Source: an uncultured Planctomycetia bacterium | GTDB lineage: Bacteria; Omnitrophota; Gorgyraeia; 2-01-FULL-45-10; JAHFGN01 | Length of the DNA stretch: 64,000 nt | NCBI GenBank assembly: GCA_964354545.1 | Contig: CAYHAE010000001.1 | Coordinates: forward strand, 65,190 to 129,189 | Direction of reading: 5' to 3' | Shown: one piece after another, positions 1 through 64,000 of the stretch | Numbering within the stretch: position 1 is the stretch's first letter | Layout: every line of letters begins with the position of its first letter | Translations under genes and position numbers: made by a program | The notes under the pieces: generated by a model | Databases searched by the model: none | What the model was told of the DNA's origin: nothing | Seen by the model: only the letters and a program-made list of their open reading frames with translations

Positions 1-4
1 TCGC

Positions 5-430
5 TTGGTGGCTATTGTTAAAAGTGTAAATATTCAGATATTATTGAGCTTGTTGTTGCTAACTCCGTTAGTAGTATTAATAGGTATCATGCTATCTCAT
101 AGGATCGCAGGACCCATATACAGGATGGAGAGATTTCTGGAAGGCATTGCAAATGGTGACATTACCAGGTTCATAACCCTGAGAAAGAGGGATGAGTTGA
201 AGTCGCTGGCAGACGGAATCAATACGGTGGTGAAAAGTCTGCGGGGAAGGGTAACCGAAGAGGTTGAGATCATTAAGAGGTTACATAAGGAGATAACCGA
301 CCTGGAAGGCTTATCCAGGAACGTGCAAATTTCACCGGAACACATGAAAGAGGAGATCAATCAAGAGATCAAGCACTTGTATGACCTCATTGATTTCCTT
401 GACAAATCTGTAGCGCAATATAAGATATAA
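5..430 (+). CDS. C-terminal part of a HAMP-domain signalling protein (5' end outside the window)
   Basis: The ORF runs to the window edge. It has a hydrophobic N-terminal segment followed by a HAMP-like amphipathic linker (LSHRIAGPIYRMERFLEGIANGDITRFI). Confidence 0.45.
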   Translation: MVAIVKSVNIQILLSLLLLTPLVVLIGIMLSHRIAGPIYRMERFLEGIANGDITRFITLRKRDELKSLADGINTVVKSLRGRVTEEVEIIKRLHKEITDLEGLSRNVQISPEHMKEEINQEIKHLYDLIDFLDKSVAQYKI

Positions 431-598
431 ATAGCTCCATTTCCATTTAATAACAAGGAATCCCTCCCAATATCCATCCTTATATCTTACCTTAAATAGA
501 ATATGACGCAAATTTTGATACGTATTTTGGGGTAAGGCCATAACGTCTTCACTAATAAATAGTTACAGCGTAAAACTGAAAATTAGAATTCCTAACCC

Positions 599-626
599 TT
601 GACAATTAATAAAAATAATGTATACT
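599..626 (+). promoter_or_regulatory. sigma70-like promoter (TTGACA, 16 nt spacer, TATACT)
   Basis: Consensus hexamers were read directly in the sequence, about 130 nt upstream of the first HTH gene. Confidence 0.3.
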
Positions 627-759
627 TAATATCACCCCGAATAAAAGGGCGAGATTCCATGCGTCCTTATACAAAGAAGTGTAAGGGTATAGTGGTCTAT
701 AGCGATTCGTATTAAAGGATATAGATAAATAGACCATAGCCCGTCAATGAGGTGCGTAT

Positions 760-948
760 ATGCCGGAAGAGAACGTCTTCACGGTCCAGGAGTTGGCTCG
801 CTACCTCAAAATGAAACCGGTAACTATCTATAAGCACGCCAAAGAGGGCAAGTTACCCTGGTTCAAGTTTGGAGCCAACTGGAGGTTCGTGGAATCCTTG
901 AACGGCCACCGGATCGTCGCGCAGGACGTGAACGATACCCGAGAGTAG
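760..948 (+). CDS. small excisionase/AlpA-type helix-turn-helix DNA-binding protein, copy 1
   Basis: 62 aa. It carries the motif FTVQELARYLKMKPVTIYKHAKEGKLP, typical of the excisionase-family HTH. The first roughly 130 nt are nearly identical to 1671-1800. Confidence 0.6.
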   Translation: MPEENVFTVQELARYLKMKPVTIYKHAKEGKLPWFKFGANWRFVESLNGHRIVAQDVNDTRE

Positions 949-953
949 TGGCA

Positions 954-997
954 TAATACCTAGCTCTTTTTAATGTAAAGAGTTAGGTATTTTTTAT
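954..997 (+). terminator. rho-independent terminator
   Basis: Hairpin aatacctagctc...gagttaggtatt followed by a T-run. Confidence 0.5.
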
Positions 998-1024
998 GGG
1001 TTATCCTAACCATCGCGAAGGCCC

Positions 1025-1243
1025 TTGGCGATGAGAAAAAACCGCAAGGAAAGTATAGCAGAACGTCTGATAGAACGCTCAAAAGCGGACCTCTCATTCG
1101 ATATAGACTTTTGGCAGAAGGCAGGCGCTAGAGCGCGCTTCATTGCCATGTGGAAGGCAGTTGGCGAGTTCTACAAAATTAGAGGAATGGATGGAAATAA
1201 GCTACGACTACAGAGATCTATTCAAAGCGTTGAGCAGATATAA
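1025..1243 (+). CDS. hypothetical small protein (72 aa), overlaps the next gene in another frame
   Basis: ORF only. There is no recognisable domain. Confidence 0.25.
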   Translation: MAMRKNRKESIAERLIERSKADLSFDIDFWQKAGARARFIAMWKAVGEFYKIRGMDGNKLRLQRSIQSVEQI

Positions 1244-1667
1244 CGTCGCATATCTCGTGGTTGGCGCTTACGCCGTTGCGTATTATGCAGAGCCGCGATT
1301 TACCAAAGACCTTGATATTTGGGTAAATCCGGAGCTTGAAAACGCACAGAGGCTTTACAAGGCGATGAAGGAATTTGGCGCGCCCCTGAGAGGCGTTCAT
1401 CCGGAAGATTTTACAGAGAGAAAGATGCTATACCAGATCGGCGTTGCGCCGATCCGGATAGACATACTAATGGATGTGGCGGGAATTCCGTTCGAGCAGG
1501 CGTGGACGAGGAGGAAAAGATCGAGGTACGGAGATATTCCGATAAATATTCTCGGCATCAAAGACCTCATAACCTCGAAGAAGAGGTTCAAAAGAGAGCA
1601 GGATGTTCTGGATTTGAAGAGGCTCATGGCCCTGAGAAGAATACAGCACGGGAGGAAGAAGGGATAA
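1191..1667 (+). CDS. nucleotidyltransferase-fold protein (minimal pol-beta-type NTase, possible toxin-antitoxin component)
   Basis: Motif YLVVGAYAVAYY...PRFTKDLDIWV resembles the Gx(n)DxD nucleotidyltransferase signature. The internal start MEISYDY was chosen. Confidence 0.4.
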   Translation: MEISYDYRDLFKALSRYNVAYLVVGAYAVAYYAEPRFTKDLDIWVNPELENAQRLYKAMKEFGAPLRGVHPEDFTERKMLYQIGVAPIRIDILMDVAGIPFEQAWTRRKRSRYGDIPINILGIKDLITSKKRFKREQDVLDLKRLMALRRIQHGRKKG

Positions 1668-1670
1668 CCT

Positions 1671-1868
1671 ATGCCGGAAGAGAACGTCTTCACGGTCCAG
1701 GAGTTGGCTCGCTACCTCAAGATGAAACCGGTAACTATCTATAAACACGCCAAAGAGGGCAAGTTACCTGGTTTCAAGGTTGGAGCCAATTGGAGGTTCA
1801 AGAAGTCTACAATAGACAATTGGATCTCTGGACAGGAAGAAAAAGAGAATCAAAAGAGCAGTATATAA
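1671..1868 (+). CDS. small excisionase/AlpA-type HTH DNA-binding protein, copy 2
   Basis: 65 aa. The N-terminal 45 aa are almost identical to the copy at 760-948. Confidence 0.6.
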   Translation: MPEENVFTVQELARYLKMKPVTIYKHAKEGKLPGFKVGANWRFKKSTIDNWISGQEEKENQKSSI

Positions 1869-1909
1869 TACCCAACTCAAGTTTTTTAAATGAGTTGGGT
1901 ATTTTTTTG
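1868..1909 (+). terminator. rho-independent terminator
   Basis: Hairpin aatacccaactca...tgagttgggtatt followed by TTTTTTT. Confidence 0.55.
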
Positions 1910-1977
1910 TCTGCGGGTATCATTGACACTGTGGATAAAGCTAGTTCACACAGGTTATAAGAGGCCTAGCTCCCTAT

Positions 1978-3228
1978 ATGAATAAAAGAGTTGTAATTAC
2001 AGGACTGGGGGTACTTGCCTCGAACGGCATCGGCAAGGATGAGTTCTGGAAGTCCCTCAAGGAAGGACGCTCAGGCATCAAGCCTGTGACCCTCTTCGAC
2101 ACAGGGAATCTGCGGACCAAACTCGCAGGCGAGATATCCGACTTCCAGCCAGAGAAAATTTTAGGTCCGAAAGGCCTGCGGACTTTGGACAGGACGACGA
2201 AGCTCGTACTGTGTGCGTCTCACTTGGCGCTCGATGATGCAGGGATAAAATATCCTTTGAGCGAGGAGGAAACAGACTTTTTTGGTGTGTCATTGGGTTC
2301 CACAATGGGTTCTGTCGCGTCCATCAGCGAATTCGATAAAGAGGCATTACGCCATGGGCCCCGAGCCGTGAACCCCGCGCTTTTCCCCAATACCGTGATA
2401 AATTCGCCCGCCAGTCACATCTCGATAATGTTCAACATACAAGGTTTCAACTCCACGATCGCGACAGGGTTCTGCTCAAGCCTGGACGCGATATACTACG
2501 CGATGAATATGCTTAATCTATATGAATACAAAGTAGTGCTGACAGGAGGGGTGGAAGAATTGTGCGAGCATACATATAAAGGTTTTTACAAAATCGGCCA
2601 TCTTGCGGGTTCACGGCCCGGCAAAGAAGAGATCAATAGCCCTTTCGACAGACGGCGAAATGGCATCGTCTTCGGCGAAGGCGCGTGCATAGTCATTCTG
2701 GAAGAACTTGAACATGCCCTGAGTCGGAACGCGAAGATCTATGCGGAAGTACTGGGCTACGGCACGTCATTTGACCCAAAGAGCCGGAACATCTACAGCC
2801 CAAAGGCAGAAGGCGCTACGGAAGCGATAAGGTCGTGTCTTGAGGATGCCGGGGTCGATGGCAAGGATATCGATTATATAAGCGCGAGCGGGAATTCCAC
2901 GCTTGATTGCGATGTAATGGAAACGCGTGCGGTCAAGAATGTCTTTGGTGAACGAGCAAAGAAGATTCCGATAAGTTCATTGAAATCCATGGCGGGGGAG
3001 TCCTTCTCCGCTTCAGGGGCACTGAACCTTGCCGGTTGCCTCGGGATTTTAGAGGAAAATTTTATACCGCCTACGATATGTTACGCAGAGCCCGACAGGC
3101 GATGCGATTTAGACTATGTGCCGAATGAGACACGGGAAGCAAAGGTCGATAAGATCCTGATCGACGCCTTTAGCCCCACCGGCTCAAACTCGACGCTCGC
3201 GGTAGGGAGATATGTTGCTCAAAGATAA
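1978..3228 (+). CDS. beta-ketoacyl synthase-like protein; active-site Cys present but both catalytic His replaced (CLF-like or priming partner)
   Basis: Thiolase-fold KAS family throughout. The TGFCSS Cys box is present. The FabF His303 position reads SASGNST and the His340 position reads SMAGESF. Confidence 0.8.
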   Translation: MNKRVVITGLGVLASNGIGKDEFWKSLKEGRSGIKPVTLFDTGNLRTKLAGEISDFQPEKILGPKGLRTLDRTTKLVLCASHLALDDAGIKYPLSEEETDFFGVSLGSTMGSVASISEFDKEALRHGPRAVNPALFPNTVINSPASHISIMFNIQGFNSTIATGFCSSLDAIYYAMNMLNLYEYKVVLTGGVEELCEHTYKGFYKIGHLAGSRPGKEEINSPFDRRRNGIVFGEGACIVILEELEHALSRNAKIYAEVLGYGTSFDPKSRNIYSPKAEGATEAIRSCLEDAGVDGKDIDYISASGNSTLDCDVMETRAVKNVFGERAKKIPISSLKSMAGESFSASGALNLAGCLGILEENFIPPTICYAEPDRRCDLDYVPNETREAKVDKILIDAFSPTGSNSTLAVGRYVAQR

Positions 3229-3955
3229 GGTTGCAATAGTAACCGGAGGATCGCGCGGCATAGGCAGGGCCATCGTATCGGAATTCGCGAGCCAGGGAGC
3301 AAACGTCGCGTTTACGTTTCTTAAAAGCGAAGACAAAGCCCTCGAATTGAAAAAAGAGATCGAGGGAAAAGGCGGTAAGGTCCTCGTTTTTAGGAATGAC
3401 ATAAAAGATTACGGCGCAACTCGAATTATGGTAGAGGGCGTAAAGAGTCAATTCGGCAGACTGGATATCATCGTAAATAATGCCGGTATATTGCGTGATA
3501 AGGCGCTTATTCTCATGGAAGAAGTGGACTGGGAAGACGTGCTGTCTACCAATCTCTCTGGCGCATTTAACCTTATCAAGGCAGCGATCGTGACATTCAT
3601 GAAGCAAAGAAGCGGCAACATCATCAATGTAACGTCAGTAGCCGGCATAAAGGGTATGGCACGGCAAGTCAATTACTCAGCGAGCAAGGCCGGCATGATA
3701 GGTCTTACAAAGTCGTTAGCAAAGGAGGTTGGTAGCTACAATATCAGGGTGAATGCGATAGCGCCCGGGTATATAGATACTGATATGATTAAAGATTTCA
3801 AAGAAGAATATAAAAAAGACTTATTGAAACGCGTTCCATTGAACCGTTTTGGGAAGGCAGAAGAAGTTGCAAAGGTGGCAACGTTTCTTGCCTCAGACGA
3901 ATCGCAATACATAACGGGTCAGGTGATAACTATTGACGGCGGTTTAGCGATGTAG
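3212..3955 (+). CDS. fabG: 3-oxoacyl-ACP reductase, SDR family
   Basis: TGGSRGIGRAI Rossmann motif, NNAG motif and YSASKAG catalytic Tyr/Lys motif. It overlaps the upstream KS. Confidence 0.85.
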   Translation: MLLKDKVAIVTGGSRGIGRAIVSEFASQGANVAFTFLKSEDKALELKKEIEGKGGKVLVFRNDIKDYGATRIMVEGVKSQFGRLDIIVNNAGILRDKALILMEEVDWEDVLSTNLSGAFNLIKAAIVTFMKQRSGNIINVTSVAGIKGMARQVNYSASKAGMIGLTKSLAKEVGSYNIRVNAIAPGYIDTDMIKDFKEEYKKDLLKRVPLNRFGKAEEVAKVATFLASDESQYITGQVITIDGGLAM

Positions 3956-3978
3956 CCTAACTGGCGAGGTTGAGGAAG

Positions 3979-4233
3979 ATGCCTAAACTAGATGCAAGGT
4001 CATTAGAGCAAGAATTGAGAGCGCTTGTTGCCGAGATAGTGGAGATTGAGCCGGAGAAGATAACACCGGAGGCAAAGTTCGTTGAAGATTTGGGGATGGA
4101 TTCCATGATGGCGCTTGAAATTTTGGCATCGATCGAAAAGAAATATAAATTGAAAATTCCCGATGAGAACCTTACGAAGATAACAAATTTAAACCAGGTC
4201 ATAAAATTGGCGAACGAATTCTTAACTAAATGA
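3979..4233 (+). CDS. acyl carrier protein
   Basis: DLGMDSMMALE phosphopantetheine-attachment motif. It is about 85 aa with an RBS gaggaag upstream. Confidence 0.8.
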   Translation: MPKLDARSLEQELRALVAEIVEIEPEKITPEAKFVEDLGMDSMMALEILASIEKKYKLKIPDENLTKITNLNQVIKLANEFLTK

Positions 4234-4249
4234 AACGAAGTAGGAAGCG

Positions 4250-5464
4250 ATGAACAGGCGTGTTGTGGTGACTGGTTTGGGTGTTGTGTCGTCGATAGGC
4301 ATTGGTAAAGATGAGTTCTGGAAGAACCTCATTGCCGGCAAGTCAGGGATAAGCGATATCACCACTTTCGACACATCAGAATACTCTACCCATAAAGGAG
4401 GCGAAGTTAAAAACTTTGACCCCAAAGAATTTATCCCAAAAAATAGAATAAACGATGTCGCAAGGGCTTCACAATTCGCCATCGCTGCAACAAAGATGGC
4501 GCTTGAAGATGCGGGAGTTGATTTGGAGGGAATTCGTAATAAAAAGGTTGGTATAGTAATGGGTACTACCATGGCGGATGTCCAGTCGTTGGAGCAAATA
4601 GATAAGCATTGGATAAGTAAAGGAGAAGATGATGTATGGCCTGTTAATATTAAGAAATATCCGGCAAACAACATTTCAGATCAGATTGGTTTCTATTTTA
4701 GCATACAAGGGTTAAATTCCACGATTCCGACTGCGTGCGCAGCCGGAAATTATTCTATTGGATTTGCATTTGATTTAATAAGAACGGGTAAATTAGATTT
4801 TGCGGTAGTTGGAGGTGCAGATCCAATTTCTCGAACAAATTTTGCAGGTTTTAATCGTCTCGTTGCTATGGCCCCAGACAGATGCCAACCATTCGATAAA
4901 AATAGAAAGGGTATGATGGTTGGAGAAGGGGCAGGTGTGTTAATATTGGAGGAACTGGAAATAGCAGAGAAGCGAAACACATCCATATATGCTGAAATTC
5001 TAGGGTATGGATTGAGTTGCGATGCGTATCATATGACTTCGCAGCGTCCCGATGGTATCATTAAAGTAATGGAGAAGGCGATAAAAAACTCAAGAGTCAA
5101 TAAGGGAGAGGTCGACTATATCAGCGCTCATGGGACTGGCACACCATCAAATGATAAAGCAGAATGTGAGGCAATCAAAACAGTGTTTGGTGTTTTAGTT
5201 AGGAGTATATCTATTAGCTCTATTAAATCAATGCTTGGCCATACCATGGGTGCAGCTAGCGCTATAGAGGCGCTTACCTGTTGCCTTGCAATAGAAAACG
5301 GCATTATTCCACCTACTATTAACTATGAAACGCAGGATCCTGAATGTGACATTGATTGCGTTCCAAATGTGGCAAAAAAGAAGACATTGAAAGTCGTTCT
5401 AAATAATTCATTTGCATTCGGTGAGAATAATGCATGTGTGGTGTTTAAAAAATATGAAAGATAA
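4250..5464 (+). CDS. beta-ketoacyl-ACP synthase with canonical Cys-His-His triad (KAS I/II-like)
   Basis: TACAAG Cys box, SAHGTGT and SMLGHTMG His motifs. The gene is AT-rich. Confidence 0.85.
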   Translation: MNRRVVVTGLGVVSSIGIGKDEFWKNLIAGKSGISDITTFDTSEYSTHKGGEVKNFDPKEFIPKNRINDVARASQFAIAATKMALEDAGVDLEGIRNKKVGIVMGTTMADVQSLEQIDKHWISKGEDDVWPVNIKKYPANNISDQIGFYFSIQGLNSTIPTACAAGNYSIGFAFDLIRTGKLDFAVVGGADPISRTNFAGFNRLVAMAPDRCQPFDKNRKGMMVGEGAGVLILEELEIAEKRNTSIYAEILGYGLSCDAYHMTSQRPDGIIKVMEKAIKNSRVNKGEVDYISAHGTGTPSNDKAECEAIKTVFGVLVRSISISSIKSMLGHTMGAASAIEALTCCLAIENGIIPPTINYETQDPECDIDCVPNVAKKKTLKVVLNNSFAFGENNACVVFKKYER

Positions 5465-6038
5465 TTTGTTAAAGCTTATAAGAAGTAGGCGCACTATACG
5501 AAAATATACAGATAAAGAAATTTCCAATAAACAAATTATGAAAATATTAGAAGCGGGAAGATGGAGCCCCTCGGTTCACAATGCACAACCTTGGCGTTTC
5601 ATTGTGATCAGAAAAGAGCCAGTTATTAAAAGGCTGGCTGGTATATTATTGAAGAAATCTCATCATCTATTCTCTGGGTTTGATATTATTGTCAAAAAGA
5701 CAGCAGAGGTAGTCTTAAGCGCTCCTATCGCTATAGTTATATATAATTCATGTGAGCTCTCAAAAAGGATGAGAAAATTCGGCGATCCCTACTTTTCAAT
5801 TACAGAGATATCGGAGTTGCAGAGCATTTCAGCTTCGATTGAGAATATGTTATTAATGGCGCATTCATTAGGTTTAGGGGCCGCCTGGTTAACATCGCCA
5901 CTTTTTTGCGCCGCAGAGATAAGATCTCTTTTTAATATAAATGGTTCATTTGTAGCACTTTTAACAATTGGATATTCTGGTCAATCTTGTGCAATTTCCG
6001 ATAGAAAATCTTTGAAAAGTTGCATAAAATTCTATTAA
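5454..6038 (+). CDS. nitroreductase-family flavoprotein
   Basis: RRTIRKY...SPSVHNAQPWRF signature. The start overlaps the KAS stop codon. Confidence 0.7.
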   Translation: MKDNLLKLIRSRRTIRKYTDKEISNKQIMKILEAGRWSPSVHNAQPWRFIVIRKEPVIKRLAGILLKKSHHLFSGFDIIVKKTAEVVLSAPIAIVIYNSCELSKRMRKFGDPYFSITEISELQSISASIENMLLMAHSLGLGAAWLTSPLFCAAEIRSLFNINGSFVALLTIGYSGQSCAISDRKSLKSCIKFY

Positions 6039-6039
6039 A

Positions 6040-7530
6040 ATGCAATTAAAACAGGAAAATAAATACGATGTAATTGTAATTGGCGCAGGTATTAGTGGCC
6101 TTATATGCGGCACTATTTTAGCCAAGAATGGCGTAAAAGTCCTTATCGTCGAAAAAAATAATAAAGTAGGTGGTTATTGTTGTTCTTTTATTAGAAATAG
6201 TTTTAAGTTTGATGCGGGTGTGCATTACTTAGGAAGCCTACGTCAAAAAGGCGGACAATTAAGAAAAATACTTGATGAAATAGAATTAACTAGCGACTTG
6301 GAATTAGTTGACACTGATATTTCTGACAAAATATTATTCCTTGATTTCGAAATAATTTTCGGGAAAAATCTCGACGCAGTTACGGATTCTTTCAAAAAGA
6401 ATTTTTCGAATGAAATTGATAGCATTCGGAAATTCATTATTTATATATCCAAAACAGATTTTTCACAACTTTATAGAGAGAATATTACTTTAACATTTAG
6501 GCAGCTCCTTGACAAATATTTTAAATCGGAGTATATAAAACAAATTTTTTCCACGCCTTTAGGCAATGCCGGGGCATCGTCGAATAAGATTGCAGCAATT
6601 AGCGCAATTATTTTATTTAGGGAATATATTTTTGATAGTGGATATTATCCTAAAGGCGGGATGCAAGCTTTTTCAGATAAAATATGTCAAAAGTTCAAAA
6701 CGTTCGGAGGAGAAATTTTATTAAATTCGGAGGTAACAAAAATTTTGCTAACTACTAATAATGAGGCAACGGCTATAATCATAGATGACGGTGAAAGAAT
6801 AGAAGCATCTTATATAGTTTCATGCATAGATTCTTTTCGTACCTTTTTTGATTTATTCTCGAAAAATAGAACGATAGACAAAATTAGAACTAAAATAAAG
6901 AAATTGGTTCCTTCATTTTCTGCTTTTGTCATTTATTTGGGTGTAAAAAACGTAACGCAGGGGTTAGATAGTGTTAAATGTAGCACATGGTTTTGTCCCG
7001 AGCCTAATATAGATGCATATTATGGCTCTGTCTTAAGCAATCACTTAGATTTTAAAAAAAGTTTTTTATTGATCTCTCGGCCAACTTTTTTTGATAAGTC
7101 TCTTGCTCCAAGCAATAGCGAAATCATATCAGTCTTTACTGCCGCACCATTTAAAGATATTGCGTTTTGGGAAAAGAATAGGAAAAAAATAGTCGAAAAC
7201 ATTCTATATAACGTCAAAAAAGTAATTCCTGGAATAACCAATAGCAATATACTTGTAAAAGAGTCAGCCACACCTTTAACATTTTATAAATTTACTTATA
7301 ATTATCGAGGTGCATTGTATGGCTGGGCACCTATCGTAGACCAAATCTCATCAAATATTATGCCCATGAAATCACCTGCTATAAAAAATATGTTATTTGC
7401 AGGTCACTGGACAACTCAGGGATATGCTCAGGGGGGAATACCTGTTGTTGCAATTTCGGGGAGAAATGTTGCTAAGAAGGTATTAAATACATTTTTTAAA
7501 ACGAAAACCAGTATCTTATCACATGATTAA
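6040..7530 (+). CDS. FAD-dependent oxidoreductase of the phytoene desaturase/amine oxidase (CrtI-like) family
   Basis: N-terminal DVIVIGAGISGL...VLIVEKNNKVGGYC dinucleotide-binding motif. About 500 aa. Confidence 0.7.
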   Translation: MQLKQENKYDVIVIGAGISGLICGTILAKNGVKVLIVEKNNKVGGYCCSFIRNSFKFDAGVHYLGSLRQKGGQLRKILDEIELTSDLELVDTDISDKILFLDFEIIFGKNLDAVTDSFKKNFSNEIDSIRKFIIYISKTDFSQLYRENITLTFRQLLDKYFKSEYIKQIFSTPLGNAGASSNKIAAISAIILFREYIFDSGYYPKGGMQAFSDKICQKFKTFGGEILLNSEVTKILLTTNNEATAIIIDDGERIEASYIVSCIDSFRTFFDLFSKNRTIDKIRTKIKKLVPSFSAFVIYLGVKNVTQGLDSVKCSTWFCPEPNIDAYYGSVLSNHLDFKKSFLLISRPTFFDKSLAPSNSEIISVFTAAPFKDIAFWEKNRKKIVENILYNVKKVIPGITNSNILVKESATPLTFYKFTYNYRGALYGWAPIVDQISSNIMPMKSPAIKNMLFAGHWTTQGYAQGGIPVVAISGRNVAKKVLNTFFKTKTSILSHD

Positions 7531-9208
7531 CAAGTTGCAAGAATGCGAAATAGTAAGCAGCCGTATAATGTATAAGAACAATTCTGATATGAATATTTTA
7601 GGATATATTGATTCTGGAGTAACTGGCTATGATGCGAAACCATTCATTATCATTCCTCCGGGATACGGAGAAACAAAAAAAGATCACATATCAACTGCTT
7701 ATTACTTGGTAAGCAATGGTTTTAATGTGCTTCGTTACGATAATACTAATCATATCGGAGAAAGCGATGGGGAAATGGTAGATTGTAATTTGTTATCAAT
7801 GGAAAAAGATTTGGATGCAAGCATTAATTTCATAACGAGCAATTTTGCTACTGACAAGGTTGGTGTCATAGCTTCTAGCCTTGCTAGTAGAGTTGCCTTT
7901 AAGGTTGCCTCCCGTAATAGCTTTATATCTTTCATTATAAGCTTAGTCGGTGTTACGAATTTGAGAAAATCAATTTATTATGTCTATAAAGAGAAGATGA
8001 TAGAAGGGTACATTAGAGGACGCAGATGGGGCATTACTGATATTTTAGGTTTTGAAGTCAGCGATAATTTTCTAAAAATAGCTGTAGAAAATAATTATGA
8101 TACGTTTATTAGTACACTGAATGACATTAAGCGTATAGAGATTCCAATTTTATATATAGTTGCAGAACATGATGCATGGACCGATATTAAAGATAGTTAT
8201 TTGGTATACAAAAAGACGAAAAATATTAATAAAGAATTGTTTTTTGTTTCTAACGCTTTACATCAAATACAAGAAAACCCAAAGCTTGCAAAACAGGTCA
8301 TTTTGAAAATAGTTAAAAATTGCATTAAATACATGCACAATTGCGCAATTTCAGATGAACAATGCATGGAGCCTGACATACATTTTATAGTACGGCAAAA
8401 TAGAATCGAGCAAACAAATTTAAAAAAAACATTGACGGTAACTAGAAACGACGAAAAAAAATTCTGGACTAAGTATATGTCAGATTACTTTATATTAATG
8501 AAATCCTATGAATATAAAAATTTTTTAAGATTAAACTATGAACTGTTAGGCGGGTTTATAGATGGAAATAATTTCTTAGACGCCGGATGCGGAAATGGGC
8601 ATTTTGGTGCTTGGTTAGCAACTAAATTATGCCAAATTGAAAAAATAAGTCGTCTTCACAATTATAATAAGATTTTGTATACGGGGATAGATTTTGTAGA
8701 CCCACCCCTTAAGGAAGCTTTGGATAAGCACGCAAAATTAATCGCGACTTTATCTAAAAAAGAAAATATTGATTTATTAAAAAAGATGAAATTTGTTTAT
8801 ATCGTAGCTACACTAGAAAATGAGTTACCGCTTGAGAATAATTTTTTTGATAAAATTTGTTGCAATCTTGTTATCTCCTATGTTAAAAAGCCAGTCAAAG
8901 TTATTCAAAATCTCGTAAAAAAAATGAAGGAAGGGGGAAAAATAACGGTAAGTTCTCTAAAGCCAAATAACGATCTTTCTCTCATATATCGTAAGGCGCT
9001 TGATCAATCTTTAACCAGTAAAGAAGTTTTTGAAGCTAGAAGGCTTTTAACGAATGCAGGGAAAATAAAATATAAGGAGAAAATAGGTCATTATACATTT
9101 TTCAATGAATTTGAGTTGCTTGAAGTTTTAAGAAAGGCAGGATGTAAAGAAATACATACTTTTAGAACATTTGGAGACCAAGCAAATATTGCTGTAGGAA
9201 CTAAATAG
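7523..9208 (+). CDS. fusion protein: LuxD-like acyltransferase (alpha/beta hydrolase) domain + class I SAM-dependent methyltransferase domain
   Basis: The N-terminal domain resembles the LuxD myristoyl-ACP acyltransferase family (NGFNVLRYDNTNHIGESDG ... VGVIASSLASRVAF). The C-terminal domain has the LDAGCGNGHFG methyltransferase motif I. Confidence 0.55.
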   Translation: MINKLQECEIVSSRIMYKNNSDMNILGYIDSGVTGYDAKPFIIIPPGYGETKKDHISTAYYLVSNGFNVLRYDNTNHIGESDGEMVDCNLLSMEKDLDASINFITSNFATDKVGVIASSLASRVAFKVASRNSFISFIISLVGVTNLRKSIYYVYKEKMIEGYIRGRRWGITDILGFEVSDNFLKIAVENNYDTFISTLNDIKRIEIPILYIVAEHDAWTDIKDSYLVYKKTKNINKELFFVSNALHQIQENPKLAKQVILKIVKNCIKYMHNCAISDEQCMEPDIHFIVRQNRIEQTNLKKTLTVTRNDEKKFWTKYMSDYFILMKSYEYKNFLRLNYELLGGFIDGNNFLDAGCGNGHFGAWLATKLCQIEKISRLHNYNKILYTGIDFVDPPLKEALDKHAKLIATLSKKENIDLLKKMKFVYIVATLENELPLENNFFDKICCNLVISYVKKPVKVIQNLVKKMKEGGKITVSSLKPNNDLSLIYRKALDQSLTSKEVFEARRLLTNAGKIKYKEKIGHYTFFNEFELLEVLRKAGCKEIHTFRTFGDQANIAVGTK

Positions 9209-9221
9209 AAAATTTAAGCCT

Positions 9222-11357
9222 ATGAACTATTTTGGAATTACAGGCCTCTTGAATGGAATAATAAGCACAATTTTGGGCCTATTTGTAATTACAAGAGATT
9301 TTCGTAATGTTAAATATATTGCCTATTCTCTAGCTTGTTTGAATGTTTCGATTTGGAGCTATAGTTATTTTCTTTGGCAACTCTCTAACGATTATGTAAG
9401 CGCTCTTTTCTGGGCAAGAGCTTTAATGGCAGGTAGTGTTTATACTCCCATTTGTCATTTACATGCCTTAGTAGAAATATTAAATGAAAAAACTAGAAAA
9501 AGGCAAAAAATTATTATTTTAGGATATTTATTAGCCACACTTTTGTTGATTTCTGATTTCGGACCATTTTTAGTAAAGGGTGTTGAATCCAGAATGTTTT
9601 TTCCATTTTGGCCAATTCCTGGCATTGCGTTTCATTTTTTTATAGCCGTATGGGTTTATTACGTTGTATATAGCATTTATATTCTGTATAAACATAGTTT
9701 TAAAATTCAGGTCGCAGATGCAAATAAGATAAAATTTATCTTTATCATAACACTTTTTGTTTGGATTGGTGCCGCAACTAATCTTACATTATGGTATAAC
9801 ATAAACATTCCACCCTGGGGAAACCCGGCCATATCTATTTATTTAATATTGATCGCTTATGCTATATTACGATATCGGTGGATGGACATCGAAGTCGTCA
9901 TCAAGAAGACCCTTGTCTTTGCGGGGTTGTTGGCGGCGGTGTTTGCCATATTAATCCTGCCGACTCTGATTATTCAGGAATATCTTCTGAGAAGTGCTAG
10001 GTTTAGCGGAAGGGCACTGGGTCTTACCGTAAGCGGTATTATCATCATATTCACCATGAGGAAGATCGAAAATTTTCTTATAAATGTAACAGACAAATAC
10101 CTCTTTCAGAAGAAATACGACTACAAAGAGCTGCTCAAGACATTCACCACGGATGTTCTCACGGTCATGAACCTGGACAGGCTCGTGAACCTCACCGTGG
10201 ATAAGCTCGTCGACATCGTAAAGCTCAACTCCTGTGCAGTATTGCTCCTCGATGAGGATAGCCGGCAGTTCACCGTGGTCGCCTCAAAGCATATAAAAGA
10301 CCCCTCGGTGACATTGGTTAAGCCCAATGGCATCATCGCGTTTTTAGAGACTACCCACGGATACCTCTTGAAAAGCGAGCTCGCTCAAAAGAAGGTATTC
10401 ATCCCGGAGCCGGTCCAGGAGGTAATAGATAAGCTTAACGCAGAACTTATCATACCCATGGTGTTACATGATAAGGTTATGGGGATATTATCGCTCGGCA
10501 AGAAGAAGTCCGATGAGGGCTACACCCAAGATGACTGGGATATACTTATGCCGCTTTCCAGGACGCTCGCCATAGCGATCTCTAACGCAAAACTCTTCGA
10601 GGAACTCGGAAAGACCCAGGCGGAGGCGGCACAGAGGGAGAAGATGGCGGTCATCGGGACATTGTCGGCTGGCATAAACCATGAGATTTGTAATCCTCTT
10701 GGCATCGCGCGCGGGCAGTGCGAGGCCTTCCTGTTGAACGTGCGCGATGGCCTGTTCAAAGATAAAAGCCCCGATGAGCTATTAACCAAGGCCAAGGAGA
10801 TAATGCAGAAGGTAATAAAAGAGACCGACCGGGCCGTTTCCATCACCAAGAAGCTTTCGAGTTTCGCAAAGCCGTCTAGGGGCGAGGCGGAGTATATCGT
10901 CATAGATAAAGAAGTGGACGAGGTCCTGGCTCTGGTTGGCTACGAACTGAAATTGGAGAAGATCGAGATCGAGAAGCAAGTAGGAAAAGGTTTACCCGAC
11001 CTTTTCGTCGATAGGAAACAGCTCCAGGAGATCCTTTTCAACCTTATCCGCAATGCCGGCCAGGCGATAGGCGAAAAAGGGAAGATCACGGTCGCGGCCC
11101 ATGAGTTGAAAGGAAAGATAAGCATCGATATCCAGGATACGGGGTCGGGGATCCCTGAGGACAAGATAAAGGAGCTCTTCAATCCATTCTTCACGACCAA
11201 GGAACCGGGCAAAGGCACAGGTCTGGGGTTGTTCATCGTTCGTCAGGTCGTTGAGAAGAACGGCGGACGCATCTATCTCAAACAGACGAAAGTCGGAGAA
11301 GGAACGACATTTACGCTTGAATTTCCTGTTGCGGCAGCGAAGGAAGTTCAGGTTTAA
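9222..11357 (+). CDS. sensor histidine kinase (polytopic N-terminal membrane domain, GAF, HisKA, HATPase_c), paralog 1
   Basis: Multiple TM helices are followed by the [11 protein letters not shown] motif. The H-box is [12 protein letters not shown]-boxes DTGSGI and GTGLGL are present. Confidence 0.8.
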
Positions 11358-11384
11358 GGGGACCGCGGAGAACAGAATTGTGAC

Positions 11385-11756
11385 ATGGAAAAACCACGGA
11401 TAGTTGCAATAGACGATGAAGCCGAATTCGTCGACATGTTGAAGAACTATTTTGCGCCAAGAGGGTATGACATCGAGGTGGCGATCCGCGGGGCAAAGGG
11501 CATCGAGATCGTAAAGGAGAAGAAGCCGAACGTCGTGTTGATGGACCTGAAGATGCCTGGGATCGATGGCGATGAGGTGCTGACGCTCCTCAAATCGATG
11601 GAGCCGGCTCCCAAGGTGATATTCGTGACAGCATATGACGACGGCGGCAAGACGAAGGCGCGCCTCTTGAAGATGGGCGCATACGCGTATTTCGACAAGC
11701 CATTGTCGAGCCTGAAGGATTTGGAAGAGGCGATTAATCAGGCAGCTCAGAAATAA
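11385..11756 (+). CDS. single-domain response regulator (CheY-like receiver)
   Basis: Motifs DDE, VLMDLKMPGIDG and the downstream Lys. Confidence 0.8.
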   Translation: MEKPRIVAIDDEAEFVDMLKNYFAPRGYDIEVAIRGAKGIEIVKEKKPNVVLMDLKMPGIDGDEVLTLLKSMEPAPKVIFVTAYDDGGKTKARLLKMGAYAYFDKPLSSLKDLEEAINQAAQK

Positions 11757-11765
11757 ACGCGTGCA

Positions 11766-11791
11766 GATGATCACCGATATCTGTGATCATC
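11766..11791. promoter_or_regulatory. near-perfect 26-bp palindrome GATGATCACcGATATCtGTGATCATC (24 of 26 positions symmetric)
   Basis: Read directly in the sequence. It lies between the two receiver genes. Confidence 0.5.
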
Positions 11792-11817
11792 TGTGTTCCA
11801 AAAAAACAGGAGTACCC

Positions 11818-12198
11818 ATGCGCAAAATACTCGTGGTCGATGACGAGATCGACGTATGCGATTTCGTGAAGACTTTTTTCGAAGAGAGAGGGTTTAGGGT
11901 TTTTACCGCGCTGAACGGCGCTGAAGCGGTCTCGATCGTTCAGAGAGACAAACCGGATGTGATACTGCTTGATATCAAGATGAAGGGCATGGACGGGCTC
12001 GCTACGCTGCACCAGATCAAGGAGGTTGACCGGGATTCGAAAGTCATCATGGTTACCGCGCTCGAGGACCAGGACAAGATGGAAGAGGCGTATAAATGCG
12101 GCGCGATCGATTACATCACAAAACCCCTCGTCCTGGATTATCTGGAATCGGCGGTGTTAAAGGCATTGGGACTGAGCAACAGCGCGACGATCCGTTAG
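11818..12198 (+). CDS. single-domain response regulator (CheY-like receiver)
   Basis: Motifs VVDDE, ILLDIKMKGMDG and TKP. Confidence 0.8.
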   Translation: MRKILVVDDEIDVCDFVKTFFEERGFRVFTALNGAEAVSIVQRDKPDVILLDIKMKGMDGLATLHQIKEVDRDSKVIMVTALEDQDKMEEAYKCGAIDYITKPLVLDYLESAVLKALGLSNSATIR

Positions 12199-12264
12199 GT
12201 GGGTGAAAAATTTGCTGCACACGAGATCGGGATGCCGTTCAAATCGTACCGACTGTTTTTTCTA

Positions 12265-12385
12265 TTTCAACGCAGATTCTCGCGGATTTCCTGCCCGACG
12301 GCAGGCGGGCACGCAGATACTCGCAGATATCTGCGTTAATCTGCGTTTGATTCGCGTCTATCTGCGTTAACGCATGGTTTTTTAA
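12265..12385. promoter_or_regulatory. cluster of at least six CGCAGAT/ATCTGCG half-sites, including the perfect palindromes CGCAGATATCTGCG and GCGTTAACGC
   Basis: Read directly in the 217-bp intergenic region upstream of the HD-GYP gene. Confidence 0.45.
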
Positions 12386-12415
12386 CGCACTTAATTCCTG
12401 TATCAAGGAGATGCA

Positions 12416-13840
12416 GTGACCTATAACAACCACAGAAAAGCGCCGAGCTGGTCCAAGCTCCAGAACTGGTTTTTACAGCTCAGCGCCGAGGGAGAGAACG
12501 GGAACGGCGCGGTTAAGAATAAAGGCGCAGATGCGTCTGCCCGGGATACCTCTCACGAAAAATTCGCCCCCAGGCTGGATTACCAGGTCTTCTTGGAAAA
12601 TGCTTCGAGGAGCATGATCCGTTTCAAGAAGCCCGAGCACCTCATAAAGATGATCTGCCGCGTCATCAGCGAGCAGCTTAAGGTTACCCACACGGCGATG
12701 CTGCTGTTTAAAGAGTCGAAGAACGCGTACATCCTGATCGATTCAAGGGGCGAGGGCGGGCTGAAGATCCCGGTCGGATATATCCGGCTGCCGTTAGACA
12801 GCCCCCTGATCCAGATATTCAATCAACAACAGAACTTTCTCGTATCGGGCACAGGGACACTGAACTATGACGACATCATCATCTGCCTCAAGAATAGAGA
12901 TATACTCGACAAAGAGCCGGAATTGTACAACGAGCTTTTAGCCCTAAAGAAGCAGATGGACCTGCTGAAGGCGAACGTGTGCGTTCCGTGCTATTTTAAA
13001 CAGGATCTCCTTGGGATCATGATCCTGGGCTACAAGATAAACGGACAGCGTTTCAGAAGAGATGAGCTCGGTTTCTTCGTCACTCTGGCGAACGATGCTG
13101 CGATGGCGATATCGAATGCGCAGCTCATCGAAAGCCAGCTGGAGAGGATCGACGAGATAAAAGAGCTCTATAATCGCGAGCACAGGATATTCATTCACAC
13201 CGCGATCGCGCTTGCCGCGGCCATCGATGCGAGAGACCCGTATACCCACGGCCATACTGCGAGGGTAACGAACTACTGCCTTGCCATCGCGAAAGAGCTG
13301 GAGGGAGTTCCGGAAGAGGGCGGATACAAGAATTTCAAGGAGACCCTGCACCTATCGGCGCTTTTGCACGATGTCGGGAAGATCGGCATACCTGACCACA
13401 TATTGAATAAGACAGGCATGCTCACACCCGAAGAGTATACGGAGGTGAAGAAGCATCCTCTTATAGGCGCGATGATAATAAATCCTATCAAGGAATTGAA
13501 CGAGATCGCGCGGGAAGTGCGCCACCACCAGGAGGCCTTCGACGGTTCCGGCTATCCCGATGGGCTCAAAGAGAGCGAGATACCCTTTATCGCGAGGATC
13601 ATCGCAGTCGCCGACGCGTTCGATGCGATCACCACCGATAGGCCTTACAGGAAGAAGAAAAGCCCTGAGGAGGCAATTAAAGAACTTAAGAAATATTCGG
13701 GAACGCAGTTCGACCCTGTTGTCGTTTCAGCCCTCATCCTCGCCTACGAAAAAGGAAACCTCCTGCCCAACCACAAGAATAGGAACGGTAAGAACGGAAG
13801 TAACGGTATCAAATCTCCCTACCCTGCAAATCCTTTTTAA
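12416..13840 (+). CDS. HD-GYP domain c-di-GMP phosphodiesterase with N-terminal GAF-like sensor
   Basis: HD motif LHDVGKIGIP and GYP motif FDGSGYPDGL. GTG start with an AGGAG RBS. Confidence 0.8.
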   Translation: MTYNNHRKAPSWSKLQNWFLQLSAEGENGNGAVKNKGADASARDTSHEKFAPRLDYQVFLENASRSMIRFKKPEHLIKMICRVISEQLKVTHTAMLLFKESKNAYILIDSRGEGGLKIPVGYIRLPLDSPLIQIFNQQQNFLVSGTGTLNYDDIIICLKNRDILDKEPELYNELLALKKQMDLLKANVCVPCYFKQDLLGIMILGYKINGQRFRRDELGFFVTLANDAAMAISNAQLIESQLERIDEIKELYNREHRIFIHTAIALAAAIDARDPYTHGHTARVTNYCLAIAKELEGVPEEGGYKNFKETLHLSALLHDVGKIGIPDHILNKTGMLTPEEYTEVKKHPLIGAMIINPIKELNEIAREVRHHQEAFDGSGYPDGLKESEIPFIARIIAVADAFDAITTDRPYRKKKSPEEAIKELKKYSGTQFDPVVVSALILAYEKGNLLPNHKNRNGKNGSNGIKSPYPANPF

Positions 13841-13956
13841 CAAATTCACAAAGATCAGGATCTTTGTGAGAACCATATATCCTGAAAAGAAGACAAGGAG
13901 TATGTAATGCCCCCTTTGCTTTGGTTTTCCTGCTATCATGTGGTATATTTAGGGTG

Positions 13957-14805
13957 ATGAACAGGAAGTCTGAGCTCAAGTTCGATGAGATTGGCTATTG
14001 GTCTGAGATGAAACTCGAGATCATCGACGCATATGCTCGAGAATATTCTAAGATCATGTCTTGTCAGACCAGTCCCTCCTTAGAGCATACATATATTGAC
14101 GCTTTTGCTGGCCCTGGAATACACAGATCCAAAGAAACGGGTGACATGATTCCGGGAAGTCCAGAAAAAGCTCTTTCGGTCGTGCCACCCTTCAAGAAGT
14201 ATTGTTTCATAGATCTGGACTCGAATAAGGCGGGTTATTTACATCAACGGTATGATCAAAATCCCACGGTGAGCATTTATGAGGGTGATTGTAATCATAT
14301 TTTGTTGAAAGAAGTGTTCCCCCGAGTGAGATATAGGGATTACAGACGAGGGCTCTGCCTCCTGGATCCGTATGGGCTACATCTTAAGTGGGAAGTTATG
14401 AAAGAGGCGGGCCAGATGCGGTCGATTGAGATATTTCTCAACTTCCCAATAATGGACATGAATAGAAATGTATTCTGGCTTAATCCGGACGGAGTAGATC
14501 TGAGCGACATCGAGAGAATGAATGCTTTTTGGGGAGATGCCTCGTGGCGCGATATCGTATACACTAGCAGACGCGATCTTTTTGGGTATATCGAAAAAGA
14601 ACCCAATCCGGTGATTGCCGAGAACTTTAGGGATCGGCTCAAGAAAGTTGCGGGGTTTCAGTATGTAGCTAAGCCATTGCCCATGAGAAACGAAAAAAAT
14701 GCGGTGATATACTACCTCTTTTTTGCATCTCAAAAACCGGTTGCTGCTAAGATTGTCGATTACATATTTGACAAATATGGGAAGAGGAGGTTTGATAATG
14801 GCTGA
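13957..14805 (+). CDS. three-Cys-motif partner protein (TcmP-like)
   Basis: About 280 aa. The gene is co-directional with the following Gp37/Gp68 gene and overlaps it by 8 nt. Its identity is inferred mainly from this conserved pairing. AT-rich. Confidence 0.4.
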   Translation: MNRKSELKFDEIGYWSEMKLEIIDAYAREYSKIMSCQTSPSLEHTYIDAFAGPGIHRSKETGDMIPGSPEKALSVVPPFKKYCFIDLDSNKAGYLHQRYDQNPTVSIYEGDCNHILLKEVFPRVRYRDYRRGLCLLDPYGLHLKWEVMKEAGQMRSIEIFLNFPIMDMNRNVFWLNPDGVDLSDIERMNAFWGDASWRDIVYTSRRDLFGYIEKEPNPVIAENFRDRLKKVAGFQYVAKPLPMRNEKNAVIYYLFFASQKPVAAKIVDYIFDKYGKRRFDNG

Positions 14806-15550
14806 GTATTCCTCGATAGAGTGGACAGACTCAACCTGGAATCCGGCAACCGGTTGCAGCAAGGTCAGTTTGGGATGCAAAAATTGTTATGCAGAGACCT
14901 TTGCGGAGAGGTTTCGGGGTGTCCCGCGGCATCCATTCGAGCAGGGATTTGACTTAAAACTGTGGCCAAATCGGTTGAGTTTGCCTCTATTATGGAGAGA
15001 GCACCGCATGATTTTCGTTAACTCCATGTCTGACCTCTTCCACGAGGACGTTCCCGACGAATTTATTGCGAAGGTTTTTGAGACGATGCTACAGGCAGAT
15101 CGTCACACCTTTCAGTTGCTGACCAAGCGATCGGAACGGATGGTGCGCTGGATCCAAAAACGATTCAATCGATATCTGGTACCGCAACATATTTGGCTCG
15201 GGGTTTCCGTTGAAAATCAGGAATATGTGCGGAGGATCCATCATCTACAGAGGATGCCGGCATGCGTCAGGTTTGTATCCTGCGAACCGTTGCTAGGCCC
15301 TATTACGTTCGATTCGCGGGACCTGAACGGAATACATTGGGTTATTGTTGGCGGCGAGAGTGGGCCCAAGGCCAGGCCCATGGATCCATTGTGGGCTCGG
15401 GATATAAAGGATCAATGCGAACAAAATGAAGTGGCGTTCTTTTTCAAACAATGGGGGACGTTCAACGCCCGTGGAGAACGGGTCGGAAAGAAAAACGCCG
15501 GAAGGGTTTTGGATGGCAAGGTATGGGATCAAATGCCGGCAATGGTCTAA
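14798..15550 (+). CDS. phage Gp37/Gp68-family protein (three-Cys motif)
   Basis: N-terminal signature SSIEWTDSTWNPATGCSKVSLGCKNCYAE with C-x6-C-x2-C. About 250 aa. Confidence 0.65.
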   Translation: MAEYSSIEWTDSTWNPATGCSKVSLGCKNCYAETFAERFRGVPRHPFEQGFDLKLWPNRLSLPLLWREHRMIFVNSMSDLFHEDVPDEFIAKVFETMLQADRHTFQLLTKRSERMVRWIQKRFNRYLVPQHIWLGVSVENQEYVRRIHHLQRMPACVRFVSCEPLLGPITFDSRDLNGIHWVIVGGESGPKARPMDPLWARDIKDQCEQNEVAFFFKQWGTFNARGERVGKKNAGRVLDGKVWDQMPAMV

Positions 15551-15560
15551 GGGATGATCA

Positions 15561-16469
15561 ATGGATAGCCTGGTCGCCAAAAAATTTTATCTGAAAAAGA
15601 GAGAAGTCTCGGAAAAGTTAGAAAACGATATCTTGCAGACACAGCGTGAAATTTCTTCAAGAGGAACAATTCGCTCAAGCGTATTTTTAAATGTCGCTTT
15701 CAAGCTTATCTCAGAATCGGCAAGAGAAAATATTGATTCACTTCTAAAGATATATGAGGATGTGGGTATTTCTACAAGCGAGGAAACCTTTGTGATCGAC
15801 AAGGAAGCTGAGATAAAGGGCGAGGTCGAGAAACTTGTCCCGATTGAGGCCCAGCGGGTGAATGAGAAAATAGATGATTTGGCAAAAAGAATAGGAATAG
15901 CGCGCCCTCATGATGCCAGTTACGTATTTACTAACTTACAGGTAGAAGCGCGAGACAGGGCTGAGATTCTTATCGAGACGATACGGCGCCGTATTCAAAA
16001 TAAGCAACCTAAAAAGTCACTCACCGACGATGTCTTTGTTATCATGCAGATCGGCAATCCTCAGCTCGACAAGATCTGGAAAGATATATATGTTCCCGTA
16101 ATCGGAGATTTTAAGTTGCACCCGAAGCGAATTGATAAGCATGGTGAGGGTCGCTTCTTAATGAGCGAAGTAGCTGGCTATCTGAACAATAGTAAACTTG
16201 TCATTGCCGATTTAACCAACGCCCGGCCTAATTGCTATCTCGAGGTAGGTTACACATTGGGCGTCGATAAGAACAGCCACCTGATCCTTTGTGCCCGGGA
16301 AGATCATAATATGGATAGCCCTTGTTACAAAAGGGATGGACCTAAAGTGCATTTCGATATAAGCGGCTATGATATAGTGTGGTGGGATGAAAATAAGATC
16401 GACGATTTTAAGATAGACCTGGCCAAAAAGATTACTTATAGGTTAACAGTCATCGGCAGCCAGAAATAG
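15561..16469 (+). CDS. hypothetical protein with C-terminal SLOG/TIR-like (nucleoside 2-deoxyribosyltransferase-like) domain
   Basis: C-terminal pattern VFVIMQIG...LVIADLT...NPNCYLEVGYTLGVDKNSHLIL resembles the NDT/TIR-like fold. The N-terminal half is alpha-helical and has no match. AT-rich. Confidence 0.35.
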   Translation: MDSLVAKKFYLKKREVSEKLENDILQTQREISSRGTIRSSVFLNVAFKLISESARENIDSLLKIYEDVGISTSEETFVIDKEAEIKGEVEKLVPIEAQRVNEKIDDLAKRIGIARPHDASYVFTNLQVEARDRAEILIETIRRRIQNKQPKKSLTDDVFVIMQIGNPQLDKIWKDIYVPVIGDFKLHPKRIDKHGEGRFLMSEVAGYLNNSKLVIADLTNARPNCYLEVGYTLGVDKNSHLILCAREDHNMDSPCYKRDGPKVHFDISGYDIVWWDENKIDDFKIDLAKKITYRLTVIGSQK

Positions 16470-16832
16470 AAAGAGATTTTCATTTTGAAAAATAGCATTA
16501 TTGAGATGCTAGGGGGGCAGCTTCCGCAGGGGCAGGTCTCGTAGCCGTTAAGGACAAATAAAGATTTTTGTAAGAATTTTCCCTCTTTTACGTCTTCAGA
16601 TGATGGGACGGAGAAGGGGGGATTTTTATGGTTATGCGATATCTACCGTCAAGTCTCGAATTAAGATGCAGAACAGGTTTGAGATTGCGAAACAGAGTAT
16701 TTCGAAATATAATATGCTTGGTTGTATCATTTTCGATTTCAATCTCCAAGCTGTCCCTAGTCTCATCTTCAAAGCGTACAGGGGCATATTGAATCGTAAT
16801 TTCCCAAACGCACAGTCCTATATTAGAGAACA

Positions 16833-18905
16833 ATGAATATTTTTACCATTTCTTCAGCTTTAATTTTTGTAACATCTTTAACTTCCGTAGCATTCCTATT
16901 ATTTAAAGGTAAAGAAAAACTAAAATGGCTATGGCTTCTATTTTCTATCTCCGTTGGAAATTGGGGACTTGCGGGCTATAACATATCAACTGCGCATTCA
17001 AAAGATATTGCCTTCGTATGGTGGAAAATCGCATATATTAGTGTAATTTTTGCTCCCGCGATCTATACGCATTTTGTTTTCACTTTTCTAAATAGTACGA
17101 AAAAATCGCTTCTCATATTGTTAGACATCGCAGCCTTTTCTTTTTTTGGTTTTAATCTATTATTTCCCAAGTTGTTTATTGGCGATCTGCGCCTTGTTTC
17201 TAGACAATTTTGGTGGCCCGATTGGCTAAGTACTTGCAACATCGTGTTTTTAATTTTTTTTGTTGCTTTTTATTGTTTCGCGCTCAATTATAGCATTTTA
17301 TTAATGATAAAACAGTTTTCCACCTCAACAGGTAGAAAGCGAAATCAGGCAAGATATTTTTTAATTGCAGCGATTTTTGGATGGGGCGGCGTTATGCCGC
17401 TTTTTTTGAATGTATTTTCGCATATTGACATTTATCCTTATAGTAATTTTTTGACATCAATTTACCCACTCATTGTCACCTACGCCATCATCCGCCATCG
17501 GCTGATGGACATCGAAGTCATCATAAAGAAGACCCTCATATTTGCGGGGTTATTCTCGGCGGCTTATGCGGTCTTCGCTTCTTTTGCCCTCTTGGGGCAG
17601 CTTGTCTTCGAGCGGTTCGTGACAGCCAACAGATGGGTCGCAATGCTCCCGAGCGTGGTAGTTGTCATCGCCATGTTCCGTCCTCTCGAGAAACTCCTGG
17701 TTGCTGTTACTGACAGGTACCTCTTCCAGAAGCGGTACGATGCCAAAGAGCTTCTCAAGATCTTCACCGAGGAGGTCCTTTTAGTCCTTGATATAGAGAA
17801 ACTTGCCGCCCTCACCATGAAAAAGCTCAACGAGACGATGAAGCTAACCACCTGCGCGCTCCTCCTCAAGGACGACGCGGCAGGAGACTTCGTATGCGCC
17901 TCGCCTCCTCCGGCAAACAAGGTGAGCTTATCCCGCGCAAGCGGCCTCGCCGTATCGCTGGAGAGATCGTCCTCTTTCATCTTGCGTACACATAGTGCGA
18001 GGATACCGGATACTGTAGCGAGCGACATGACACATCTCCGCGCAGAGCTCGCCATCCCCCTTCTCCTTCGCGGAAATCTCATCGGCATCCTCGCCCTCGG
18101 CAGGAAGATGTCAGATGAGGACTATGGCCAGGACGACTTGGACATACTTCTTCCTCTCGCGCAGACTCTCGCCATTGCCATCTCGAACGCGAAACTCTTC
18201 GACGAGCTCTCGAAGACCCAGGCAGAGGCAGCGCAGAAGGAGAAGATGGCGATGGTCGGAACCCTCGCCGCAGGCATGGCCCACGAGATAAGGAACCCCA
18301 TCACCACCATTAAGATATTCTCAGAATTCCTCAAGGAGAAGAAGGACGACCCCTCCTTCATCGAGAAGTTCGAGCGCCTCGTTCCAAGGGAGGTGGAGAA
18401 GATAAACCACATGATCACCCACCTCCTCGAGTTCTCAAGGCCCGCAGATTCCGCAGCAATGGAAGAAGTAGACCTCCATGAAGCCCTCAAGGACACGCTC
18501 GAGGTCCTCGGCCACGAGATGGTCTTACATGACATCGTCCTTAAAGAGGAGATAAGCGCTCTGCCTCCAGTATGGGGCAACCGGAAGCATCTCGAGGAGG
18601 TCCTCTTCAACCTCCTCCAGAACGCCATCCATGCCATAGGGAGGCGAGGTACCATCACCGTCACTGCGAAGGAGAGGGCAGGCTCAGTCGAGCTTGCCAT
18701 CCGCGACACCGGCTGCGGCATCCCCCAAAACGTCCTCCCCCACATATTCGAGCCCTTCTTCACCACCAAGATAGACACAAAAGGAGTAGGCCTTGGGCTC
18801 TATGTAGTCAAACAGCTCATGGTGAGGATGGACGGCTCTGTATCAGTCGAGAGTGAAGTAGGGAAGGGGACGACGTTCAGGCTGGTGTTCGCAAGGGCCA
18901 CATAA
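16833..18905 (+). CDS. sensor histidine kinase paralog 2 (7TM, GAF, HisKA, HATPase_c)
   Basis: Same architecture as 9222-11357, with the motifs LMDIEVIIKKT and GMAHEIRNP. Confidence 0.8.
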   Translation: MNIFTISSALIFVTSLTSVAFLLFKGKEKLKWLWLLFSISVGNWGLAGYNISTAHSKDIAFVWWKIAYISVIFAPAIYTHFVFTFLNSTKKSLLILLDIAAFSFFGFNLLFPKLFIGDLRLVSRQFWWPDWLSTCNIVFLIFFVAFYCFALNYSILLMIKQFSTSTGRKRNQARYFLIAAIFGWGGVMPLFLNVFSHIDIYPYSNFLTSIYPLIVTYAIIRHRLMDIEVIIKKTLIFAGLFSAAYAVFASFALLGQLVFERFVTANRWVAMLPSVVVVIAMFRPLEKLLVAVTDRYLFQKRYDAKELLKIFTEEVLLVLDIEKLAALTMKKLNETMKLTTCALLLKDDAAGDFVCASPPPANKVSLSRASGLAVSLERSSSFILRTHSARIPDTVASDMTHLRAELAIPLLLRGNLIGILALGRKMSDEDYGQDDLDILLPLAQTLAIAISNAKLFDELSKTQAEAAQKEKMAMVGTLAAGMAHEIRNPITTIKIFSEFLKEKKDDPSFIEKFERLVPREVEKINHMITHLLEFSRPADSAAMEEVDLHEALKDTLEVLGHEMVLHDIVLKEEISALPPVWGNRKHLEEVLFNLLQNAIHAIGRRGTITVTAKERAGSVELAIRDTGCGIPQNVLPHIFEPFFTTKIDTKGVGLGLYVVKQLMVRMDGSVSVESEVGKGTTFRLVFARAT
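18120..18905. repeat. about 0.8-kb segment near-identical to 20377-21162 (HK catalytic half)
   Basis: The encoded C-terminal roughly 260 aa of HK2 and HK3 are nearly identical. Minus-strand ORFs 18122-18778 and 20379-21035 translate almost identically. Confidence 0.8.
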
Positions 18906-19014
18906 CGTCATTGCGAACGAAGTGAAGCAATCCCGTTTTTAGAGAGTGCGAAGCCTCCCCGTAAGGGGATTGCTTCGTCGGGAGATAGTTGCGCGCTATC
19001 CTCCTCGCAATGAC
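18906..19014. repeat. palindromic intergenic element (GTCATTGCGA...GAAGCAATCCC...GGGATTGCTTC...TCGCAATGAC), copy A
   Basis: Nested inverted repeats read directly. Related copies are at 24136-24235 and 56286-56345, with a degenerate copy at 21164-21195. Confidence 0.6.
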
Positions 19015-19080
19015 ACATACAGGTTAAATCGTGATTTCCCAAACGGTACAGTTTTAACTGTACAAGCAGGCTAACCTAAT

Positions 19081-21162
19081 ATGACCCCGATAGATTATTT
19101 TTATAAAGGGTTGCCATTAGCAGTAGGCACTTTCGCGTTGACACTAGGCGTTATTGCAATAAAGTATAGTGCAAAACGTTTATTGAGTCGTTTGTTAGCG
19201 CTTATTTGTCTTGGGGGAGTGTTATGGTTATATCCAGCCTTTATCATGTACATATTTCCAAAACAACCCTTGGTTGTGATATGGTCTTCGAAAGTCGTTT
19301 ATATTGGAGTAACGTTTATCGTAGTTTTCTATGCACATTTTACCTCTAAATTCTTGGGCTTAAAAAATAGGCTTTTTTTGATTATAGTCTATAGTCTCGG
19401 GATTATCTTTATTTTGATGTCAGTATTTACTAATAACATTATAGATGGATTCTACATATATTTTTGGGGAGCGTACCCCAAAGCCGGATCTCTATTTTCG
19501 TTCTATTGGTTTTATGCGCTTAGTTGTTTTGCCTATTGTTTGGTACGCCTTTATCAGGCTAGCTATGGTGTTCTTACTTCCACATATAGTAGTACTGAAC
19601 GGAATAGGATTAAGCATGTTTTTTGGGCGTATCTTCTGGGGAATTTCGGTGCATTTGATTTCATTCCAAGCTACGGTTTTGAATCTTATCCATTTGGTTG
19701 CTTCAATATCGCCATATTTATATCAGTTTTAGCATATGCGATTATCCGCCACCAGCTTCTTGACATCGAAGTCATCATCAAAAAGACCCTTGTCTTCGCA
19801 GGGCTCTTTGCCGCAGTGTACATAGTCTTCGCCTCGTTCGCGCTCATCGGGCAGGTCTTCTTTGAACGGTTCATTACTGCTAATAGGTGGATCTCGACGA
19901 TCCCGAGCGTCATCGTCGTCACCTTCATCTTCCGCCCCCTCGAGAAGCTCCTCATCACCGCGAGCGACAGGTTCCTCTTTCAGAAGAAGTACGACTACAA
20001 GGAGCTCCTCAGGACGTTCACGACAGAAGTCCTCACGGTGCTCGACACCGCGGAGCTCGCCTCGCTCACCGTAAAGAAGCTCTGCGACATCATAAAGCTC
20101 GCCTCGTGCGCGATGCTCCTCAAAGACGAGGCGCAGGGCGAATGTAAGGTCGTATCCTCGCAAGGACTTGCCACAGGGTCGATCGCGCTTGCGAAAGAGA
20201 GCGAGCTCTGCGAAGTATTAGAGAAGACTCATTCCTATGTCATGGCAGCGGGCGATACAGTAAGCCCTGCGCTGCAAGAGGAGATGCGCGTCTTGGGCGC
20301 AGAGCTCATCATACCGCTTATCCTCCACACTAAGCTCATCGGCGTCTTATCGCTTGGGAAAAAGAAATCAGACGAACCCTATACCCAGGACGACCTCGAC
20401 ATCCTTCTGCCTCTCTCGCGGCCCCTCGCCATTGCCATCTCGAACGCGAAACTCTTCGACGAGCTCTCGAAGACGCAGGCAGAGGCGGCGCAGAGGGAGA
20501 AGATGGCTGTCCTCGGCACCCTCGCCGCAGGCATGGCCCATGAGATAAGGAACCCCATCACCACAATCAAGATATTCTCAGAGTTCCTCAAAGAGAAGAA
20601 GGACGACCCCTCCTTCATCGAGAAGTTCGAGAGGCTTGTTCCTAAAGAGGTAGAGAAGATAAACCACATGATCACCCACCTCCTCGAGTTCTCAAGGCCC
20701 GCAGATTCCGCAGCAATGGAAGAAGTAGACCTCCATGAAGCCCTCAAGGACACGCTCGAGGTCCTCGGCCACGAGATGGTCTTACATGACATCGTCCTTA
20801 AAGAGGAGATAAGCGCTCTGCCTCCAGTATGGGGCAACCGGAAGCATCTCGAGGAGGTCCTCTTCAACCTCCTCCAGAACGCCATCCATGCCATAGGGAG
20901 GCGAGGTACCATCACCGTCACTGCGAAGGAGAGGGCAGGCTCAGTCGAGCTTGCCATCCGCGACACCGGCTGCGGCATCCCCCAAAACGTCCTCCCCCAC
21001 ATATTCGAGCCCTTCTTCACCACCAAGATAGACACAAAAGGAGTAGGCCTTGGGCTCTATGTAGTCAAACAGCTCATGGTGAGGATGGACGGCTCTGTAT
21101 CAGTCGAGAGTGAGGCAGGGAAGGGGACGACGTTCAGGCTGGTGTTTGTGACGGCCACATAA
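19081..21162 (+). CDS. sensor histidine kinase paralog 3 (7TM, GAF, HisKA, HATPase_c)
   Basis: Same architecture as HK2. The catalytic half is near-identical to HK2. Confidence 0.8.
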   Translation: MTPIDYFYKGLPLAVGTFALTLGVIAIKYSAKRLLSRLLALICLGGVLWLYPAFIMYIFPKQPLVVIWSSKVVYIGVTFIVVFYAHFTSKFLGLKNRLFLIIVYSLGIIFILMSVFTNNIIDGFYIYFWGAYPKAGSLFSFYWFYALSCFAYCLVRLYQASYGVLTSTYSSTERNRIKHVFWAYLLGNFGAFDFIPSYGFESYPFGCFNIAIFISVLAYAIIRHQLLDIEVIIKKTLVFAGLFAAVYIVFASFALIGQVFFERFITANRWISTIPSVIVVTFIFRPLEKLLITASDRFLFQKKYDYKELLRTFTTEVLTVLDTAELASLTVKKLCDIIKLASCAMLLKDEAQGECKVVSSQGLATGSIALAKESELCEVLEKTHSYVMAAGDTVSPALQEEMRVLGAELIIPLILHTKLIGVLSLGKKKSDEPYTQDDLDILLPLSRPLAIAISNAKLFDELSKTQAEAAQREKMAVLGTLAAGMAHEIRNPITTIKIFSEFLKEKKDDPSFIEKFERLVPKEVEKINHMITHLLEFSRPADSAAMEEVDLHEALKDTLEVLGHEMVLHDIVLKEEISALPPVWGNRKHLEEVLFNLLQNAIHAIGRRGTITVTAKERAGSVELAIRDTGCGIPQNVLPHIFEPFFTTKIDTKGVGLGLYVVKQLMVRMDGSVSVESEAGKGTTFRLVFVTAT
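20377..21162. repeat. second copy of the 0.8-kb duplicated HK catalytic segment
   Basis: See 18120-18905. Confidence 0.8.
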
Positions 21163-21305
21163 CCTCATTGACAGGAAGGCGTTCCCGCAATGACGGAGAT
21201 TTCATGTAAAGCAGCCATCTGCTCCAACGTAACGGGTATTTGACAAGCGCATGATCATCGTGTATACTTGTTTCAGTAAGTAATCATAAACATAGACTAG
21301 CTGAA

Positions 21306-21914
21306 ATGAACTTCAAAGAACTCTATAAAGTTGTAGAGAAGAATAGATATTATGTATTTTCGTTCGAAGACCTGCTCTCTTTTTTCCCACACGAGAGAAG
21401 GGCGACGCTCAAGGAGTCGGTCTATAGATGGAAGATGAAAGGATGGATCTACCCTCTCAAAAAAGGGCTTTACGAGCTAACCTATCCCAAAGATTTCGAT
21501 ATCCCCGATATGTATATTGCCAATAGGCTATATGGCCCTTCTTACATCTCATTGGAAACAGCGCTTTCGAATTGCAGCATTATTCCGGAAGTATCGATGG
21601 CGGTCACTTCCATAACCACAAAACCGACGCGGAAGTTCAAGAATAAGCACGGGCTTTTCATCTATCATACTGTGAAGCCCGCCTCATTTACAGGATACTA
21701 TGTCGAGAGACAGGGTGCTTTTGATATTCTCATTGCCGAACCGGAAAAAGCGCTCATAGATTTTCTATATTTTAATGCATACCGCGACAAAAAGTTTGAC
21801 CTCAAAGACGAACGGCTGGACAGAGGAGTCGTTTCGCGGCTTAATAAGAAGAAACTGCATCGCTACGCCGCCCTCTATAACATCGATCTAAAAGGACTCC
21901 ATGCTTACCTATGA
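21306..21914 (+). CDS. AbiEi-type antitoxin/transcriptional regulator (type IV TA / abortive infection)
   Basis: About 200 aa with an N-terminal winged-helix-like region. The gene overlaps the AbiEii-like gene by 14 nt. Confidence 0.55.
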   Translation: MNFKELYKVVEKNRYYVFSFEDLLSFFPHERRATLKESVYRWKMKGWIYPLKKGLYELTYPKDFDIPDMYIANRLYGPSYISLETALSNCSIIPEVSMAVTSITTKPTRKFKNKHGLFIYHTVKPASFTGYYVERQGAFDILIAEPEKALIDFLYFNAYRDKKFDLKDERLDRGVVSRLNKKKLHRYAALYNIDLKGLHAYL

Positions 21915-22704
21915 TGCGTTGAAAGCGTACGCTCGATCGAGAGGGATGCCACCGACGAAGATGAGAGGTGTTTTACGGGAGTACCTCCAGGTTCTTATAT
22001 TGAAGGAGATGTATAAAACCGGAGCCGGGAAAAAACTCTATTTCACAGGAGGAACCTACCTGCGGCTTGCCCATAACCTTAAGAGGTTTTCCGAAGACCT
22101 CGATTTTAATACAGCCGGCATAAGGAAGAATGAGTTCGAGGATCTGATCGGCAGAATAAAAGTAGAATTGAAAAGGATAAATATGGAATCCCGGATGCGA
22201 TTTGACCACTGGGACAACATATACGCAGCCCGTCTCATTTTTCCAACCATCGAGGGGGCCTACGGCATAGTGTCGGGCTATTCAAAAAAAGAAGGGATAA
22301 TAATAAAAATCGAGACAAATCGTCCGCGATGGAGAATAAAAAAGGAGACTCATGTCGTATCGGGGTTTGGCGAATTTTACCCATGCATATGCACGGATAA
22401 GGGCGCATTATTTGCGGATAAAATAGATGCGCTCGGCAAAAAGGCGCGCGGCAGGCATGTGTACGATGTAATGTTTATGCTCGCGAATCGCGTTCCCGTC
22501 GACAGGCGTGTTTTGTCATCCTTTGGTATAGATGACGACCCTTTGGATGCGATCGAGAGGAGGATCATGAGTTTCTCGAAGCAGGAGTTGAAAAAGCAGG
22601 CAGAGACCCTGAGGCCTTTTTTGTTCGAGGAAAGCGAGGCGGACTTCGTTGTCAACGCACACACTATTATTCCATCGCTCCTGGAAAAATACAGGAGAAG
22701 ATGA
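21901..22704 (+). CDS. AbiEii/AbiGii-family nucleotidyltransferase toxin
   Basis: Motif YFTGGTYLRL...RFSEDLDFN is characteristic of the DUF1814/AbiEii NTase. Confidence 0.65.
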   Translation: MLTYDALKAYARSRGMPPTKMRGVLREYLQVLILKEMYKTGAGKKLYFTGGTYLRLAHNLKRFSEDLDFNTAGIRKNEFEDLIGRIKVELKRINMESRMRFDHWDNIYAARLIFPTIEGAYGIVSGYSKKEGIIIKIETNRPRWRIKKETHVVSGFGEFYPCICTDKGALFADKIDALGKKARGRHVYDVMFMLANRVPVDRRVLSSFGIDDDPLDAIERRIMSFSKQELKKQAETLRPFLFEESEADFVVNAHTIIPSLLEKYRRR

Positions 22705-22778
22705 CCGCATCATTGAGCTTCCGGCAACTTCCATCGTTCCAGTCTCAATCTTAATCTCAATCTTTCAAGCGATGCACC

Positions 22779-23168
22779 CTAACTGTGAAACAATCGCAGA
22801 ATGCGTGGGCGCGTGAGGTAAAACACTAAGAGGATGTGATAGAGGATAGAGGAAGCATTTTTTATACCCGTCGGTATATAGGTGAACACCTCGCCTGAGA
22901 AATGGAGAAGATTCATGAATATCAGTATCTTTGTAAGGACTATGTACCCGGAGAAGAAGACGAGCAGAGCCCTCGCCCAGTCCCTGTAATTGAGGAGGCC
23001 GACGCCGAGGATGGCAGACGTGACCGCTGATGCGAGGACAAAGGTGAAGACATTGAACGGCTTCGTCGACAGAGAGAGGACCGAATGGATGATGAGGCTC
23101 GCGAGCGTCGCAAGGCCGATGAATATCTCTATAAGCGCTATCGCCTTCACTGCGAGGCGGTCGTTCAT
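22779..23168 (-). CDS. small polytopic membrane protein, unknown function
   Basis: Three to four predicted TM helices. It overlaps the upstream receiver gene by 4 nt, so the two are probably co-transcribed. Confidence 0.45.
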   Translation of the reverse strand: MNDRLAVKAIALIEIFIGLATLASLIIHSVLSLSTKPFNVFTFVLASAVTSAILGVGLLNYRDWARALLVFFSGYIVLTKILIFMNLLHFSGEVFTYIPTGIKNASSILYHILLVFYLTRPRILRLFHS

Positions 23169-23527
23169 CTCTCCTCCGTGAGTTTTTTGACCGCCTTTAC
23201 GATGTCGGCACGCTCGAAGGGTTTTACGATATAATCGGACGCGCCTGCGCTCACTGCCTCTTGTGCAGTCTCTACGCTTTTGTAGCCGCTCGTAACCAAG
23301 ATCTTAATATTCGGCCGTATCGTTTTCAGCTCCCGCATCGTCTCGATCCCATCCATCCGAGGCATCTTTATATCCATTATCACAATATCAACAGGCGCTT
23401 TCTTCATGATATCTATGGCTTCCTTGCCTCTTGTTGCAAATGAAAGCTCATACTCTTTTTCGAGGATCAATTTTAAAGATTCCCTGATGCCTTCTTCATC
23501 GTCGCAAATGAGGATTCGTTTCTTCAT
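23165..23527 (-). CDS. single-domain response regulator (CheY-like receiver)
   Basis: Motifs ICDDEE and VIMDIKMPRMDG. Confidence 0.8.
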   Translation of the reverse strand: MKKRILICDDEEGIRESLKLILEKEYELSFATRGKEAIDIMKKAPVDIVIMDIKMPRMDGIETMRELKTIRPNIKILVTSGYKSVETAQEAVSAGASDYIVKPFERADIVKAVKKLTEER

Positions 23528-23568
23528 GGAGCTCTCCTGGTTACAATTGCGATTAAGATTCCCACGCC

Positions 23569-24120
23569 CTACAGCATAGGCGGGCTTACGACGCAGATAA
23601 GACGCGCCTCAGACGTCCCTACATTTTTGAAATAGTGTGATACTGATGAGTCGAAGTAGAGCGTATCGCCTTTGTTTAAGGTATAATTCTTGGCACCAAT
23701 CACGACCTCGACTTTTCCGGTAACGACATACACGAACTTCTCCACACCCTTCTTGTTCTCTTCCGTATGGGTAACGCCCTTAGGTTCGAGTCTGACCATG
23801 ATCGGCATCATCTTTTTATCCAGGACCTTCGGCGTCAGCATCTCTGATATCGACTTGTTGTCGTGGACAAAAATGTCTGTCCTCTCGGATGCCGTCTGAA
23901 TAATGGGATTGCTTTGGGAAGGGGAGAGGTCCTGATAGAGCTCAGGGAGCGTAATACCAAGGGCAGCGCAGATCGCCGTGTGTGATTCCAGCGTACCCGT
24001 CATCTTATTGTTTTCTATACGGCTTAACGTCGCGAGCGCAACACCCGATTCCCTTGAGAGCTCAAGGAGGGTGAGCCCTTTTTGTTTGCGTAAGTTACGA
24101 ATTCGTTCTCCGATCTTCAT
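23569..24120 (-). CDS. XRE-family HTH transcriptional regulator with C-terminal cupin domain
   Basis: N-terminal IRNLRKQKGLTLLELSRESGVALATLSRIE HTH. The C-terminal half has a cupin-like beta-barrel pattern. Confidence 0.75.
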   Translation of the reverse strand: MKIGERIRNLRKQKGLTLLELSRESGVALATLSRIENNKMTGTLESHTAICAALGITLPELYQDLSPSQSNPIIQTASERTDIFVHDNKSISEMLTPKVLDKKMMPIMVRLEPKGVTHTEENKKGVEKFVYVVTGKVEVVIGAKNYTLNKGDTLYFDSSVSHYFKNVGTSEARLICVVSPPML

Positions 24121-24135
24121 TGTCTACCCCTTGCT

Positions 24136-24235
24136 GTCATTGCGAGCGCCCCTGAGCGAAGCGAAAGGGGAGCGAAGCAATCCCGCTTTTAGAGGTTGCT
24201 TCGTCAGTTACTTGAGCAGCCTCCTCGCAATGACA
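24136..24235. repeat. palindromic intergenic element, copy B
   Basis: GTCATTGCGAG...GCGAAGCAATCCCGC...CTCGCAATGAC read directly. Confidence 0.6.
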
Positions 24236-24410
24236 ATCAAAACAAGTATAACTCAAGTTTCGTAATTTGTCAATAAAATTTGATTTTTATGGAAAATGTT
24301 TAAGGTGCCATAAAAAGCCAGGTTTGTCCAAAACAGGGTGATACCCTCGGAAACTTTTGCTATTTGAGGTAGTTAGGAATATAAAACTTGATAAATCTTC
24401 AAATTTATCC

Positions 24411-24439
24411 TTGACAAAAAGTGAAATATATGTTATGCT
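24411..24439 (+). promoter_or_regulatory. sigma70-like promoter (TTGACA, 17 nt spacer, TATGCT) for the giant gene
   Basis: Consensus hexamers read directly. Confidence 0.45.
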
Positions 24440-24452
24440 TTAGTCGGTAGTT

Positions 24453-24677
24453 GAAAAGAGCAGGGCTGACCATCGCGATGTGTGAGAACAGTGGATGCGC
24501 ACGATTTAAAGCCCCAGGCAGCGAGTGGTCCTGCGAAAAATAAAAGAGATGGTCAGCTCATTTCGCGGGACTCTCCTCTCTGGGGTTCTTTTTTTGTTTC
24601 GCGCCGCTTGGCCAGGCCGTCTCGCAAGAGCCGCCTGGCCGTTTTATTTTTGTAGTGAGCTGATCAATGAGGCTGCC
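24453..24677 (+). promoter_or_regulatory. structured 5' leader with long-range inverted repeat and terminator-like hairpin plus T-run
   Basis: GCTGACCATC at 24465-74 pairs with GATGGTCAGC at 24548-57. Hairpin GGCCAGGC...GCCTGGCC at 24609-39 is followed by GTTTTATTTTT, immediately before the ATG at 24678. Confidence 0.4.
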
Positions 24678-27600
24678 ATGGACAGAATGAGGTTTTTCCC
24701 TTTGACCAAAATCATCTCGATAGCGCTCGTCTTTACCCTGCTTAATCAGCAGATACTTTTTGCCGCGGATTACTCCTACGGGATTCCGGTCGAAAACGAA
24801 AAGAACCGCTCAGGCTTTATGTCCGTGGATGAGCTGGATAAGGCCCAGCGTCGCCAAGAGGAGCTTATAGCGAGGCTCCAGGCATCTCTTGATAGTAAGC
24901 TCTCAGGAGGCGTGGGGGATGAAAGTGAGTGGACGCTCCAAAGGAAGAGCGGAACCTCATCCGAAGGGCAGGACTCTGCGGTCACGCCATCGGCACAAGA
25001 CCAGACAGTGCCTCTTGAGGTTTCTCAAGCGGAGATCACCGTGACGACCGCAGCAGGTGATCATATCGCATATTCCGGTGGTGCGATCGCGCGGATCGAG
25101 CAACCGAACGGCACTATCATCGAAGATGTCGTACTGACGCCTACAGGCGAACTTGAACGTGGGCTCATCCGATTCGTGGACGGCGGCGTGCTTACGATAG
25201 AGGGGGGACGGGCATGCTCGTATTTGGGTCCAGACGGTACCGCTACCCACTATCGTCAGGATGGGCTGGTCGATTCGGAAGTCACACCTGACGGCCTTGT
25301 ATCATATTACTCATACCTCTTTGATGACGCAGGGTCGATTGCGCGAACGACTATAACCAGGCCCGAGGAGATCATCGAGTACGACGAATCAGGTAGGCTC
25401 TCGAAGGTCACAAAGCTTGATGGCACGGAGATCGGGTATGAGAACGGCATAATCTCTCAGATGACGAAAGGAGACGGGTCGAAGTATGTCTTTGGCAGGA
25501 TATTGAACGGTCCTGATATAGAGGTAAAAATCGTTACCTATTTTAATAATTCAGGGTACCGGGTTGACTTCGACAGCGTATACAACGTGGTCTCGGTTAC
25601 ATCGCCCTCCGGTTCTTTCACGAAATACGGACATGATCGCACGCCGCTCTACACGCGAAAAGACAATGCGTTGATTGCATACGACAACACCGGCCAGATA
25701 GCATATGCGATCTGCGGCGTTACTGGCTTTGATGGCACATACCGGCAAGGCCAGGATGGATATATAGCGGTCCCGCTCGCGACCATTGACGAGCTTGCGC
25801 GCGCTATAGAAGATCTAGATAGTGCGGCACGGGCTCTCGCAGATGCCGAAGATGCATGCGCAAAACGGCAACTCGAGCTTACCGAAGCAATGCAGTTTTC
25901 AGCACAGACCTTCCAAGCATATCAGGAAGCGGACACTTCGGCCCAGCAGGCCGAGACTGCGCGGCGCGCAGCTGAAGCAGCTCTTATGAGTACACTCGTT
26001 GACGTAGAAACACAATTCGCGTACGGAGACGACGTTACGGAGATTGAGGACCAGAAGGTCGTGTTGAGAGAACAATTTGGGATCTTCAATACGACCCTTT
26101 GGTACAGGACAAGTTCGGCGTACGCACAATGTACTTCGGGCAGACTCTTCCTTTGCGGGACAGGCACCGACACGCGAGCCCATGTCCATTATCAAAAGAC
26201 ATTCGGCGAATACACATTTGCCCGGATGGGATTCGACTTCAAAGTCGATTCGCTCACCGGATCTTTTAAGGCAGGACTTCAATCCGCGTCTTCGAGTACC
26301 TCCTTCGGGAACTCGCTTCAGACAGCATGCATCGAGGTCCGCGAAGGCAAGATCTGTATTGACATTGTCCAGGGCCAGCTTGAGAACCAGCCGACGGCGG
26401 TACTGTTACCGAAGGTCAATACGGACTACTCATGCCTATTTGAGTTGAAGAACGGGTATTTAAATATCTATGTCTGGGAGAAGGAAGAAGTAAGGCCTGC
26501 GGAGGCGCTCTATTCATTTCGTACGCAAAACTGGCCCGGCCTGCGGCCCTTTTTTGAAGTCCGCTCGGGATGTGCATGGGTGGGCAATGTTATGTTGCAC
26601 GCGCCGCTTGATGATCGGATATATGATGTAAAATCGCAGCTCGCAGGACGAATGTCGTATCACGACGATTATGCCACAAGATATGAGTATAGACAGGCTG
26701 GCACATCAACGCTAACTGATCTCGATACATTCAATCGGTTGACCAGACTCTGGGAATCAGGCAGCAGTGTAACATCCGGTCGGGCAAATGTCAGTTTGAG
26801 CGGACTCCGAATGAGGTCGTATCTGCCGCGAACGATTGACCAGACCTATTCGTTCGATTTTGCTCTTGGTACAGTTTATTCAAATGCACGGGCAGGGCTC
26901 GAAGGGAAGGAGGCCACAGGAAACGGATATCTCAGGTTTGTCGTGCAATCAGGTAGATTGTCGGTTGTGACTGTGTGCAACGACCACGAAAAAACAGTGG
27001 CGGTTTCACCGGAGCAGTTTCTGCCTCTCCAGCAGTACACCGCTCAATTTGAGGTAAAGGCAGGCGCTATAGACGTCTACGTATGGAGAAAAGGGGATGA
27101 CCGGCCAGCTATTCCGCTATACAGCTTCACAGATCCTTCATGGAGCGCCCTGCGGTTCTACGCGAAAACAGACAGCGGTCGCTTTGTCATCGATGAATTC
27201 TCCCGTACACAAACATGCGGCGCAACCGGCCAGGAAGCGGATACTGTGGTTGCGCACCTGCGCGATATGTTCGACGCTGAGCGATCGGCGATCGTAAACC
27301 GCGAGGATGCTCGCGGTCGCTATGAGGCAGCTCTCACACAAGAGGGGCAGGCTAAAGATGCACTCACTATCGCGGAGAATGGGCACGCATCTGCGCTTAC
27401 GCAAGAAGAGCAGGCGCTGCATGCTCTGGAAGGTATTAACGGCGCCTTGAATGTGCCAAGGGTTATCCCCGATCAGCCTCTTTTCTACGAGACCTGCGAT
27501 CGCGTGATCCAAGACATGCCGGCAGTTGTGCTATATATAAATGAGAATTTCGCGTCCGAGGCCGGGATTTCCTACGTCACATATTGGCAGAATGGTCTCC

Positions 27601-30600
27601 CGAAAGAGGCGTGCAAGTTCGACGGCTCGACCGTGACCTTCGATGAAGAAGGCGCGCTCCTCTCGTTCAAGGGCCAGATCATCGATGCTTCGTACGCAAG
27701 CATCCTCGGGCCTTGCAAGTCTGTTACGGGGGAAAAAGTCGTTAGGGATGGGCTGACGCGGATCTATGACGCCCGCGGAAAGCTCTCCGCGCTGATGACC
27801 GGCGAAAATACTCACATCGAATATCGCGAGAATGAGATCGTTTCGATCGCGACCGGGGATGGTGTCAAGCGTCTCTACGAAGCTGGTACGCTGACAGAAC
27901 TGATCGATAAGGACGGGGCGACCTTCTCGTTCGACGCGTCTGGAAAGGCAGTGAGGTCGGTAGACCGTTTCGGGAACGTCTACGATTACGCATATGGGTA
28001 CGATCCCGTCGACGGAGAGGAGACGGTGATCATCTTCGAGGAGACCACGGGCCTCAGGCGGTTCTATAAGAGCGGGGTTCTCTACCATACAGAAGACCTT
28101 GCAGGGGTTACCTCTGACAATCTTTATGATGCGGACGGACGGCTCACCGAGGTGCTTATAAAGAATTATGATACCGTGGTCGGCCGATATTCGTACACAT
28201 ATCTTGATAGCGGAAAGACCGGCGTTAGTGATCTCCTCGGCAACACGAGAACCTATGCCTGTGACGGGAGACTGGAAACCTTGGTCGACAAAGATAACAA
28301 TGTCTTCCAATACACCTATCCGGATTCCGTGACGACCCGGTTGGATTGGGTGCCGTACGAGGCGCAACAGGCGCCGGCAGCAGATTTTGTGATCGCGCAG
28401 GAATTCGTGAACGATGCTCTTCGTAAAGTCGTCAGGGCAGATGGAACAGTAACGACCTATCGGGTTGGTGGAGACCTCGATTCTATACAGGAGGGAAGCG
28501 GGAAGACCATCATTCAGTATCTCTACGATGAAGCGGGAGAGCTTGAAGGTGTAGATCTCAGGGGAAGCCGCGAAGACCTATCGCGAGCCGTACAAGATGC
28601 GCGCACTGAGATCGAGGCGGAAAAGAATAATACCATTAAAAAGATTGAGACTCAAAGAGATAGTGCGTTGTCAAATATATTTAACCAATATGTTCCACAA
28701 TTTCTTGCTCTATTCAATCAACTATCTACGCTTTCCGATCAATTGAGTGCATTGACAGGCCATAGTTATGGCATTTTTTTCGAAGTCACCATCGCTCAGC
28801 ATATAGCGGGTTTGGATCCGGCAGATCCAAACATTCCCATAATAAAAAGTCTCGTGCAGCAACTACAGGATGTAAATAATCAGCAACTTGCGCTTCTTGC
28901 GCAGAAGGCTGCAGAGCAAAAACCGATCGAAGACGAGGCGACGCGGCAAATTGCCGAGATAGAGCGTCAGGCAGATCAAGAGGTCGCAAAGATCGATGCC
29001 CAAATTGGGCTACTCTCACTAGATATATCGAGGAGAGAAGGAGCCGCCTTCGTCCTTTACTATCACCGAAAGATACTTGGCAGAGACCTTAGCAGACCAG
29101 AAGCGGATGCCTGGGTATCACAACTGTCGGCAGACAAGCAGAAATTCACCCGTGAGGAGGTCGTAGGAACGATACTCTCTTCGGCAGAATATGCCGACCG
29201 GAAGGCATGGGTTGCGTCTATTAAGAAGTCAGTTCGCCATGCGCTCGAGGGATATCTGTTGATGACAGAGCAGGAAAAGGACACGTTCCTGGTTATGCTC
29301 GGCCTCTCTCGACAGGATGCGGCACGACTCAATCGTTATGATGTCGAAAAGATCCTCTCCTGGATCGATTCTCAGGGACTCCATTTCGGGCAATCGGCAT
29401 TCCTCGCGCTCAAGAACGTACTCGAAGCGAACGGCGTGGTGTGCGATCTTGAGGATCTTGCGATAAATGCCATCCTTATCGATATACTATCCGGCGCGAT
29501 CGATTCGCTCGCAAAGGGCGATCTCGCGCTTTCTATGTTCGCGCTGAGTACCTGTGCAAGAACCAAGGGCGTAGCGCTCTTCAATGCGAAACTCATATGG
29601 GAAGATATTGCCCAGCTTCCGTCGCCCAGGTTCATTGCGCTCGTCGATGGCAATCACTATATCGTCGTCACCGGCGTCGAAGGTGATGAGGTCTATTACA
29701 GGGAAGAGAACAGAGGGCCAGCCGGTACCGACGAGGTGATGACGAAAGACGAATTCATTAAGACGTGGTCGGGATATGCGATTGTAGTACAGGCCAAAGG
29801 TCTTTCTCTTACTGAACCCATCCCGGAACCTATCGCGTCGAAACTGATAACTTCCCAAGAAGCTCGCGCTGTTAAGGGTGCCTGTATAGGTCTCTTTGTT
29901 GCATTCGTCATTTGGGCCGTCTCGGCCGTCCTTACGGTTGTTGCGACTGTCGCATCAGTGATAGCGACAATCGTAACAACTGTGGTGAGTGCAATCGCTG
30001 CGGTTGTGTCGCAGTTCGCGACCGTAATTACCGCGCTTGGTGCGAAGCTTGTAAGTGGTATTTCCACGGCGTTTACAGGGATCGGGCAAATGATAGGCAG
30101 TGTGGCAGGGGCTTCCATTGCGAGCATGGCCACTGCCGCGTTGAAGACGGTGGCGAGCATTGGTTTGAGCTTTGGCATCTCAGCGGGTTTGAAAGCGCTC
30201 GGTGTCAACACAACCATTACAAATCTGACGAGTGCGTTTCTTACGGGAGGGATCCTTGGCCTGATCAATCCTGTTGCAGGTATAAGCATGCTAGGATCGT
30301 TTATGATGGAAGGGATGAAATATGCCACGATTGCCGGCATCAATGAAGCCGGCGTTGCGCTCAGGCTCGACCCGGCCATCACGAACCTCATGGCGATCAC
30401 CTCAGGGGCCCTCGTCGGCGGCGTCTGGCGCGGCAACATTGGACAAACTCTCGTTACCATCGCGCCGAGCGTCGCATCCGAGGCCGCATATATAGGTATG
30501 CAGAGCGTTGGCAACCTCCTCGGCATCGATCCGCGGATATCCTACCTTGCAGGAGTGGGTATTAGAAGCACCCTAAATGCGGGCCTGACCCACGACTTTA

Positions 30601-33068
30601 TGCCAGATGTTATCTGGGGTGGGGTGCAGAGTGGGCTGCTACGGGGGATTACCTCAATAGGCATTAACTATGCTACTCAGGAATTGGGCATAAACCCGTT
30701 TATTGCCAACCTGTCGGCTGCTGCCATGGCAGGTGGCATAGAAGGCCTGTTAGAAGGCAGGAATCCCATAGAAGGCATATTTGACACTTATTTTAGAGCA
30801 GGAATAGGCCTATTGACGCTAGGGGGCGATGGAGGCAATAATCCATGGCTTAGAGCTGCTTATATATCCCAAGTATTAGATTTTAGTCAAATTATACAGG
30901 AAAGGGGTATAGTTAATGCGCTTGATACATATGCAACAGGCTTCTTACACCAACAGACGATTAATGAGATATGGAAGCAAGGAGGCATTGCCGAATTGCT
31001 TACAAAACCCAATCAGATTGAAATAACGACCAATAATAAAGGCGAAGTTGTGAAGCGAATATACACAATGGTGATTAATTCGAATTCCGATAAACTTATA
31101 AGTAACTATATAGACCTGTCACCTACCTACGATATGCTTGTCGGATACAGAGAGGGCAATATTATCACCCATTGTGAATTCGTGATTGGTCCAGATGGCA
31201 GACCTCAATTGAAGAATGGCGAAAAGGAGATTCTTGGTTCAGACGGTTCAAAGAAAGTAGACTATGTTGAAAACTTTAACCTAACAAAGAGAGATATTAT
31301 TGATCCAAGTGGCAATAAGACAGGTTATTATATCCCAGTCGAAGGAACAAACTCCATTATAATTGGAGAAAATGACCAGATAATAAGTGGTAAATTCGTG
31401 TCTTTGGTGAGCAACTATAATATAACATCTAAAGATGGCTCTCTATATGACTATACAGGGTCAGAATTGATAGGTATAGATAGTTATTTTCTTGAAGATT
31501 ATCTTGGATTGGACGAAGACGATGATTTACAGCTTGATGATATCTCGATTAACATCAGTAAATTAGATTTAGGATATGATGTATCAGTAGGGTTAGTTGA
31601 TCCTACCAAGCAAAGCGATTTAGACGCGCTTAGTGCTGTATACAAGGTAGCCTCATTTATAAAAGATACATATTTACCCGCTGGCTTTATTACAAGTGAA
31701 GACCTTAATTTGGATGGATATGGTTATATAGAGCACTCTTATGGTAACAATGTCTATGCTGTTATTGACATAGGGAGTGGCTATAAACCAGTAGAAATGA
31801 ATTATAATGGATTACACTTAATAGGGGATAGAGACAAGGTTGGCATCGGGCAGAGTCTAAATCCAAATGGTTATACGAGCGTTATTAATGGAGAAGTGCG
31901 ATACGATATAGATGCAAATACATATTTAACAGCCAGAATTGATAATGGCTTACCGACATCTATCAAATATAATGGTTCTACCGATATGGTTCAATATGAA
32001 GGTTCATATTTTACAGATGGAACGTTAGATAGTGGTGAGTTATTAATAGCAGGACGGGATGTTATTATAATTCAAGACGGAATTCCTACTTTGAGGTATA
32101 ATGTAAACAATCCGAGCGGTTCGCTTACAAGTATTGACTGCGAGGGGTTAATATCGCTTTTTACAAATATACAAATACAGAAAGGTCAGGTTAGCTTACC
32201 CGGTATTTACAACGCTCTTATGAATTCACCGGAAGCAGATTTTACAGCATATGCAAATGAAATATTTAATGCTCGAAACCTGTTAAGCTCAGATGGCATG
32301 CTTTCGTATAATGAGGCAATAGCTATTTATTGTAATAGCGAAAATGCCATGAATGCCGAAGAGTTTCTGAATATATCTAAATTATATTATACATTGAGAG
32401 ACCCAGTAGCCGTTTACCTAAATCAATTCTTCCATCAAGTAACTGATGAAGTCAGAACAAAATTTGACGATTCTTATGCACAACTATCCGGATATAACTC
32501 TTTAGATGGCTTCTCTTATATTATGGAGAGCGGTTCCAAAACAGCGGGCATAGGTCAAATTAACAAAGACGGCCTAAGGGTTTATTCTATTATAGGAGTA
32601 AGTGCAAATATGAGCGAAAAGATATTCAACCCCTATGTGAAATTTTTTGTTAATTTTACAACAAATAATGAAGTAACCGATATGCTTCAACCTTTAGTCG
32701 ATTATAAAACTATACCCGGTATAAATCACGCTTATCAGCCCGAAGATATTTTCCGCAATCCAACAAGTGATAAGCAGGTGTGGAATGTCGAATTTGATGA
32801 CATTGAAGTTAATTCTACATTATCACCAGTAAAGGATTATATGCATGTTGACTATGCACGAAATACAGACCATCCTTATCATGAGATTTTTGTTGCATTA
32901 TCAGCGGCTGCTGAAATTGCAGTGTATGATGGCGGAGAAACATTCAAGTCAATTATTATGAAAGCAAAAGGATTTACCGATGGCAGCTCTCTAAATCAAT
33001 ATCTTCAACAGAATGGTAGGAAAATAGACATAGGTATCGATGACAATGATAGATGGAAGCAGAATTAG
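24678..33068 (+). CDS. giant secreted YD-repeat (Rhs-like) protein (2797 aa) with signal peptide, an internal tandem roughly 250-aa duplication, a coiled coil, a papain/C39-like region, a Gly/Ala/Ser-rich hydrophobic region and a compositionally distinct C-terminal region
   Basis: Signal peptide MDRMRFFPLTKIISIALVFTLL. YD-type repeats are present (YDESGRL, YDNTGQI, YDARGKL, YDADGRL, YxYLDSGKTG). Duplicated modules are NIYVWEKEEVRPAEALYSF and DVYVWRKGDDRPAIPLYSF. A DGNHYIVVTGV motif is present. The last roughly 2.2 kb are AT-rich. Confidence 0.75.
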   Translation: MDRMRFFPLTKIISIALVFTLLNQQILFAADYSYGIPVENEKNRSGFMSVDELDKAQRRQEELIARLQASLDSKLSGGVGDESEWTLQRKSGTSSEGQDSAVTPSAQDQTVPLEVSQAEITVTTAAGDHIAYSGGAIARIEQPNGTIIEDVVLTPTGELERGLIRFVDGGVLTIEGGRACSYLGPDGTATHYRQDGLVDSEVTPDGLVSYYSYLFDDAGSIARTTITRPEEIIEYDESGRLSKVTKLDGTEIGYENGIISQMTKGDGSKYVFGRILNGPDIEVKIVTYFNNSGYRVDFDSVYNVVSVTSPSGSFTKYGHDRTPLYTRKDNALIAYDNTGQIAYAICGVTGFDGTYRQGQDGYIAVPLATIDELARAIEDLDSAARALADAEDACAKRQLELTEAMQFSAQTFQAYQEADTSAQQAETARRAAEAALMSTLVDVETQFAYGDDVTEIEDQKVVLREQFGIFNTTLWYRTSSAYAQCTSGRLFLCGTGTDTRAHVHYQKTFGEYTFARMGFDFKVDSLTGSFKAGLQSASSSTSFGNSLQTACIEVREGKICIDIVQGQLENQPTAVLLPKVNTDYSCLFELKNGYLNIYVWEKEEVRPAEALYSFRTQNWPGLRPFFEVRSGCAWVGNVMLHAPLDDRIYDVKSQLAGRMSYHDDYATRYEYRQAGTSTLTDLDTFNRLTRLWESGSSVTSGRANVSLSGLRMRSYLPRTIDQTYSFDFALGTVYSNARAGLEGKEATGNGYLRFVVQSGRLSVVTVCNDHEKTVAVSPEQFLPLQQYTAQFEVKAGAIDVYVWRKGDDRPAIPLYSFTDPSWSALRFYAKTDSGRFVIDEFSRTQTCGATGQEADTVVAHLRDMFDAERSAIVNREDARGRYEAALTQEGQAKDALTIAENGHASALTQEEQALHALEGINGALNVPRVIPDQPLFYETCDRVIQDMPAVVLYINENFASEAGISYVTYWQNGLPKEACKFDGSTVTFDEEGALLSFKGQIIDASYASILGPCKSVTGEKVVRDGLTRIYDARGKLSALMTGENTHIEYRENEIVSIATGDGVKRLYEAGTLTELIDKDGATFSFDASGKAVRSVDRFGNVYDYAYGYDPVDGEETVIIFEETTGLRRFYKSGVLYHTEDLAGVTSDNLYDADGRLTEVLIKNYDTVVGRYSYTYLDSGKTGVSDLLGNTRTYACDGRLETLVDKDNNVFQYTYPDSVTTRLDWVPYEAQQAPAADFVIAQEFVNDALRKVVRADGTVTTYRVGGDLDSIQEGSGKTIIQYLYDEAGELEGVDLRGSREDLSRAVQDARTEIEAEKNNTIKKIETQRDSALSNIFNQYVPQFLALFNQLSTLSDQLSALTGHSYGIFFEVTIAQHIAGLDPADPNIPIIKSLVQQLQDVNNQQLALLAQKAAEQKPIEDEATRQIAEIERQADQEVAKIDAQIGLLSLDISRREGAAFVLYYHRKILGRDLSRPEADAWVSQLSADKQKFTREEVVGTILSSAEYADRKAWVASIKKSVRHALEGYLLMTEQEKDTFLVMLGLSRQDAARLNRYDVEKILSWIDSQGLHFGQSAFLALKNVLEANGVVCDLEDLAINAILIDILSGAIDSLAKGDLALSMFALSTCARTKGVALFNAKLIWEDIAQLPSPRFIALVDGNHYIVVTGVEGDEVYYREENRGPAGTDEVMTKDEFIKTWSGYAIVVQAKGLSLTEPIPEPIASKLITSQEARAVKGACIGLFVAFVIWAVSAVLTVVATVASVIATIVTTVVSAIAAVVSQFATVITALGAKLVSGISTAFTGIGQMIGSVAGASIASMATAALKTVASIGLSFGISAGLKALGVNTTITNLTSAFLTGGILGLINPVAGISMLGSFMMEGMKYATIAGINEAGVALRLDPAITNLMAITSGALVGGVWRGNIGQTLVTIAPSVASEAAYIGMQSVGNLLGIDPRISYLAGVGIRSTLNAGLTHDFMPDVIWGGVQSGLLRGITSIGINYATQELGINPFIANLSAAAMAGGIEGLLEGRNPIEGIFDTYFRAGIGLLTLGGDGGNNPWLRAAYISQVLDFSQIIQERGIVNALDTYATGFLHQQTINEIWKQGGIAELLTKPNQIEITTNNKGEVVKRIYTMVINSNSDKLISNYIDLSPTYDMLVGYREGNIITHCEFVIGPDGRPQLKNGEKEILGSDGSKKVDYVENFNLTKRDIIDPSGNKTGYYIPVEGTNSIIIGENDQIISGKFVSLVSNYNITSKDGSLYDYTGSELIGIDSYFLEDYLGLDEDDDLQLDDISINISKLDLGYDVSVGLVDPTKQSDLDALSAVYKVASFIKDTYLPAGFITSEDLNLDGYGYIEHSYGNNVYAVIDIGSGYKPVEMNYNGLHLIGDRDKVGIGQSLNPNGYTSVINGEVRYDIDANTYLTARIDNGLPTSIKYNGSTDMVQYEGSYFTDGTLDSGELLIAGRDVIIIQDGIPTLRYNVNNPSGSLTSIDCEGLISLFTNIQIQKGQVSLPGIYNALMNSPEADFTAYANEIFNARNLLSSDGMLSYNEAIAIYCNSENAMNAEEFLNISKLYYTLRDPVAVYLNQFFHQVTDEVRTKFDDSYAQLSGYNSLDGFSYIMESGSKTAGIGQINKDGLRVYSIIGVSANMSEKIFNPYVKFFVNFTTNNEVTDMLQPLVDYKTIPGINHAYQPEDIFRNPTSDKQVWNVEFDDIEVNSTLSPVKDYMHVDYARNTDHPYHEIFVALSAAAEIAVYDGGETFKSIIMKAKGFTDGSSLNQYLQQNGRKIDIGIDDNDRWKQN

Positions 33069-33083
33069 TAAAATGAGGACAAA

Positions 33084-33674
33084 ATGAAAAATAAAATATT
33101 GTTAATTTTGGCAATACTTTTAGCAATAATTATCATAGCAGGATTTATGATATTTGAGTTTTTACCAAAGACTTATTGGTCACCGTCATGGCAATATGGC
33201 CTACGTGAGCAAAAAAAGCATCAAGTGACAGAGGAGTTTATCAACTTATCCACGGACGAGCTGATAAAACAAATCGATTTAAATAAAGATCGGAAACAAT
33301 ATAAAGGTGAAAAAGGAACTTTTAAATCTATAAAATATGAGGTTAGCATTAGTTTATTAGGCTCAAGAACCGATGAAAAAGCTTTATCGAAGCTCAAAGA
33401 AATTATTCTAACCTTTCCTGAAGGTCAAAAGTGGACTGCAATTTCTGCTATTCGTAAGAGCAAAAATAAAGCCATGATTCCAGTTCTTTGTGAGGCACTT
33501 AAAAAGCACACGTTGCATCATACTGACGACCTTATAGTTAAAGCCCTTGTAGATATTGATGACTCAGTTGCACTTGATTGTCTTATTCAAGAAAAAGACA
33601 AGCTTTCATATAGAACCTCTCGTGAGCTAGCAGGAAAAGCCATTGAAAAATGGAGCCACGAGAAAGCTCAATGA
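33084..33674 (+). CDS. membrane-anchored HEAT-repeat-like protein (candidate cognate immunity/accessory protein)
   Basis: N-terminal TM helix. HEAT-like repeats (WTAISAIRKSKNKAMIPVLCEALKK, DDLIVKALVDIDDSVALDCL). It starts 16 nt after the giant gene. Confidence 0.45.
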   Translation: MKNKILLILAILLAIIIIAGFMIFEFLPKTYWSPSWQYGLREQKKHQVTEEFINLSTDELIKQIDLNKDRKQYKGEKGTFKSIKYEVSISLLGSRTDEKALSKLKEIILTFPEGQKWTAISAIRKSKNKAMIPVLCEALKKHTLHHTDDLIVKALVDIDDSVALDCLIQEKDKLSYRTSRELAGKAIEKWSHEKAQ

Positions 33675-33675
33675 G

Positions 33676-33806
33676 AAATCTCCGGGACGGTTACAAAATC
33701 TATCCCTGCCTGCCGGTAGGCAGGCCAGACGCGCCCTAAATTCCATCCCAGACCCATCCCCGAATTTCATCCTATATAGAACCTCCAGGGCGTTTACAAA
33801 TTCTAC
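33676..33806. repeat. cassette-punctuating GC-rich element, copy 1 (with internal hairpin insertion and duplicated head)
   Basis: CTCCGGGACGGTTACAAAATC...CCAGACGCGCCCTAAATTCCATCCCAGACCCATCCCCGAATTTCATCCTATATAGAACCTCCAGGGCGTTTACAAATTC read directly. Confidence 0.7.
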
Positions 33807-33845
33807 AAAATGTAAGGAAGAGAGATTAGAGAGATGTTAAACTAG

Positions 33846-33872
33846 GCAACCCAGGAGGTGGGTTGCTTTTAT
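33846..33872 (+). terminator. rho-independent terminator
   Basis: Hairpin GCAACCCA-ggagg-TGGGTTGC followed by TTTT. Confidence 0.5.
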
Positions 33873-33965
33873 AATTGGTGAAGTCAAATATGAAGATATC
33901 GATTTTATGAAGTAAAAGATGAGAATAGATTGGATGCCAGAAGATATTTTGAGGGTCCTAGAGGG

Positions 33966-34274
33966 TTACTTTTTTCCCTCTCGTGTAAGCCTAAATTCCA
34001 TCGACTTTCTTGCTTCAAAATAGATTTTCGAAATTAACTTATGCCGCTCTTCCACTTCACTTTTGTCCGCGGTAAGCCGACTCAGCTTCTTCAATAGGTC
34101 ACTCTTTTCAAAATCGGGCTTGTTTCTAGGGAATAACCTGGAGTTCGTATCTATCGTTTCAATGCAGATCATCAATCGTAATACCTCAGAGAAGCTTAAA
34201 TCGTACTTTTCTCCAAGGAACTTTATATAATCACTGATCCAGTCCTCAAGAAGCACTTGCTGCCTTTTAAGCAC
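33966..34274 (-). CDS. hypothetical protein (102 aa), reverse-oriented in the cassette region
   Basis: ORF only. Its codon usage fits the AT-rich island. Confidence 0.3.
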   Translation of the reverse strand: MLKRQQVLLEDWISDYIKFLGEKYDLSFSEVLRLMICIETIDTNSRLFPRNKPDFEKSDLLKKLSRLTADKSEVEERHKLISKIYFEARKSMEFRLTREGKK

Positions 34275-34615
34275 AATACCCTCCTTGCTAGTATCATAAT
34301 GATATCAGAAAGCGTTTAACGGCACAATAACAAAATGGCTCATTTATTACACATATTTACTACACACTTTTATTGTTGACAAATAGGTGAATAAATATTA
34401 GGCTATTTATTGTCGGAAGAATCCCATTAGAGAAGATGTTTGATATTAATCAAAAATTATTTAATAACGAGATTAAATATATCTCAATGAGATCTGGAAA
34501 TGAATAAAGTAATTCGCAATAAGATGCTGTGGATTGTGTATTTTTTAGTAGCCCCCGTAATTGCGTTCATATCATTTATAGTTTCAAGAAAAGATTTATG
34601 AAAGGGAGGTATCGT

Positions 34616-35230
34616 ATGCGTAAACTTATAACATGTGGTTTAATTGTTTTGTTTTGTACCTCTATTACAGGTTGCGCTACTATTATGACTGGAACAACAC
34701 AAAAAATACCAGTCTCATCCAATCCGTCTGGCGCTAATCTGCAGGTGGATGGACAGAGTACATATACAACTCCCGTTACGGTGGTTTTGGAAAGAAAAAG
34801 AGACCATATTCTGGTATTTACAAAAGAGGGATACAATCAAGCGACGATAACGATTCTTCATGTCTTAAGCGGAGCAGTGTGCGGAAATATTTTATTAGGT
34901 GGTTTAATTGGATTTGGTGTTGATGCATGCACTGGTGCAATGAATAAATTAGTACCTGAGAATGTTCAGGTTGAACTGCAGAAAGCAGCTCCGGGCGCAT
35001 CTGCCCCAGTCGCAATCAAGGAATTAACCCCCGAAGATAAAATTAACCAGTTAAAAAATATGTACGACAAAGGCATGTTGACTAAAGAGGAATATGAAGC
35101 AAATAAGAAAGTTATATTATATCAAATGTCACAACAGGGAGTACTCGAAGCTCAAGGTGCTGCGGTCACCCAAAATAAACAAGAAAACATAAGTACCCAA
35201 GCGCCGCAGGGTGACTTGGGCACTAAATAA
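34616..35230 (+). CDS. lipoprotein with C-terminal SHOCT domain
   Basis: Lipobox LFCTSITGC. SHOCT-like C-terminus INQLKNMYDKGMLTKEEYEANKKVILYQM. RBS GGGAGG. Confidence 0.55.
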   Translation: MRKLITCGLIVLFCTSITGCATIMTGTTQKIPVSSNPSGANLQVDGQSTYTTPVTVVLERKRDHILVFTKEGYNQATITILHVLSGAVCGNILLGGLIGFGVDACTGAMNKLVPENVQVELQKAAPGASAPVAIKELTPEDKINQLKNMYDKGMLTKEEYEANKKVILYQMSQQGVLEAQGAAVTQNKQENISTQAPQGDLGTK

Positions 35231-35237
35231 TTACGAG

Positions 35238-35326
35238 AACCTCAGGGACGTTTACAAAATCCATCCCAGACGCGGTCCTAAATTCCATCCCAGCCCCATC
35301 CCCGAATTTCATCCTATATAGAACCA
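35238..35326. repeat. cassette-punctuating GC-rich element, copy 2
   Basis: CTCAGGGACGTTTACAAAATCCATCCCAGACGCGGTCCTAAATTCCATCCCAGCCCCATCCCCGAATTTCATCCTATATAGAACC. Confidence 0.7.
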
Positions 35327-35531
35327 CCTCCTTTCATTATATAAGACGTACGAGGAGCAGGAATTCTTGCAAAAAAAGTATCAAAAGGGACAGGTCTGAG
35401 ATAAAATATGAATACAGGTCTGAGATGAGAAATAGGGATAGGGCTAAGATGAAAAATGATAACAAGTTTAATCTCAAAAATGAAAACGTTCCACAGTTAC
35501 GTTTTCCTATTAATAGTTATGGAAGTATAAT

Positions 35532-36371
35532 ATGCCATTAGTTAGAATACCCAATTCAGAGTCAGATATTCTTACCGCAATTTCTCCAATTCTCGTGTGG
35601 AACGATGATAAAAATCCTCGCATTGTTGGTACAGCAGTTTTGTTAGGGCCTGGATTAGCTTTATCAGTACTGCATGTTATTCAGGATTTTGTTCCTAAAA
35701 ATAAGTGTACAGATGAGATAAATGCTAACGTTGCTATATTCCAAGCCTCATCAGGGGCAGCATGGTATATCAGGAGAGTTTGGGCCACAAGCCATACTGA
35801 TGCTGCTTTCTTGGGTCTTGAGCCTAAAAATGATGCAGCTAAAAATTATAAATGGCACCGCTTTGGAATAAATCTCCATTTACCAAAACCCGGAGAGAAG
35901 ATTTTTGCTGCTGGTTTTCCTTGTTCTAAAATCAACGGTGTTGATGAGGGGCTTACTCAAAAAGGAATAACTGCTATAAAGGTCAATTTAAATCTTCAAA
36001 CTGTAAGTGGAATCGTACAGGAATCACATGGTTCCAAGCACGAAGGCCATTTAGATTTTCCTTGCTTCCAGTGTAATGCAAAATTTGATCCACAAATGAG
36101 TGGAGGGCCAGTTCTGGATGAGAGCGGATATTTGCGCGGCCTTGTATGCACAGGATTTGATTTTGCTGACGCAGGTGAGCCTGTTTCCTTTGCCGCAGGC
36201 ATTATGCCTACTATGGCGATTAAGATTGATAGGTCTTTGCCAAGCCTTGACAAAACTCAGGAATATTATGTTCTTGAATTGGCAAAGAATGGTTTTTTAC
36301 CTGTAATCGGTTATGAAAGAGTTAAAATAACAGAGCTTAAAAATGGGAGGACTAGAATCGAATTGAGGTAA
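35532..36371 (+). CDS. trypsin-like (S1/chymotrypsin-fold) serine peptidase-like protein without signal peptide
   Basis: His in SVLHVIQD, Asp in HTDAAFLGL and Ser in QMSGGPVLD match the His-Asp-Ser order and the GDSGGP-type motif. Confidence 0.5.
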   Translation: MPLVRIPNSESDILTAISPILVWNDDKNPRIVGTAVLLGPGLALSVLHVIQDFVPKNKCTDEINANVAIFQASSGAAWYIRRVWATSHTDAAFLGLEPKNDAAKNYKWHRFGINLHLPKPGEKIFAAGFPCSKINGVDEGLTQKGITAIKVNLNLQTVSGIVQESHGSKHEGHLDFPCFQCNAKFDPQMSGGPVLDESGYLRGLVCTGFDFADAGEPVSFAAGIMPTMAIKIDRSLPSLDKTQEYYVLELAKNGFLPVIGYERVKITELKNGRTRIELR

Positions 36372-36373
36372 TA

Positions 36374-36455
36374 GCCTCCGGGACGCTTACATAATCCATC
36401 CCAGACGCGTCCCTAAATTTTATCCCACAGGTCCTGAGATGAAAAATAGGGATGG
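36374..36455. repeat. cassette-punctuating GC-rich element, copy 3 (compact palindromic form)
   Basis: CTCCGGGACGCTTACATAATCCATCCCAGACGCGTCCCTAAATTTTATCCCACAGGTCCTGAGATGAAAAATAGGGATGGGGCTAAGAT. The arms GGGACGC/GCGTCCC and TCCCTAAATTTTATC/GATGAAAAATAGGGA are inverted. Confidence 0.7.
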
Positions 36456-36895
36456 GGCTAAGATCATTGTTTTATAGAGGAGGTGCAGTGGAGAAGCAAA
36501 AGTCTGTTGGGATAACAATTCTCGGATGGCTCGGTTTCTTGCTAGCCATAGTGAATCTCGCAATTTATATATTTCTTCTTCTTGTTATGGGTATTAGATG
36601 GCAAATAGAAGTGGTTGCCAGATTTCTAAGAGGTAACCCACAGGCGTTAAGTTTAATCTGGACTAATTATTCGCCGTTAGTATTAGGTTTTTTACTAATT
36701 TATATCGGTAGATTCTTATTAAAGAAAGCCAACCTAATATTCATAAAAAATGTAACGGTCACCTACCTTGTGTTAAGCGTTGTCTTTCTATTTATCAATA
36801 TCTCCTCTCTCCTTATGGCTTTCTATAACTTAGCATATTTTGTCTTGCTGTTAATCGTAATAGATCGCCCAAAATTCAAGGAGCAGTTTAAATGA
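36452..36895 (+). CDS. small polytopic membrane protein, unknown function
   Basis: Four hydrophobic helices. It overlaps the next gene by 4 nt. Confidence 0.4.
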   Translation: MGLRSLFYRGGAVEKQKSVGITILGWLGFLLAIVNLAIYIFLLLVMGIRWQIEVVARFLRGNPQALSLIWTNYSPLVLGFLLIYIGRFLLKKANLIFIKNVTVTYLVLSVVFLFINISSLLMAFYNLAYFVLLLIVIDRPKFKEQFK

Positions 36896-38673
36896 GAAAA
36901 ATATTGCATTGCTTGTTGATTTTATATCTGGTATGTGCAAATTCTGTATATGCACTGCAGAAAGGCAATGCAAAGCCGGGTGAAACAATAAGCATTGACC
37001 CCGGCAAGACTACAAAATCGTATGTCAGTGATAAGCTAGGGGAGCCATATCTCATTAAGACGATAGATGGTAAAGAATGCTGGTTTTTTGAGAGCGGCGA
37101 TAATAAGACACAGCCATTTTTGGTTAATGAAAAGACGGTTATATTTATTCAGTTTAACGACAAAGGAATAGTTGAAGATAATTACAGCACAACAGAGAGC
37201 GGTATTCCTCACATAAAAACAAAATCATTGGAGCAGGTCTTGAAGGAGAAGAAAGAGGAAGAAGAAAAGGATGCAAGATGGAGGCAAAATCGCAATACTT
37301 ATGGAAAGCCAGACCAAGAGTCTCGTGATGGAACAGGCGAAACGTGGTATTACATTATAAGCAAAGAACCGACCGATAAGAAAGACACGAATAAGGTGAA
37401 GATGAAGGCAATACGGTTTGACAAATCTGGTAATTTTGTGAAAGAGTGGATGACAAATGCAGTGCTATTTGAGCGAGCACTTACATCAGAAGAGCAGAGC
37501 AACTTCGATGGGGATAGTATACTTAAAGAAGCTCGTCTCCAGACGAGAGAGGCGGTTCGAGACTTGGTTATAGGCGACGCTAATGCCGCCTATAAACAGG
37601 GCTCCGATTTGAATGATGCGAAGCGATATGACAAGGCTATCCCGTGGTTCAAGAGAGCATTAGAACTTAACCCGAAACTTGCTATGGCACATCTGGGGCT
37701 GGCATTTGCTTATCAAAATACCAATCAGAGGGATTTATCCATTCAGTCTTATGAGAATTTTATTGAACTTGATCCAACCTATATGGCGGCATATCTGAAT
37801 CTATCCGCTCAATATATGCTAAAGAACGATATATACAAAGCATACAAGTGCCTCAAAATGGCTCAAACATATAACCAGAATGATAATACCGTAAATAATG
37901 CTATTAAGGCGTTAGAGGGAAGGTACGGAGTGGCCTTGGCGGTATCGGAGCAGGTAGAAAAAGACAAATCTCACTCACAGGTTATTCAGGCTGGCAATCT
38001 TGTATATGTGGGACCTTCATATTATAAAGAAGGGCAGGTTCCTATAACATCTACTGAACAAAAAGTTTTTGATGAGTATAATAGTTTTATCAAAGAATTA
38101 GAGAAGACCAAGCCCCTCGAAGCAGAAGGAAGGAAAATGGTACAGGAAAAGTTTATATCGTTAGCAAATAAATACAATATGACACAACAGAATCTAACAT
38201 TATTATTACTCAAGATCGCATACAGAGAAATTCCACCAGATACTTATGTCCCACCATCAGAAAATCCTATTGATACGAACGATGTAAACAAGGATAAATA
38301 CGAGGCTATGACACCTGAGGAACGAACAGCAGTTGTGAAGGATTGGAACGCAGAAACAGACTCTGAAAAGCTTCAGCAGAAAGCTCTAACGGCTGAAGCA
38401 AGAGGTGATTACAAGAATGCCATGAATTCATATAAAGAGATATTAACATTAAAAGAGATACAAGATGATTTAGTGCCTATGATACACTCGGGATTGCAGC
38501 GGTGCTATGAAAAATTGAAGGATGCAACCAATGAGAAAACGGAATTAACCTGGATTAATGATTATGTACTTGCTCCCGCAGGTAAGTATAATCATATGGT
38601 TAAATATTTTACAAATACGGTAAAGAACTATCTGAGAGAAAGAATGGCAAGGTATGGCATAAAGCCGAATTAG
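36892..38673 (+). CDS. secreted TPR-repeat protein
   Basis: Signal peptide MRKILHCLLILYLVCANSVYA. TPR repeats (AIPWFKRALELNPKLAMAHLGLAFAY..., ENFIELDPTYMAAYLNLSAQY...). Confidence 0.6.
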   Translation: MRKILHCLLILYLVCANSVYALQKGNAKPGETISIDPGKTTKSYVSDKLGEPYLIKTIDGKECWFFESGDNKTQPFLVNEKTVIFIQFNDKGIVEDNYSTTESGIPHIKTKSLEQVLKEKKEEEEKDARWRQNRNTYGKPDQESRDGTGETWYYIISKEPTDKKDTNKVKMKAIRFDKSGNFVKEWMTNAVLFERALTSEEQSNFDGDSILKEARLQTREAVRDLVIGDANAAYKQGSDLNDAKRYDKAIPWFKRALELNPKLAMAHLGLAFAYQNTNQRDLSIQSYENFIELDPTYMAAYLNLSAQYMLKNDIYKAYKCLKMAQTYNQNDNTVNNAIKALEGRYGVALAVSEQVEKDKSHSQVIQAGNLVYVGPSYYKEGQVPITSTEQKVFDEYNSFIKELEKTKPLEAEGRKMVQEKFISLANKYNMTQQNLTLLLLKIAYREIPPDTYVPPSENPIDTNDVNKDKYEAMTPEERTAVVKDWNAETDSEKLQQKALTAEARGDYKNAMNSYKEILTLKEIQDDLVPMIHSGLQRCYEKLKDATNEKTELTWINDYVLAPAGKYNHMVKYFTNTVKNYLRERMARYGIKPN

Positions 38674-38710
38674 CACCCCTTGCAGCTTATCGTTTTATAG
38701 CGTGACCCAG

Positions 38711-38765
38711 AAACCTCCGGGACGTTTACACGTTCCATCCCAGATCCACCCCCGAATGCCCATCG
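38711..38765. repeat. cassette-punctuating GC-rich element, copy 4 (right edge of the AT-rich island)
   Basis: CCTCCGGGACGTTTACACGTTCCATCCCAGATCCACCCCCGAATGCCCATCG. Confidence 0.65.
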
Positions 38766-38845
38766 CTTGCTAATTCTTTCCCCCCGGAGTATAATGTGTA
38801 CGCGCCACAGATGACCAGTGCGCATATCAAAAAAAGGGGGATCGC

Positions 38846-40519
38846 ATGAAACGATTGGCCGCCACTATTTTAATATTGTTCTTTTGTTCGAAGACCGCAG
38901 TATGTCAGACAGAAGAGGGCGTCTCCTCTACCATCAAGGCAGTGACGCTCTTTCCCTATCAGGCCCTTGTAAGCCGGGAGGCGTCTCTCAAGGTGGGCAA
39001 GGGGCCCCAGAAGGTCCTTCTCGATGTCCAGGCGTTCAACGTCGACAAGGACTCGGTCTCGGCGGCGGTCTTCGGCGACGGAGAGGTCGTGGGAGTCCAG
39101 CTCAAGGACAAGTACCTCACCGAGATGCCTCAGCCGGCGATCAGGGAGCTCGAGAAGAAGCTCGAGGAGCTGAAGGATTCGCGCAAGGCCTTAGAGCGCG
39201 CAAGGACCGTCTCCGCGAAGAAAGAAGAGTTCCTCGACGGGATCGTGAAGTTCTCTCAGGTGCAGGTGCCCCAGGAGATGAAGACCTCTTTCCCCAAGCC
39301 CGAGGACCTGACCAATACGCTCACGTTCCTCGGAACGAACTTCACGCAGGTCTACAAAGAAAAGGACGGTCTGGATATTCAGCTTCGGGAGATGGACAAG
39401 GAGATCGAGCGTGTCGCGAATGAGCTCGAGGCAGTCCGCGGCCCTGCCGACAAGGCCAAGAAAGTCATAGAGATAATATTCGATTCCAGGAAAGAGCAGG
39501 AGATCAGGATCGACGCGAGCTACCTCGTCTCGTACGCGGGGTGGGAACCGCTCTACAGGGCCGATGTGCCGGAAGGCCTCGGCACGATCGGGCTTACCAT
39601 GTTCGCCTCGTGCGGCCAGACGACGGGCGAGGATTGGAAGAACGTGCGGCTTACCCTGTCGAATGTCGCGCCCCTTATGGGGGGCGGCCTTCCTGATCCG
39701 GGCATGTGGGGTATTTCCATCGTACCAAAGGCCCCGCCGCCGTCCCGCTCGAGAGAGATGGCCATGTATAAAGCCAAAGCAGTGGTGGCGGATTATGCGA
39801 CAGCGGATTCCGAGGCGGGTGGCATAGGAGGAGCCGAAGAATATCCGGTTAAAGAAGAGGCGTCATATGCAGTCGCCGGACGCGCGGAAACGCCGCTCTC
39901 GTTCGAATACCTCCTCCCCCAGGCCCTCGATATCCTCTCGAGGGAGGAGCACTCGATCCTGCCCGTCATCACGAAGAATATAAAAGGCGAATATTTCCAT
40001 TTTTCGGCACCCCAGATAAGCTCGCTCGTCTTCCTCGTGTGCAGGGCGCAGAGCGACCGCGAGCTTCTCAGCGGCATGCTCAATATCTATTTTGGAGGAA
40101 GGTTCGTCGGCAAGGTGACGCTCGACGAAAAGAAGCCGGGAGAACCGTTCGACATCCCGCTCGGCGCAGATCGGCAGGTCACCGTAAAGCGCGAAAAGGT
40201 CCTGGATAAGAAGGACGAGACCTTCATCGGAAAGATCGAGCGGATGACGGTGATACGCACGATGGTCTTTAAGATCACGGCAGAGAACGCGAAGGACAAA
40301 CCGGCGACGCTTCTCCTGATCGATTCGGTCCCCGTATCCTCCACCGATAAGGTCGTCGTGAAAGACGTGAAATTCTCCATCCCGCCCTCCGAGAAGGATC
40401 ATCTCGGCAGGGAAGGTGTCATGCTCTGGAAGATCGCCCTCGGGCCGCGCGAGACAAAAGAGCTTACCGTGGAGTTTACGGTGACGTACCCAAAGGATGA
40501 GACCATCGCCGGCCTGTGA
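38846..40519 (+). CDS. secreted DUF4140/DUF4139-type (MuiA-like) protein
   Basis: Signal peptide. N-terminal pattern AVTLFPYQALVSREASLKV. Coiled-coil middle. Very GC-rich. This is a family resemblance only. Confidence 0.5.
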   Translation: MKRLAATILILFFCSKTAVCQTEEGVSSTIKAVTLFPYQALVSREASLKVGKGPQKVLLDVQAFNVDKDSVSAAVFGDGEVVGVQLKDKYLTEMPQPAIRELEKKLEELKDSRKALERARTVSAKKEEFLDGIVKFSQVQVPQEMKTSFPKPEDLTNTLTFLGTNFTQVYKEKDGLDIQLREMDKEIERVANELEAVRGPADKAKKVIEIIFDSRKEQEIRIDASYLVSYAGWEPLYRADVPEGLGTIGLTMFASCGQTTGEDWKNVRLTLSNVAPLMGGGLPDPGMWGISIVPKAPPPSRSREMAMYKAKAVVADYATADSEAGGIGGAEEYPVKEEASYAVAGRAETPLSFEYLLPQALDILSREEHSILPVITKNIKGEYFHFSAPQISSLVFLVCRAQSDRELLSGMLNIYFGGRFVGKVTLDEKKPGEPFDIPLGADRQVTVKREKVLDKKDETFIGKIERMTVIRTMVFKITAENAKDKPATLLLIDSVPVSSTDKVVVKDVKFSIPPSEKDHLGREGVMLWKIALGPRETKELTVEFTVTYPKDETIAGL

Positions 40520-40549
40520 TCTTAGCCACCTGCGCGGTGGGCATGAATA

Positions 40550-41206
40550 ATGGCGAGGCTTATGGTGAAATTGATCATATTTGACTTGGACGGAACGCTT
40601 GTCGATGCGTATACGGCGGTGCAGAAGAGCCTCAATTTTACATTGCGGAAATTGGGATATCCTGCAGTGGGCCTCACGGCCGTAAAGAGGTCAGTGGGGT
40701 GGGGAGATAAGAACTTCCTGAAGAGGTTCGTGCGCCCGAAAGATTCCAAAGACGCGCTCGCGATCTACCGCGCCCACCATAGCCCGTCCCTCCTCCGCTA
40801 CTCGAGGGTCAAGCCGCACGCGCTCAGGATCCTTGCGGCTCTCAAGAAAAGAGGGTGCCGGCTGGCGATCGCGAGCAATAGGCCTGTAAAGTTCAGCTCT
40901 CTCCTTCTGCGGCACCTGGGGTTGAGGAAGTATTTTGACCTCGTGGTATGCGCGGAGAATAGAGGCGACATCAAGCCGAAGCCGCGCCTCTTGCTCAAGG
41001 CGCTCCGGAGGTTCAAGGTAGACAGGGCCGACGCCCTCTACGTAGGGGACATGGTGATCGATATGCGCGCGGGAAGGAACGCGGGGATACGGACGGTCGC
41101 GGTCACAGGCGGGTCCTCTTCCCGGAGAGAGCTCGAGCGGACGAGGCCGTTCAGGATAGTGTCAAGACTCCCGGACGTGCTTTCTCTCGCGCAAGAAGCA
41201 CAATGA
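40550..41206 (+). CDS. HAD-superfamily hydrolase (phosphoglycolate phosphatase-like)
   Basis: Motif I IIFDLDGTLVD and downstream HAD motifs (VGDMVIDMRAGRNAG). Confidence 0.7.
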   Translation: MARLMVKLIIFDLDGTLVDAYTAVQKSLNFTLRKLGYPAVGLTAVKRSVGWGDKNFLKRFVRPKDSKDALAIYRAHHSPSLLRYSRVKPHALRILAALKKRGCRLAIASNRPVKFSSLLLRHLGLRKYFDLVVCAENRGDIKPKPRLLLKALRRFKVDRADALYVGDMVIDMRAGRNAGIRTVAVTGGSSSRRELERTRPFRIVSRLPDVLSLAQEAQ

Positions 41207-41282
41207 GCACGCGCGATGATTCTCTTGCACCGCATGGGGTATATTGATATAATAGTGACGAAGAGAGACTAAAGATAAGCCG

Positions 41283-41642
41283 ATGAAAAAGACCATCCTC
41301 GTCATAGTCATGTTATTCGCAGCATCCTGCGTCTTTGCGGAAGGGCTGGACACATTGATCGAAGTCGGGGAGAGCCAGAAGGCGATCGCGAAGGAGCAAG
41401 AACAGGAGACGAAATCTTTCGAAGCGGTGAAGAGGGCGATCGAGAGCGGCAAGATCAAGGAAGGACAGCCCAAGGGTTCGATACGTGACGGGTACGGCGA
41501 GCCCGTGATCGTCACCCGTGAGGCGGGTAACAGAGAAAAATGGGTCTATATGCCCGCGGCCTCCACATTCTTCAAGGGGGTCAAGGTATACTTATTCTTT
41601 GACGAGAGCGATCGGCTGACTGAGATCAAAGTTACGACGTAA
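41283..41642 (+). CDS. small secreted hypothetical protein
   Basis: Signal peptide MKKTILVIVMLFAASCVFA. No known domain. Confidence 0.45.
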   Translation: MKKTILVIVMLFAASCVFAEGLDTLIEVGESQKAIAKEQEQETKSFEAVKRAIESGKIKEGQPKGSIRDGYGEPVIVTREAGNREKWVYMPAASTFFKGVKVYLFFDESDRLTEIKVTT

Positions 41643-41770
41643 ACGATGATGACTCATCGTGTATCGGAACCCCGCCTGATAAATCTATCCATAGACATAT
41701 CCGTAATAATAATTTCTAACAACACAGATAACACGACCACCTTTTTTCTCAATAGCGGAGAACGTATCTT

Positions 41771-42565
41771 GTGAAATCGTTTTTATTGGTAGTTTTTTAT
41801 GTGGTCCTCTTCTTGGTCGCCGTGCGATATATCGAAAGCCGCAGCATCTATTTCCCGATGAAAGGCCTTGAGCTCACCCCGCAATCGGCGGGGTTGGCCT
41901 ACGAGGACGTCTATTTTAAGACGTCCGACGGAATACGGCTAAACGGCTGGTTCATCGCGAGTCCCCAGGCGAGATTTACGGCCGTCTTCTGCCACGGCAA
42001 CGCAGGGAATATCGGCCATCGGCTGGAGAAGATCTCGATCGTGCGCGATCTTGGCCTTAACATATTCATCTTCGATTATCGCGGGTATGGGAAGAGCCAG
42101 GGAAGACCGTCCGAGAAAGGGTTATATAAAGACGTACGCGCCGCCTACGATTATCTCGTGTCGGCGCGCAAGGTCCCGAAGGACACGATCATCCTCTACG
42201 GCGAATCTATCGGCGGCGCCGTTGCGATCGACCTTGCGCACAAGGTGCCTGTTAGGGCCCTCATCACTGAAGAAACCTTTTCATCGATCAAAGACATGTC
42301 CGGGATCGCATACCCGTTCATTCCGTATTTTATATTCTCAACACGCTTTGATTCCGTTTCCAAGATAAAGGATGTGAAATGCCCCACGCTCATCATCCAC
42401 AGCGTCGATGACGAGATCGTGCCCTATAATTTAGGCAGAAAATTGTATTACGCGGCGCGGCTGCCGAAAAAGTTCCTCGAGATAAGGGGCGGCCACAATA
42501 CCGCGTTCCTCGATTCGGAGAAGCAATTCCGGGAAGGCATTAAGGCGTTTTTGGACAGTCTGTAA
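41771..42565 (+). CDS. alpha/beta-fold hydrolase
   Basis: HGNAGN oxyanion region, nucleophile elbow GESIGG, downstream Asp and His (GGHN). GTG start. Confidence 0.7.
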   Translation: MKSFLLVVFYVVLFLVAVRYIESRSIYFPMKGLELTPQSAGLAYEDVYFKTSDGIRLNGWFIASPQARFTAVFCHGNAGNIGHRLEKISIVRDLGLNIFIFDYRGYGKSQGRPSEKGLYKDVRAAYDYLVSARKVPKDTIILYGESIGGAVAIDLAHKVPVRALITEETFSSIKDMSGIAYPFIPYFIFSTRFDSVSKIKDVKCPTLIIHSVDDEIVPYNLGRKLYYAARLPKKFLEIRGGHNTAFLDSEKQFREGIKAFLDSL

Positions 42566-42624
42566 AAGGGGACAGGCGTGATCTTAAAAATGAAAACGTC
42601 CCAGAGAAATGCGAAGGAGGGTGT

Positions 42625-43083
42625 ATGAAAAAATATCTTATTATGCTGCTCCTTTTATTCCTTAGTACGCAGGCGCTCGCGTACCGGTTCGAAGAATATG
42701 AGTGGGGTTCGCTCTTAAGAAGGGTCCACGAAAAGGTGAAGGATAAGAAGAACGTCGCCGTTGAAAAGAACCGCATTACGTATGACGATAGGATCGCGGG
42801 CAGTGAGTGCAAGGTGGTCCTCGCGTTCACCCCGGAGACGGAGATGCTTGCGCGCATAACGTTGGAATGGAAGACCGCCTACCCGGGGGATAAAGTGCTG
42901 AAGTATGTCCTGGAAGACAATAGTGTTCCGCACCACAGGGATGATTTCTCAAAGAAGTACACGTGGGGAGGGTCTGATTCAGATAATAGGATCGAGCTCG
43001 ATTACGGCTCGGGGAAGACGGTGCTCACCTATTATGGCGGCGAGTTTTGGAGAAGATTCCAGGAAGAAAAGACGGATAAGTAA
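42625..43083 (+). CDS. secreted hypothetical protein
   Basis: Signal peptide MKKYLIMLLLLFLSTQALA. Confidence 0.45.
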   Translation: MKKYLIMLLLLFLSTQALAYRFEEYEWGSLLRRVHEKVKDKKNVAVEKNRITYDDRIAGSECKVVLAFTPETEMLARITLEWKTAYPGDKVLKYVLEDNSVPHHRDDFSKKYTWGGSDSDNRIELDYGSGKTVLTYYGGEFWRRFQEEKTDK

Positions 43084-43092
43084 CGGATGTCC

Positions 43093-43572
43093 TTACGGTT
43101 CCTTCGAATAACCGCTTGCATCGGTTCCCGGCGGCTGGGCCGGGGGGGCCGGGGGTTTTTCCGGTCCTTCGGTCCGCGGGCGGTACGGCATTGCTTCCGG
43201 TGACGGCTCCGGAGGACGCGGCGCCGCCGCTTTCTTGCGAAGCTCGGAGAGTTCACGCTCCAGCTCCTTTATCTTCCCCTCCTCATTCGTGTTGAGCTTC
43301 TCCAGCCTTTCGACCCTGTCTTTTAGCTCAGAGGCCTCATCTTCCACTTTTCCCGCGCGCTCATCGGCCTGCACCCTCAGCTTATCGGACGCCGCAAGCT
43401 TATCCGCGGACGCTTTCAGCTGTTGATCCCTCTGGGCAAGGAGATTTTTGTTCTCTTCAGCCTCTGCGAGGAGTTTCTTGATCTTCTCCTCAGAAGTGCT
43501 CTGGAGCGCAAAGAGTATTCCCATGCCGCACAGCGCCAATCCAATGAAGATCACGATATATATCACTATCAT
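43093..43572 (-). CDS. membrane-anchored coiled-coil protein with Pro-rich C-terminus
   Basis: N-terminal TM helix. Heptad-rich central region. PRPPEPSPE...PPAPPAQPP tail. Confidence 0.5.
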   Translation of the reverse strand: MIVIYIVIFIGLALCGMGILFALQSTSEEKIKKLLAEAEENKNLLAQRDQQLKASADKLAASDKLRVQADERAGKVEDEASELKDRVERLEKLNTNEEGKIKELERELSELRKKAAAPRPPEPSPEAMPYRPRTEGPEKPPAPPAQPPGTDASGYSKEP

Positions 43573-43864
43573 TTCACCATTCCTTCTTTTGTTATGGGCC
43601 CGCGCCTCCCGGTGCTCGTATATATGATATCATGCGCATGCAAAAAAGGCAAAAATATTTCTTAAGTGCACGATGTACCCCTTACACGTCCGAGCCTGCG
43701 CAATAATCATTTGTCTTTAAATATCTTTAATGTTATTATGGTACCGTTCCGCGTCACACTACGCGTGGCGCGATACGCGTTGCGTATGGCGCGAGGGCGG
43801 GGGAACGCGCCTCGCAGGGGGACGGAGCGCAGGCTAAAGGGAAAGCAGGATAACAGGGCCCGCA

Positions 43865-45130
43865 ATGAAAAAGATCATCTTTCCGATCGCTACGGTATTC
43901 CTTGCCGCGGCCGCGGCGGCCCTCATCGCCGAGGCGGCCCTGAGGGTCTATGGCCTCTTCGACAAGAACAGGGGCCTCAAGAATTGCATGGGCGACATCA
44001 ATAGGAAATACTGCTTTTCCTTCAAGCCGAACAGCCGTTTCCGGCTCATCGCGTCGAAAGGCGGCGAATATAACGTCGCCGTGAGGATCAACAATTACGG
44101 CTTCCGCGGCAAAGACATCTCGAGGGAGAAGAAAGAGGGGACCGTGAGGATACTGGTGATGGGCGATTCCTTCACCTTCGGGGTGGGGGCGGAAGAGGAC
44201 GAAACGATACCCTCTTTGATCGAACGGTATCTCAACGACGAAGGGATACGCGCGGAGGTGATCAACGCCGGCTTCGGGAACTATTCACCGCTCCTGCACT
44301 ACGTGAAGGCGCGGGGAGAGTATGCGGACTTTCACCCGGATATCGCCGCGTACTTTTATGACTTCTCGGACCTCGCCGATGATTGGCGCGGGGAGAGGAG
44401 CCTCGTGTACGATAAGTCAGGCCGGATCGCGCGGTGCGACCCCGCATTCACCGACGGAAAGTTCGATTGGTGGAAGGCCGCGCGGATGAAGAGCCGGCTC
44501 TGTTCGTATATCCACAACAAGGTGATACGGCTCGTCGAGAAGATACGGATACTCGGCCTCGGGACCTACCTCAAGGCGAAGATGGAGGGGAAGCACGCGA
44601 AGGCCCTCATCGTGGACAGGGAGAGGAGCGGCGTCAATCCGATAGAATTCGACGGATACCTCATGATACGGGGGAGGGACAGGCTGCCTTTGATAAAAGA
44701 TCATTTCACCCGGAGCGAAAAGTACCTGGATCTCCTGAAGGGCGTCTTCGCCGCACAGGGCTCGCCGATGCTCCTCGTCATCTACCCTTACGGCATCCAC
44801 GTCGGCCCCCGGCAGTGGGGAAAGGGCCGGACGTACTGGGGGTTTGAGGAAGGGAGGGTGTACGATGATCATTATGCCTTTGACATCCTGGAAGACTACG
44901 CGAGGAGGAGCGGACTTCCGTGCATCAATCTCCTGCCGGATTTTTTGGCGAACAGGGATACGGGGCTCTTCTTCGACCTCGACGGCCACTTTACCCCTGC
45001 GGCGAACAGGATCGCGGCCCGCGCCGTCGTGAACAACGCCGCGTTCAGAAAGGAGATCTCGCGCGTACTGGGGCGTGACGTATCGGCGAGCCGCCGGGAG
45101 GCAGAGCCGGCGCGGACGACGGAACGATAG
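43865..45130 (+). CDS. SGNH/GDSL-family hydrolase-like protein
   Basis: Block I VMGDSFTFG. Signal-anchor N-terminus. About 420 aa. Confidence 0.55.
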   Translation: MKKIIFPIATVFLAAAAAALIAEAALRVYGLFDKNRGLKNCMGDINRKYCFSFKPNSRFRLIASKGGEYNVAVRINNYGFRGKDISREKKEGTVRILVMGDSFTFGVGAEEDETIPSLIERYLNDEGIRAEVINAGFGNYSPLLHYVKARGEYADFHPDIAAYFYDFSDLADDWRGERSLVYDKSGRIARCDPAFTDGKFDWWKAARMKSRLCSYIHNKVIRLVEKIRILGLGTYLKAKMEGKHAKALIVDRERSGVNPIEFDGYLMIRGRDRLPLIKDHFTRSEKYLDLLKGVFAAQGSPMLLVIYPYGIHVGPRQWGKGRTYWGFEEGRVYDDHYAFDILEDYARRSGLPCINLLPDFLANRDTGLFFDLDGHFTPAANRIAARAVVNNAAFRKEISRVLGRDVSASRREAEPARTTER

Positions 45131-45186
45131 AGGGCCCTGTGAAGGGCGGCGGGACAGGGATACATTAAAAAAGGAGGGCAGTGAAG

Positions 45187-45876
45187 ATGGGAAAGTTTTT
45201 CGTGGGGGCGGCAGTGTGCGTTTCTTTGTTTTTTGGCATGGCAGGCGCCGGGCTGGCAACGACGAACGACGCGCTTGAGAGCCGGATGAACGAGTGCGCG
45301 TATGTGTTGGACGAGATAATGATGATGCCCGAAGAGGGTATCCCCGAAGACCTCCTCGCGCAGTGTGAGGCGATAGGGATCTTTCCCTCGACGATAAGCG
45401 GCGGCTTCGTATTCGGGGGACGGTTCGGCCAGGGTATCGTCGTCGCGCGCGACCCGAATACGAGGAAGTGGGGAGCCCCCGCATTTTTTACGATCGGCGG
45501 CGCGAGCTTCGGCTTCCAGATCGGAGGCCAGGCGACTGACCTTGTCTTTGTCGTAACGTCGAAGAGGGGGATCGACGGCCTCCTCCAGGATAAGGTGACG
45601 CTTGGAGGCGATGCGGCCGTTGCGGCAGGGCCCATGGGAAGGAAGGCGGAGGTGGCGACGGACGTGCTGTTGAAATCGAACATACTCTCGTATTCGAGGA
45701 GCAAGGGCCTCTTTGCCGGCGTCGCGCTCCAGGGCGCTATCGTCGCGGCGAACAAGGATGACGACAGGGCGCTCTACGGCGAAGGTATCACCACCGAAGG
45801 AATATTCAACGGGAGAGTAAAACCGACCAAAGAAGCGGCGAAGCTCATTGCGACACTGAATAAGTATGCGCCGTGA
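45187..45876 (+). CDS. SYLF (Ysc84/DUF500) lipid-binding domain protein
   Basis: Signal peptide. Pattern AIGIFPSTISGGFVFGGRFGQGIVVAR...KGLFAGVALQGAIV is typical of the SYLF domain. Confidence 0.6.
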   Translation: MGKFFVGAAVCVSLFFGMAGAGLATTNDALESRMNECAYVLDEIMMMPEEGIPEDLLAQCEAIGIFPSTISGGFVFGGRFGQGIVVARDPNTRKWGAPAFFTIGGASFGFQIGGQATDLVFVVTSKRGIDGLLQDKVTLGGDAAVAAGPMGRKAEVATDVLLKSNILSYSRSKGLFAGVALQGAIVAANKDDDRALYGEGITTEGIFNGRVKPTKEAAKLIATLNKYAP

Positions 45877-45885
45877 GGGAGGCGT

Positions 45886-47394
45886 CTATCCGGCGGGAGG
45901 CGCCTTGGCCGGGTGTTCCGGCAGTCGTCCGATCCAGGTCCCTGTCGCCGCATAGTGCCACTCGAGCTCCGCGACCGCAGGAGGCGCTGTTTCAGCGCCC
46001 CGTATGATGAGCCGGTCAGCGGGCGCCATCTTCTTCACCCACGGCTCAAATGACTTATCTGCGCCGAAATTCCACTGGATCTTCCTGTAGATGGCGAGGT
46101 CTTCGAGAGGCATCATCGTCGGCTCAAAACCGAGGATGTAGCGCCAGGGCGCATGGGGATTTTTGAAGAACGTCTGGTAAAATACGCTCATGTCGTTGCT
46201 GTAGATGATCCCGCCCGGGCCGGGAAGCCACTGCGCCTGATCCGGATCATCCTGAGAAAGGTATTCGGTAGAGAGGTTTGCGGTCCAGCGGCTTGAGTAA
46301 TCGCACGTGGTCGCGATGAACAGCGTCCCGGAGACGGCCGCTGCGAGAAAAAGCCGGCGCCAGGATATAAGGTCCACAGTGCGCTCGACGGCCTCCTGCA
46401 ATTCCTGCCCCATCCACACCGCGAGCGCAACCATCCCCCAGTCGACCCAGAAACGTTCAGCAACGAAACCCAGTACCCACCCCGATGCCGCGAGGATAAA
46501 GACAGGGTTATCGATCCTCTTCGGGTCCCAGGCGCCCCGGATGCGGCGCCACGCCACCATGAGGAAGACCGCGATCACGACCACGGCATCGCCGAAGAAA
46601 GGCTGGAACTCGCTCACGAGCGTGCGCTGGAGCTGATGGCTGCTGAAACTGCGCAGCGTGTGCAGAAGAGTATCGCGGAGGAATAGATACGGGTGCCCTG
46701 TGAGAGATGAGCCCGCGAGCACGCCCAAAGCCACGCAGACCCCTACATGTATACCGGCCCGCCATTCCCGCGCGATGAGGAAGCATATCACGGGCAATGC
46801 AAACAGGTGCCAGCTGCCATGGATCCAGGTCGAGGCCGCTATCAAGATCGCGAGGGACATCATGGCGACGAGGGACGGACGTTTATTGCGGAGGCGCGGC
46901 CACAAAAAGCAGAGCACGAGCGTCACGGCCATGGTGAGGATGTAGGGCCTGCCCTTTAAGAGGCGCATGGGGAAGCCGGGTTTCATTACGGAGATCGCGA
47001 GCAGCGCGAGGGGCCACGCCTCGATGCGGCGCAAAAAGAACATAGGCACGACGCAGAAGACGAGGAAGAGGAAGATGACGGAAAAGGTCACCAGGCCGTC
47101 GGCCTGCACCCCTGCGCAGCGATGGACGAGGCTCAATAGGATATGCCATCCGGGGTGGCTGTCCATTGTAATACCCGGACGGAGCACGAGGATCTCGTTC
47201 CAGCTCTTTCCCGATACGGCCTTCGCCGCATGCCGCAGCGCATCATCGATGGGAAGGAACCCGTATCCGATCACTTTGAGCGGGATGAGGAGCATTGTCG
47301 CGGCCACAAGGCACACCACAAGGAGCGGGATAAAGTCCGAGCCTGCGCTCGCCAGGCCCGCCGGGCCGCCCTGTCGCGCACATTCCTTTTTCAC
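45886..47394 (-). CDS. polytopic integral membrane protein (about 12 TM), unknown function
   Basis: Hydrophobicity pattern only. Confidence 0.45.
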   Translation of the reverse strand: MKKECARQGGPAGLASAGSDFIPLLVVCLVAATMLLIPLKVIGYGFLPIDDALRHAAKAVSGKSWNEILVLRPGITMDSHPGWHILLSLVHRCAGVQADGLVTFSVIFLFLVFCVVPMFFLRRIEAWPLALLAISVMKPGFPMRLLKGRPYILTMAVTLVLCFLWPRLRNKRPSLVAMMSLAILIAASTWIHGSWHLFALPVICFLIAREWRAGIHVGVCVALGVLAGSSLTGHPYLFLRDTLLHTLRSFSSHQLQRTLVSEFQPFFGDAVVVIAVFLMVAWRRIRGAWDPKRIDNPVFILAASGWVLGFVAERFWVDWGMVALAVWMGQELQEAVERTVDLISWRRLFLAAAVSGTLFIATTCDYSSRWTANLSTEYLSQDDPDQAQWLPGPGGIIYSNDMSVFYQTFFKNPHAPWRYILGFEPTMMPLEDLAIYRKIQWNFGADKSFEPWVKKMAPADRLIIRGAETAPPAVAELEWHYAATGTWIGRLPEHPAKAPPAG

Positions 47395-47636
47395 AACTCC
47401 CTCCGCTTTTTCCGTACTGCAGATGCATGCTCATCCATCACTGCGTATAAGATACTACGACGGCCGCCTGAACGCAACAGGAAAATGGCTCCGCGCACGG
47501 CAGGCGAAAAGACTTGACTTTGCGCGGAAGAGCGGTAGAATATATCCCTGTTGTAATACCGTAGTTGGAGGAGATCCTCTCCTTAAAGCTGACCATCGAA
47601 CGGAAGACGAGAGCTGACCGAACGATGGGAGGTTTT

Positions 47637-49214
47637 ATGAAGAGGATATTTTTTTTGACTTTAGTTTTATGGAGCGTGCGTGTGAGCTGCGCGCCCTGCC
47701 TTTTTGCTCAGTCTGCCGAGAGGCCATGGGCCGACAAGAGCGGCTTTTTCCGCGACAAGGCCGTGAGCGATATCCAGGTCCTCGAGGACAGGTGTTATCT
47801 TTCGACGCAGGCAGACCTCTACCGATCCGATGCAAGCCGGGAGAGGTGGGATTCGATATTCTCACTGCCGAGCGGATCGAATGAGATAAACTGCATTGCG
47901 GCCTCAGGGGACCGCGAGGTGTACGTCGGGACGACCCGGGGCCTCTTCAAATCGGGCGATGCCGGCGCGCATTGGAAGAACGTCTTCAAGACGATCGTCC
48001 CGGAAAAGAGCGACGTCCTGTGTATCGCCGTTTCGGCTTCCGCACCGGGCCATGTTGCGATCGGGACCCGGAAGGGAGTTTTCCTGTCGAAGGACCGCGG
48101 AGGACATTGGGCCGATATCTCATCGATAGTGCGGAATAAGATAACGCGGTCTGTCGCAGTCTGCGGCACATACCTTTTTGCAGGCGGAGAATGCGGTCTT
48201 TTCCGCACGGGCGATGAAGGAGTTCGCTGGGAGCGGCTCCTGGTGAGGAGCGGCACACAGGAAGAAGGGGATAGGGACAGCGGAGAGGACCGGGCGAGCG
48301 AAGAAGAGGCTGCCCCGAGCCGGGAGGTGCGGTCTATCGCAACGGACGGAGTTTCGGTATACGTTGCGCTCGATACCGTGGTATATTATTCGACTATCGT
48401 TCAAGAGTCCTGGAAGACGATGCCGGACACGGGTCTCCAGGGGCGCATTAACTGCATCCTTGTTTCGAAGAAGGCGCAGAAGATATTCGCCGCCACGTCG
48501 AAAGGCGCCTATGAGTACCTGAATGAAAGCCAGAGGTGGTCGCCATTAGAGGGTGTGCCCCGCGCGAACGTGAATAGGATCAGTTTCGAATCTTCCAGAG
48601 AGGATCTCCTGTGGGCAGCCACCGACAAGGGGCTCTTTAGAGCAGAGGCCGCGAGCGTGCTCATCGAAAGGCGCACCGAGGTCGAGGGCCGTCTCAAAGA
48701 GGTATTTGTGGGAATAGGCAACGAACCCGCCTACCGGGAACTGCAGCAGGCCGCGATCCGGCACGCGGAGGCAGGCCCTGAGAAGATACGGGCCTGGCGC
48801 ACCGGGGCGAGAGTGAGGGCGCTCATTCCCAAGATATCGTTCGGCACGGGCATGTCTCACGCAACGAATTCGGAGATCTACACGAGCGCGACGAAGGACT
48901 ATATCGTGATAGGCCCTGACGACGAATCCAGGAATTTCAGCGCGTCGATCTCCTGGGAGCTCGGCGACCTCATCTGGAGCGATGACCAGACCGCGATAGA
49001 TGTGCGTTCACGGCTCACGGTCCAGTTGAGGAACGATATCCTCGACGACCTGCGCAGGGTATATTTTGAGCGCAAGAGGGTCCAGTTTGAACTGCTCGCA
49101 ATGCCGCCGAAGGACCTCAAGGCGAGGTTCGAAAAGGAACTGCGGCTCCGCGAGCTCACCCAGGCGATAGACGACCTCACAGGGAACTATCTCTCCGACG
49201 CGATGCGGAACTGA
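47637..49214 (+). CDS. secreted BNR/Asp-box repeat protein with C-terminal coiled coil
   Basis: Signal peptide. Repeated S/TxDxGxxW boxes (KSGDAGAHW, SKDRGGHW, RTGDEGVRW). Confidence 0.55.
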   Translation: MKRIFFLTLVLWSVRVSCAPCLFAQSAERPWADKSGFFRDKAVSDIQVLEDRCYLSTQADLYRSDASRERWDSIFSLPSGSNEINCIAASGDREVYVGTTRGLFKSGDAGAHWKNVFKTIVPEKSDVLCIAVSASAPGHVAIGTRKGVFLSKDRGGHWADISSIVRNKITRSVAVCGTYLFAGGECGLFRTGDEGVRWERLLVRSGTQEEGDRDSGEDRASEEEAAPSREVRSIATDGVSVYVALDTVVYYSTIVQESWKTMPDTGLQGRINCILVSKKAQKIFAATSKGAYEYLNESQRWSPLEGVPRANVNRISFESSREDLLWAATDKGLFRAEAASVLIERRTEVEGRLKEVFVGIGNEPAYRELQQAAIRHAEAGPEKIRAWRTGARVRALIPKISFGTGMSHATNSEIYTSATKDYIVIGPDDESRNFSASISWELGDLIWSDDQTAIDVRSRLTVQLRNDILDDLRRVYFERKRVQFELLAMPPKDLKARFEKELRLRELTQAIDDLTGNYLSDAMRN

Positions 49215-49558
49215 ACGGCGCGCCATTTATCCGCCCCCCACGGCTCCGGCCGGATCCGTTCCTGCCTGCCCTGCCTGCAGGCACGGCAGGCGCTCCGGCA
49301 CGTTTTTGTTTTAATTTATTGTGCCGGAGGGTATACTATAGAACATAGCGCAGAACAGGAGAGAGGGCAAGAGAGGCAAAAGTCAACGCTTTAATCCCCT
49401 CGCAGAAATCCCCGGGTTTTAACCCGGGGATGAATGCGTTTCTGCTCGGGGAGGGAGCCTAAAGAAAAGGGGCTATAAGACAGCGAGCGAGATTACAAAA
49501 AATGAAATGGGACCCTGGCTTTCAAGCCAGGGGGCTCCACTGAGGGCGGGGGGAGAGA

Positions 49559-51256
49559 ATGGAACCGGTCGAAAAGGGGCGAAGGACGGAGCATGCCGAC
49601 AGGCGCTCCCTCGTACAGATATCCGCATCCATCGCGCTCATCATTGTCGCGGGCGCCGCTTGCTATGGCAATTCGCTTGGCGGCTCGTTTGTCTGGGATG
49701 ACGCGGCGCTCGTGACGAACAATACCTGCATCAGGGGCTGGTCGAACCTGCCGAAGATATTCACAAAAGATCTGGGGGCGGGCATCGCAATGAAGTCCAG
49801 CTTCTACCGCCCGCTCCAGATGCTTACTTATATGATGGATTACTCCCTGTGGGGACTGAATCCCGCGGGATACCATCTCACCAACATGCTCCTGCACATC
49901 CTGTGCGCGCTATGCGTCTGGTGGCTCGCGGACGTCCTTTTCGGCGATCGCGCGCTTTCGGCCCTCGCGGCCCTGCTCTTCGTGGTCCATCCCGTACATA
50001 CCGAAGCCGTTACCTATATATCGGGCCGCGCAGATTCGCTGGGGCTCGTCTTCATGCTCGCCGCATTCGTCTTGTACGTAAAGCAGCTCCGTTCGGAGAA
50101 TACGGCGCTCTTCCTTTTAATGACAGCGTCCTATATATGCGCGCTCCTCTCGCGGGAGAATACCCTGATCCTTCCCGCGCTCGTGCTCGTGTACCACTAC
50201 GCGTTCAGAGAGCGCCTGAAGGCCCGGACGTTTCTCGCCCTTCTCGCCATCGCCCTTGCCTATCTCATCGTGCGCGTGACGGCGCTTCGGTCATTCCTCC
50301 TCCACGCCTCGTGCCCTACGACCCTCGCACAGAGGATGCCGGGATTTTTTGTCGCGGTCACTAATTACGTGAGGCTTCTGTTCCTGCCGTTCCACCTCCA
50401 CATGGATTACGGCGAGAAGGTCTTCCGCCTCACTGACATCAGATCGATTATCGGCATGGCGCTGATAGCGCTGATCCTGCTCGGTGCGTATATGCGCAGG
50501 CGCGATCGGGTGATATCCTTTTCGCTCTTGTGGTTTATAGTCGGACTCCTCCCCGTCTCCAACCTCTACCCCATCAATGCATACATGGCCGAACATTGGC
50601 TGTACCTCCCATCGATAGGATTCTTCCTCATCGTGGCGAAAGGCGTGGCCGTACCCGGCCGGATCGAGAACGCGCGAATAGGCGCCGCACTTCTCGCGGC
50701 GGGCCTTGCGACCTTCTACTCCTATGGGACGATCCGGCAGAACGCTTACTGGAGAGAGCCGATCGCGCTGTATGAGAGGACGTTAAAGTATGCCCCGGAG
50801 AGCGCGGCGGCTTACAACAACCTAGGCTATGAGTATTATCGAAACGGAAGGAAGGAAGAAGGCGTCGCCCTGCTGAAAAAAGCGATCGAGCTCGATCCCC
50901 GCAATGCCGCGGCATATTATAACCTCGGGAACGCATATTACGGGAGCGGAAAGGCCGATGTGGTCATGGCGCTATACAGGAAGGCGGTGGAGCTCAACCC
51001 GCATTATGCCGATGCATACAATAATCTCGGCATCGGGTACTACGACAGCGGAGACGTTCCCGAGGCGATAGCGTCATTCGAGAAGGCGATAGAGATCAAT
51101 CCGAGGTTCGGAAAGGCGTATCGGAATCTGGCGGGGGTGTATTACCACGAAAAGCAGTACGACCGTGCGATCCGCTACTGCGATAAGGCGCTCTCGCTCG
51201 GGTTTAAAGTCGACTCCGAACTGCTCGAAGCTCTCGAGCCTCTTCGGAAGAAATGA
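49559..51256 (+). CDS. polytopic membrane protein with C-terminal TPR repeats (PMT/ArnT-like N-domain)
   Basis: Multiple TM helices are followed by TPR repeats (AAAYNNLGYEYYRNGRKEEGVALLKKAIELDPRNAAAYYNLGNAYY...). Confidence 0.6.
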   Translation: MEPVEKGRRTEHADRRSLVQISASIALIIVAGAACYGNSLGGSFVWDDAALVTNNTCIRGWSNLPKIFTKDLGAGIAMKSSFYRPLQMLTYMMDYSLWGLNPAGYHLTNMLLHILCALCVWWLADVLFGDRALSALAALLFVVHPVHTEAVTYISGRADSLGLVFMLAAFVLYVKQLRSENTALFLLMTASYICALLSRENTLILPALVLVYHYAFRERLKARTFLALLAIALAYLIVRVTALRSFLLHASCPTTLAQRMPGFFVAVTNYVRLLFLPFHLHMDYGEKVFRLTDIRSIIGMALIALILLGAYMRRRDRVISFSLLWFIVGLLPVSNLYPINAYMAEHWLYLPSIGFFLIVAKGVAVPGRIENARIGAALLAAGLATFYSYGTIRQNAYWREPIALYERTLKYAPESAAAYNNLGYEYYRNGRKEEGVALLKKAIELDPRNAAAYYNLGNAYYGSGKADVVMALYRKAVELNPHYADAYNNLGIGYYDSGDVPEAIASFEKAIEINPRFGKAYRNLAGVYYHEKQYDRAIRYCDKALSLGFKVDSELLEALEPLRKK

Positions 51257-51464
51257 GTGGGGCAGCGGGTGAGTGATTCCCTGGATTTGACCTGACGCGC
51301 GAGGAGAGGGAAAGTTCTATTTCAGGGAGGGGCAACTAAATTAAACCCACAACACATATTACTGTACCGGTGGTTTAATTTATCCTGAGCCTAGCGAAGG
51401 ATTACCCTTCGACTTCGCTCAGGGTAAATGCGACCAACAATCGACATTAACATAGTGGTCGCAT

Positions 51465-51785
51465 TTAAATAACTGCCACAAGCCTGCCTGCATCGTGTGG
51501 GTCTATCTTGGTAAATTCCAATCCCGCATCGAGCTCAAAGTCTCCGCTCTCTCTCGTCCACACGATCCTGCCCATCGCCTCGATGGCCGGATCCTTTTTC
51601 TCGGGAGAAGAGATCGCCAGACTGAGGGTGTCGCCCTTTTTTACAAGGCGTGAAACTTGCAGCCTCATGCCGCTCCTCGAGATATTCTTTGTGAGCGAGC
51701 ACGACTCGATGCGCCCGATCCCGGTCATGGAATATCGGACGCTTAAGCCCTTATTGTACCTAGGATATCGCCGCTTTTCTATCAT
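51465..51785 (-). CDS. PilZ-domain protein (putative c-di-GMP receptor)
   Basis: RRYPRY (RxxxR) and NISRSG (D/NxSxxG) motifs. Start chosen at MIEKRRYPRY. Confidence 0.6.
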   Translation of the reverse strand: MIEKRRYPRYNKGLSVRYSMTGIGRIESCSLTKNISRSGMRLQVSRLVKKGDTLSLAISSPEKKDPAIEAMGRIVWTRESGDFELDAGLEFTKIDPHDAGRLVAVI

Positions 51786-51890
51786 AGTAAGTATAAATAT
51801 ACCACAAAAGTATGCGTAATGCAAGAACAAAAATGTAACCCTGATCACACTAGCCTTTAGCCTTAAAATGTTAAGAATTAAAATAGTTAT

Positions 51891-51920
51891 TTGACAATAC
51901 GCTATTCGTGTGCGTATACT
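51891..51920 (+). promoter_or_regulatory. sigma70-like promoter (TTGACA, 18 nt spacer, TATACT)
   Basis: Read directly upstream of the GH5 gene. Confidence 0.4.
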
Positions 51921-51969
51921 ATATGGTTACCAATTTTTGAGACAACTGACACAATTTATGGAGGATACC

Positions 51970-53421
51970 ATGAGACAAAAAATCATTTTCGTAGTTGCGA
52001 CATTCATCCTTTTCCAGGCCGGGATCTGCGGCGCTCAGGATCCCATTATACCGGATTTCGAGGACGACCAGCCGAGCGGAAGTACCGCCGACTATCTCTC
52101 GGACGCGCAGTCCTCAAAAGAAGAGATGATCTCGATGATGCAGGCGATCGAGAATGCGGCTCAAACCCAATCATACTTTGTAAAGGCGAACGGAACCGGG
52201 CTCTCCGTCAACGGGCAGACCTACAAATTTTCTCTCGCGAATCAGTACTATCTTTTCTATAAATCGAAGTTAATGATCGATGATGTCTTCCAGGACGCGG
52301 CATCCCTGGGCCTGAGCGTCATCAGGACGTGGGGTTTCTGTGACGGCATGTACAAGGAAGGAGTTTCATTTCAGCCATCGCCGGGAATATATGACGAATC
52401 CGGGTTCCTGAAGATGGACTACATCCTCTACAAGGCGTCTCTGTCGAATATGAGGGTCATAATCCCGTTCGTGAACAACTGGAACGACTTCGGCGGAATC
52501 GACCAGTATGTGAACTGGTATCTCGGCAGGGCGCCGTCGACGAGCGAACATGACCTTTTCTTCACCAATGAGACGATAAAGGGATGGTATAGGAACTACG
52601 TGAGCTATTTCCTCAACAGGGTCAATACGTATACGGGCATTGCGTATAAGAACGATCCCACCGTTTTGGCGTGGGACCTCGCCAACGAGCCGAGGGCATA
52701 CACCGACACGGCGGGCCTGGTCCTCGATCCCTGGATCGACGAGATGGCCGCCTACATAAAGTCGGTCGACCCGAACCACCTCCTCTCGACGGGGGTCGAG
52801 GGCTGGTACGGATATACCGATACCGGGGTCGATTTCATCCGGAGCCAGTCATCCCCCAACATAGACATCGCGACGTTTCACCTGTTCCCGGATTATTATG
52901 GATTGACAAGCGCTCAGGCCCTTCAGTGGATACAGGACAGGGCGAATGACGCAACGAACGCGTTGAATAAGCCCGTCTATATCGGAGAATTCGGGAAGAT
53001 GGTCGACAGGAGCGCGTCCGACGCGAGCACTCAGATGAGGACGCGGGACTCGCTCTATAAGAACATTTACAGTACCGCATCGAGCGCCGGCGTCGACGGC
53101 CTCGGGTTCTGGCTCCTCTCCGGACGTCAGGACAACGGCACATTATATCCCGACTACGACCGTTTTACAGTTTATTATCCCGAAGACAGCTCCACGGACA
53201 GGGTGATAAAGTCGGGGTCCAGCCTCTTTGTTACCGCAAGCGGAGGCAAGGGCGGCAAGAAAAGTTCTACGCAGAGCATGACGAGTATCGAGTCAGAGAA
53301 GATCACTCAGGCCCAGCTCATGATGAGGCGGAACATCCTATCGGGAAAGCACTGGCTGAGCTCATATAACCAGACCAGCTTCATTCCCCGAGGGTTCGAT
53401 ACGGATCTCTTTGCGGAATAG
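51970..53421 (+). CDS. secreted glycoside hydrolase family 5 (mannanase-like)
   Basis: Signal peptide. WDLANEPR acid/base motif and IGEFG nucleophile motif typical of GH5. Confidence 0.7.
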   Translation: MRQKIIFVVATFILFQAGICGAQDPIIPDFEDDQPSGSTADYLSDAQSSKEEMISMMQAIENAAQTQSYFVKANGTGLSVNGQTYKFSLANQYYLFYKSKLMIDDVFQDAASLGLSVIRTWGFCDGMYKEGVSFQPSPGIYDESGFLKMDYILYKASLSNMRVIIPFVNNWNDFGGIDQYVNWYLGRAPSTSEHDLFFTNETIKGWYRNYVSYFLNRVNTYTGIAYKNDPTVLAWDLANEPRAYTDTAGLVLDPWIDEMAAYIKSVDPNHLLSTGVEGWYGYTDTGVDFIRSQSSPNIDIATFHLFPDYYGLTSAQALQWIQDRANDATNALNKPVYIGEFGKMVDRSASDASTQMRTRDSLYKNIYSTASSAGVDGLGFWLLSGRQDNGTLYPDYDRFTVYYPEDSSTDRVIKSGSSLFVTASGGKGGKKSSTQSMTSIESEKITQAQLMMRRNILSGKHWLSSYNQTSFIPRGFDTDLFAE

Positions 53422-53714
53422 GCCGTACGCGCTATAGTAGAGTAACGACGTATGCTCACATCTTTCTGCAGATCTCTGGAGAAAGGAGTGAGCATATATT
53501 TTTATGTACGAAACAAATTGTACAATTTGAAATGATACATAACATTGTTTAAGCCCTGCCAAATCCGAAACACGAAATCCGAAACTCGAAACAATTTCGA
53601 ATTACCAAAATTCAAATGACCGAACCGATTGTTTTGAACATTTGAACATTCGGATTTCGGATTTAAAAGGCTGTAATACAACGATGACAATATTACATAT
53701 GCACGACAATATCC

Positions 53715-53743
53715 TTGACATTTCCCGCGCGCATTCCTATAAT
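53715..53743 (+). promoter_or_regulatory. consensus sigma70 promoter (TTGACA, 17 nt spacer, TATAAT)
   Basis: Read directly. It drives the riboswitch transcript. Confidence 0.6.
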
Positions 53744-53764
53744 AAGATCAGTTCTTTCACAACT

Positions 53765-54040
53765 ATATAGGCGCCGCAAGGCTTAATAGGGAACTCCATA
53801 CTTAAACGGAGACGGTCCCGCCGCTGTAGTCCCTCCCTCTTACCCTTAATAGAGGAAGAGGAAACCTTTTAGCACACAGGCCACTGTCCGGTATCTTTTA
53901 TGACGGGAAGGCAGCTAAAAAGGAGGGATAGTCAGAAGACCTGCCTATATATAACATGATGCCGGGAGAGCATCGCATATAAGGGATTCTATAAATCAGG
54001 GAATGGGCCCTGCTGCAGTATCAGCAGGGCTTTTTTGTTT
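53765..54040 (+). ncRNA. cobalamin (B12) riboswitch with intrinsic terminator
   Basis: Contains AATAGGGAA, GGTCCCGCCGCTGTAG and the B12 box GCCACTG...GGGAAGGC. It ends in hairpin CCCTGCTG-cagtatc-CAGCAGGG plus TTTTTT, directly upstream of a TonB-dependent receptor gene. Confidence 0.85.
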
Positions 54041-54058
54041 ATTACAACGGAGGAAGAT

Positions 54059-56128
54059 GTGAGAAAAGGTGCGTTGATTTTCATTGCGTTCCTATTTTTT
54101 TCAGCTGCCGTACATTGCGAAGAAGAGAAGGGCGAATCGGGCCTCGGGAGGGCGATCGATATGCTCGCCTCGCCTTTCAGGGCGTTCATGAGCCCTTCGT
54201 ACCGGCTCGATCCGATCGTGGTGACGGCCTCTCGGTACAGCGAACCGTCGCTCCGCGCAGCCAAGAGCGTGACGGTCATCGATGAAGAGGAGATCGCCCG
54301 CTATATGCCGAGGAGCGTTCCGGAGCTCCTGAAGAAGGAGGCGGGCATACTCGTGAGGGATTACGTCGGGAACGGGAAGACCGCCCAGGTCGACATAAGG
54401 GGCTTCGGAGAACCTTCCCTTTCGAACGTGCTCGTGCTTGTCGATGGGAGGAGGACGACCCAGATCGATATGTCCGGCACGGACTGGACCCAGATCGACG
54501 TCGATTCTATAGAGAGGATCGAGATCGTGAGGGGACCGCAGACGGTGCTCTACGGCGACAATGCGACAGGCGGAGTGGTCAACATCATCACGAAGAGCGG
54601 CGCGGGCAAGAAGCCGGAGGCGGGTTTCACGTATCGTCTCGGCTCCTACAATTACGACGCATACAAGACCTTCATCCAGGGAGGCACGGATTTCCTGGAC
54701 TATTACTGCAGCGCATCGCAGTCTTCTACGGATGGATACAGGGTGAATAACCATCTCGAGACGATCGATCTGAACGGCACGATAACGGTAAAGCCGGCGC
54801 CCTACGCGCGGCTCGCGCTCTACGGCGGCTACCATAAGGATTGGTACGGGATGCCGGGCGCCCTCACCACCGCGAACTTGAACGCGTTCGGCCGCAGGGG
54901 GAGCGTCTACCCGAACGACAGGTCGAAGACGGACGATTTTTATCTCATGGCAGGCCCCGAGCTCACGGCCGACACGGACCTCGGCGAGGTCCGCGTCTCG
55001 TCCGATTTCCTCGGGAGGGGGAGAAGGGTCAGCTCGGTCTTCTATTCTACGTGGGGGACTACCGAGGTGACCAGCCACATCAAGACATTCGGCATTACCC
55101 CAAAGGTCGCCTTTACCGCCGATGTCTTCGGGATGCACAACAGGCTCATCACGGGCGTCGACTATTATGCGGATAAAGACGAGATATTGAGCGGCGACCC
55201 GGGCATCGGAAAGGACATGATCGTCATCACGAAGGACAGCGTCGGGGTCTATGCGGCTGACTCGCTCGACGTGACGCAGGCGCTGGGCGCGCACGCCGGG
55301 TACAGGGCAGAGTGGGCCATGTACAGGTTCGACCAGCAGGCAGTGATGAGGGGCAAGAATAGGAAGACGCCCTTCGAGCAGGCATATGAGGCGGGGTTGA
55401 ATTTCAGGTATAACGAGAAGTCGTCGGTCTACGCGAACTATTCCAGGTCGTTCAGGTTTCCCGCGGTCGACGAGTGGTATAGCGCGCTCTGGTCGTTCTG
55501 GGGACTGGCCGGCGGCGGGCTCAATCTCGACCTTAAGCCGCAGACGGGCAACAATTTCGAGGTGGGTATCAGGGAGAACTCCTCGAAATATCTGGGCGTC
55601 AAGGCTTCCTATTTCCTGATGGACCTGCGGCACGAGCTCTACTTCAATCCTGTCACCCTCGCCAACTCTATCTACGACAGGACCATCCGCCACGGCCTCG
55701 AACTCGAGACGCATGCGTACCTCTTTCACGGCTTTGACGCCTCGGTCAATTATACCTATGAAAAGGCCTTCTTCGTCGGTTCGAGCTTTGCGGGGAACGA
55801 GGTCCCCATGGTGCCGCGGCACAAGATCACGGGATCCATCGACTATACCTTTATGGACTGCGTGAACATCATCTATTCGGCATCCTACGTGAGCCCGATG
55901 AGGTTCACGAGCGACCAGAGGAACGTCGTCCCGCGGCTCAAGTCGTACATGACCCACGATGTCAAGCTGTCGTACAATAAATACGGGCTCTCTATCTACG
56001 GCGCGATCTACAACATCTTTAACGAGAAGTACGATGCGTACGGAGTGACGAACGCCCTCGGGACCGTCCAGAGCCACTATCCGGCCCCCGGCACAAACTT
56101 CATCGCGGGGGTCACGTACACATTTTGA
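54059..56128 (+). CDS. TonB-dependent outer-membrane receptor (BtuB-like, cobalamin uptake)
   Basis: Signal peptide. Plug and beta-barrel patterns. C-terminal TYTF aromatic terminus. GTG start after a GGAGGA RBS. It is preceded by the B12 riboswitch. Confidence 0.85.
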   Translation: MRKGALIFIAFLFFSAAVHCEEEKGESGLGRAIDMLASPFRAFMSPSYRLDPIVVTASRYSEPSLRAAKSVTVIDEEEIARYMPRSVPELLKKEAGILVRDYVGNGKTAQVDIRGFGEPSLSNVLVLVDGRRTTQIDMSGTDWTQIDVDSIERIEIVRGPQTVLYGDNATGGVVNIITKSGAGKKPEAGFTYRLGSYNYDAYKTFIQGGTDFLDYYCSASQSSTDGYRVNNHLETIDLNGTITVKPAPYARLALYGGYHKDWYGMPGALTTANLNAFGRRGSVYPNDRSKTDDFYLMAGPELTADTDLGEVRVSSDFLGRGRRVSSVFYSTWGTTEVTSHIKTFGITPKVAFTADVFGMHNRLITGVDYYADKDEILSGDPGIGKDMIVITKDSVGVYAADSLDVTQALGAHAGYRAEWAMYRFDQQAVMRGKNRKTPFEQAYEAGLNFRYNEKSSVYANYSRSFRFPAVDEWYSALWSFWGLAGGGLNLDLKPQTGNNFEVGIRENSSKYLGVKASYFLMDLRHELYFNPVTLANSIYDRTIRHGLELETHAYLFHGFDASVNYTYEKAFFVGSSFAGNEVPMVPRHKITGSIDYTFMDCVNIIYSASYVSPMRFTSDQRNVVPRLKSYMTHDVKLSYNKYGLSIYGAIYNIFNEKYDAYGVTNALGTVQSHYPAPGTNFIAGVTYTF

Positions 56129-56139
56129 TCCCCTCCGCA

Positions 56140-56175
56140 CCTGCCTGCCGGCAGGTGCTTCGGGGAGGGAGCATC
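56140..56175 (+). terminator. GC-rich hairpin terminator
   Basis: CCTCCGCACCTGCCTGCCGGCAGGTGCTTCGGGGAGG inverted repeat. Confidence 0.4.
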
Positions 56176-56285
56176 GGCCTTTAGGCCGAGGGGGCTCCAC
56201 AGGCGCGCCCGGCTGCGGGGTGGTCACCGCAAAACCGCGGCCAGGCATAGTATTTTCTGCTATAAGATTGTCGCTTTCCAAAATA

Positions 56286-56345
56286 CCGTCATTGCGACCC
56301 CGCACCGTATGGTGCGGGGGAAGCAATCTCTGCGACGGGATTGTG
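56286..56345. repeat. palindromic intergenic element, copy C
   Basis: CGTCATTGCGA-CCCCGCACCGTATGGTGCGGGGG-AAGCAATCTCTGCGACGGGATTG. Confidence 0.5.
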
Positions 56346-56514
56346 AACTAGATCTCGAAGCGCATTGCGGCACGATATATCCTATGCCCGCATCCCCATA
56401 CCTCACCTCGGGTATCTGTGATCAAGCTGTGAATGTTCCGATGTGCGCGGGATCTGCGATAATCCGCGTATTATCTCACCACCTTCTCCTGTGCTCACCC
56501 GCGAAATATTTTTC

Positions 56515-56541
56515 TTGACAAAAAGTGCGAATGCGTATAAT
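56515..56541 (+). promoter_or_regulatory. sigma70-like promoter (TTGACA ... TATAAT) of groES-groEL
   Basis: Hexamers read directly, with a 15 nt spacer. Confidence 0.5.
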
Positions 56542-56551
56542 ATCATTATCC

Positions 56552-56577
56552 TGGCACTCACAGGAGAGGAGTGCTAA
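56552..56577 (+). promoter_or_regulatory. CIRCE operator (HrcA binding site)
   Basis: TGGCACTC-N9-GAGTGCTAA matches TTAGCACTC-N9-GAGTGCTAA. It sits between the promoter and groES. Confidence 0.8.
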
Positions 56578-56628
56578 TTTGAAGGTTCGATCACATACCG
56601 AAAAAATGAGAAAGGGGGTAAGGAAAGC

Positions 56629-56916
56629 ATGAAAATTCATCCGCTGGCAGACAGGATCATGGTAAAGGTTCTCGAGGCCAAAGAGGTGACGAAGGGAGGG
56701 ATAGTCCTTCCGGATACGGCGAAGGAGAAGCCGCAAGAGGCCGAAGTAGTAAGCGTGGGAAAAGGAAAGGTTTCTGACGAAGGCAAGGTGATAGCGCCTG
56801 AGGTGAAGGCAGGCGACAAGGTCCTGTTCGGGAAGTATACAGGCACCGAGGTTAACGTCGACGGCAACGAATACCTCATCCTGAGGGAAGAGGATATTCT
56901 CGCGATAGTGAAATAA
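56629..56916 (+). CDS. groES: co-chaperonin GroES
   Basis: 95 aa. [29 protein letters not shown]. Confidence 0.95.
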
Positions 56917-56948
56917 CGGAGTGAATGAACAGCGAAAAAGGAGGATGA

Positions 56949-58589
<1,641 letters not shown>

Positions 58590-58751
58590 TCAATTCGCCT
58601 CAGCCTTACGCGAGGCGAATTGATACTCCGAACTCTGCGAGCTCGGATTTCGAAGAAATCCGAGCCGCGCTTAGAGTTCGGAGCTAGAAGAAATCCGAGC
58701 CTCATGCGGTGAACGAATGGGGCGAGGGATCAGACGTGCAGTCAAAACAAG

Positions 58752-58792
58752 AAGGGGCGATCAACGATCGCCCCTTCTTTTCTATCTTCTCC
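58752..58792. terminator. bidirectional terminator between groEL and leuS
   Basis: GAAGGGGCGATC-aac-GATCGCCCCTTC flanked by T/A runs. Confidence 0.55.
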
Positions 58793-58802
58793 AGCGCCGC
58801 CC

Positions 58803-61274
58803 TCAATCCGCTGCGAGCGCGACTATCTTCTCCTTTACGTAGAGTTTCTTCCTGATCGTCTTTCCTTCGACGTGCCTCTTGACGCCATCCAATTCAAGGG
58901 CCTTCGCGAATATCTCTTCTTCCGGCGCGTCTCGCTCGATCGTGAGGGTCCCCCTGAGCTTGCCGTTGACCTGGACGGGAATCTCCATCGTATCGGTGCG
59001 TATGAGGCCCTTATCGCAGGCCGGCCACTTTGCCTCGAAGACGCTCCGGGTATGGCCTGTGGCCTGCCAGAGCTCTTCTGCGATGTGGGGAGCGAACGGA
59101 GCGAGGAGCGTGATGAAACTCTCAACCGTACCCTTCGACACATCCTTACGTTCCCTCTCAGGGCCCGTCACCGCGTTCAAGAATTCCATGAACGCGCTCA
59201 CCGCGGTATTGAATTTGAAACCCTCAAGGCGGTCTGTCACCTTGTAGATGAGGAGGTTGATCTCTCGGGCGACCTCCGCGTTGTCCCGGTCCGGAACGTC
59301 TTTCGCCTCGCGCGTCCCGAGCACCCAGTCCCATGCCCTCCTCAGGAATTTAAAGACCCCTTCGATGCCGCGGTCGCTCCACTCCGAATCTACCTCCGGA
59401 GGGCCCACGAAGAGCTCATACATCCTCACGGTGTCAGAGCCGTAGGCGGCCACGAGATCGTCGGGATTGACGACATTGCCTTTCGATTTGGACATCTTCT
59501 CGAGCTTTCCCGTCTTTGTACTCTCTTTTAGGATCATGCCCTGGTTGAAGAGCCGCGCGAACGGCTCGTCGAACGAGAGGTACCCGAGGTCGTAGAGGAC
59601 CTTCGTGAAGAACCGCGCATAGAGGAGGTGCAGTATCGCGTGTTCGACCCCTCCGACGTAACAGTCGACCGGGAGCCAGCGGTTTACGGTATTTTTATCG
59701 AACGCAGCGGTCTCGAGTGCCGCGTTCGGGTATCTCAGGAAGTACCACGATGAGCCCGCCCACTGAGGCATCGTATCGGTCTCGCGCGTCGCAGGTCCTC
59801 CGCATTTCGGGCACGTCGTACGGTAAAATCCCTCTATCGTCGCAAGGGGTGACTTCCCGGTCCCGCTCGGCTGGTAGCGTTCGACATCGGGGAGGAGGAG
59901 GGGCAGGTCCTTCTCGCTGAGCGGGACTTCGCGGCACTTGTCGCAATAGACGATGGGTATCGGCTCTCCCCAATACCGCTGTCTCGAGAATATCCAATCC
60001 CGCAGTTTGTATTTCACCGCGTACCGCGCTTTGTGCTCCAGCTTAAGCCAGGCGACGATCTCCATTTTCGCAAGCTCGGAGTCCATCCCGTTGAACCGGC
60101 CTGAGTCTACCATCTTGCCGGGTTCGACGTATGCCCGGAGGAGCTTGCCCGAAGGGTCTTTTGAGGTCGTTTCGCCGCGGATCACCTCACGTATGGGGAG
60201 GTTGAACTTCTTCGCAAATTCGAAATCCCTCTCGTCGTGAGCGGGCACGCACATGATCGCCCCCGTTCCGTAATGGACGAGCACGTAATCGGCGACCCAG
60301 ACGGGTATCCTCTCCGAATCGACCGGATTTATCGCGTACGCACCGGTGAAGACGCCTGTCTTCTCCCTCGTGGCGGACGTCCTCTCTATCTCCGTTTCCC
60401 TGCGTGAGCGTTCGATGTATCGGGTGACCTCCTGCGCCTTTTCGGGTCTCGTGACCTTTTCCACGAGTTCATGTTCGGGCGCGAGCACCACGTAGGTCGC
60501 GCCGAAGAGGGTGTCCGGCCGGGTCGTGTAGATGGACAGGTCGTGCCGCGCGCCGTCCCGGCCCTCCACTGCGAAGAGCACCTCGGCGCCCTCGCTCCTG
60601 CCTATCCAGTTCGCCTGCATGGTCTTGACCTTTGCGGGCCACTCGAGCCTGTCGAGGTCATTGAGCAGCCTGTCGGCATACGCGGTGATCTTGAGCATCC
60701 ACTGCATCATGTCCTTTTTTGTCACCTCGGATTCGCACCTTTCGCACCTGCCTCCCGCGACCTCCTCGTTGGCAAGCCCCGTCTTGCAGTTGGGGCACCA
60801 GTTGATCGGCACCGTCTTCCGATAGGCGAGGCCCTTCTTGTACATCTGGAGGAATATCCACTGCGTCCACCGGTAATAGCCGGGGGAGCTCGTGTTGATC
60901 TCCCTATCCCAGTCGTACATCGATCCTATTTCGTAGAGCTGCCTCTTCATGTTCGCGATATTCTGCGAGGTATTCATGCGCGGGTGGATGCCCTTTTTGA
61001 TGGCGTCGTTCTCGGCAGGGAGGCCGAACGAATCCCACCCCATGGGATGGAGGACTTCATGCCCTCCGATCTTCTTATACCTGGCCCACACGTCCGAGAT
61101 CACGTACCCGCGCCAATGGCCGACGTGGAGACCCGATCCGGAAGGATAGGGGAACATATCGAGGCAATAGTATTTCTGCTTAGGGGAGCGAATGTCGGTC
61201 TTATGGGAACCGGCCTTCTCCCAGGCCCCGCGCCACTTCTTCTCTATCTCCTGCGGATTGTATCTCTGCTTCAT
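58803..61274 (-). CDS. leuS: leucyl-tRNA synthetase
   Basis: HVGH motif (GSGLHVGHWRGY), KMSKS motif and CP1 editing domain. Start chosen at MKQRYNPQEIEKKW. Confidence 0.9.
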   Translation of the reverse strand: MKQRYNPQEIEKKWRGAWEKAGSHKTDIRSPKQKYYCLDMFPYPSGSGLHVGHWRGYVISDVWARYKKIGGHEVLHPMGWDSFGLPAENDAIKKGIHPRMNTSQNIANMKRQLYEIGSMYDWDREINTSSPGYYRWTQWIFLQMYKKGLAYRKTVPINWCPNCKTGLANEEVAGGRCERCESEVTKKDMMQWMLKITAYADRLLNDLDRLEWPAKVKTMQANWIGRSEGAEVLFAVEGRDGARHDLSIYTTRPDTLFGATYVVLAPEHELVEKVTRPEKAQEVTRYIERSRRETEIERTSATREKTGVFTGAYAINPVDSERIPVWVADYVLVHYGTGAIMCVPAHDERDFEFAKKFNLPIREVIRGETTSKDPSGKLLRAYVEPGKMVDSGRFNGMDSELAKMEIVAWLKLEHKARYAVKYKLRDWIFSRQRYWGEPIPIVYCDKCREVPLSEKDLPLLLPDVERYQPSGTGKSPLATIEGFYRTTCPKCGGPATRETDTMPQWAGSSWYFLRYPNAALETAAFDKNTVNRWLPVDCYVGGVEHAILHLLYARFFTKVLYDLGYLSFDEPFARLFNQGMILKESTKTGKLEKMSKSKGNVVNPDDLVAAYGSDTVRMYELFVGPPEVDSEWSDRGIEGVFKFLRRAWDWVLGTREAKDVPDRDNAEVAREINLLIYKVTDRLEGFKFNTAVSAFMEFLNAVTGPERERKDVSKGTVESFITLLAPFAPHIAEELWQATGHTRSVFEAKWPACDKGLIRTDTMEIPVQVNGKLRGTLTIERDAPEEEIFAKALELDGVKRHVEGKTIRKKLYVKEKIVALAAD

Positions 61275-61467
61275 CGTTGGTGTCCTTATGATGATAAGTA
61301 GCAAAATAGTATCATATTTCATCTAAAAAATCAAGATGTATGGTATACGAGCGTTAACGTCTACATTCACATGGGGGCATGGTAATCCCGCGCGCATGGC
61401 GCACGCGGTAATATCTATTGACAAAGGCATTGCCTTTAAGTAAGATAATTCAAAACGGAGGCATAGC

Positions 61468-62631
61468 ATGGCGCAATTTTACATTGGTGTCGATAAGATG
61501 GCGAGGCGGTGTTACGGTTTCGATGAGATCGCGCTCGTGCCGGGGAAAGTCACTATCAATCCTAATGAGGTAGACACTTCGTGGGAGATAAACGGGAAGC
61601 GTTATAAGGTCCCCATAATGGCGGCGGCGATGGACGGTGTCGTCGATGTGAAGTTCGCCATCGCGATGGGGAAGTTGGGAGGCGTTGCGGTATTGAACCT
61701 CGAGGGCGTGCAGACCCGGTACGAAGAGCCCGGCGAGGTCCTCGATAAGATCGCCCATGCGAGCCAGGAGGAGGCAACGAGGCTCGTCCAGGACATCTAC
61801 GTCGAACCGATCAAGGAAAAACTCGTTGCGAAGAGGGTAAAAGAGATCAAAGACGGCGGAGTGCCTGCGGCGGTGAGCGCGATCCCGCAGAGGGCAGAGA
61901 AGTTCGGCGCGATCGCCCAGGAAGCCGGCGCGGACATCTTCGTCGTACAATCGACCGTCACCACTGTGAAACACATCGCTAAAGAATATAAGGCGTTGGA
62001 CTTCTATAAGTTCACGCGGAAGATGAAGATCCCGGTGGTGATAGGGAACTGTGTGACGTATGAGGTTGCCCTGGAACTTATGGATGCGGGGCCGAGCGCC
62101 ATTCTGGTCGGCATAGGCCCGGGCGCTGCGTGCACGACAAGGGGCGTCCTTGGTATAGGCGTGCCCCAGGTCACCGCGACGATTGACTGCGCGGCTGCGC
62201 GAGACACCTATTTCAAAAAGAACAGGAAGTATGTCCCGATCATCACGGACGGCGGCATGTCGACCGGAGGCGATATATGCAAGGCCTTCGCGTGCGGGGC
62301 CGATGCGGTGATGGTCGGCTCGGCCTTTGCCCGCGCGAAAGAGGCGCCGGGCAGGGGCTACCACTGGGGCATGGCAACGCCGCACTCGAACCTGCCGCGC
62401 GGGACGAGGATCAAGGTCGGCACGACGGGAACGCTCGAGGAGATACTCTACGGTCCGGCCACATTAGACGACGGCTCTCAGAACCTCATGGGCGCGCTCA
62501 TGACCTCGATGGGCAATGTGGGCGCAAAGAACCTCAAGGAGATGCACAAGGTCGAGATCATCATCGCCCCCTCGATCCAGACCGAGGGAAAGGTCTTCCA
62601 GGTCGCCCAGCGGGTAGGAATGGGGAAGTGA
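61468..62631 (+). CDS. IMP dehydrogenase/GMP reductase-family protein lacking CBS pair (GuaB3-like)
   Basis: TIM-barrel IMPDH motifs (GIGPGAACTTR, catalytic-loop Cys). About 390 aa with no CBS insertion. Confidence 0.65.
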   Translation: MAQFYIGVDKMARRCYGFDEIALVPGKVTINPNEVDTSWEINGKRYKVPIMAAAMDGVVDVKFAIAMGKLGGVAVLNLEGVQTRYEEPGEVLDKIAHASQEEATRLVQDIYVEPIKEKLVAKRVKEIKDGGVPAAVSAIPQRAEKFGAIAQEAGADIFVVQSTVTTVKHIAKEYKALDFYKFTRKMKIPVVIGNCVTYEVALELMDAGPSAILVGIGPGAACTTRGVLGIGVPQVTATIDCAAARDTYFKKNRKYVPIITDGGMSTGGDICKAFACGADAVMVGSAFARAKEAPGRGYHWGMATPHSNLPRGTRIKVGTTGTLEEILYGPATLDDGSQNLMGALMTSMGNVGAKNLKEMHKVEIIIAPSIQTEGKVFQVAQRVGMGK

Positions 62632-62645
62632 AATAAGCGTAAAGT

Positions 62646-62664
62646 GTTCCGCCTTCGGCGGAAC
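62646..62664 (+). terminator. short hairpin terminator
   Basis: GTTCCGCC-ttcg-GCGGAAC. Confidence 0.35.
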
Positions 62665-62693
62665 GCCTTACGTTACTATAGCTGCCACACTCA

Positions 62694-64000
62694 ATGACTC
62701 ACTCCGATTTCGTCCACTTGCACGTCCACACCCAGTACAGCCTCCTCGACGGCGCATGTCTCCTGGAGAAACTCGTTGAAAAGGCGAAGGAACTCAAGAT
62801 GCCTGCGTGTGCCATCACGGACCACGGCAACATGTACGGCGCCATTGAATTCTACGATCTCGCCTTAAAGCACGGCATCAAGCCCATCATCGGGTGCGAG
62901 ATCTACGTCGCCCCCGGAAGCAGATTCGAAAAATCATCCCACGGAATTCAGGAGGCGTCATTCCATCTTATCCTTCTCGCGAAGGACGAGGTGGGTTATG
63001 GGAACCTCATGAAGCTCGTGACGATCGGCTTCCTCGAAGGGTTTTACTACCGGCCGCGGGTTGACAAGGAAGTGCTCGCCAAGCACAACGACGGGCTCAT
63101 CGCGCTCTCCAGCTGCCTCCAGGGCGAGATCCCGCACTACATAAAGACGAACCAGATGGAGCAGGCGCGGAGGGTCGCCGACGAATACAGGCACATATTC
63201 GGCAGGGACAATTTTTTCCTGGAGATCCAGGACAACCTTATCGAAGAACAGGACAAGGTCAATACCGAGCTCATCAAGTTGTCGGGCGACCTCGGCATAG
63301 AGCTCGTGGCGACGAACGACGTCCACTACCTCCTCAAGGAGCATGCGCGGGCCCACGAGGCGCTCCTCTGCATCCAGACCCAGACCACGTTGGACGATCC
63401 CAACAGGATGAAGTTCCCGACGGATGAGTTCTATTTTAAGTCGAAGGCGGAGATGGTGAGGACGTTCGGCACGACGGCTCCGAAGGCCCTCTCGAACACC
63501 CTCGCGATCGCCGAGAGATGCAATCTTGAGCTGGACTTTACCGCGCATCACCTCCCGGACTACCGGGCCCCCGACGGCAAGACACAGGAGGCCTTTTTGA
63601 GAGAGCTCGCCAACACGGGGATACGGCAACGTTACCCCAACCTCGATAAGACCATTTCGGACAGGCTCGAGCATGAATTGAAGACGATAGAGTCGAGCGG
63701 CTATACGAGCTACTTCCTGATCGCGTGGGACTTCGTGCGTTACGCGAAAGAGAAGGGTATCCCCGTGGGGCCAGGGAGGGGGAGCGCTGCGGGGAGCGTC
63801 GTGAGCTATTCCCTCGGCATCACCGATATAGACCCGATGAAGTACGACCTCCTCTTCGAGAGGTTCCTCAACCCCGAGAGGGTCTCTCTGCCGGACATCG
63901 ACATCGACTTCTGCTTCGAGCGGAGGGGGGAGGTCATCGACTACGTCGTCAATAAGTATTCGAAGGAGAACGTCGCCCAGATCATCACGTTCGGCACGAT
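62694..64000 (+). CDS. dnaE: DNA polymerase III alpha subunit, N-terminal PHP domain (3' end outside the window)
   Basis: [49 protein letters not shown]. The ORF runs off the window. Confidence 0.85.

Follow-up and report, generated by a model that had tools for sequence, protein, structure and literature searches.

A fatty-acid-type gene cluster with a hypervariable enzyme-sensor cassette, a candidate acyl signal-receptor system

Introduction

The locus described here resembles several known systems, each of them only in part. The DSF/Rpf system of Xanthomonas is composed of the synthase RpfF, the sensor kinase RpfC and the HD-GYP phosphodiesterase RpfG. The pherotype loci agrBDC of Staphylococcus and comQXP of Bacillus use modified peptides as signals. 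The Phc system of Ralstonia pairs the methyltransferase PhcB, whose product is methyl 3-hydroxymyristate or methyl 3-hydroxypalmitate, with a histidine kinase from the same operon, PhcS, that senses this product (PMC8578825, PMC11960443).

Cluster I of anammox bacteria (KustE3603-3608), a putative ladderane lipid cluster, encodes amxACP, amxFabZ, amxFabF2, amxFabFmut, a phytoene-dehydrogenase homolog and a B12 radical SAM protein. Its two ketosynthases (KSs) form a heterodimer (structure 9S5H/9S5I) with decarboxylating activity on malonyl-ACP and a preference for C6-C8 probes (bioRxiv 10.64898/2026.05.19.726425).

We analyzed a 64-kb stretch of DNA (hereafter, the window), whose host is not an anammox bacterium but probably an uncultured member of Omnitrophota, and which contains a gene cluster with a core related to that of Cluster I.

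Results

Gene content and extent of the cluster

The cluster (Table 1) is a co-directional, tightly packed gene string (1978-13840), longer than the seven-gene block (1978-9208) recognized in a preliminary description. All seven genes, reported as co-directional and tightly packed or overlapping, were confirmed in position, strand (+) and family, but the unit does not end with them. No predicted terminator separates the seven-gene block from the genes of the kinase, the receivers and the GAF-HD-GYP protein, and this downstream string (kinase, two receivers, GAF-HD-GYP) is kept with the cluster in its relatives, from which it follows that the unit extends past 9208. The region 1978-13840 is one operon-like unit with the small HTH_17 gene ahead of it. 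The HTH_17 gene is followed by a hairpin (1865-1907), and all relatives (L083-L086, L092-L095) likewise have such a gene ahead of the inactive KS. Nearly all of the named relatives of the cluster belong to Omnitrophota, and the names of these homologs are the basis for placing the host in this phylum. Toxin-antitoxin and defence-like genes (AbiEii, DUF5131, nucleotidyltransferase pairs) are present close by.

Table 1. Features of the cluster and its surroundings in the window
Feature	Position (nt)	Strand	Basis
Small HTH_17 DNA-binding protein	1671..1868	+	Pfam PF12728, E 6e-15
KS-A (FabF homolog)	1978-3228	+	Family assignment and ORF confirmed
KR, FabG-type 3-oxoacyl-ACP reductase	3212-3955	+	TIGR01830; Pfam adh_short_C2, KR
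ACP	3970/3979-4233	+	PP-binding, E 1e-15
KS-B (ketosynthase)	4250-5464	+	Cys, His, His, Lys present
AT-rich hypervariable cassette	4340..9840	.	GC3 and identity contrasts
Nitroreductase-family FMN protein	5412/5454-6038	+	PF00881, E 5e-30
CrtI/phytoene-dehydrogenase-family FAD oxidoreductase (PDH)	6040-7530	+	TIGR02734 crtI_fam, below cut-off
LuxD(Acyl_transf_2)-SAM methyltransferase fusion	7523-9208	+	Family assignment confirmed
7TM-GAF histidine kinase	9222-11357	+	HisKA_7TM, GAF, HATPase_c
Receiver protein 1, stand-alone	11385-11756	+	PF00072
Receiver protein 2, stand-alone	11761-12198	+	PF00072
GAF-HD-GYP protein	12416-13840	+	HD_5, E 1e-41, plus GAF
Two more 7TM-GAF kinases	16833-18905, 19081-21162	+	Pfam

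Relationship to anammox Cluster I

When KS-A was aligned with E. coli FabF and nine orthologs, the column of the catalytic Cys was found to hold Phe, and the two His columns Ser and Glu. The Cys that KS-A does contain lies one residue downstream of the catalytic column, at a position where most orthologs have Ala, Ser or Thr. KS-A therefore lacks the entire Cys-His-His triad; the earlier observation that both His residues are missing was correct, but the Cys is not retained. This alignment indicates that KS-A is a catalytically dead, chain-length-factor-like FabF homolog. KS-B has the complete triad plus the Lys, in agreement with its initial designation as a canonical C-H-H enzyme.

The best PDB match of KS-A is 9s5h_C (391 bits vs. 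approx. 270 for FabF), and that of KS-B is 9s5h_B (518 bits vs. 362 for Iga11 and 344 for FabF). In an NJ tree (a KS phylogeny had been suggested with the preliminary description), anammox and Omnitrophota proteins were found together in both the active and the inactive clades: KS-A was placed within the inactive-KS clade, and KS-B grouped with amxFabF2 and separately from two canonical FabF proteins, that of E. coli and that of an Omnitrophota MAG (locus L003) with a standard FabG-ACP-FabF set. On the basis of these comparisons we consider the pair orthologous to anammox amxFabF2/amxFabFmut. The proposal of a specialised FAS or type II PKS-like cluster, with an active KS, an inactive partner and its own ACP and KR, was thus upheld, whereas kinship with aryl-polyene pathways was not, since the nearest relatives are the anammox pair and not aryl-polyene or aromatic KS/CLF proteins.

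The similarity extends to further genes. At the Brocadia-type anammox locus L091, amxFabF2 and amxFabFmut are 55% and 47% identical to KS-B and KS-A, respectively, and amxACP is 44% identical to the dedicated ACP, whose translation shows a DS motif. In both clusters a CrtI-family FAD enzyme adjoins the KS genes; the PDH of the window is 32% identical to that of L091 over its full length (E 1e-79), matches CrtI 4DGK across half its length (E 6e-23) and scores 149 bits in the crtI_fam model. An amxFabZ-like dehydratase (47% identity) is encoded in the sister Omnitrophota locus L094.

In contrast to Cluster I, the window contains neither a B12 radical-SAM gene nor FabZ (neither a dehydratase nor an enoyl reductase was found within the 64 kb) and adds the FabG-type KR, the nitroreductase and the LuxD-methyltransferase. 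The 7TM-GAF kinase, both receivers and the HD-GYP protein are all absent at L091. Moreover, the central genes of the window cluster are hypervariable, as exemplified by PDH (28-45% identity in all pairs of relatives). The structures nearest to the nitroreductase are of uncharacterised nitroreductases, and the protein may act as an ene-reductase or as a dehydrogenase. The cluster family can do without it: the gene occurs in L083, L084, L086, L094 and L095 but not in L089, L090, L092 or L093.

The fusion protein and the signalling genes

The fusion protein is composed of a LuxD-like acyl-ACP thioesterase/acyltransferase (approx. 7523-8420) and a class I SAM methyltransferase (approx. 8420-9208), and probably releases and methylates the product. 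It differs from the Vibrio myristoyl-ACP thioesterase/acyltransferase LuxD (PDB 1THT; only approx. 21% identity) in being joined to a methyltransferase, in its score (96 vs. the NCBIfam LuxD equivalog cut-off of 420) and in having no lux genes nearby. PilZ and SRPBCC domains are present at the N-terminus of some homologs. The label given to homologs by the JGI annotators is 'pimeloyl-ACP methyl ester carboxylesterase'.

The 79 identified fusion loci belong to Omnitrophota, Planctomycetota, Verrucomicrobiota, Nitrospirota, Elusimicrobiota and other phyla. In 74 of them the fusion gene has a full-length kinase homolog next to it (kinase start approx. -60 to +670 bp), and in three of the other five there is no room for it on the contig. 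Most of the loci carry no dedicated KS. The LuxD-methyltransferase fusion and the kinase are a separate two-gene module. In relatives of the cluster, a NAD_binding_4/epimerase-type protein, possibly a reductase, is present instead for the release step, and the Omnitrophota clusters that lack the fusion keep the identical string of kinase, receiver, receiver and GAF-HD-GYP. The receiver pair and the downstream GAF-HD-GYP gene were also found in L086, L090 and L092-L095. The kinase, previously regarded as a possible neighbouring regulator, is in fact the partner that accompanies the cluster, and likewise the fusion, most consistently.

The GAF-HD-GYP gene, whose translation carries the motifs LLHDVGK and SGYPDG, likely encodes a c-di-GMP phosphodiesterase that would serve as the output of the cassette. 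The window does encode three paralogous 7TM-GAF kinases, as had been reported. The two additional ones (16833-18905 and 19081-21162) are 23% identical to each other in their N-terminal domains vs. 77% in their C-terminal parts, and have no adjacent synthase; the stretch of approx. 9 kb containing them is missing from the synteny of L093 and L094. They are candidate orphan receptors.

The hypervariable cassette

The AT-rich block noted in the preliminary description is real, and its edges, as defined by GC3, are sharper than had been described. GC3 drops from approx. 0.6 to approx. 0.3 near nt 4340-4385, within KS-B, is 0.26-0.36 in the cassette vs. 0.5-0.7 outside it, and returns to approx. 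0.65 at nt 9820-9850, within the kinase gene. Within the cassette lie the greater part of KS-B, the genes for the nitroreductase, PDH and the fusion, and the segment encoding the 7TM sensor of the kinase (approx. 9222-9840), whereas the GAF-kinase part (approx. 9840-11357) is conserved. At the right-hand breakpoint, which corresponds to the sensor/transmitter junction (kinase aa 200-211), the jumps in identity and GC3 coincide.

The nitroreductase, PDH, LuxD-methyltransferase and kinase residues 1 to approx. 205 are 29-50% identical to their counterparts in the relatives, vs. 54-88% for KS-A, KR, ACP, KS-B, the remainder of the kinase, both receivers and the GAF-HD-GYP protein. This pattern of a low-identity cassette and high-identity flanks was seen in all 21 pairs formed by 7 loci. 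Loci L009 and L010 share 90-95% identical flanking DNA on both sides of a 2.4-kb stretch, most of which shows no detectable DNA similarity (there is one 68% match of approx. 270 nt). The divergent stretch corresponds exactly to the fusion gene and the first approx. 183 codons of the kinase, and is a second, independent swap of fusion and sensor.

Two controls were available. In the same kinase family of Nitrospira and Opitutae, the 7TM domain and the kinase part are conserved to the same degree, and in a second, GAF-less 7TM kinase of L083, L084 and L086 the N- and C-terminal parts are equally conserved. Relaxed constraint, as opposed to exchange, could explain part of the low GC3 and low identity of the cassette, but the sharp, coincident breakpoints argue against this. 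Across pairs, divergence of PDH is weakly correlated with that of the sensor domain. The mosaic inferred earlier holds as regards composition. The cassette includes the sensor domain of the kinase, which points to a relationship of signal and receptor rather than to the mere gain of biosynthetic genes.

Discussion

On balance, we lean towards the view that the unit makes a small acyl, probably methyl-ester, signal and senses it with a cognate receptor, in a pherotype-like manner. Enzymes and sensor membrane domain have been swapped jointly between relatives, as one would expect of a signal and its receptor. The likeness to Phc is one of logic only: a SAM methyltransferase predicted to yield a fatty-acid methyl ester is located directly 5' of a membrane histidine kinase, with receivers downstream. 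Unlike in Phc, the methyltransferase forms one protein with a LuxD-type thioesterase, the chain would come from a dedicated KS/ACP pathway, the kinase is of the 7TM plus GAF type, and the predicted output is HD-GYP rather than PhcA. With DSF/Rpf the window shares a (predicted) fatty-acid-derived signal, a membrane kinase and an HD-GYP output with both HD and GYP motifs, but it has no crotonase-family RpfF, the synthase chemistry differs, and its HD-GYP protein contains GAF instead of a fused receiver domain. As in agrBDC and comQXP, the hypervariable segment consists of the putative signal-making genes plus the membrane sensor of the kinase, ends at the conserved kinase domain, and is exchanged as alleles among close relatives; however, the signal predicted here is lipidic and would come from FAS-like enzymes, and no proteins are homologous to those of agr or com.

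In such a pathway, KS-B and KS-A would form a KS/chain-length-factor-like heterodimer, as their anammox orthologs do in vitro, primed by decarboxylation of malonyl-ACP and probably building a chain of short or medium length on the ACP of the cluster. The FabG-type KR would reduce the 3-oxo group; dehydration and enoyl reduction may be provided by the housekeeping FAS or by the nitroreductase-family protein, and the CrtI-like FAD enzyme may desaturate or isomerise the chain. The LuxD-like domain would then remove the acyl chain from the ACP via Ser119, and the fused methyltransferase would convert the released acid into a membrane-crossing methyl ester. Binding of this product by the 7TM domain of the adjacent kinase would be relayed through the two receivers to the GAF-HD-GYP enzyme, altering c-di-GMP levels.

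Some observations count against a signal: the anammox orthologs are presumed to produce membrane lipids, the divergence of PDH and that of the sensor domain are weakly correlated, and the conserved chromosomal synteny of the cluster would equally suit a housekeeping lipid. The unit might make a specialised membrane fatty acid, a role also proposed for the anammox orthologs, with the 7TM kinase monitoring the state of the membrane like DesK, and the LuxD-methyltransferase editing or recycling the lipid. 7TM sensors are able to read membrane properties, the core has its orthologs in the putative ladderane cluster, with an amxFabZ-like gene in L094, and the synteny is shared by several Omnitrophota. 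Nevertheless, we regard this explanation as unlikely. The unit has no glycerol-phosphate acyltransferase or other lipid-assembly gene, and release by either the LuxD-type/methyltransferase or the NAD_binding_4/epimerase-type protein would yield free products that are not anchored in the membrane. Furthermore, only the enzymes of tailoring and release and the sensor domain are hypervariable, and they are swapped as a unit, which is unexpected for a sensor of bulk properties.

A cassette that varies and is exchanged between strains could also be the product of an arms race, in which the lipid is antagonistic or defensive (a toxin or deterrent) and the kinase detects the compound of self or competitor for immunity. 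The AbiEii, DUF5131 and nucleotidyltransferase pairs in the neighbourhood and the additional receptors with divergent sensor domains would fit this. It is rendered decidedly improbable by the conserved unit, which contains no transporter, resistance or immunity gene, by an output cassette of c-di-GMP type, typical of lifestyle switching, and by the module of Nitrospira and Opitutae, which is conserved and not diversifying.

We give even less credence to a fusion that combines BioC- and BioH-like activities, where the methyltransferase masks the carboxyl of a malonyl or dicarboxyl thioester for KS extension, and the hydrolase later demethylates the product to give a dicarboxylic or omega-functionalised acid. 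The carboxylesterase label of the homologs and the use of malonyl-ACP by the KS heterodimer agree with this, as does a weak match to the BioC model, but the latter (31.6 bits) is far below the cut-off of 185, and the fusion is without a dedicated KS in most loci.

That the unit is the primary FAS II locus, with kinase genes as unrelated neighbours, is hardly tenable: KS-B exceeds the cut-off of the broad PRK07314 FabF subfamily (431.9 vs. 387), KR that of the TIGR01830 FabG equivalog (309.6 vs. 297.75), and the 64-kb window holds no further fab genes, but KS-A is predicted to be dead, KS-B groups with amxFabF2 and falls short of the fabF equivalog cut-off (447 vs. 493.75), the unit lacks FabD, FabH, FabZ and FabI, anammox genomes hold a separate canonical FabF besides the orthologous pair, and linkage to the kinase is conserved in every relative examined.

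If the cluster is indeed a signal-receptor system, the exchange of tailoring and release enzymes together with the sensor domain, as one cassette passed between strains, would generate strain-specific pairs of signal and receptor, i.e. pherotypes.

Organization of the gene cluster

The seven ORFs that the preliminary description had assigned to a type II PKS-like cluster at 1978-9208 were all found on the + strand, with the gene families as it stated, and they either overlap or are separated by gaps of at most ~25 nt. The end of the cluster had to be revised, as the string of genes runs on through a 7TM-GAF histidine kinase, two receivers and a GAF-HD-GYP protein. A promoter and terminator scan detected no convincing terminator within the string, and only the hairpins located behind the HTH_17 genes exceeded the shuffled expectation.

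Genes of the cluster and the gene upstream of it
Gene	Position	Strand	Remarks
HTH_17 gene	1671-1868		small; followed by a hairpin; upstream of KS-A
KS-A	1978-3228	+	ketosynthase homolog
KR	3212-3955	+	FabG-type reductase, above the TIGR01830 cut-off
ACP	3979-4233	+	
KS-B	4250-5464	+	ketosynthase
Nitroreductase	5454-6038	+	nitroreductase-family protein
PDH	6040-7530	+	CrtI-family FAD oxidoreductase
Fusion	7523-9208	+	LuxD-like Acyl_transf_2 domain and class I SAM methyltransferase
Kinase	9222-11357		7TM-GAF histidine kinase, continues the string past 9208
Receivers (two)	11385-11756 and 11761-12198		stand-alone
GAF-HD-GYP protein	12416-13840		motifs LLHDVGK and SGYPDG

The HTH_17 gene is present in two copies, at 759-995 and 1670-1907, which form a 177-nt direct repeat (83% identical) with the same hairpin behind each copy. 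These bracket a gene pair (1025-1667; 72 aa and 174 aa) resembling a DUF2204/DUF6036 nucleotidyltransferase toxin-antitoxin pair, and in the related locus L093 a pair of this kind has been inserted between the genes for the kinase and the receiver.

Homologs of KS-B at 63-77% identity are very many, and the named ones come nearly all from Candidatus Omnitrophota/Omnitrophica, with one labelled Candidatus Taylorbacteria, which makes an Omnitrophota genome the most probable source of the window. In the ten related loci that we read (L083-L086, L089, L090 and L092-L095, one contig being recorded twice, as L084 and L085), the constant genes encode the inactive KS, the KR (missing in L089), the ACP, the active KS, the PDH and the 7TM-GAF kinase, together with the two receivers and the GAF-HD-GYP protein where the contig is long enough (L086, L090 and L092-L095). 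The HTH_17 gene lies upstream of the cluster in every locus but L089 and L090. Optional genes comprise those for the nitroreductase, a second PDH, an NAD_binding_4/epimerase-type protein, a GAF-less 7TM kinase, the LuxD-methyltransferase fusion and, in L094, FabZ. The order of upstream genes (TsaD, MgtC, bactofilin, LarC, PDZ, HAMP) is common to L086, L092 and L093, and the window starts inside the HAMP gene of this series. The locus is chromosomal rather than an island. The window contains no tRNAs.

Some neighboring regions deserve mention. Approximately 9 kb (13921-22704), carrying two unknown genes, a DUF5131 gene, two orphan 7TM-GAF kinases and an AbiEi/AbiEii pair, are missing from the synteny of L093 and L094; the segment has the appearance of an insertion through which additional receptors and defence genes arrived. 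A giant ORF of 2847 aa (24525-33068) has a single Pfam match, to Peptidase_C39 near residues 1668-1757. A second low-GC stretch (~32000-38000; GC 0.36-0.40 versus a window mean of 0.49) encodes PEGA/SHOCT, trypsin-like and TPR/BamE-like proteins. A second 7TM-GAF kinase in L084 (17365-21328) lies behind a Y1 transposase and a truncated Amino_oxidase fragment, perhaps the remnant of another cassette.

The ketosynthase pair and anammox Cluster I

KS-A and KS-B, which are 35% identical to each other, were aligned with E. coli FabF and with the orthologs from nine related loci. The Cys-His-His triad of KS-B is intact and accompanied by the conserved Lys (motifs TAC, AHG and GH), while the corresponding columns of KS-A contain Phe in place of Cys, and Ser and Glu in place of the two His. 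The Cys that KS-A had been thought to retain is situated one residue downstream of the catalytic column, where most orthologs have Ala, Ser or Thr instead. From these substitutions we infer that KS-A is a fully inactivated, chain-length-factor-like partner.

Searches of the PDB placed both proteins closest to 9S5H: KS-B matched its chain B with 518 bits, followed by the ishigamide KS Iga11 (362 bits) and FabF (~344 bits), and KS-A matched chain C with 391 bits versus ~270 bits for FabF. Structures 9S5H and 9S5I represent the amxFabF2/amxFabFmut heterodimer of anammox bacteria, published as a preprint in May 2026 (10.64898/2026.05.19.726425). These two proteins assemble as a KS/CLF-like heterodimer, which has been demonstrated only for the B. 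fulgida proteins; malonyl-ACP is decarboxylated by the heterodimer only, and C6-C8 probes are preferred over C16 (10.64898/2026.05.19.726425). Their genes belong to Cluster I (amxACP, amxFabZ, amxFabF2, amxFabFmut, a phytoene-dehydrogenase homolog and a B12 radical SAM protein), which is considered unique to ladderane producers (10.64898/2026.05.19.726425).

Direct comparison with a Brocadia-type Cluster I locus (L091) revealed 55% identity of KS-B to amxFabF2, 47% of KS-A to amxFabFmut and 44% of the ACP to amxACP. The CrtI-like enzyme matched the PDH of that locus over its full length (32% identity, E 1e-79), and the match to CrtI itself was far weaker (E 6e-23, half its length). When the ACP was ranked against the PDB, ordinary ACPs scored 61 bits, and 7auf and 9s5i_E 54-55 bits. 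In a neighbor-joining tree, the active-KS and inactive-KS clades each hold both anammox and window-type sequences, with canonical FabF outside both; the duplication and the inactivation are therefore older than the split between the two types. The anammox homologs of KS-B form a group of their own, 67-95% identical among themselves.

The general idea of a specialised KS pair put forward in the preliminary description was right, but it missed Cluster I as the closest known system. An aromatic or aryl-polyene type II PKS was rejected: the polyketide/APE-type NCBIfam models all scored under their cut-offs (PRK07103, 212 versus 445; PRK09185, 266 versus 407; AmcF, 220 versus 325), actinorhodin KS and Iga11 rank under 9s5h in the PDB search, and genes for a cyclase, an aromatase or a dehydratase are lacking.

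Cluster I and the window have in common an active KS, a dead KS and a PDH homolog encoded beside the KS genes, and probably a dedicated ACP of the same type. They differ in the amxFabZ dehydratase and the B12-dependent radical SAM protein, both of which are found in Cluster I and not in the window. Neither the window nor any of nine related loci searched gave a Radical_SAM or B12-binding match. The sister locus L094 does encode a FabZ (9579-10004), located between the ACP and the active KS, which is the gene order of Cluster I; this protein shares 47% identity with amxFabZ, compared with 30% for a further FabZ-like gene found at the anammox locus. L094 adds FabZ to the shared core and therefore contains five of the six Cluster I families. 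Unexplained antiSMASH "ladderane" calls have been reported from a metagenome study for phyla outside the anammox bacteria, Omnitrophota among them (10.1101/2022.12.20.521206).

The LuxD-methyltransferase fusion and its kinase

The family profile of the N-terminal domain of the fusion matches 1THT at E 4e-42. Residues Ser119, Asp217 and His247 align with the Ser114/Asp211/His241 triad of LuxD, and both the LuxD fold and a Ser-Asp-His triad are present; these three residues and the DxGCGxG SAM motif are invariant among 29 homologs. The domain is a true LuxD relative. A LuxD ortholog was excluded, given a score of 96.3 bits versus the equivalog cut-off of 420 and no luxCABE nearby.

The fusion family is small (161 clusters at E <= 1e-30 among 1.84 billion representatives). 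In many homologs (P0028, P0035, P0107 and others) the N-terminus is extended by 150-900 residues, and some of these extensions contain PilZ (c-di-GMP binding) and SRPBCC (lipid-binding) domains; the PilZ domains hint at control of the enzyme by c-di-GMP. A tblastn search of a plasmid collection with the fusion returned just one LuxD gene and unrelated partial matches, and literature searches on a LuxD-type acyltransferase with a methyltransferase and a kinase, or on Acyl_transf_2/HisKA_7TM, found nothing relevant.

A scan with one genome per species yielded 80 fusion loci, spanning Omnitrophota, Planctomycetales, Verrucomicrobiota/Opitutae, Nitrospira, Elusimicrobiota, Binatia and Desulfobacterota-type MAGs. 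BLAST located a full-length kinase homolog just 3' of the fusion, on the same strand, in 74 of the 79 loci with a full fusion ORF, and these homologs align from residue 1 to ~residue 703; in three of the other five loci, the contig leaves no space for the gene. Most of the loci lack KS genes. The fusion and the kinase therefore constitute a two-gene module that is independent of the KS cluster and is joined to it in the window. One Nitrospirales contig (L059 and L067) carries two copies of the fusion in one genome, with a kinase behind only one of them.

A variable cassette ending within the kinase gene

The mosaic origin proposed in the preliminary description for the AT-rich block holds in general. 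GC3 falls from ~0.6 to ~0.3 near nt 4340-4385 and returns to ~0.65 at nt 9820-9850. The nitroreductase, the PDH, the fusion and kinase residues 1 to ~205 are 29-50% identical to their relatives, whereas the HTH_17 protein, KS-A, the KR, the ACP, KS-B, the rest of the kinase, both receivers and the GAF-HD-GYP protein are 54-88% identical, a range computed without L089 and L090, which are more distant. Within the kinase, identity to L093, L086 and L092 rises from 0.2-0.45 to 0.75-0.95 at aa 200-211, the point where GC3 also jumps and the HisKA_7TM match ends.

The same pattern was observed in all 21 pairs among seven loci: the PDH (28-45% identical) and the sensor domain (27-46%) diverge far more than the inactive KS (56-82%) and the kinase part (53-82%). 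The lowest GC3 was found in the central genes of every locus. The 7TM domain is not simply fast-evolving, because the GAF-less 7TM kinase (L083, L084, L086) is evenly conserved (halves 60-67% versus 60-68%), and because the window's kinase family, in Nitrospira and Opitutae, is conserved to the same degree in the sensor domain and in the kinase part (e.g. 87-97% versus 86-97%).

An independent replacement of this kind is visible between the MAG contigs L009 and L010, whose flanking DNA is 90% and 95% identical. The 2.4-kb stretch that differs (L009 9674-12063, L010 9856-12223), in which DNA similarity is reduced to one 68% match of ~270 nt, comprises exactly the fusion gene and the first ~183 codons of the kinase gene; the fusion proteins are 46%, the sensor domains 44% and the kinase parts 95% identical. 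The two loci are labelled as different phyla (Binatia and Syntrophobacteraceae), and at 90-95% DNA identity at least one label is doubtful.

In the two orphan kinases of the window, which have no adjacent synthase, the sensor domains are 23% and the remainder 77% identical. PDH divergence and sensor-domain divergence correlate only weakly across pairs, and we therefore make no claim of co-phylogeny.

A putative lipid signal and its candidate receptor

The agr and comQXP systems are strain-specific signal-receptor loci in which the synthase genes and the sensor domain are variable and the variation stops at the conserved kinase domain. As in such pherotype loci, the hypervariable segment here takes in the product-determining enzymes and the membrane sensor domain and stops where a conserved transmitter begins, which is the signature of strain-specific signal-receptor pairs. 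The variable synthase-plus-sensor segment, together with the conserved adjacency, provides the best available evidence that the 7TM domain of the kinase may recognise the product of the neighboring enzymes. The preliminary description had listed the kinase as a neighboring possible regulator, and missed that its sensor domain is part of the swapped cassette and that the adjacency is conserved.

On the basis of the family assignments and the in-vitro work on the anammox pair, the KS pair would assemble a chain on the ACP, the KR would reduce it and the PDH and nitroreductase would modify it, after which the LuxD domain would off-load the chain and the methyltransferase would esterify its carboxylate. 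The predicted product agrees with the general idea, already expressed in the preliminary description, of an unsaturated and possibly methyl-esterified acyl product. In Ralstonia, methyl 3-hydroxy fatty acids made by PhcB are sensed by PhcS, a kinase of the same operon (PMC8578825, PMC11960443). The likeness would be one of logic, the methyltransferase and the sensor kinase being encoded together here as well; the HD-GYP output may be likened to the DSF system of Xanthomonas.

We tentatively propose, as a reading that may well need revision, a widespread and unrecognised signalling class in uncultured phyla (Omnitrophota, Nitrospira, Opitutae and some Planctomycetota), in which the LuxD-methyltransferase fusion would release a fatty-acyl methyl ester and the cognate 7TM-GAF kinase would read it, leading to changes in c-di-GMP. 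In Omnitrophota the module would have captured a KS/CLF-ACP-desaturase pathway and diversified as lipid "pherotypes", and the anammox ladderane cluster would be a derivative of the same core with an added B12 radical-SAM enzyme. Were this joint reading true, the shared core would yield an unsaturated precursor and the radical-SAM enzyme would perform the ladderane-specific step.

The main alternative, that the cluster makes a specialised membrane lipid monitored by a homeostatic sensor, is in our view rather doubtful: the anammox precedent and the conserved chromosomal position speak for it, but against it stand the release enzymes, the missing lipid-assembly genes and the way the cassette behaves. 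An antagonistic lipid as the product seems improbable. A BioC/BioH-like masking role of the fusion is unlikely in view of its specific similarity to LuxD. Least of all do we expect a primary FAS II locus, since KS-A is dead, KS-B is distinct from canonical FabF, neither protein reaches the fabF equivalog cut-off of 493.75 (KS-B 447, KS-A 363) and the remaining fab genes are missing from the unit: FabD, FabH, FabZ and FabI partner genes are absent from the window, and domain searches across its 64 kb revealed no FabA/FabZ domain, radical-SAM or any further fab gene.

As proposed, the signalling system is a variant of fatty-acid-derived signalling and of pherotype cassettes, and it shares its core with the putative ladderane cluster.

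Implications

Ladderane biosynthesis is a long-standing open problem, and anammox bacteria are not genetically manipulable. The orthologous core (active KS, dead KS, CrtI-like enzyme and probably the ACP, with FabZ in one relative) is now seen in non-anammox Omnitrophota, and in the relative with FabZ it equals Cluster I minus only the B12 radical-SAM gene. The Omnitrophota cluster thus offers a natural "minus radical-SAM" comparator for the product of the shared core, and it suggests that the ladderane-specific step is that of the radical-SAM enzyme.

To our knowledge, almost nothing is known about communication in the lineages that carry the LuxD-methyltransferase and kinase pair, among them the nitrifier Nitrospira. 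The swapping of this pair with a breakpoint at the junction of sensor and transmitter constitutes testable evidence for lipid-based signalling, and a lipid signalling cassette of this type would be the counterpart of the peptide pherotype systems.

Follow-up and report, generated by a model that had tools for sequence, protein, structure and literature searches.

In classical chain-length factors of type II polyketide synthases, the nucleophilic Cys of the ketosynthase is replaced by Gln, and the factor is encoded immediately after KS-alpha. Non-elongating KS0 domains of trans-AT polyketide synthases keep the Cys and have lost the His. A gene set of anammox bacteria, 'Cluster I', has been said to occur in ladderane producers only. 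It encodes amxACP, amxFabZ, amxFabF2, amxFabFmut, a phytoene-desaturase homologue and a B12-radical-SAM enzyme (bioRxiv 10.64898/2026.05.19.726425, a preprint of May 2026). According to the same preprint, amxFabF2 and amxFabFmut are each inactive alone, and after co-expression the two are purified together as a heterodimer, which is able to decarboxylate malonyl-ACP and to make acetoacetyl-ACP; alpha-bromoacyl-ACP probes crosslink amxFabF2 only. The catalytic Cys of amxFabFmut is replaced by Val (Thr in Scalindua) and its histidines by Asn, Glu or Cys, while residues F135, T138 and V139 line the acyl tunnel of the partner, and mutations of F135 and V139 alter chain-length preference (bioRxiv 10.64898/2026.05.19.726425). 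The heterodimer of Brocadia fulgida is available as PDB entry 9S5H, with amxFabF2 as chain B and amxFabFmut as chain C, and amxFabFmut of Scalindua brodae was crystallised as a homodimer, which was inactive and in which an interface motif was disordered (bioRxiv 10.64898/2026.05.19.726425). Triad-less FabF paralogues had been tabulated already in 2009: Kuste2805, the 'non-canonical FabB' of Kuenenia stuttgartiensis, has Phe at Cys163, Asn at Thr300 and Glu at His333 and keeps Lys328 (Rattray et al. 2009, PMC2649909, Table 2).

We find a protein of this type in a 64,000-nucleotide stretch of Omnitrophota DNA (the window; all features located below lie on its + strand). The gene at 1978..3228, referred to here as KSx, codes for a 416-aa protein with a ketosynthase fold and without a catalytic triad. 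The type is thus already known, having been noted in 2009 and structurally characterised in 2026, and what the window adds is a member from a further phylum, encoded in a cluster that differs to some extent. Our reading, to which we assign a probability of roughly 85%, is that KSx is the inactive partner of an active ketosynthase, KS2, encoded at 4250..5464, with which it forms a heterodimer in the manner of a chain-length factor.

Both ketosynthase Pfam domains are matched by KSx (PF00109 at 2.3e-38 and PF02801 at 8.3e-28). The AlphaFold model has a pLDDT of 96.9 and a TM of 0.95 to B. subtilis FabF 4LS5, the top fold match found by Foldseek in a PDB library (entries to April 2026) that does not contain 9S5H. 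Judged by domains and model together, the ketosynthase (thiolase) fold is complete. The TIGR03150 (fabF) score of KSx is 362.9 bits, below the curated cutoff of 493.75; with this score and with the triad absent, KSx was rejected as a canonical FabF, i.e., a TIGR03150 equivalog.

The sequence-only reading had described KSx as a ketosynthase homologue with an intact Cys box that lacks both catalytic histidines and keeps the conserved Lys. The motifs quoted in its support are indeed found in the protein (TGFCSS at residues 163-168, containing C166; SASGNST at 302-308; SMAGESF at 337-343). The register of KSx was determined from five alignments: BLASTP against KS2 (35% identity, no gap between residue 61 and about residue 206), phmmer against Listeria FabF 3O04 (no gap at residues 105-194), phmmer against 9S5H_C, a MAFFT alignment of 175 sequences (172 homologues, the KSx and KS2 of the window and E. 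coli FabF), and an HMM built from 46 triad-bearing ketosynthases only, to which KSx aligned with neither gap nor insert at residues 130-200. All five place F165 of KSx in the column of the catalytic Cys. The correspondence with E. coli FabF is as follows: the nucleophile C163 matches F165, and T164 at the +1 position matches C166 (codons of F165 and C166 at 2470..2475); H303 matches S304 and T305 matches N306, so that S304-G305-N306 (2887..2895) replaces H-G-T of the HGTGT motif; K335 is retained as K336, and H340 is replaced by E341 (K336 through E341 at 2983..3000). F400 of FabF, the gate and oxyanion-hole Phe, is aligned with P400 in the MAFFT and HMM alignments and is therefore lost.

The conserved I-A-T lies 3-5 residues ahead of F165, and a GG motif follows 25 residues past it, at the same distance as from Cys163 of E. 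coli FabF; the F165 register is thus confirmed on both flanks. A further check was made by comparing DSSP strings of the KSx and KS2 AlphaFold models. In the KS2 model (pLDDT 94.0), a strand at 155-159 is followed by a helix at 162-178 that starts from A162, and C163 is the second helical residue; in the KSx model, the strand occupies 158-161, the helix runs from G164 through residue 181, and the second helical residue is F165. The offset between the two models is a constant +2 in the preceding helix and the following strand, and it is +10 for the C-terminal elements, which brings S304 onto H294 and E341 onto H331. The secondary structure predicted by the two models thus agrees with F165, rather than C166, as the occupant of the nucleophile column.

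It follows that the claim of a retained nucleophilic Cys arose from a one-residue error in register. With it falls the view that KSx displays a pattern opposite to that of chain-length factors, and loading of an acyl group onto Cys, on which a role as priming transacylase had been founded, is no longer predicted, since C166 is the +1 residue. The "Cys kept, His lost" pattern is, as far as KSx is concerned, an off-by-one alignment error and hence of little import. The remaining observations stand: S304 and E341 occupy the two histidine positions in the alignments, Lys is kept as K336, and malonyl-ACP decarboxylation had rightly been judged impossible. Because both catalytic histidines are gone, KSx is incapable of condensation or decarboxylation. 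No shift of the alignment could return a histidine to either site, which the sequence-only reading had named as the outcome that would overturn it: the six histidines of KSx all lie at or before residue 246, the last being H246. By its residues, KSx is a FabF paralogue devoid of catalytic activity, with the whole Cys-His-His triad lost and the Lys kept.

The substituted positions are highly conserved. Among 120 close homologues with at least 65% identity, F165 is invariant (120/120), every sequence has E or D at position 341 and N or D at position 306, and K336 is Lys in 119; such conservation of positions 165, 306 and 341 means that the substitutions are not due to chance or to sequencing error. 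Across the KSx family, the residue found at position 304 may be S, T, A, G or C. When KSx-type genes were tallied across the loci that we fetched, Phe was found in the nucleophile column of 85 out of 86, the exception being an Ile in L006. The wider triad-less family has the signature variable-small...A-N-S...K-S-M-x-G-E, in which the nucleophile column may hold F, I, M, Y, E, Q, S, A, N, L, P or G. Two distant relatives, P0135 (Candidatus Poribacteria) and P0197, have Cys in the nucleophile column and have lost both His; the "Cys kept, His lost" pattern is thus found in nature, albeit not in the window.

The conservation data bear on two other explanations of KSx. One is that it is a decaying, functionless fabF duplicate, as the loss of all catalytic residues might suggest. 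The open reading frame is full-length, however, relatives occur in hundreds of Omnitrophota species representatives (in the best 80 loci, identity is 52-82%), conservation extends to the substituted positions (F165, N/D306, K336, E/D341) and to many structural residues, and the AlphaFold model is very confident. KSx is a real, well-conserved ORF; decay has next to no probability, and on the strength of this conservation KSx was rejected as a pseudogene.

The other explanation is that KSx is a gatekeeper, a priming enzyme or a transacylase of the KS0 kind, in which an acyl group is loaded on Cys166 and passed on without decarboxylative condensation. This residue lies within one position of the nucleophile column and is Cys in 117 of the 120 close homologues (S in 2 and T in 1), K336 is retained, and such enzymes do exist, as witnessed by KS0 domains and by the Cys of P0135 and P0197, which stands in the column without His. 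Yet every alignment, as well as the secondary structure of the models, puts F165 at the nucleophile position, and the +1 position tolerates other residues: in clade A (67-82% identity), the window's own clade, the residue is Cys; in the sister clade B (52-61% identity), Thr predominates beside some Ser, Ala and Cys; syntenic active KS2-type ketosynthases have Ala or Ser, and E. coli FabF has Thr. Since small residues of several kinds are found there, Cys166 is a clade-specific variant and not a conserved nucleophile, merely a small residue on the first helix turn beside the former nucleophile site; T, S or A replaces it in orthologues from the same gene context. The gate Phe is also lost in KSx (P400), and the corresponding anammox subunit was not crosslinked by acyl-ACP probes (bioRxiv 10.64898/2026.05.19.726425). 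We consider transacylation via Cys166 very improbable. KSx differs from KS0 domains also in being a free-standing FabF-type protein, and as a KS0-type transacylase it was rejected, given F165 in the nucleophile column and C166 at +1. The strong conservation of C166 within clade A leaves room for some clade-specific role, and the residue may have a role of its own there, e.g., in redox chemistry or in contacting a ligand in the dead pocket.

Searches of the PDB with phmmer identified the closest characterised relative of KSx as amxFabFmut (Broful02170 of Brocadia fulgida and Kuste3606 of Kuenenia; chain C of 9S5H and 9S5I). The best match is 9S5H_C with an E-value of 5.6e-116, as against 3.4e-77 for 9S5H_B and 2.3e-79 for FabF. 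The best match of KS2, conversely, is 9S5H_B (8.2e-155, 56% identity), with FabF at 1e-102. In a joint alignment, KSx is 48% identical to chain C and KS2 is 56% identical to chain B, and all cross pairs fall at 34-36%; KSx itself is 36% identical to chain B and 35% to canonical FabF. The same preference is seen with the KSx family profile, which scores 540 bits on 9S5H_C, 398 on 9S5H_B and 385 on FabF. Each of the two window proteins is therefore specifically similar to one subunit of a single solved heterodimer.

KSx shares with amxFabFmut the FabF fold, the lost Cys-His-His triad, the retained Lys and the Glu that takes the place of the second His. Its residues F136, T139 and V140 (codons within 2383..2397), which are equivalent to F135, T138 and V139 of amxFabFmut in the alignment to 9S5H_C, are identical to the tunnel-lining residues of the Brocadia protein. 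The two proteins differ at the nucleophile position, which is Phe in KSx and Val in amxFabFmut (Thr in Scalindua), and at the first His, which is Ser in KSx and Asn in amxFabFmut. The published electrostatic asymmetry of the anammox interface was not recovered when net charges of the interface segments were simply counted, even for the Brocadia sequences themselves. In every respect that could be tested (fold, loss of the triad with retention of Lys, similarity, co-encoding with KS2 and tunnel residues), KSx fits the amxFabFmut type. Kuste2805 resembles KSx at the Phe, Asn, Lys and Glu sites, a likeness that rests on the published table, and adjoins the active FabF Kuste2804, just as KSx is clustered with the active KS2; at the first His, Kuste2805 has Asn where KSx has Ser.

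A general logic, that of an inactive ketosynthase paralogue paired with an active ketosynthase whose tunnel it shapes, is shared with the KS-beta chain-length factors of type II polyketide synthases (actinorhodin CLF, Iga12 and ApeC). KSx nevertheless has Phe rather than Gln at the nucleophile position, and its gene lies upstream of KS2 and is separated from it by genes for FabG and ACP. Chain-length-factor chains were not found among the 60 best PDB matches to KSx, where FabFs and KS-alpha subunits were present. As a classical KS-beta chain-length factor, KSx was rejected on account of Phe165, its different lineage and the different gene order.

The KSx gene is part of a cluster that has the order HTH_17, KSx, FabG, ACP, KS2, nitroreductase-family protein, CrtI-like enzyme, LuxD-methyltransferase protein, 7TM-GAF kinase and response regulator in the window. 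The first of these, an ORF at 1671..1868 upstream of the cluster, codes for a small DNA-binding protein (the Pfam HTH_17 assignment was made on the identical gene of L002). The FabG-type 3-oxoacyl-ACP reductase (3212..3955; TIGR01830 score of 309.6, above the cutoff of 297.75), which is syntenic in relatives, starts within KSx, overlapping its 3' end by 17 nt. A dedicated acyl carrier protein of 84 aa (3979..4233; PF00550) corresponds to a gene call in L001/L002, and its PDB matches to ACPs include amxACP 7AUF and 9S5I_E. KS2, a FabF-type ketosynthase with all catalytic residues in place (C163, H294, K326 and H331), is of the amxFabF2 type and is the proposed catalytic partner. It is followed by a nitroreductase-family flavoprotein (5412..6038, start codon uncertain; PF00881), which is present in the clusters of many relatives, and by a CrtI/phytoene-desaturase-family, PDH-like flavoenzyme (6040..7530; PF01593, TIGR02734 below cutoff, E-value of 6e-23 to the CrtI structure 4DGK), which is found in most clade-A clusters. 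Syntenic with the cluster are also genes for a HisKA_7TM-GAF histidine kinase (9222..11357) and a response regulator (11385..11756).

A scan of species-representative genomes retrieved 497 stretches that encode KSx relatives. The best 80 of these 497 loci all come from Omnitrophota or from similarly binned MAGs. The order common to clade A is HTH_17-KSx-FabG-ACP-(FabZ/ApeI-like dehydratase)-KS2-...-CrtI-like-histidine kinase, with the HTH_17 gene syntenic in nearly all loci and the kinase gene following the cluster in many relatives. The dehydratase gene is absent from the window and from the clusters of several relatives of like architecture. When clade-A loci with at least 3.5 kb of downstream sequence were considered (n=27), a KS2-type gene was present in the same operon-like cluster in 26. 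The exception, L008, is a clade-A genome with no KS2 nearby. The neighbourhood in clade B is of a different kind, ribBA-ribH-nusB-ribD-ribE-[KSx-like]-FabG-FabZ...ligA, and a triad-bearing ketosynthase is found nearby in only 7 of 26 loci. The two genes are thus not always neighbours, and in such genomes the partner may have its gene at another locus.

The clade-B loci raise the question of whether KSx works without KS2, either as a homodimer or with some other partner such as the housekeeping FabF, serving as a factor that binds, sequesters or scaffolds acyl-ACP. Clade-B relatives lie beside FabG and FabZ genes among housekeeping genes (riboflavin/ligA), where neither a triad-bearing ketosynthase nor an ACP is encoded within 8 kb, L008 has no KS2 nearby, and the Scalindua brodae amxFabFmut did crystallise as a homodimer. 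That homodimer, however, had a disordered interface motif and showed no activity (bioRxiv 10.64898/2026.05.19.726425). Moreover, KS2 is co-clustered with KSx in 26 of 27 loci of KSx's own clade, and KSx and KS2 are each closest to one of the two chains of one solved heterodimer. A KS2-independent role is therefore unlikely, though it keeps some weight because of the clade-B loci without a nearby active ketosynthase or ACP. The similarity to the subunits of the heterodimer and the 26/27 synteny favour instead pairing of KSx with KS2, and the proposal of the sequence-only reading that KSx is a non-condensing partner of the ketosynthase at 4250-5464 is borne out as the most likely one.

By analogy with the anammox pair, KSx and KS2 would form a physical heterodimer in which KSx shapes the tunnel and both subunits are needed for function. 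The only Cys-His-His triad of such a dimer would be supplied by KS2 (C163, H294 and H331), and KS2 would use the ACP of the cluster for acyl transfer, malonyl-ACP decarboxylation and condensation. KSx would provide the dimer interface, and hence stability, as well as part of the surface on which ACP docks. The helix-loop-helix residues F136, T139 and V140 are expected to wall the acyl tunnel of the partner and in this way to influence chain length. The chain would then be reduced, tailored and off-loaded by FabG, the flavoenzymes and the LuxD-methyltransferase protein.

At the level of the whole cluster, KSx also resembles amxFabFmut in being clustered with an amxFabF2-type ketosynthase, an ACP and a CrtI-like flavoenzyme, and, in many relatives, with a FabZ-type dehydratase. 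The genes are arranged differently: amxFabFmut lies directly upstream of amxFabF2 in anammox bacteria, whereas the order in the window is KSx-FabG-ACP-KS2. Unlike anammox 'Cluster I', the window has neither a B12-radical-SAM gene nor a dehydratase gene. A Pfam census of 43 unassigned neighbour genes from clade A turned up ferredoxins and methyltransferases as well as FMN reductases and NAD_binding_4 acyl reductases, and the 25 families met most often did not include radical SAM. With no sign of radical SAM, there is no basis for proposing ladderanes as the product, and we do not propose a ladderane-type product for this cluster. Omnitrophota, the host phylum of KSx, are not known as ladderane producers, and a literature search for Omnitrophica and ladderane found no report of the KSx/KS2 cluster in Omnitrophota.

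We suggest, tentatively and with the odds somewhat against it, that KSx and KS2 together with the ACP, the reductase and the CrtI-like flavoenzyme correspond in Omnitrophota to the core of anammox 'Cluster I'. The nature of the cluster product is something that we infer: if the suggestion is correct, it would be an acyl chain, desaturated or tailored in some other way, which the core makes without need for oxygen. The FabF2/FabFmut/PDH core would then not be ladderane-specific, and comparison with the Omnitrophota clusters would help to tell which anammox genes ladder formation really requires. As it is, close homologues of the anammox FabF2/FabFmut pair are widespread in Omnitrophota in the company of ACP, FabG, a CrtI-like enzyme and often a dehydratase, with no sign of the radical-SAM partner. 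These loci help to separate the generic lipid-tailoring parts of the proposed ladderane cluster from those specific for ladderanes, and they draw attention to an uncharacterised lipid pathway that spans the phylum, an uncultivated group.

One gene of the window cluster stands apart in its distribution. The ORF at 7523..9208 codes for a fusion of a LuxD-like acyltransferase/hydrolase (PF02273) with a SAM methyltransferase (Methyltransf_23/31/11), which is likely an off-loading and tailoring enzyme. Such a fusion was detected in one of the 80 best related loci of the genome scan (L072).

In clade B, the sister clade of the group of 67-82% identical proteins to which KSx belongs (clade A), homologues of this ketosynthase-fold protein (window 1978-3228, + strand) also lack the Cys-His-His triad; they are 52-58% identical to KSx and share the signature F-T...N-N...K...E. 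At L039 (positions 8001-10616) and about 19 more clade-B loci, among them L040, L042, L043, L046, L054 and L056, the surroundings of the KSx-like gene are of a housekeeping kind (ribBA-ribH-nusB-PHP-ribD-ribE-[KSx-like]-FabG-FabZ ... ligA), and neither a triad-bearing KS nor an ACP was found within 8 kb in these loci. A gene of the type of KS2, the active FabF-type KS of the window (4250-5464, + strand), is present in only 7 of 26 clade-B loci. Among the 27 clade-A loci there is a single one with no KS2-type gene within 8 kb, L008, which lies on a complete 1.43-Mb Omnitrophota chromosome (CP070780.1) and has the gene order HTH_17-KSx-(NAD-binding protein)-FabG-ACP.

Two distant homologues with 42-44% identity, P0135 from Candidatus Poribacteria and P0197, carry a Cys in the true nucleophile column and lack both histidines (pattern C-V-S-N/S-K-E). 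This is the pattern that the sequence-only reading, Cys kept and both catalytic His lost, had ascribed to KSx itself.

The HTH_17 gene (65 aa) that lies ahead of KSx in the window, in the region 1671-1960, is syntenic across nearly all clade-A loci, and its product is a candidate regulator of the KS cluster. A hairpin with a T-run follows it at about 1870-1905, and upstream of KSx there is a TTGACA box at about 1923.

At window positions 4400-10000, the GC content falls to 30-40%, with flanks of about 50%; this trough spans KS2, the genes for the nitroreductase, the CrtI-like protein and the LuxD-methyltransferase fusion, and the part of a histidine kinase gene that encodes the 7TM region. In addition, no CrtI-like protein from the related loci retrieved shares more than 39% identity with that of the window, and L072 is the one related locus in which the LuxD-methyltransferase fusion recurs; the tail of the KS cluster operon therefore looks mosaic or horizontally replaced.

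The window encodes three paralogous GAF histidine kinases, at 9222-11357, 16833-18905 and 19081-21162, the last two as a tandem pair. The HisKA_7TM N-terminal domain was confirmed in the first two, and the third matches them in length and in its GAF-HisKA-HATPase core. In relatives, the kinase at 9222-11357 shows conserved synteny with the KS cluster; in the window, a response regulator (11385-11756) and then an HD-GYP-type HD_5 protein (12416-13840) come after it.

Elsewhere in the window, a giant ORF of 2847 aa (24525-33068) gave a weak Pfam match to Peptidase_C39 (8.7e-07), no other Pfam match at E<=1e-6, and is otherwise unannotatable. A cobalamin riboswitch (53752-53962; Rfam RF00174, 68 bits) directly precedes a TonB-dependent receptor gene (54035-56128).

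Follow-up and report, generated by a model that had tools for sequence, protein, structure and literature searches.

The gene at positions 7523–9208 of the window (the whole 64,000-nucleotide stretch of DNA analysed here; this and all further features lie on the plus strand) is genuine and intact: it joins a LuxD-type domain to a SAM methyltransferase in one protein of 561 aa. We propose that this enzyme takes an acyl chain off an acyl carrier protein (ACP) and methylates the chain, giving a small hydrophobic signal for the sensor kinase encoded beside it. This reading, to which we assign a probability of roughly 0.45, is computational throughout and draws on the two domains of the protein and on a constant pairing with the kinase, which suggests an undescribed lipid-based signalling module.

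The reading frame runs uninterrupted from an ATG start to a TAG stop, without internal stop or frameshift, and its first 8 nt are shared with the end of the CrtI-like gene upstream (ATGATTAA). An earlier, sequence-only reading had proposed this fusion and had named as one refuting outcome two genes hidden by an unnoticed stop or frameshift; it is a single gene, and full-length homologues at 34–50% identity are the rule. Pfam places Acyl_transf_2 (residues 41–287) and methyltransferase models (residues 340–543) on separate halves, and the AF2 model is one two-domain protein (pLDDT 91.8, pTM 0.89). The halves are joined by a three-helix linker, or N-terminal methyltransferase cap (residues ~291–341, 8393–8545, from AF2 secondary structure), in which E296, W315 and Y318 are family-invariant columns. 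The contig is metagenome-derived, and the gene lies in a part of it that is low in GC and mosaic in composition, which could point to an annotation or assembly artefact, or to a decayed gene with one dead half. This explanation is effectively refuted: the reading frame is intact, two independent Logan assemblies carry the identical protein in the same gene setting, the two-domain core recurs in about 190 full-length homologues that were retrieved, the catalytic residues of both halves are conserved, and the two-domain model is confident.

Residues 1–290 (7523–8392) form a LuxD-like alpha/beta-hydrolase domain of the acyl-ACP thioesterase/acyltransferase type, as assigned by Pfam, phmmer, profile and Foldseek searches. 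The match to PF02273 (Acyl_transf_2, LuxD superfamily; E=8e-29, 101.2 bits against a gathering cutoff of 20.3) spans model positions 32–276 of 294 and recurs in all 68 family members sampled. Against LuxD of Vibrio harveyi (1THT), the closest relative in both sequence and fold, phmmer gives E=1.5e-22 and the family profile E=8.3e-42, with the next hydrolase at 9e-18; 1THT, annotated as a myristoyl-ACP thioesterase, is also the best Foldseek match (TM 0.84 on the target). The generic hydrolase assignment that the earlier reading had held open fares far worse (BAAT_C, E=0.003; Hydrolase_4, 1e-10). A LuxD orthologue is likewise rejected, at 96.3 bits against the NCBIfam NF052253 equivalog cutoff of 420 and 90.8 against 529 for PRK13604. 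As judged from sequence, this half is specifically LuxD-like, yet no LuxD orthologue. The Ser-Asp-His triad positions are common to both proteins: the predicted nucleophile Ser119 (codon 7877–7879) aligns to LuxD Ser114 and is S in 34/34 members (at least 90% in 68 members); the predicted acid Asp217 (8171–8173) aligns to Asp211 (D in 33 of 34, E in one); and the predicted base His247 (8261–8263) aligns to His241 (H in 34/34). The nucleophile region quoted by the earlier reading, VGVIASSLASRVAF, is found at residues 113–126. The LuxD pattern it described is present as well (GFNVLRYDNTNHIGESDG, residues 66–83), with a spacing one residue off: the sequence reads GF.V.RYD...H.G.S.G rather than RYD..H, and the RYD...H.G.S.G region is shared with LuxD. 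The two nevertheless differ, with an identity of only about 22%, no luxCABE context here (neither luxC/luxE nor luciferase was seen among the neighbours), and a methyltransferase half and a sensor-kinase partner on our side.

The C-terminal half (residues ~342–561, 8546–9205) is a class I (Rossmann-fold) SAM-dependent methyltransferase, whose invariant SAM-binding motifs show it to be competent. It has the Rossmann-like fold, a glycine-rich motif I and, following strand 2, an acidic residue. Motif I, LDAGCGNGHFG as quoted earlier, lies at residues 352–362 (8576–8608) and varies little or not at all among 34 and 68 members; the acidic D390 (8690–8692) lies within the same domain. Carboxyl methyltransferases (JHAMT, CmoM, LahSB, SABATH) are among its matches, with no advantage in rank over C-, N-, S- and hydroxyl-O-methyltransferases, and its structural neighbours include phosphoethanolamine and phosphatidylethanolamine N-methyltransferases. 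The best NCBIfam match is BioC (TIGR02072). The interpretation given in the sequence-only reading is partly supported: the domain identities stand, and the kinase context described below was absent from it.

The fusion is a member of a large unstudied family in mostly uncultivated bacteria. The earlier suggestion to look for the same fusion elsewhere is answered by about 600 clusters at 50% identity, from Omnitrophota, Nitrospirales and Opitutia, none of which carries a functional name. PilZ and the hydrophobic-ligand domain SRPBCC each occur as N-terminal fusions in 16/68 members, and long forms begin with REC-PAS-PilZ; the window's own enzyme has no regulatory domain by Pfam. Transmembrane segments, which would betray a direct sensor–enzyme fusion of the "Rosetta stone" kind, occur in 0/252 family proteins. 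A search for plasmid-borne or cultivated homologues returned only a luxD reporter-type match, and literature searches for the fusion or for PF02273 outside lux operons, and for HisKA_7TM ligands or Omnitrophota signalling, found nothing relevant.

In the window the fusion lies in a 12-gene operon with a KS/CLF-like pair, a KR, an ACP, a CrtI-like desaturase and a nitroreductase. A small HTH_17 DNA-binding protein (1671–1868), also found in loci L003, L044, L045 and L046, heads the operon. KAS1 (1978–3228), a FabF-like ketosynthase and chain-length-factor-like partner with both catalytic His replaced (ASGNST, GESFSAS), is followed by a FabG-type 3-oxoacyl-ACP reductase (KR, 3212–3955; TIGR01830, 309.6 bits, above the 297.75 cutoff), a dedicated ACP of 84 aa whose DSM motif holds Ser42 (3979–4233), and KAS2 (4250–5464), a catalytically complete FabF-like ketosynthase (TACAAG Cys, HGTGT, GHTMGAAS). 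A nitroreductase-family flavoenzyme (5454–6038; its start is uncertain, 5412, 5454 or 5538) and a CrtI/phytoene-desaturase-family FAD oxidoreductase (6040–7530; TIGR02734 crtI_fam, E=1.6e-43, below cutoff) precede the fusion. Beyond the kinase lie two single-domain response regulators identified by Pfam, RR1 (11385–11756) and RR2 (11761–12198), RR1 being syntenic in L039, L044 and L045. The last gene of the conserved locus encodes a GAF-HD-GYP protein, a predicted c-di-GMP phosphodiesterase (12416–13840; HD_5, E=1e-41), and is syntenic in L039 and L044. In seven Omnitrophota-type loci the ACP, the KS/CLF-like pair, a FabG-type KR and one or more CrtI-like desaturases share the enzyme's operon. 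No dehydratase is encoded within the window; the L045 operon has a FabA/ApeI-like one.

The ACP, KS and KR genes, together with the BioC match and the label "pimeloyl-ACP methyl ester carboxylesterase" that JGI gives some homologues, recall BioC/BioH-type protection, in which the free carboxyl of malonyl-ACP would be methylated, KS and KR would elongate the dicarboxylate, and the hydrolase domain would later remove the methyl ester. We regard this as very unlikely. The BioC model, whose cutoff is 184.95, gives 31.6 bits, the hydrolase half resembles LuxD and not BioH, and no biotin genes were found near the fusion; moreover, such a pathway leaves the universal kinase partner, the PilZ and REC fusions, and the loci lacking ACP and KS unexplained.

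The kinase partner, HK1 (9222–11357), starts 13 nt past the fusion stop and is a 7TM-GAF-HisKA-HATPase sensor histidine kinase by Pfam, its 7TM sensor part spanning 9222–9899. Across 21 distinct loci from Omnitrophota, Nitrospirales and Opitutia, a 7TM-GAF kinase lies in the same-strand cluster with the enzyme in every case, directly downstream in 17. The Nitrospirales and Opitutia loci hold the enzyme–kinase pair without other lipid genes, and in one Nitrospirales locus (L006) the two genes are isolated among housekeeping genes. Further downstream, the window and L039, L040, L042 and L044 encode HD-GYP proteins and response regulators, with a REC-HD-GYP encoded in L040 and L042, while the long-form loci add a sigma-54 NtrC-type regulator. 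Locus L036, situated within a cell-wall/division (dcw) cluster, encodes another 7TM-GAF sensor, whose output domain is GGDEF. The window itself carries three 7TM-GAF-type kinases.

A hydrolase, a methyltransferase, an optional REC domain and an adjacent kinase also recall in outline CheB (REC-methylesterase) plus CheR, and the methyltransferase could accordingly methylate carboxylates on the kinase or another protein reversibly, with the hydrolase removing the methyl groups and REC setting the balance. We give this adaptation scheme hardly any credence. Neither the CheR nor the CheB_methylest Pfam family matches the fusion at E≤1, one fold resembles LuxD and the other is that of a generic class I methyltransferase, HK1 has only 7TM, GAF, HisKA and HATPase domains by Pfam and no MCP-type methylation helices, and the ACP, KS and KR genes and the SRPBCC fusions indicate a lipid substrate.

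We envision the fusion as a soluble bifunctional enzyme, the metabolic part of a conserved signalling module. In a first step, the LuxD-type domain would load an acyl chain from ACP onto Ser119 of the Ser119/Asp217/His247 triad and then release it; acyl-ACP, as opposed to acyl-CoA or an ester, is our assumption for a domain only about 22% identical to LuxD, and a lipid substrate is supported by the ACP/KS/KR operon context and the SRPBCC fusions. In the window, the KS/CLF-like pair and the KR would assemble the chain on the dedicated ACP, and the CrtI-like desaturase and nitroreductase-like enzyme would then tailor it; because no dehydratase is encoded there, a 3-hydroxyacyl chain is a natural candidate. 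The Nitrospirales and Opitutia enzymes, which lack chain-building genes, would presumably draw on the general acyl-ACP pool. In a second step, the rigidly attached methyltransferase would methylate the released lipid, most simply at the carboxyl, yielding an uncharged, membrane-permeant fatty-acid methyl ester; C- or hydroxyl-O-methylation are the alternatives. In a third step, suggested by gene context, the product may bind the 7TM domain of the co-encoded 7TM-GAF kinase, which would signal through response regulators to the HD-GYP c-di-GMP phosphodiesterase or, in other lineages, to the sigma-54 activator. Many members could additionally receive feedback on the enzyme, from c-di-GMP via PilZ and from phosphorylation via REC.

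The N-terminal REC, PAS and PilZ domains indicate that the enzyme is a regulated output, and this fits at least as well the main rival explanation, that of a regulated effector. Here the kinase would sense another cue (a membrane property or an external one) and, together with c-di-GMP, would control the enzyme, and what the enzyme makes would go into remodelling membrane or envelope lipids or into finishing a specialised lipid or polyketide; the result would be a homeostasis or output loop rather than cell–cell signalling, comparable to DesK-DesR-Des in Bacillus. REC-PAS-PilZ, PilZ and SRPBCC fusions are characteristic of output enzymes under regulation, the genes for kinase and response regulators adjoin that of the enzyme, the Omnitrophota enzyme belongs to a complete type II FAS/PKS-like operon that includes a desaturase, and the dcw setting of L036 and the ethanolamine-lipid N-methyltransferases among the structural neighbours point the same way. 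We nonetheless consider the effector explanation rather unlikely: the Nitrospirales and Opitutia pairs come without other lipid genes, the window enzyme has no regulatory domain, and in related operons the enzyme diverges with the sensor domain and not with the controlling kinase/RR core. LuxD is established as releasing acyl chains from carriers, and domains of its type do not build membrane lipids.

The signalling reading would make the enzyme and HK1 an autoinducer-type synthase/receptor pair, analogous to RpfF/RpfC/RpfG and PhcB/PhcS and drawn from unrelated protein families. PhcB, a methyltransferase, and the kinase PhcS serve a fatty-acid methyl ester quorum signal (PMC8578825, PMC11960443, PMC6989110), and the sole domain described for PhcB is a methyltransferase (PMC6989110). 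The likeness is one of architecture, a SAM methyltransferase gene adjoining a membrane sensor kinase gene; the Phc signals are 3-hydroxy fatty-acid methyl esters, and a KR without dehydratase would favour 3-hydroxyacyl chains here too. The circuit differs, with PhcR/PhcQ/PhcA there and RR/HD-GYP or a sigma-54 regulator here, and so do the phyla. In the Rpf/DSF system, RpfF has acyl-ACP thioesterase activity and co-varies with the transmembrane sensor region of RpfC (PMC4517397), synthase and kinase sensor region co-varying between cluster variants (PMC4517397, PMC4542539). An acyl-ACP-derived signal, an adjacent polytopic kinase and an HD-GYP output are a shared layout, by analogy and not homology: RpfF is crotonase-fold and does not methylate, whereas the present enzyme joins an alpha/beta hydrolase to a methyltransferase, and a profile search found no enoyl-CoA hydratase family (RpfF-type crotonase) member in the fusion or its neighbours. 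RpfC is a hybrid kinase without GAF, and RpfG is a REC-HD-GYP protein. In biofuel work, a thioesterase and a bacterial fatty-acid O-methyltransferase have been combined into an engineered route to fatty-acid methyl esters. Its two steps, ACP release and then SAM-dependent carboxyl methylation, are those proposed by the sequence-only reading; it uses separate, unrelated enzymes, with no natural fusion and no signalling context. Finally, PrsK/PrsR (the XrtA/PEP-CTERM kinase and its sigma-54 regulator) is the only named multi-TM GAF kinase family resembling the GAF/kinase part of HK1 (TIGR02916, E=1.8e-37, 129 bits against a cutoff of 300), and the sigma-54 NtrC-type regulator of the long-form loci is a further likeness. 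The match excludes the HK1 membrane domain, and no exosortase or PEP-CTERM genes were seen.

More tentatively, and on balance doubtfully, the family may represent a widespread undescribed form of lipid signalling, cell–cell or cell-autonomous, in the largely uncultivated phyla Omnitrophota, Nitrospirota and Verrucomicrobiota, in which acyl-ACP is converted to a methylated fatty-acyl signal that acts through dedicated 7TM-GAF kinases on c-di-GMP turnover, with synthase, tailoring enzymes and sensors diversifying rapidly into specificity variants and extra "orphan" receptors present per genome. If true, the production and sensing of fatty-acid-derived signals would have evolved independently a third time, besides DSF and the Ralstonia methyl esters. 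Omnitrophota would gain their first candidate system of chemical communication and Nitrospirales a new one; both groups are relevant to aquatic and nitrogen-cycle ecology and hard to culture. The HisKA_7TM sensor domain, too, would acquire a ligand class. Since the module is compact, two genes sufficing in Nitrospirales, heterologous expression offers a direct test. Were the enzyme an effector instead, it would be a new lipid-modifying enzyme controlled by c-di-GMP and phosphorylation. A natural single-polypeptide thioesterase–methyltransferase could also find use in the biological production of methyl esters or methylated lipids.

The related operons diverge unevenly. The enzyme, the tailoring enzymes and the 7TM domain diverge fast (34–50% identity) and have low GC3; the chain-building enzymes and the GAF/kinase/RR/HD-GYP core are 55–79% identical. 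Enzyme divergence correlates slightly better with that of the sensor part (r=0.71–0.79) than with that of the kinase domain (r=0.65) in a mirror-tree comparison confounded by shared phylogeny; the support for an enzyme–sensor link is mild, and the fast divergence of enzyme and 7TM domain may reflect mere weaker constraint. A sharp GC3 boundary inside the kinase gene gave rise to the idea that enzyme and 7TM sensor are swapped as one horizontal cassette. We rejected it, as the closest enzymes (49–50%) have no closer 7TM domains (34–36%) and the divergent genes are non-contiguous in L044–L046. What we keep is a weaker statement than the cassette: fast divergence and low GC3 go with the same functional classes.

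The ORF at 7523..9208 (+) is intact and encodes a 561-aa protein that recurs identically, with the same neighbours, in two independent assemblies; it is a single gene rather than two, and an artefactual origin of the fusion is excluded. The motifs picked out in the sequence-only reading are present exactly as quoted at residues 113–126 (the nucleophile stretch of the N-terminal half) and 352–362 (methyltransferase motif I), and the LuxD pattern is there as well, with a spacing one residue longer than had been quoted (RYD...H, not RYD..H). The AF2 model of the full-length protein is confident (pLDDT 91.8, pTM 0.89), which fits an enzyme whose two domains are held in a fixed arrangement.

Residues 41–287 belong to the LuxD family (Pfam Acyl_transf_2, E=8e-29), and the matches to Hydrolase_4 (1e-10), Abhydrolase_1 (1e-4) and BAAT_C (0.003) are far weaker, so that the N-terminal half is LuxD-like and not a generic BAAT/hydrolase domain. 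Vibrio harveyi LuxD (1THT) is its best solved relative with the single sequence (E=1.5e-22), with the family profile (E=8.3e-42; next hydrolase, 9.3e-18) and by fold (Foldseek rank 1, TM 0.84 on target). Counted along the HMMER alignment, Ser119, Asp217 and His247 of the fusion correspond to LuxD Ser114, Asp211 and His241. In diverse members Ser and His are kept in 34/34 and Asp in 33/34 (Glu in one), and in a random 68-member set each triad residue is kept in 90% of members or more. The fusion is, however, not orthologous to LuxD: its score of 96 bits falls short of the equivalog cutoff of 420, identity to LuxD is ~22%, and the lux context is absent, with no lux genes seen among its neighbours in the window. 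From LuxD and from the operon content, we infer that this half would act on acyl-ACP. The C-terminal half is a class I SAM methyltransferase: Pfam class I models match residues 340–543, the LDxGCGxG motif and D390 are invariant in family alignments, and the domain is preceded by a helical cap with invariant E296, W315 and Y318. What is conserved is the fusion of a SAM methyltransferase with a LuxD-type hydrolase/acyltransferase that is apparently active; BioC/BioH-like and CheR/CheB-like readings of it are both unlikely.

The same fusion is found in other genomes. More than 120 clusters at 90% identity, with full-length coverage and 34–50% identity to the fusion, came out of a word-indexed search; when 1.84 billion representatives were searched exhaustively with a profile, 607 proteins were found at E<=1e-30. 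Named sources are MAGs of Omnitrophota, Nitrospirales/Nitrospirae and Opitutia/Opitutaceae; a truncated member on a 2,389-nt contig lies in a bin labelled 'Candidatus Hydrothermarchaeales archaeon', which may reflect misbinning rather than archaeal occurrence. The nearest named relatives make it probable that the window comes from an Omnitrophota genome. No source of the retrieved members gives the family a functional name and we found no paper on it in the literature. The fusion noticed in the sequence-only reading is confirmed, and the interpretation given there is partly supported. The window's fusion is of the core-only type (~555–585 aa), and other members carry SRPBCC, PilZ or PilZ plus SRPBCC ahead of the core, or are REC-PAS-PilZ-core long forms of 1,070–1,490 aa. 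The enzyme is thus often fused to c-di-GMP, phosphorylation and hydrophobic-ligand domains (PilZ in 16, SRPBCC in 16, PAS in 3 and REC in 2 of the random 68). Transmembrane segments are absent from every member checked.

The context of the fusion is more interesting than the fusion itself. It is gene 8 of 12 in a same-strand (+) operon that runs from an HTH_17 protein (1671..1868) through the FabF-like ketosynthase KAS1 (1978..3228), a reductase, KR, scoring as FabG (3212..3955), an ACP (3979..4233), a second ketosynthase, KAS2 (4250..5464), a nitroreductase-like enzyme (to 6038) and a CrtI-family FAD enzyme (6040..7530), whose stop the fusion start overlaps by 8 nt. The 7TM-GAF histidine kinase HK1 (9222..11357) starts 13 nt past the fusion stop and is followed by two single-domain response regulators, RR1 and RR2, and a GAF-HD-GYP protein (12416..13840). 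Terminator-like sites were no more frequent than expected by chance. KAS2 has a complete Cys/His/His catalytic set and both catalytic His of KAS1 are replaced, so that the two look like a KS/chain-length-factor pair such as type II PKS or aryl-polyene-like systems typically have; the weaker NCBIfam matches include cispentacin AmcF and flexirubin FlxB. No dehydratase gene lies within the window; one related operon (L045) has a FabA/ApeI-like dehydratase. The small HTH_17 protein, of MerR/excisionase type and in the same place in four related operons (L003, L044, L045, L046), may regulate the operon.

Genomic coupling of the enzyme to a HisKA_7TM-GAF kinase is obligatory: the kinase is in the enzyme's cluster in all 21 distinct loci and directly downstream of it in 17, and in the four related operons KAS2, the nitroreductase and the CrtI-like gene sit in between. 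Only the Omnitrophota-type loci combine the enzyme with KS, KR, ACP and desaturase genes, which form a dedicated set for ACP-based lipid assembly; in the Nitrospirales locus L006 the enzyme–kinase pair is flanked by HtrA-type protease and EF-G genes, with a SnoaL-like protein downstream. The enzyme is also associated with HD-GYP proteins: in the window, L039, L040, L042 and L044, these and response regulators are encoded after the kinase; long-form loci have a sigma-54 regulator in addition. At L040 5574..7530 and L042 527..2464, a SnoaL_3 protein and a ~330-aa protein without Pfam match lie ahead of the REC-PAS-PilZ long form. The metagenome contig L036 has an extra 7TM-GAF-GGDEF protein, and there the module (5630..12740; 7TM-GAF-GGDEF, PilZ-SRPBCC-enzyme, 7TM-GAF-kinase) is inserted between murC and murB, within the dcw cluster of cell-division and cell-wall genes.

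Tentatively, at a probability of about 0.45, we envision that the fusion would unload an acyl chain from ACP and methylate it, yielding a small hydrophobic signal that the membrane domain of the 7TM-GAF kinase would sense, with feedback through c-di-GMP and phosphorylation. In layout the module resembles Rpf/DSF (PMC4517397, PMC4542539) and PhcB/PhcS (PMC8578825, PMC11960443), with presumably unrelated proteins; we see it, on computational evidence only, as a previously undescribed form of the 'lipid signal synthase + membrane sensor kinase' theme. The main rival, that the enzyme is instead a regulated output that remodels lipids, strikes us as rather doubtful.

Composition and divergence bear on the signal reading. 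The fusion is part of a low-GC patch (third-position GC, GC3, of 0.28 vs 0.64–0.81 for most window genes) whose 3' edge falls within the HK1 gene, where the 7TM domain ends (0.27 before, 0.64 after). Relative to the window, the four related operons are 55–69% identical in KAS1, KR, ACP and KAS2 and 63–79% in GAF, kinase, RR1, RR2 and HD-GYP; identity is 34–42% in the nitroreductase and CrtI-like enzyme, 44–50% in the fusion and 34–39% in the 7TM domain, and GC3 of the divergent genes is low in every locus compared. A model of simple co-transfer of enzyme and 7TM domain fails: the 7TM domains that go with the closest enzyme relatives are no closer than the others, and the divergent genes do not always lie side by side. 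What remains is a fast-evolving set of enzyme, tailoring partners and sensor domain beside conserved chain building and signal transduction. A diversifying signal/receptor system would be expected to show this pattern, and linked variants of RpfF and the RpfC sensor are reported (PMC4517397); weaker constraint alone could also produce it, and a pairwise-identity correlation over 15 loci, confounded by phylogeny, gives the signal reading mild support only.

Two further 7TM-GAF kinases without an adjacent enzyme, HK2 (16833..18905, +) and HK3 (19081..21162, +), repeat this pattern of divergence: their kinase domains are 97% identical, their GAF domains 58% and their 7TM domains 25%, and GC3 is 0.34–0.35 in the 7TM part and 0.72–0.75 in the remainder, suggesting that a kinase was duplicated recently and its sensor domain replaced. 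Against a window baseline of about 0.7–0.8, several low-GC3 patches (0.27–0.39) lie at ~4250..9900 and 30.8–38.7 kb, the ORFs at 34.5–38.7 kb also being low, and may reflect horizontal exchange, weaker selection or another cause. The last ~2 kb of a giant ORF (24525..33068, +; 2,847 aa; sole Pfam match Peptidase_C39, residues 1668–1757) is much lower in GC3 than its remainder. A cobalamin riboswitch (53752..53962, +; Rfam RF00174, 68 bits) lies just upstream of the ORF at 54035..56128. Near the signalling locus, an AbiEii-type nucleotidyltransferase toxin homologue (21901..22704, +) and a DUF5131 protein (14723..15550, +) fit a variable genomic island.

Follow-up and report, generated by a model that had tools for sequence, protein, structure and literature searches.

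Probable repeated gene conversion between the kinase halves of two adjacent 7TM-GAF histidine kinases from an uncultured Omnitrophota bacterium

How do two neighbouring histidine kinase genes come to share almost the same catalytic half while their sensor halves differ as much as those of distant relatives? The question is raised by a 64,000-nt stretch of DNA from an uncultured Omnitrophota bacterium (the window), which lies on one contig of a short-read MAG and carries three 7TM-GAF histidine kinase genes, HK1, HK2 and HK3. The original prediction was that recent gene conversion or duplication had homogenised the kinase core of HK2 and HK3 only.

The kinase genes and their surroundings

The features of the locus, with coordinates in the window, are as follows.

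9222..11357, + strand: HK1, 7TM-GAF histidine kinase of 711 aa with a type-B core (Pfam)
11385..11756, + strand: RR1, receiver-only response regulator (Pfam Response_reg); in most loci the gene directly downstream of the type-B kinase is an ortholog, 43-87% identical
11761..12198, + strand: RR2, receiver-only response regulator (Pfam) in a conserved position
12416..13840, + strand: GAF-HD-GYP protein (HD_5; Pfam, conserved position), presumably the operon's output as a c-di-GMP phosphodiesterase
13921..16469, + strand: inserted islet of the next three genes
13921-14805, + strand: TcmP (NCBIfam TIGR04474)
14723-15550, + strand: DUF5131 protein (Pfam DUF5131)
15561-16469, + strand: 302-aa protein with a weak TIR-effector match
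16833..18905, + strand: HK2, 7TM-GAF histidine kinase of 690 aa with a type-A core (HEIRNPITTIK), accessory paralog
16833..17500, + strand: HK2 7TM sensor module, low in GC3 (0.33) and about 20% identical in amino acids to that of HK3
18907..19014, no strand: dispersed palindromic element of 108 bp, GTCATTGCGA...TCGCAATGAC, in the spacer between HK2 and HK3
19081..21162, + strand: HK3 (P0001), 7TM-GAF histidine kinase of 693 aa with a type-A core, accessory paralog
19081..19755, + strand: HK3 7TM sensor module, with a low GC3 of 0.35; nearest relatives P0012, P0011 and P0010, from other genomes
21163..21196, no strand: degenerate 33-nt hairpin (TCATTG...CAATGA) 3' of HK3, left over from the arms of the palindromic element
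21306-21914, + strand: AbiEi, forming a type IV toxin-antitoxin/abortive-infection pair with AbiEii
21901-22704, + strand: AbiEii, its partner
23165-23527, - strand: RR3, receiver-only, a conserved convergent neighbour of the operon in many loci
23569-24120, - strand: HTH-cupin regulator, likewise a conserved convergent neighbour in many loci

The three kinases have the common architecture that had been proposed for them, a multi-pass membrane part (HisKA_7TM) followed by GAF, HisKA and HATPase_c domains, all encoded on the + strand in the reading frames listed. HisKA_7TM (PF16927) scored 39.1 bits in HK1 and 38.2 bits in HK2, both above the gathering threshold of 28.6; the N-terminus of HK3 gave no match to this model at E <= 1e-3, but is multi-pass and can be aligned with the other family members. 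GAF_2, GAF_3 or GAF matches at about residues 317-455 of all three proteins place this domain after the membrane part and before the DHp, and the H-box histidine lies inside HisKA/DHp in HK1-HK3, as in class I sensor histidine kinases. Pfam HisKA was matched at E = 1e-11 in HK2 and HK3 and weakly, below the cut-off, in HK1 (E = 1.7e-4), and HATPase_c was matched in all three at 91-99 bits, with the N, G1, F and G2 boxes of a class I HATPase_c readable as NLLQNAIHA, DTGCGI, FEPFFTTK and GVGLGL; every catalytic box is intact in both HK2 and HK3. The nearest solved structures of the kinase core are ZraS, ThkA and KinB. The motifs that all three genes were said to share hold in part: HEIRNP is present in HK2 and HK3, but HK1 has HEICNP and a different type of kinase core. 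Across the family, mean amino acid identity is 72% for the DHp (among 49 type-B kinases), 56% for the CA domain and 25% for the hypervariable 7TM part.

Comparison with 80 Omnitrophota loci showed the order type-B kinase, RR1, RR2 and GAF-HD-GYP in most of them, phylum-wide, and HK1 fits this operon. HK2 and HK3 lie outside it, at a variable position with defence and toxin-antitoxin modules on either side; accessory type-A kinases 3' of the HD-GYP gene also occur in loci L003 and L166, often in tandem. In at least 20 Omnitrophota loci the HD-GYP gene and the convergent RR3/HTH-cupin genes are less than 700 bp apart, compared with 9.3 kb here. Synteny thus bears out the insertion of an islet between the HD-GYP gene and HK2, as it is absent from this position in other loci, but its supposed AT richness is only moderate (GC3 of 0.47-0.56 against 0.66-0.70 in the flanks). 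PADLOC calls PDC-M41A/B and TIR in the islet.

A palindromic element had been described after both HK2 and HK3; the full element follows HK2 (fold of -50.5 kcal/mol, z of -6.1), but HK3 is followed only by the degenerate hairpin (-12.5 kcal/mol, z of -2.8). The ends of the full element recur in the window as the pairs 18907/19005 and 24136/24225 and as a single site at 56288 (five matches against 0.15 expected), the paired elements folding with z of -6.1 and -5.1, and an element with the same termini occurs in seven other Omnitrophota loci. With inverted repeats at its termini, multiple copies and a stable fold, the element is REP/MITE-like; no Rfam family matched it. In another locus, L001, a Y1_Tnp gene sits between the two kinases.

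Extent and divergence of the shared half

The repeat comprises an identical tract and an older homogenised zone.

18396..18856, + strand: identical tract, copy 1, 461 bp, covering the end of the DHp and most of the ATP-binding domain
20653..21113, + strand: identical tract, copy 2, 461 bp
18040..18395, + strand: older homogenised zone, copy 1, covering the GAF C-terminus and DHp, in which dS falls from 0.74 to 0.37
20297..20652, + strand: its counterpart in HK3

The two copies of the tract are identical over all 461 bp, at an offset of 2257. The '0.8 kb' of near-identity originally described is therefore a zone of about 790 bp at 95%, within which identity is perfect only over the tract and about 90% in the flanks. 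There are 38 mismatches in the 786 bp of 18120-18905 (95.2% identity) and 26 in the 738 bp of 18168-18905, all 26 of which fall outside the tract, and the likeness ends some 8-14 nt beyond the stop codon. In a GENECONV-type run-length test, a run of this length arose in none of the 200000 permutations (P < 5e-6; analytic bound 2e-10). The identical out-of-frame ORFs (pairs of 218 and 94 aa), which had been taken as a further sign of this, are real but trivial, because the DNA itself is identical.

Upstream, the sensor halves have diverged, as the original prediction stated: the 7TM parts share about 40-45% identity as DNA and about 20% as protein, and the GAF domains 49% as protein. The comparison of synonymous divergence that had been suggested gave, from 5' to 3', saturation in the 7TM part, 2.1, 1.6, saturation again in mid-GAF, 0.74, 0.37, 0 over 152 codons, and 0.27 over the last 16 codons. 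The nearest neighbours, judged from identities rather than bootstrapped trees, change by segment. The HK3 7TM part is 57% identical to P0012, 52% to P0011 and 48% to P0010, against 20% to HK2, and the GAF domains of the pair are less alike than each is to foreign proteins, so that neither domain pairs HK2 with HK3 as nearest relatives. Their DHp and CA domains are 96% and 98% identical, respectively, the next best CA relative reaching 62%, and the closest foreign relative, P0004, stands at dS 1.24-1.33 in the DHp and 1.02 in the tract, where the HK2-HK3 values are 0-0.37. No true ortholog of HK2 or HK3 that could date the events was found in another genome.

Origin of the homogenised half

Homogenisation of the kinase half by recombination is supported by the dS profile, the incongruence between segments and the comparison with P0004, and the pattern does not fit a fresh duplication or selection at the protein level. 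We consider that HK2 and HK3 are probably old paralogs, accessory to the neighbouring HK1 operon, whose 3' halves have been overwritten by repeated ectopic gene conversion, since the stepwise dS needs at least two events, which favours conversion over a single duplication or domain swap. That the likeness reflects old duplication followed by strong purifying selection on the kinase core is refuted by the dS of 0 and has a negligible probability: the DHp is indeed conserved family-wide, but selection on the protein does not account for the lack of a single synonymous difference in 152 codons where the nearest foreign relative stands at dS of about 1.0, nor for the CA domain, whose mean conservation is so much lower. 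One recent duplication, of the whole gene or its kinase half, after which a third paralog supplied a new sensor half to one copy with no conversion continuing, is unlikely, although such histories are on record for bacterial histidine kinases, orphan ones among them (PMC1630713), the 7TM-GAF family shows reassortment of modules, and the spot is variable and rich in mobile elements. It predicts one level of divergence, whereas three tiers (0.74, 0.37 and 0) and a diverged tail are seen, with the differences in the last 738 bp placed wholly outside the tract, and the 64-kb window holds no donor copy of either sensor half.

Collapse or bubble-popping of similar copies or co-existing strains during assembly, or a chimeric tandem order, could also create or exaggerate identity, and the tract is longer than typical reads of the kind from which the MAG was built. 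We regard such an artefact as quite improbable, having compared the locus with independent Logan contigs (k=31). One of these, L164, has its first base at 21084, which leaves exactly k-1 = 30 nt to the tract end, as expected for a true two-copy repeat, so that the 3' boundary is confirmed as a branch point in the reads; L165 confirms the HK2 N-terminal half and its join to the islet, and L162 confirms HK1, both matching at 100%. The flanks are distinct on both sides of each copy, the unique spacer 18857-19080 physically joins a kinase 3' end to the HK3 start, and collapse can hide a few SNPs at most, not turn about 50% identity into about 90-100%. The suggested check of the assembly thus supports two copies, but leaves part of the caveat standing: L163, from a sister run, is a hybrid path joining HK2-type 5' variants to the HK3 tail, and within the tract it carries a variant of 4 nt (Arg to Glu); moreover, the intact HK2 and HK3 proteins occur only on the NCBI contig, the one MAG contig on which both genes are whole. 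The k=31 contigs also show that the two copies cannot be phased with short reads; collapse to a consensus may therefore account for part of the perfect identity, and the variants in the flanks are only provisionally phased.

Under repeated conversion, the two genes would be anciently diverged accessory paralogs, head to tail, of an Omnitrophota-specific 7TM-GAF kinase family. The older event or events would have run from about 18040/18168 to just beyond the stop codon, overwriting the GAF end, the DHp, the ATP-binding domain, the stop codon and a few bases more, and a recent event would have covered 18396-18856. The sequence pattern points to a non-allelic process, probably of RecA type, with 5' junctions that lie in a stretch coding for a family-wide conserved motif, where even distant paralogs retain about 72-78% DNA identity. 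Because of the 461-bp direct repeat, the locus is also liable to deletions and to the formation of hybrid genes.

Partial homogenisation recurs in independent lineages: in other tandem pairs, the DHp block has dS of 0.19 (L017) or 0.56 (L022), and in L001 a linker and GAF block at dS 0.7-1.4 lies between saturated flanks. All four combinations of linker and kinase type were found, and the closest 7TM relatives of HK3 carry every one of them; GC3 of the 7TM modules is low throughout, 0.26-0.35 against 0.55-0.9 elsewhere in the same reading frame. A wider, rather doubtful possibility is that three strongly conserved junction motifs, including RHxLMDIEVIIKKT and AISNAxLF..QAEAAQxEKMA, serve as recombination joints of a cassette system in which sensor, GAF and kinase modules are swapped and re-homogenised between neighbouring paralogs, recombinants such as L163 are segregating in the population sampled, and the 7TM cassettes have an evolutionary regime of their own. 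The low GC3 would then mean that 7TM cassettes enter from an accessory pool rich in AT, or that they are excluded from the GC-biased gene conversion of the recombining parts.

Signalling consequences and comparison with known systems

Paralogous kinases usually diverge, insulating their pathways. Here, the H-box and helix 1 are identical and helix 2 differs at its start by a single conservative R/K change, which suggests the same partner specificity for both kinases; two unlike membrane sensors would then feed one receiver-only regulator (RR1, RR2 or RR3) and, through it, the GAF-HD-GYP/HTH-cupin outputs. The pair would be a clean, datable example of partial gene conversion within a two-component kinase: the phosphotransfer half, on which the choice of partner depends, remains the same in both genes, and the sensors remain unlike. 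It hints at how an uncultured phylum with small genomes connects several membrane sensors to one receiver/HD-GYP output, and predicts that the same regulator is phosphorylated by HK2 and HK3. There are also two warnings: kinase-domain trees would date the pair as a recent duplication, and loci of this kind cannot be phased in assemblies of short reads. The family-wide step in GC3 at the sensor/kinase junction could be used to test recombination-linked base-composition evolution in bacteria.

The layout resembles that of PrsK (TIGR02916; XrtA/PEP-CTERM), with a multi-pass N-terminus, GAF, HisKA and HATPase_c, and the model aligns with HK3 residues 208-688. Scores of 164 bits for HK3 and 129 bits for HK1 lie below the cut-off of 300, so these kinases are not members, and the neighbouring genes encode no PrsR but an HD-GYP protein and receiver-only regulators. 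The HisKA_7TM domain is a described sensor module without a known ligand; HK1 and HK2 score above its Pfam threshold, which the HK3 sensor does not reach. Several kinases converge on one partner in Vibrio (LuxN, LuxQ and CqsS on LuxU) and Bacillus (KinA-E on Spo0F); HK2 and HK3 likewise combine different sensors with phosphotransfer surfaces that, from their sequence identity, appear compatible, with RR1, RR2 and RR3 as the candidate receivers.

Concerted evolution by gene conversion is exemplified by tufA/tufB, and the classic cases are whole housekeeping genes. As in concerted paralogs, the homogenised parts of HK2 and HK3 resemble each other more closely than they do homologs in other genomes, with sharp boundaries and dS of about 0 inside; in contrast, only part of each gene is affected and the rest is as diverged as in random family members. 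Such concerted evolution has been surveyed in prokaryotic paralogs (PMC6053082). Lineage-specific expansion of histidine kinases, shuffling of their N-terminal domains and orphan kinases were described by Alm, Huang & Arkin (2006; PMC1630713), and HK2 and HK3 resemble their cases in having near-identical, recently related kinase domains below unlike sensors, in not being co-transcribed with a regulator and in lying in a region rich in signalling genes. They differ in that the exchange involves homologous modules within a single family (7TM, linker, GAF and kinase) rather than different domain types, and in their nested conversion tracts, gene conversion not being addressed in that paper. The event is of a known kind and well supported, an ordinary route by which bacterial signalling gene families evolve.

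Architecture of the kinases and extent of the repeat

The three 7TM-GAF histidine kinases can be aligned from end to end, and the H, N, G1, F and G2 boxes are intact in all of them.

Kinase genes (window positions, strand)
9222-11357, +, HK1, ORF of 711 aa
16833-18905, +, HK2, ORF of 690 aa
19081-21162, +, HK3, ORF of 693 aa

Their Pfam domains are HisKA_7TM, GAF, HisKA and HATPase_c, with the N-terminus of HK3 falling under the HisKA_7TM threshold and HK1 giving a weak HisKA match; membership of PrsK was ruled out by score (NCBIfam), and solved structures (for example ZraS, ThkA and KinB) were similar in the C-terminal core only. The kinase cores of the family are of type A (HEIRNPITTIK...), as in HK2 and HK3, or type B, with its own 15-letter motif, as in HK1. 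The HEIRNP motif originally assigned to all three kinases is absent from HK1, which carries HEICNP and a different 11-letter motif. All of the closest public proteins come from Candidatus Omnitrophota MAGs, and the HK2 and HK3 proteins occur in one NCBI contig only (133763 bp); exact-protein look-ups with HK2, HK3 and the family protein P0001 found no contig. A metagenome scan with the HK2 kinase half as query gave no close relatives among the matches listed, the best being 41% identical and generic kinase motifs dominating, and a scan of GTDB species representatives gave no genome above 45% identity and no true orthologues of HK2 and HK3 with which to date the events.

HK2 and HK3 contain a perfect direct repeat of 461 bp (18396-18856 and 20653-21113), at a constant offset of 2257 bp. 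Upstream of this tract, identity climbs from approximately 58-70% (from about 18015) to approximately 82-91% at 18105-18395; downstream, the last 49 bp contain six differences, and similarity ends some 8-14 nt past the stop codon. All 26 of the 26 differences within 18168-18905 lie outside the tract, an arrangement matched in 0 of 200000 permutations. The original prediction described a nearly identical segment of 0.8 kb; a shared kinase half is indeed present, with 38 differences in the 786 bp from 18120 to the stop codon, but the perfect tract is 461 bp long. Out-of-frame ORFs do translate identically, as predicted, but this is a trivial result of the DNA identity. The 7TM parts share approximately 40-45% identity as DNA and 20% as protein.

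The palindromic element is dispersed and measures about 100 bp; it has termini GTCATTGCGA / TCGCAATGAC and an inner core GAAGCAATCCCG...TTTTAGAG, and it folds very stably (z −5 to −6). It had been placed after both HK2 and HK3; the copy after HK2 stands, but HK3 is followed only by a degenerate hairpin. The element also lies downstream of kinases in other Omnitrophota loci. Rfam gave no family for it, or for anything else, in 8-26 kb, the sole match being a sub-threshold chance match to sR12.

Copies of the palindromic element
18907-19014
24136-24234
56288 to about 56345
Also in the Omnitrophota loci L004, L033, L036, L054 and others

Origin of the shared kinase half

Synonymous divergence between HK2 and HK3, determined for each segment by the Nei-Gojobori method, ranges from saturation in the 7TM segment to zero in the tract, which answers the comparison of N- and C-terminal halves originally proposed.

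Synonymous divergence between HK2 and HK3, by segment
7TM: dS saturated
Linker: dS 2.1
GAF, N-terminal part: dS 1.6
Mid-GAF: dS saturated
18040-18167: dS 0.74
18168-18395: dS 0.37, dN 0.03
18396-18856 (tract): dS 0 over 152 codons
Tail: dS 0.27

P0004, the protein from another genome that comes closest in the kinase half, has a dS of 1.24-1.33 across the DHp segment and of 1.02 across the tract. Segment-wise identities showed that the nearest neighbours of HK2 and HK3 conflict between segments: the 7TM part of HK3 is 57, 52 and 48% identical to the family proteins P0012, P0011 and P0010 and 20% identical to that of HK2, for which the best relative reaches at most 33%; the two GAF domains share 49% identity with one another and 57-62% with that of P0033; and the CA domains are 98% identical, with the next best relative at 62%.

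HK2 and HK3 therefore appear to be two old paralogues with a young kinase half in common. One event is insufficient to explain them, because the dS values fall into at least three tiers, and repeated ectopic gene conversion would be the simplest account of the pattern, with an older conversion event supplying the identity needed by the recent one. The original prediction, that gene conversion or duplication had homogenized the kinase core only, is borne out as regards homogenization, and the tiered dS values and the conflict between segments point to conversion. Purifying selection on the kinase half would also keep two copies alike, but it cannot yield a dS of zero across the 152 codons of the tract, and we reject it as the sole cause. 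A programmed inversion or shufflon was set aside: the repeats are direct, a repeat search of 8500-22500 found no inverted repeats of 30 nt or longer, and Pfam, NCBIfam and PADLOC scans found no recombinase among the neighbouring genes.

The identity might instead be an artefact of assembly, and this was checked against Logan k = 31 contigs from two runs, ERR3804373 and ERR3804374; no paper mentioning either run was found. The check, made on contigs rather than reads, gave a divided answer. Three contigs match the window exactly: L162 (ERR3804374) over 1691-11876, L165 (ERR3804373) over 15195-18047 and L164 (ERR3804374) over 21084-23707, the last starting 30 nt before the last base of the tract, the point at which contigs built with k = 31 have to branch if a repeat has two copies. 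A fourth, L163 (ERR3804373_899197; 20593-23920), is a hybrid, carrying HK2-type bases at 7/7 sites in 18375-18395 and HK3-type bases at 7/7 tail sites before running on into AbiEi; inside the tract, at 18702-18707, four of its nucleotides differ, three of them turning CGC into GAG (Arg to Glu) and one being synonymous. L163 may be a path produced by bubble-popping, or else the population may contain a real recombinant or deletion allele. In both cases it shows that the MAG leaves the phase of the variants on either side of the tract unconfirmed and that the sister sample is polymorphic within the tract. Collapse of the two copies could hide a few differences but could not create the HK2/HK3 pattern, and we regard an artefact as improbable.

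L162 also breaks exactly at the second of two copies (760-888 and 1671-1799) of the beginning of a short ORF, MPEENVFTVQELARYLKMKPVTIYKHAKEGKLP..., which by eye resembles an excisionase-type helix-turn-helix protein; the copies share ~94% identity across some 110-130 bp and flank a 174-aa ORF.

GC3 step and neighbourhood across Omnitrophota

In HK1-HK3, the first 220 or so codons, encoding the 7TM module, have a GC3 of 0.26-0.35 and a T3 of 0.41-0.44; GC3 then rises to 0.55-0.9, starting at the conserved RHxLMDIEVIIKKT motif.

Low-GC3 7TM modules
Window: 9222-9880, 16833-17500, 19081-19755
Locus L001: 5979-6640, 10001-10660
Locus L166: 1799-2470

The step is present in L001 and L166 and, across Omnitrophota, in 56 of 60 genes of the family (median +0.175, maximum +0.48). 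This recurrence, together with the identity of L162 across the HK1 junction, ruled out an assembler chimera. A general use of AT-rich codons in membrane segments was excluded as the cause: the linker of these proteins contains two TM helices with a GC3 of 0.55-0.80, and TM GC3 equals or exceeds non-TM GC3 in three other polytopic proteins of the window. The 7TM part is also the most variable segment, with a mean identity of 25% compared with 72% for DHp among 49 type-B kinases. Possible explanations of the step are that sensor cassettes were imported from an AT-rich pool, or that GC-biased conversion was confined to the recombining segments (the hypothesis of PMC4450053).

The window as a whole is a strong GC mosaic, with blocks at 4250-9900 and 33084-38673 of GC3 0.27-0.39 beside blocks of 0.7-0.8 (comparison, 38846-64000); the low-GC3 genes are of lipid/polyketide-like biosynthesis, PEGA/SHOCT, trypsin-like and TPR types. 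The left block ends inside HK1, a boundary kept in L001. A giant ORF at 24525-33068 encodes 2847 aa, its sole Pfam match being Peptidase_C39 (residues 1668-1757); giant genes are reportedly known from Omnitrophota (bioRxiv 10.1101/2023.11.21.568195).

Among 80 Omnitrophota loci from GTDB species representatives, the recurrent order is a type-B kinase, the receiver-only response regulators RR1 and RR2, and a GAF-HD-GYP protein, often followed by a convergent third receiver (RR3) and an HTH-cupin regulator; HK1 is the kinase of this conserved operon. The distance from HD-GYP to RR3 or HTH-cupin is below 700 bp in at least 20 loci and 9.3 kb in the window, which supports the islet insertion originally proposed. 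This gap holds HK2 and HK3, a small membrane protein and the following genes.

13921-16469, TcmP (TIGR04474) and DUF5131 pair, matching PADLOC candidate defence system PDC-M41A/B, then a 302-aa protein with a weak TIR-effector match
21306-22704, AbiEi/AbiEii

With these genes around them, HK2 and HK3 seem to lie in a small defence island that has entered an otherwise conserved operon setting. The conserved gene cluster upstream of the operon (1978-9208; L001 8-5982) is syntenic between the window and L001 and encodes two ketoacyl synthases, a ketoreductase, an ACP, a nitroreductase, an amine oxidase and an acyltransferase-methyltransferase fusion; these genes may make a lipid or polyketide-like compound, and a connection with the signalling operon is possible.

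Two other loci have accessory type-A kinases at the position of HK2 and HK3. In L166, P0004 comes directly after HD-GYP, with a further 7TM kinase behind it, and L003 has two type-A kinases in tandem with diverged cores, which were ruled out as orthologues of HK2 and HK3 despite the same gene order (DHp approximately 60%, CA 21-44%). Other tandem pairs share internal blocks. In L001 (5979-8108 and 10001-12091), a linker and GAF block has 80-91% DNA identity (dS 0.7-1.4) between saturated flanks, and the middle parts of a type-B and a type-A kinase share 93-97% protein identity; a Y1 transposase sits between the two genes. The DHp blocks of the L017 (102-4378) and L022 (4034-8364) pairs are 94% (dS 0.19) and 91% (dS 0.56) identical, respectively. 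Two linker types exist, and all four combinations of linker and core were found. The tandem-pair blocks and the linker-core combinations indicate that partial homogenization and module reassortment are habits of this family, of which the HK2/HK3 tract is the most recent case of homogenization.

Predicted signalling and relation to known systems

Between the phospho-accepting histidine and the end of helix 1 of DHp, HK2 and HK3 do not differ, and a single conservative R/K change opens helix 2. Partner specificity is reportedly set by residues of the DHp helices, an established rule associated with work of the Laub laboratory, and because these helices are near-identical the two kinases should phosphorylate one common receiver. 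Such a many-to-one design would feed two different membrane sensors into one pathway, with RR1, RR2 and RR3 as candidate receivers and GAF-HD-GYP (c-di-GMP turnover), and possibly the HTH-cupin regulator, as putative outputs. Consensus matches place a promoter-like site upstream of HK2 and none in the HK2-HK3 spacer, and the two genes may therefore be co-transcribed. The perfect direct repeat of 461 bp should also permit a RecA-dependent deletion of 2257 bp, after which a hybrid gene would remain, its sensor from HK2 and its tail from HK3.

The HK2/HK3 repeat is a real feature, and the kind of event is already known. Our literature search turned up no report of histidine kinases undergoing gene conversion. 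The nested tracts, the phylum-wide recurrence and the GC3 step make the case moderately interesting to specialists. The same pattern has been described for kinases that expanded in single lineages, with shuffled sensors and orphan members (PMC1630713), and the proposed mechanism would be an ordinary instance of prokaryotic concerted evolution (PMC6053082).
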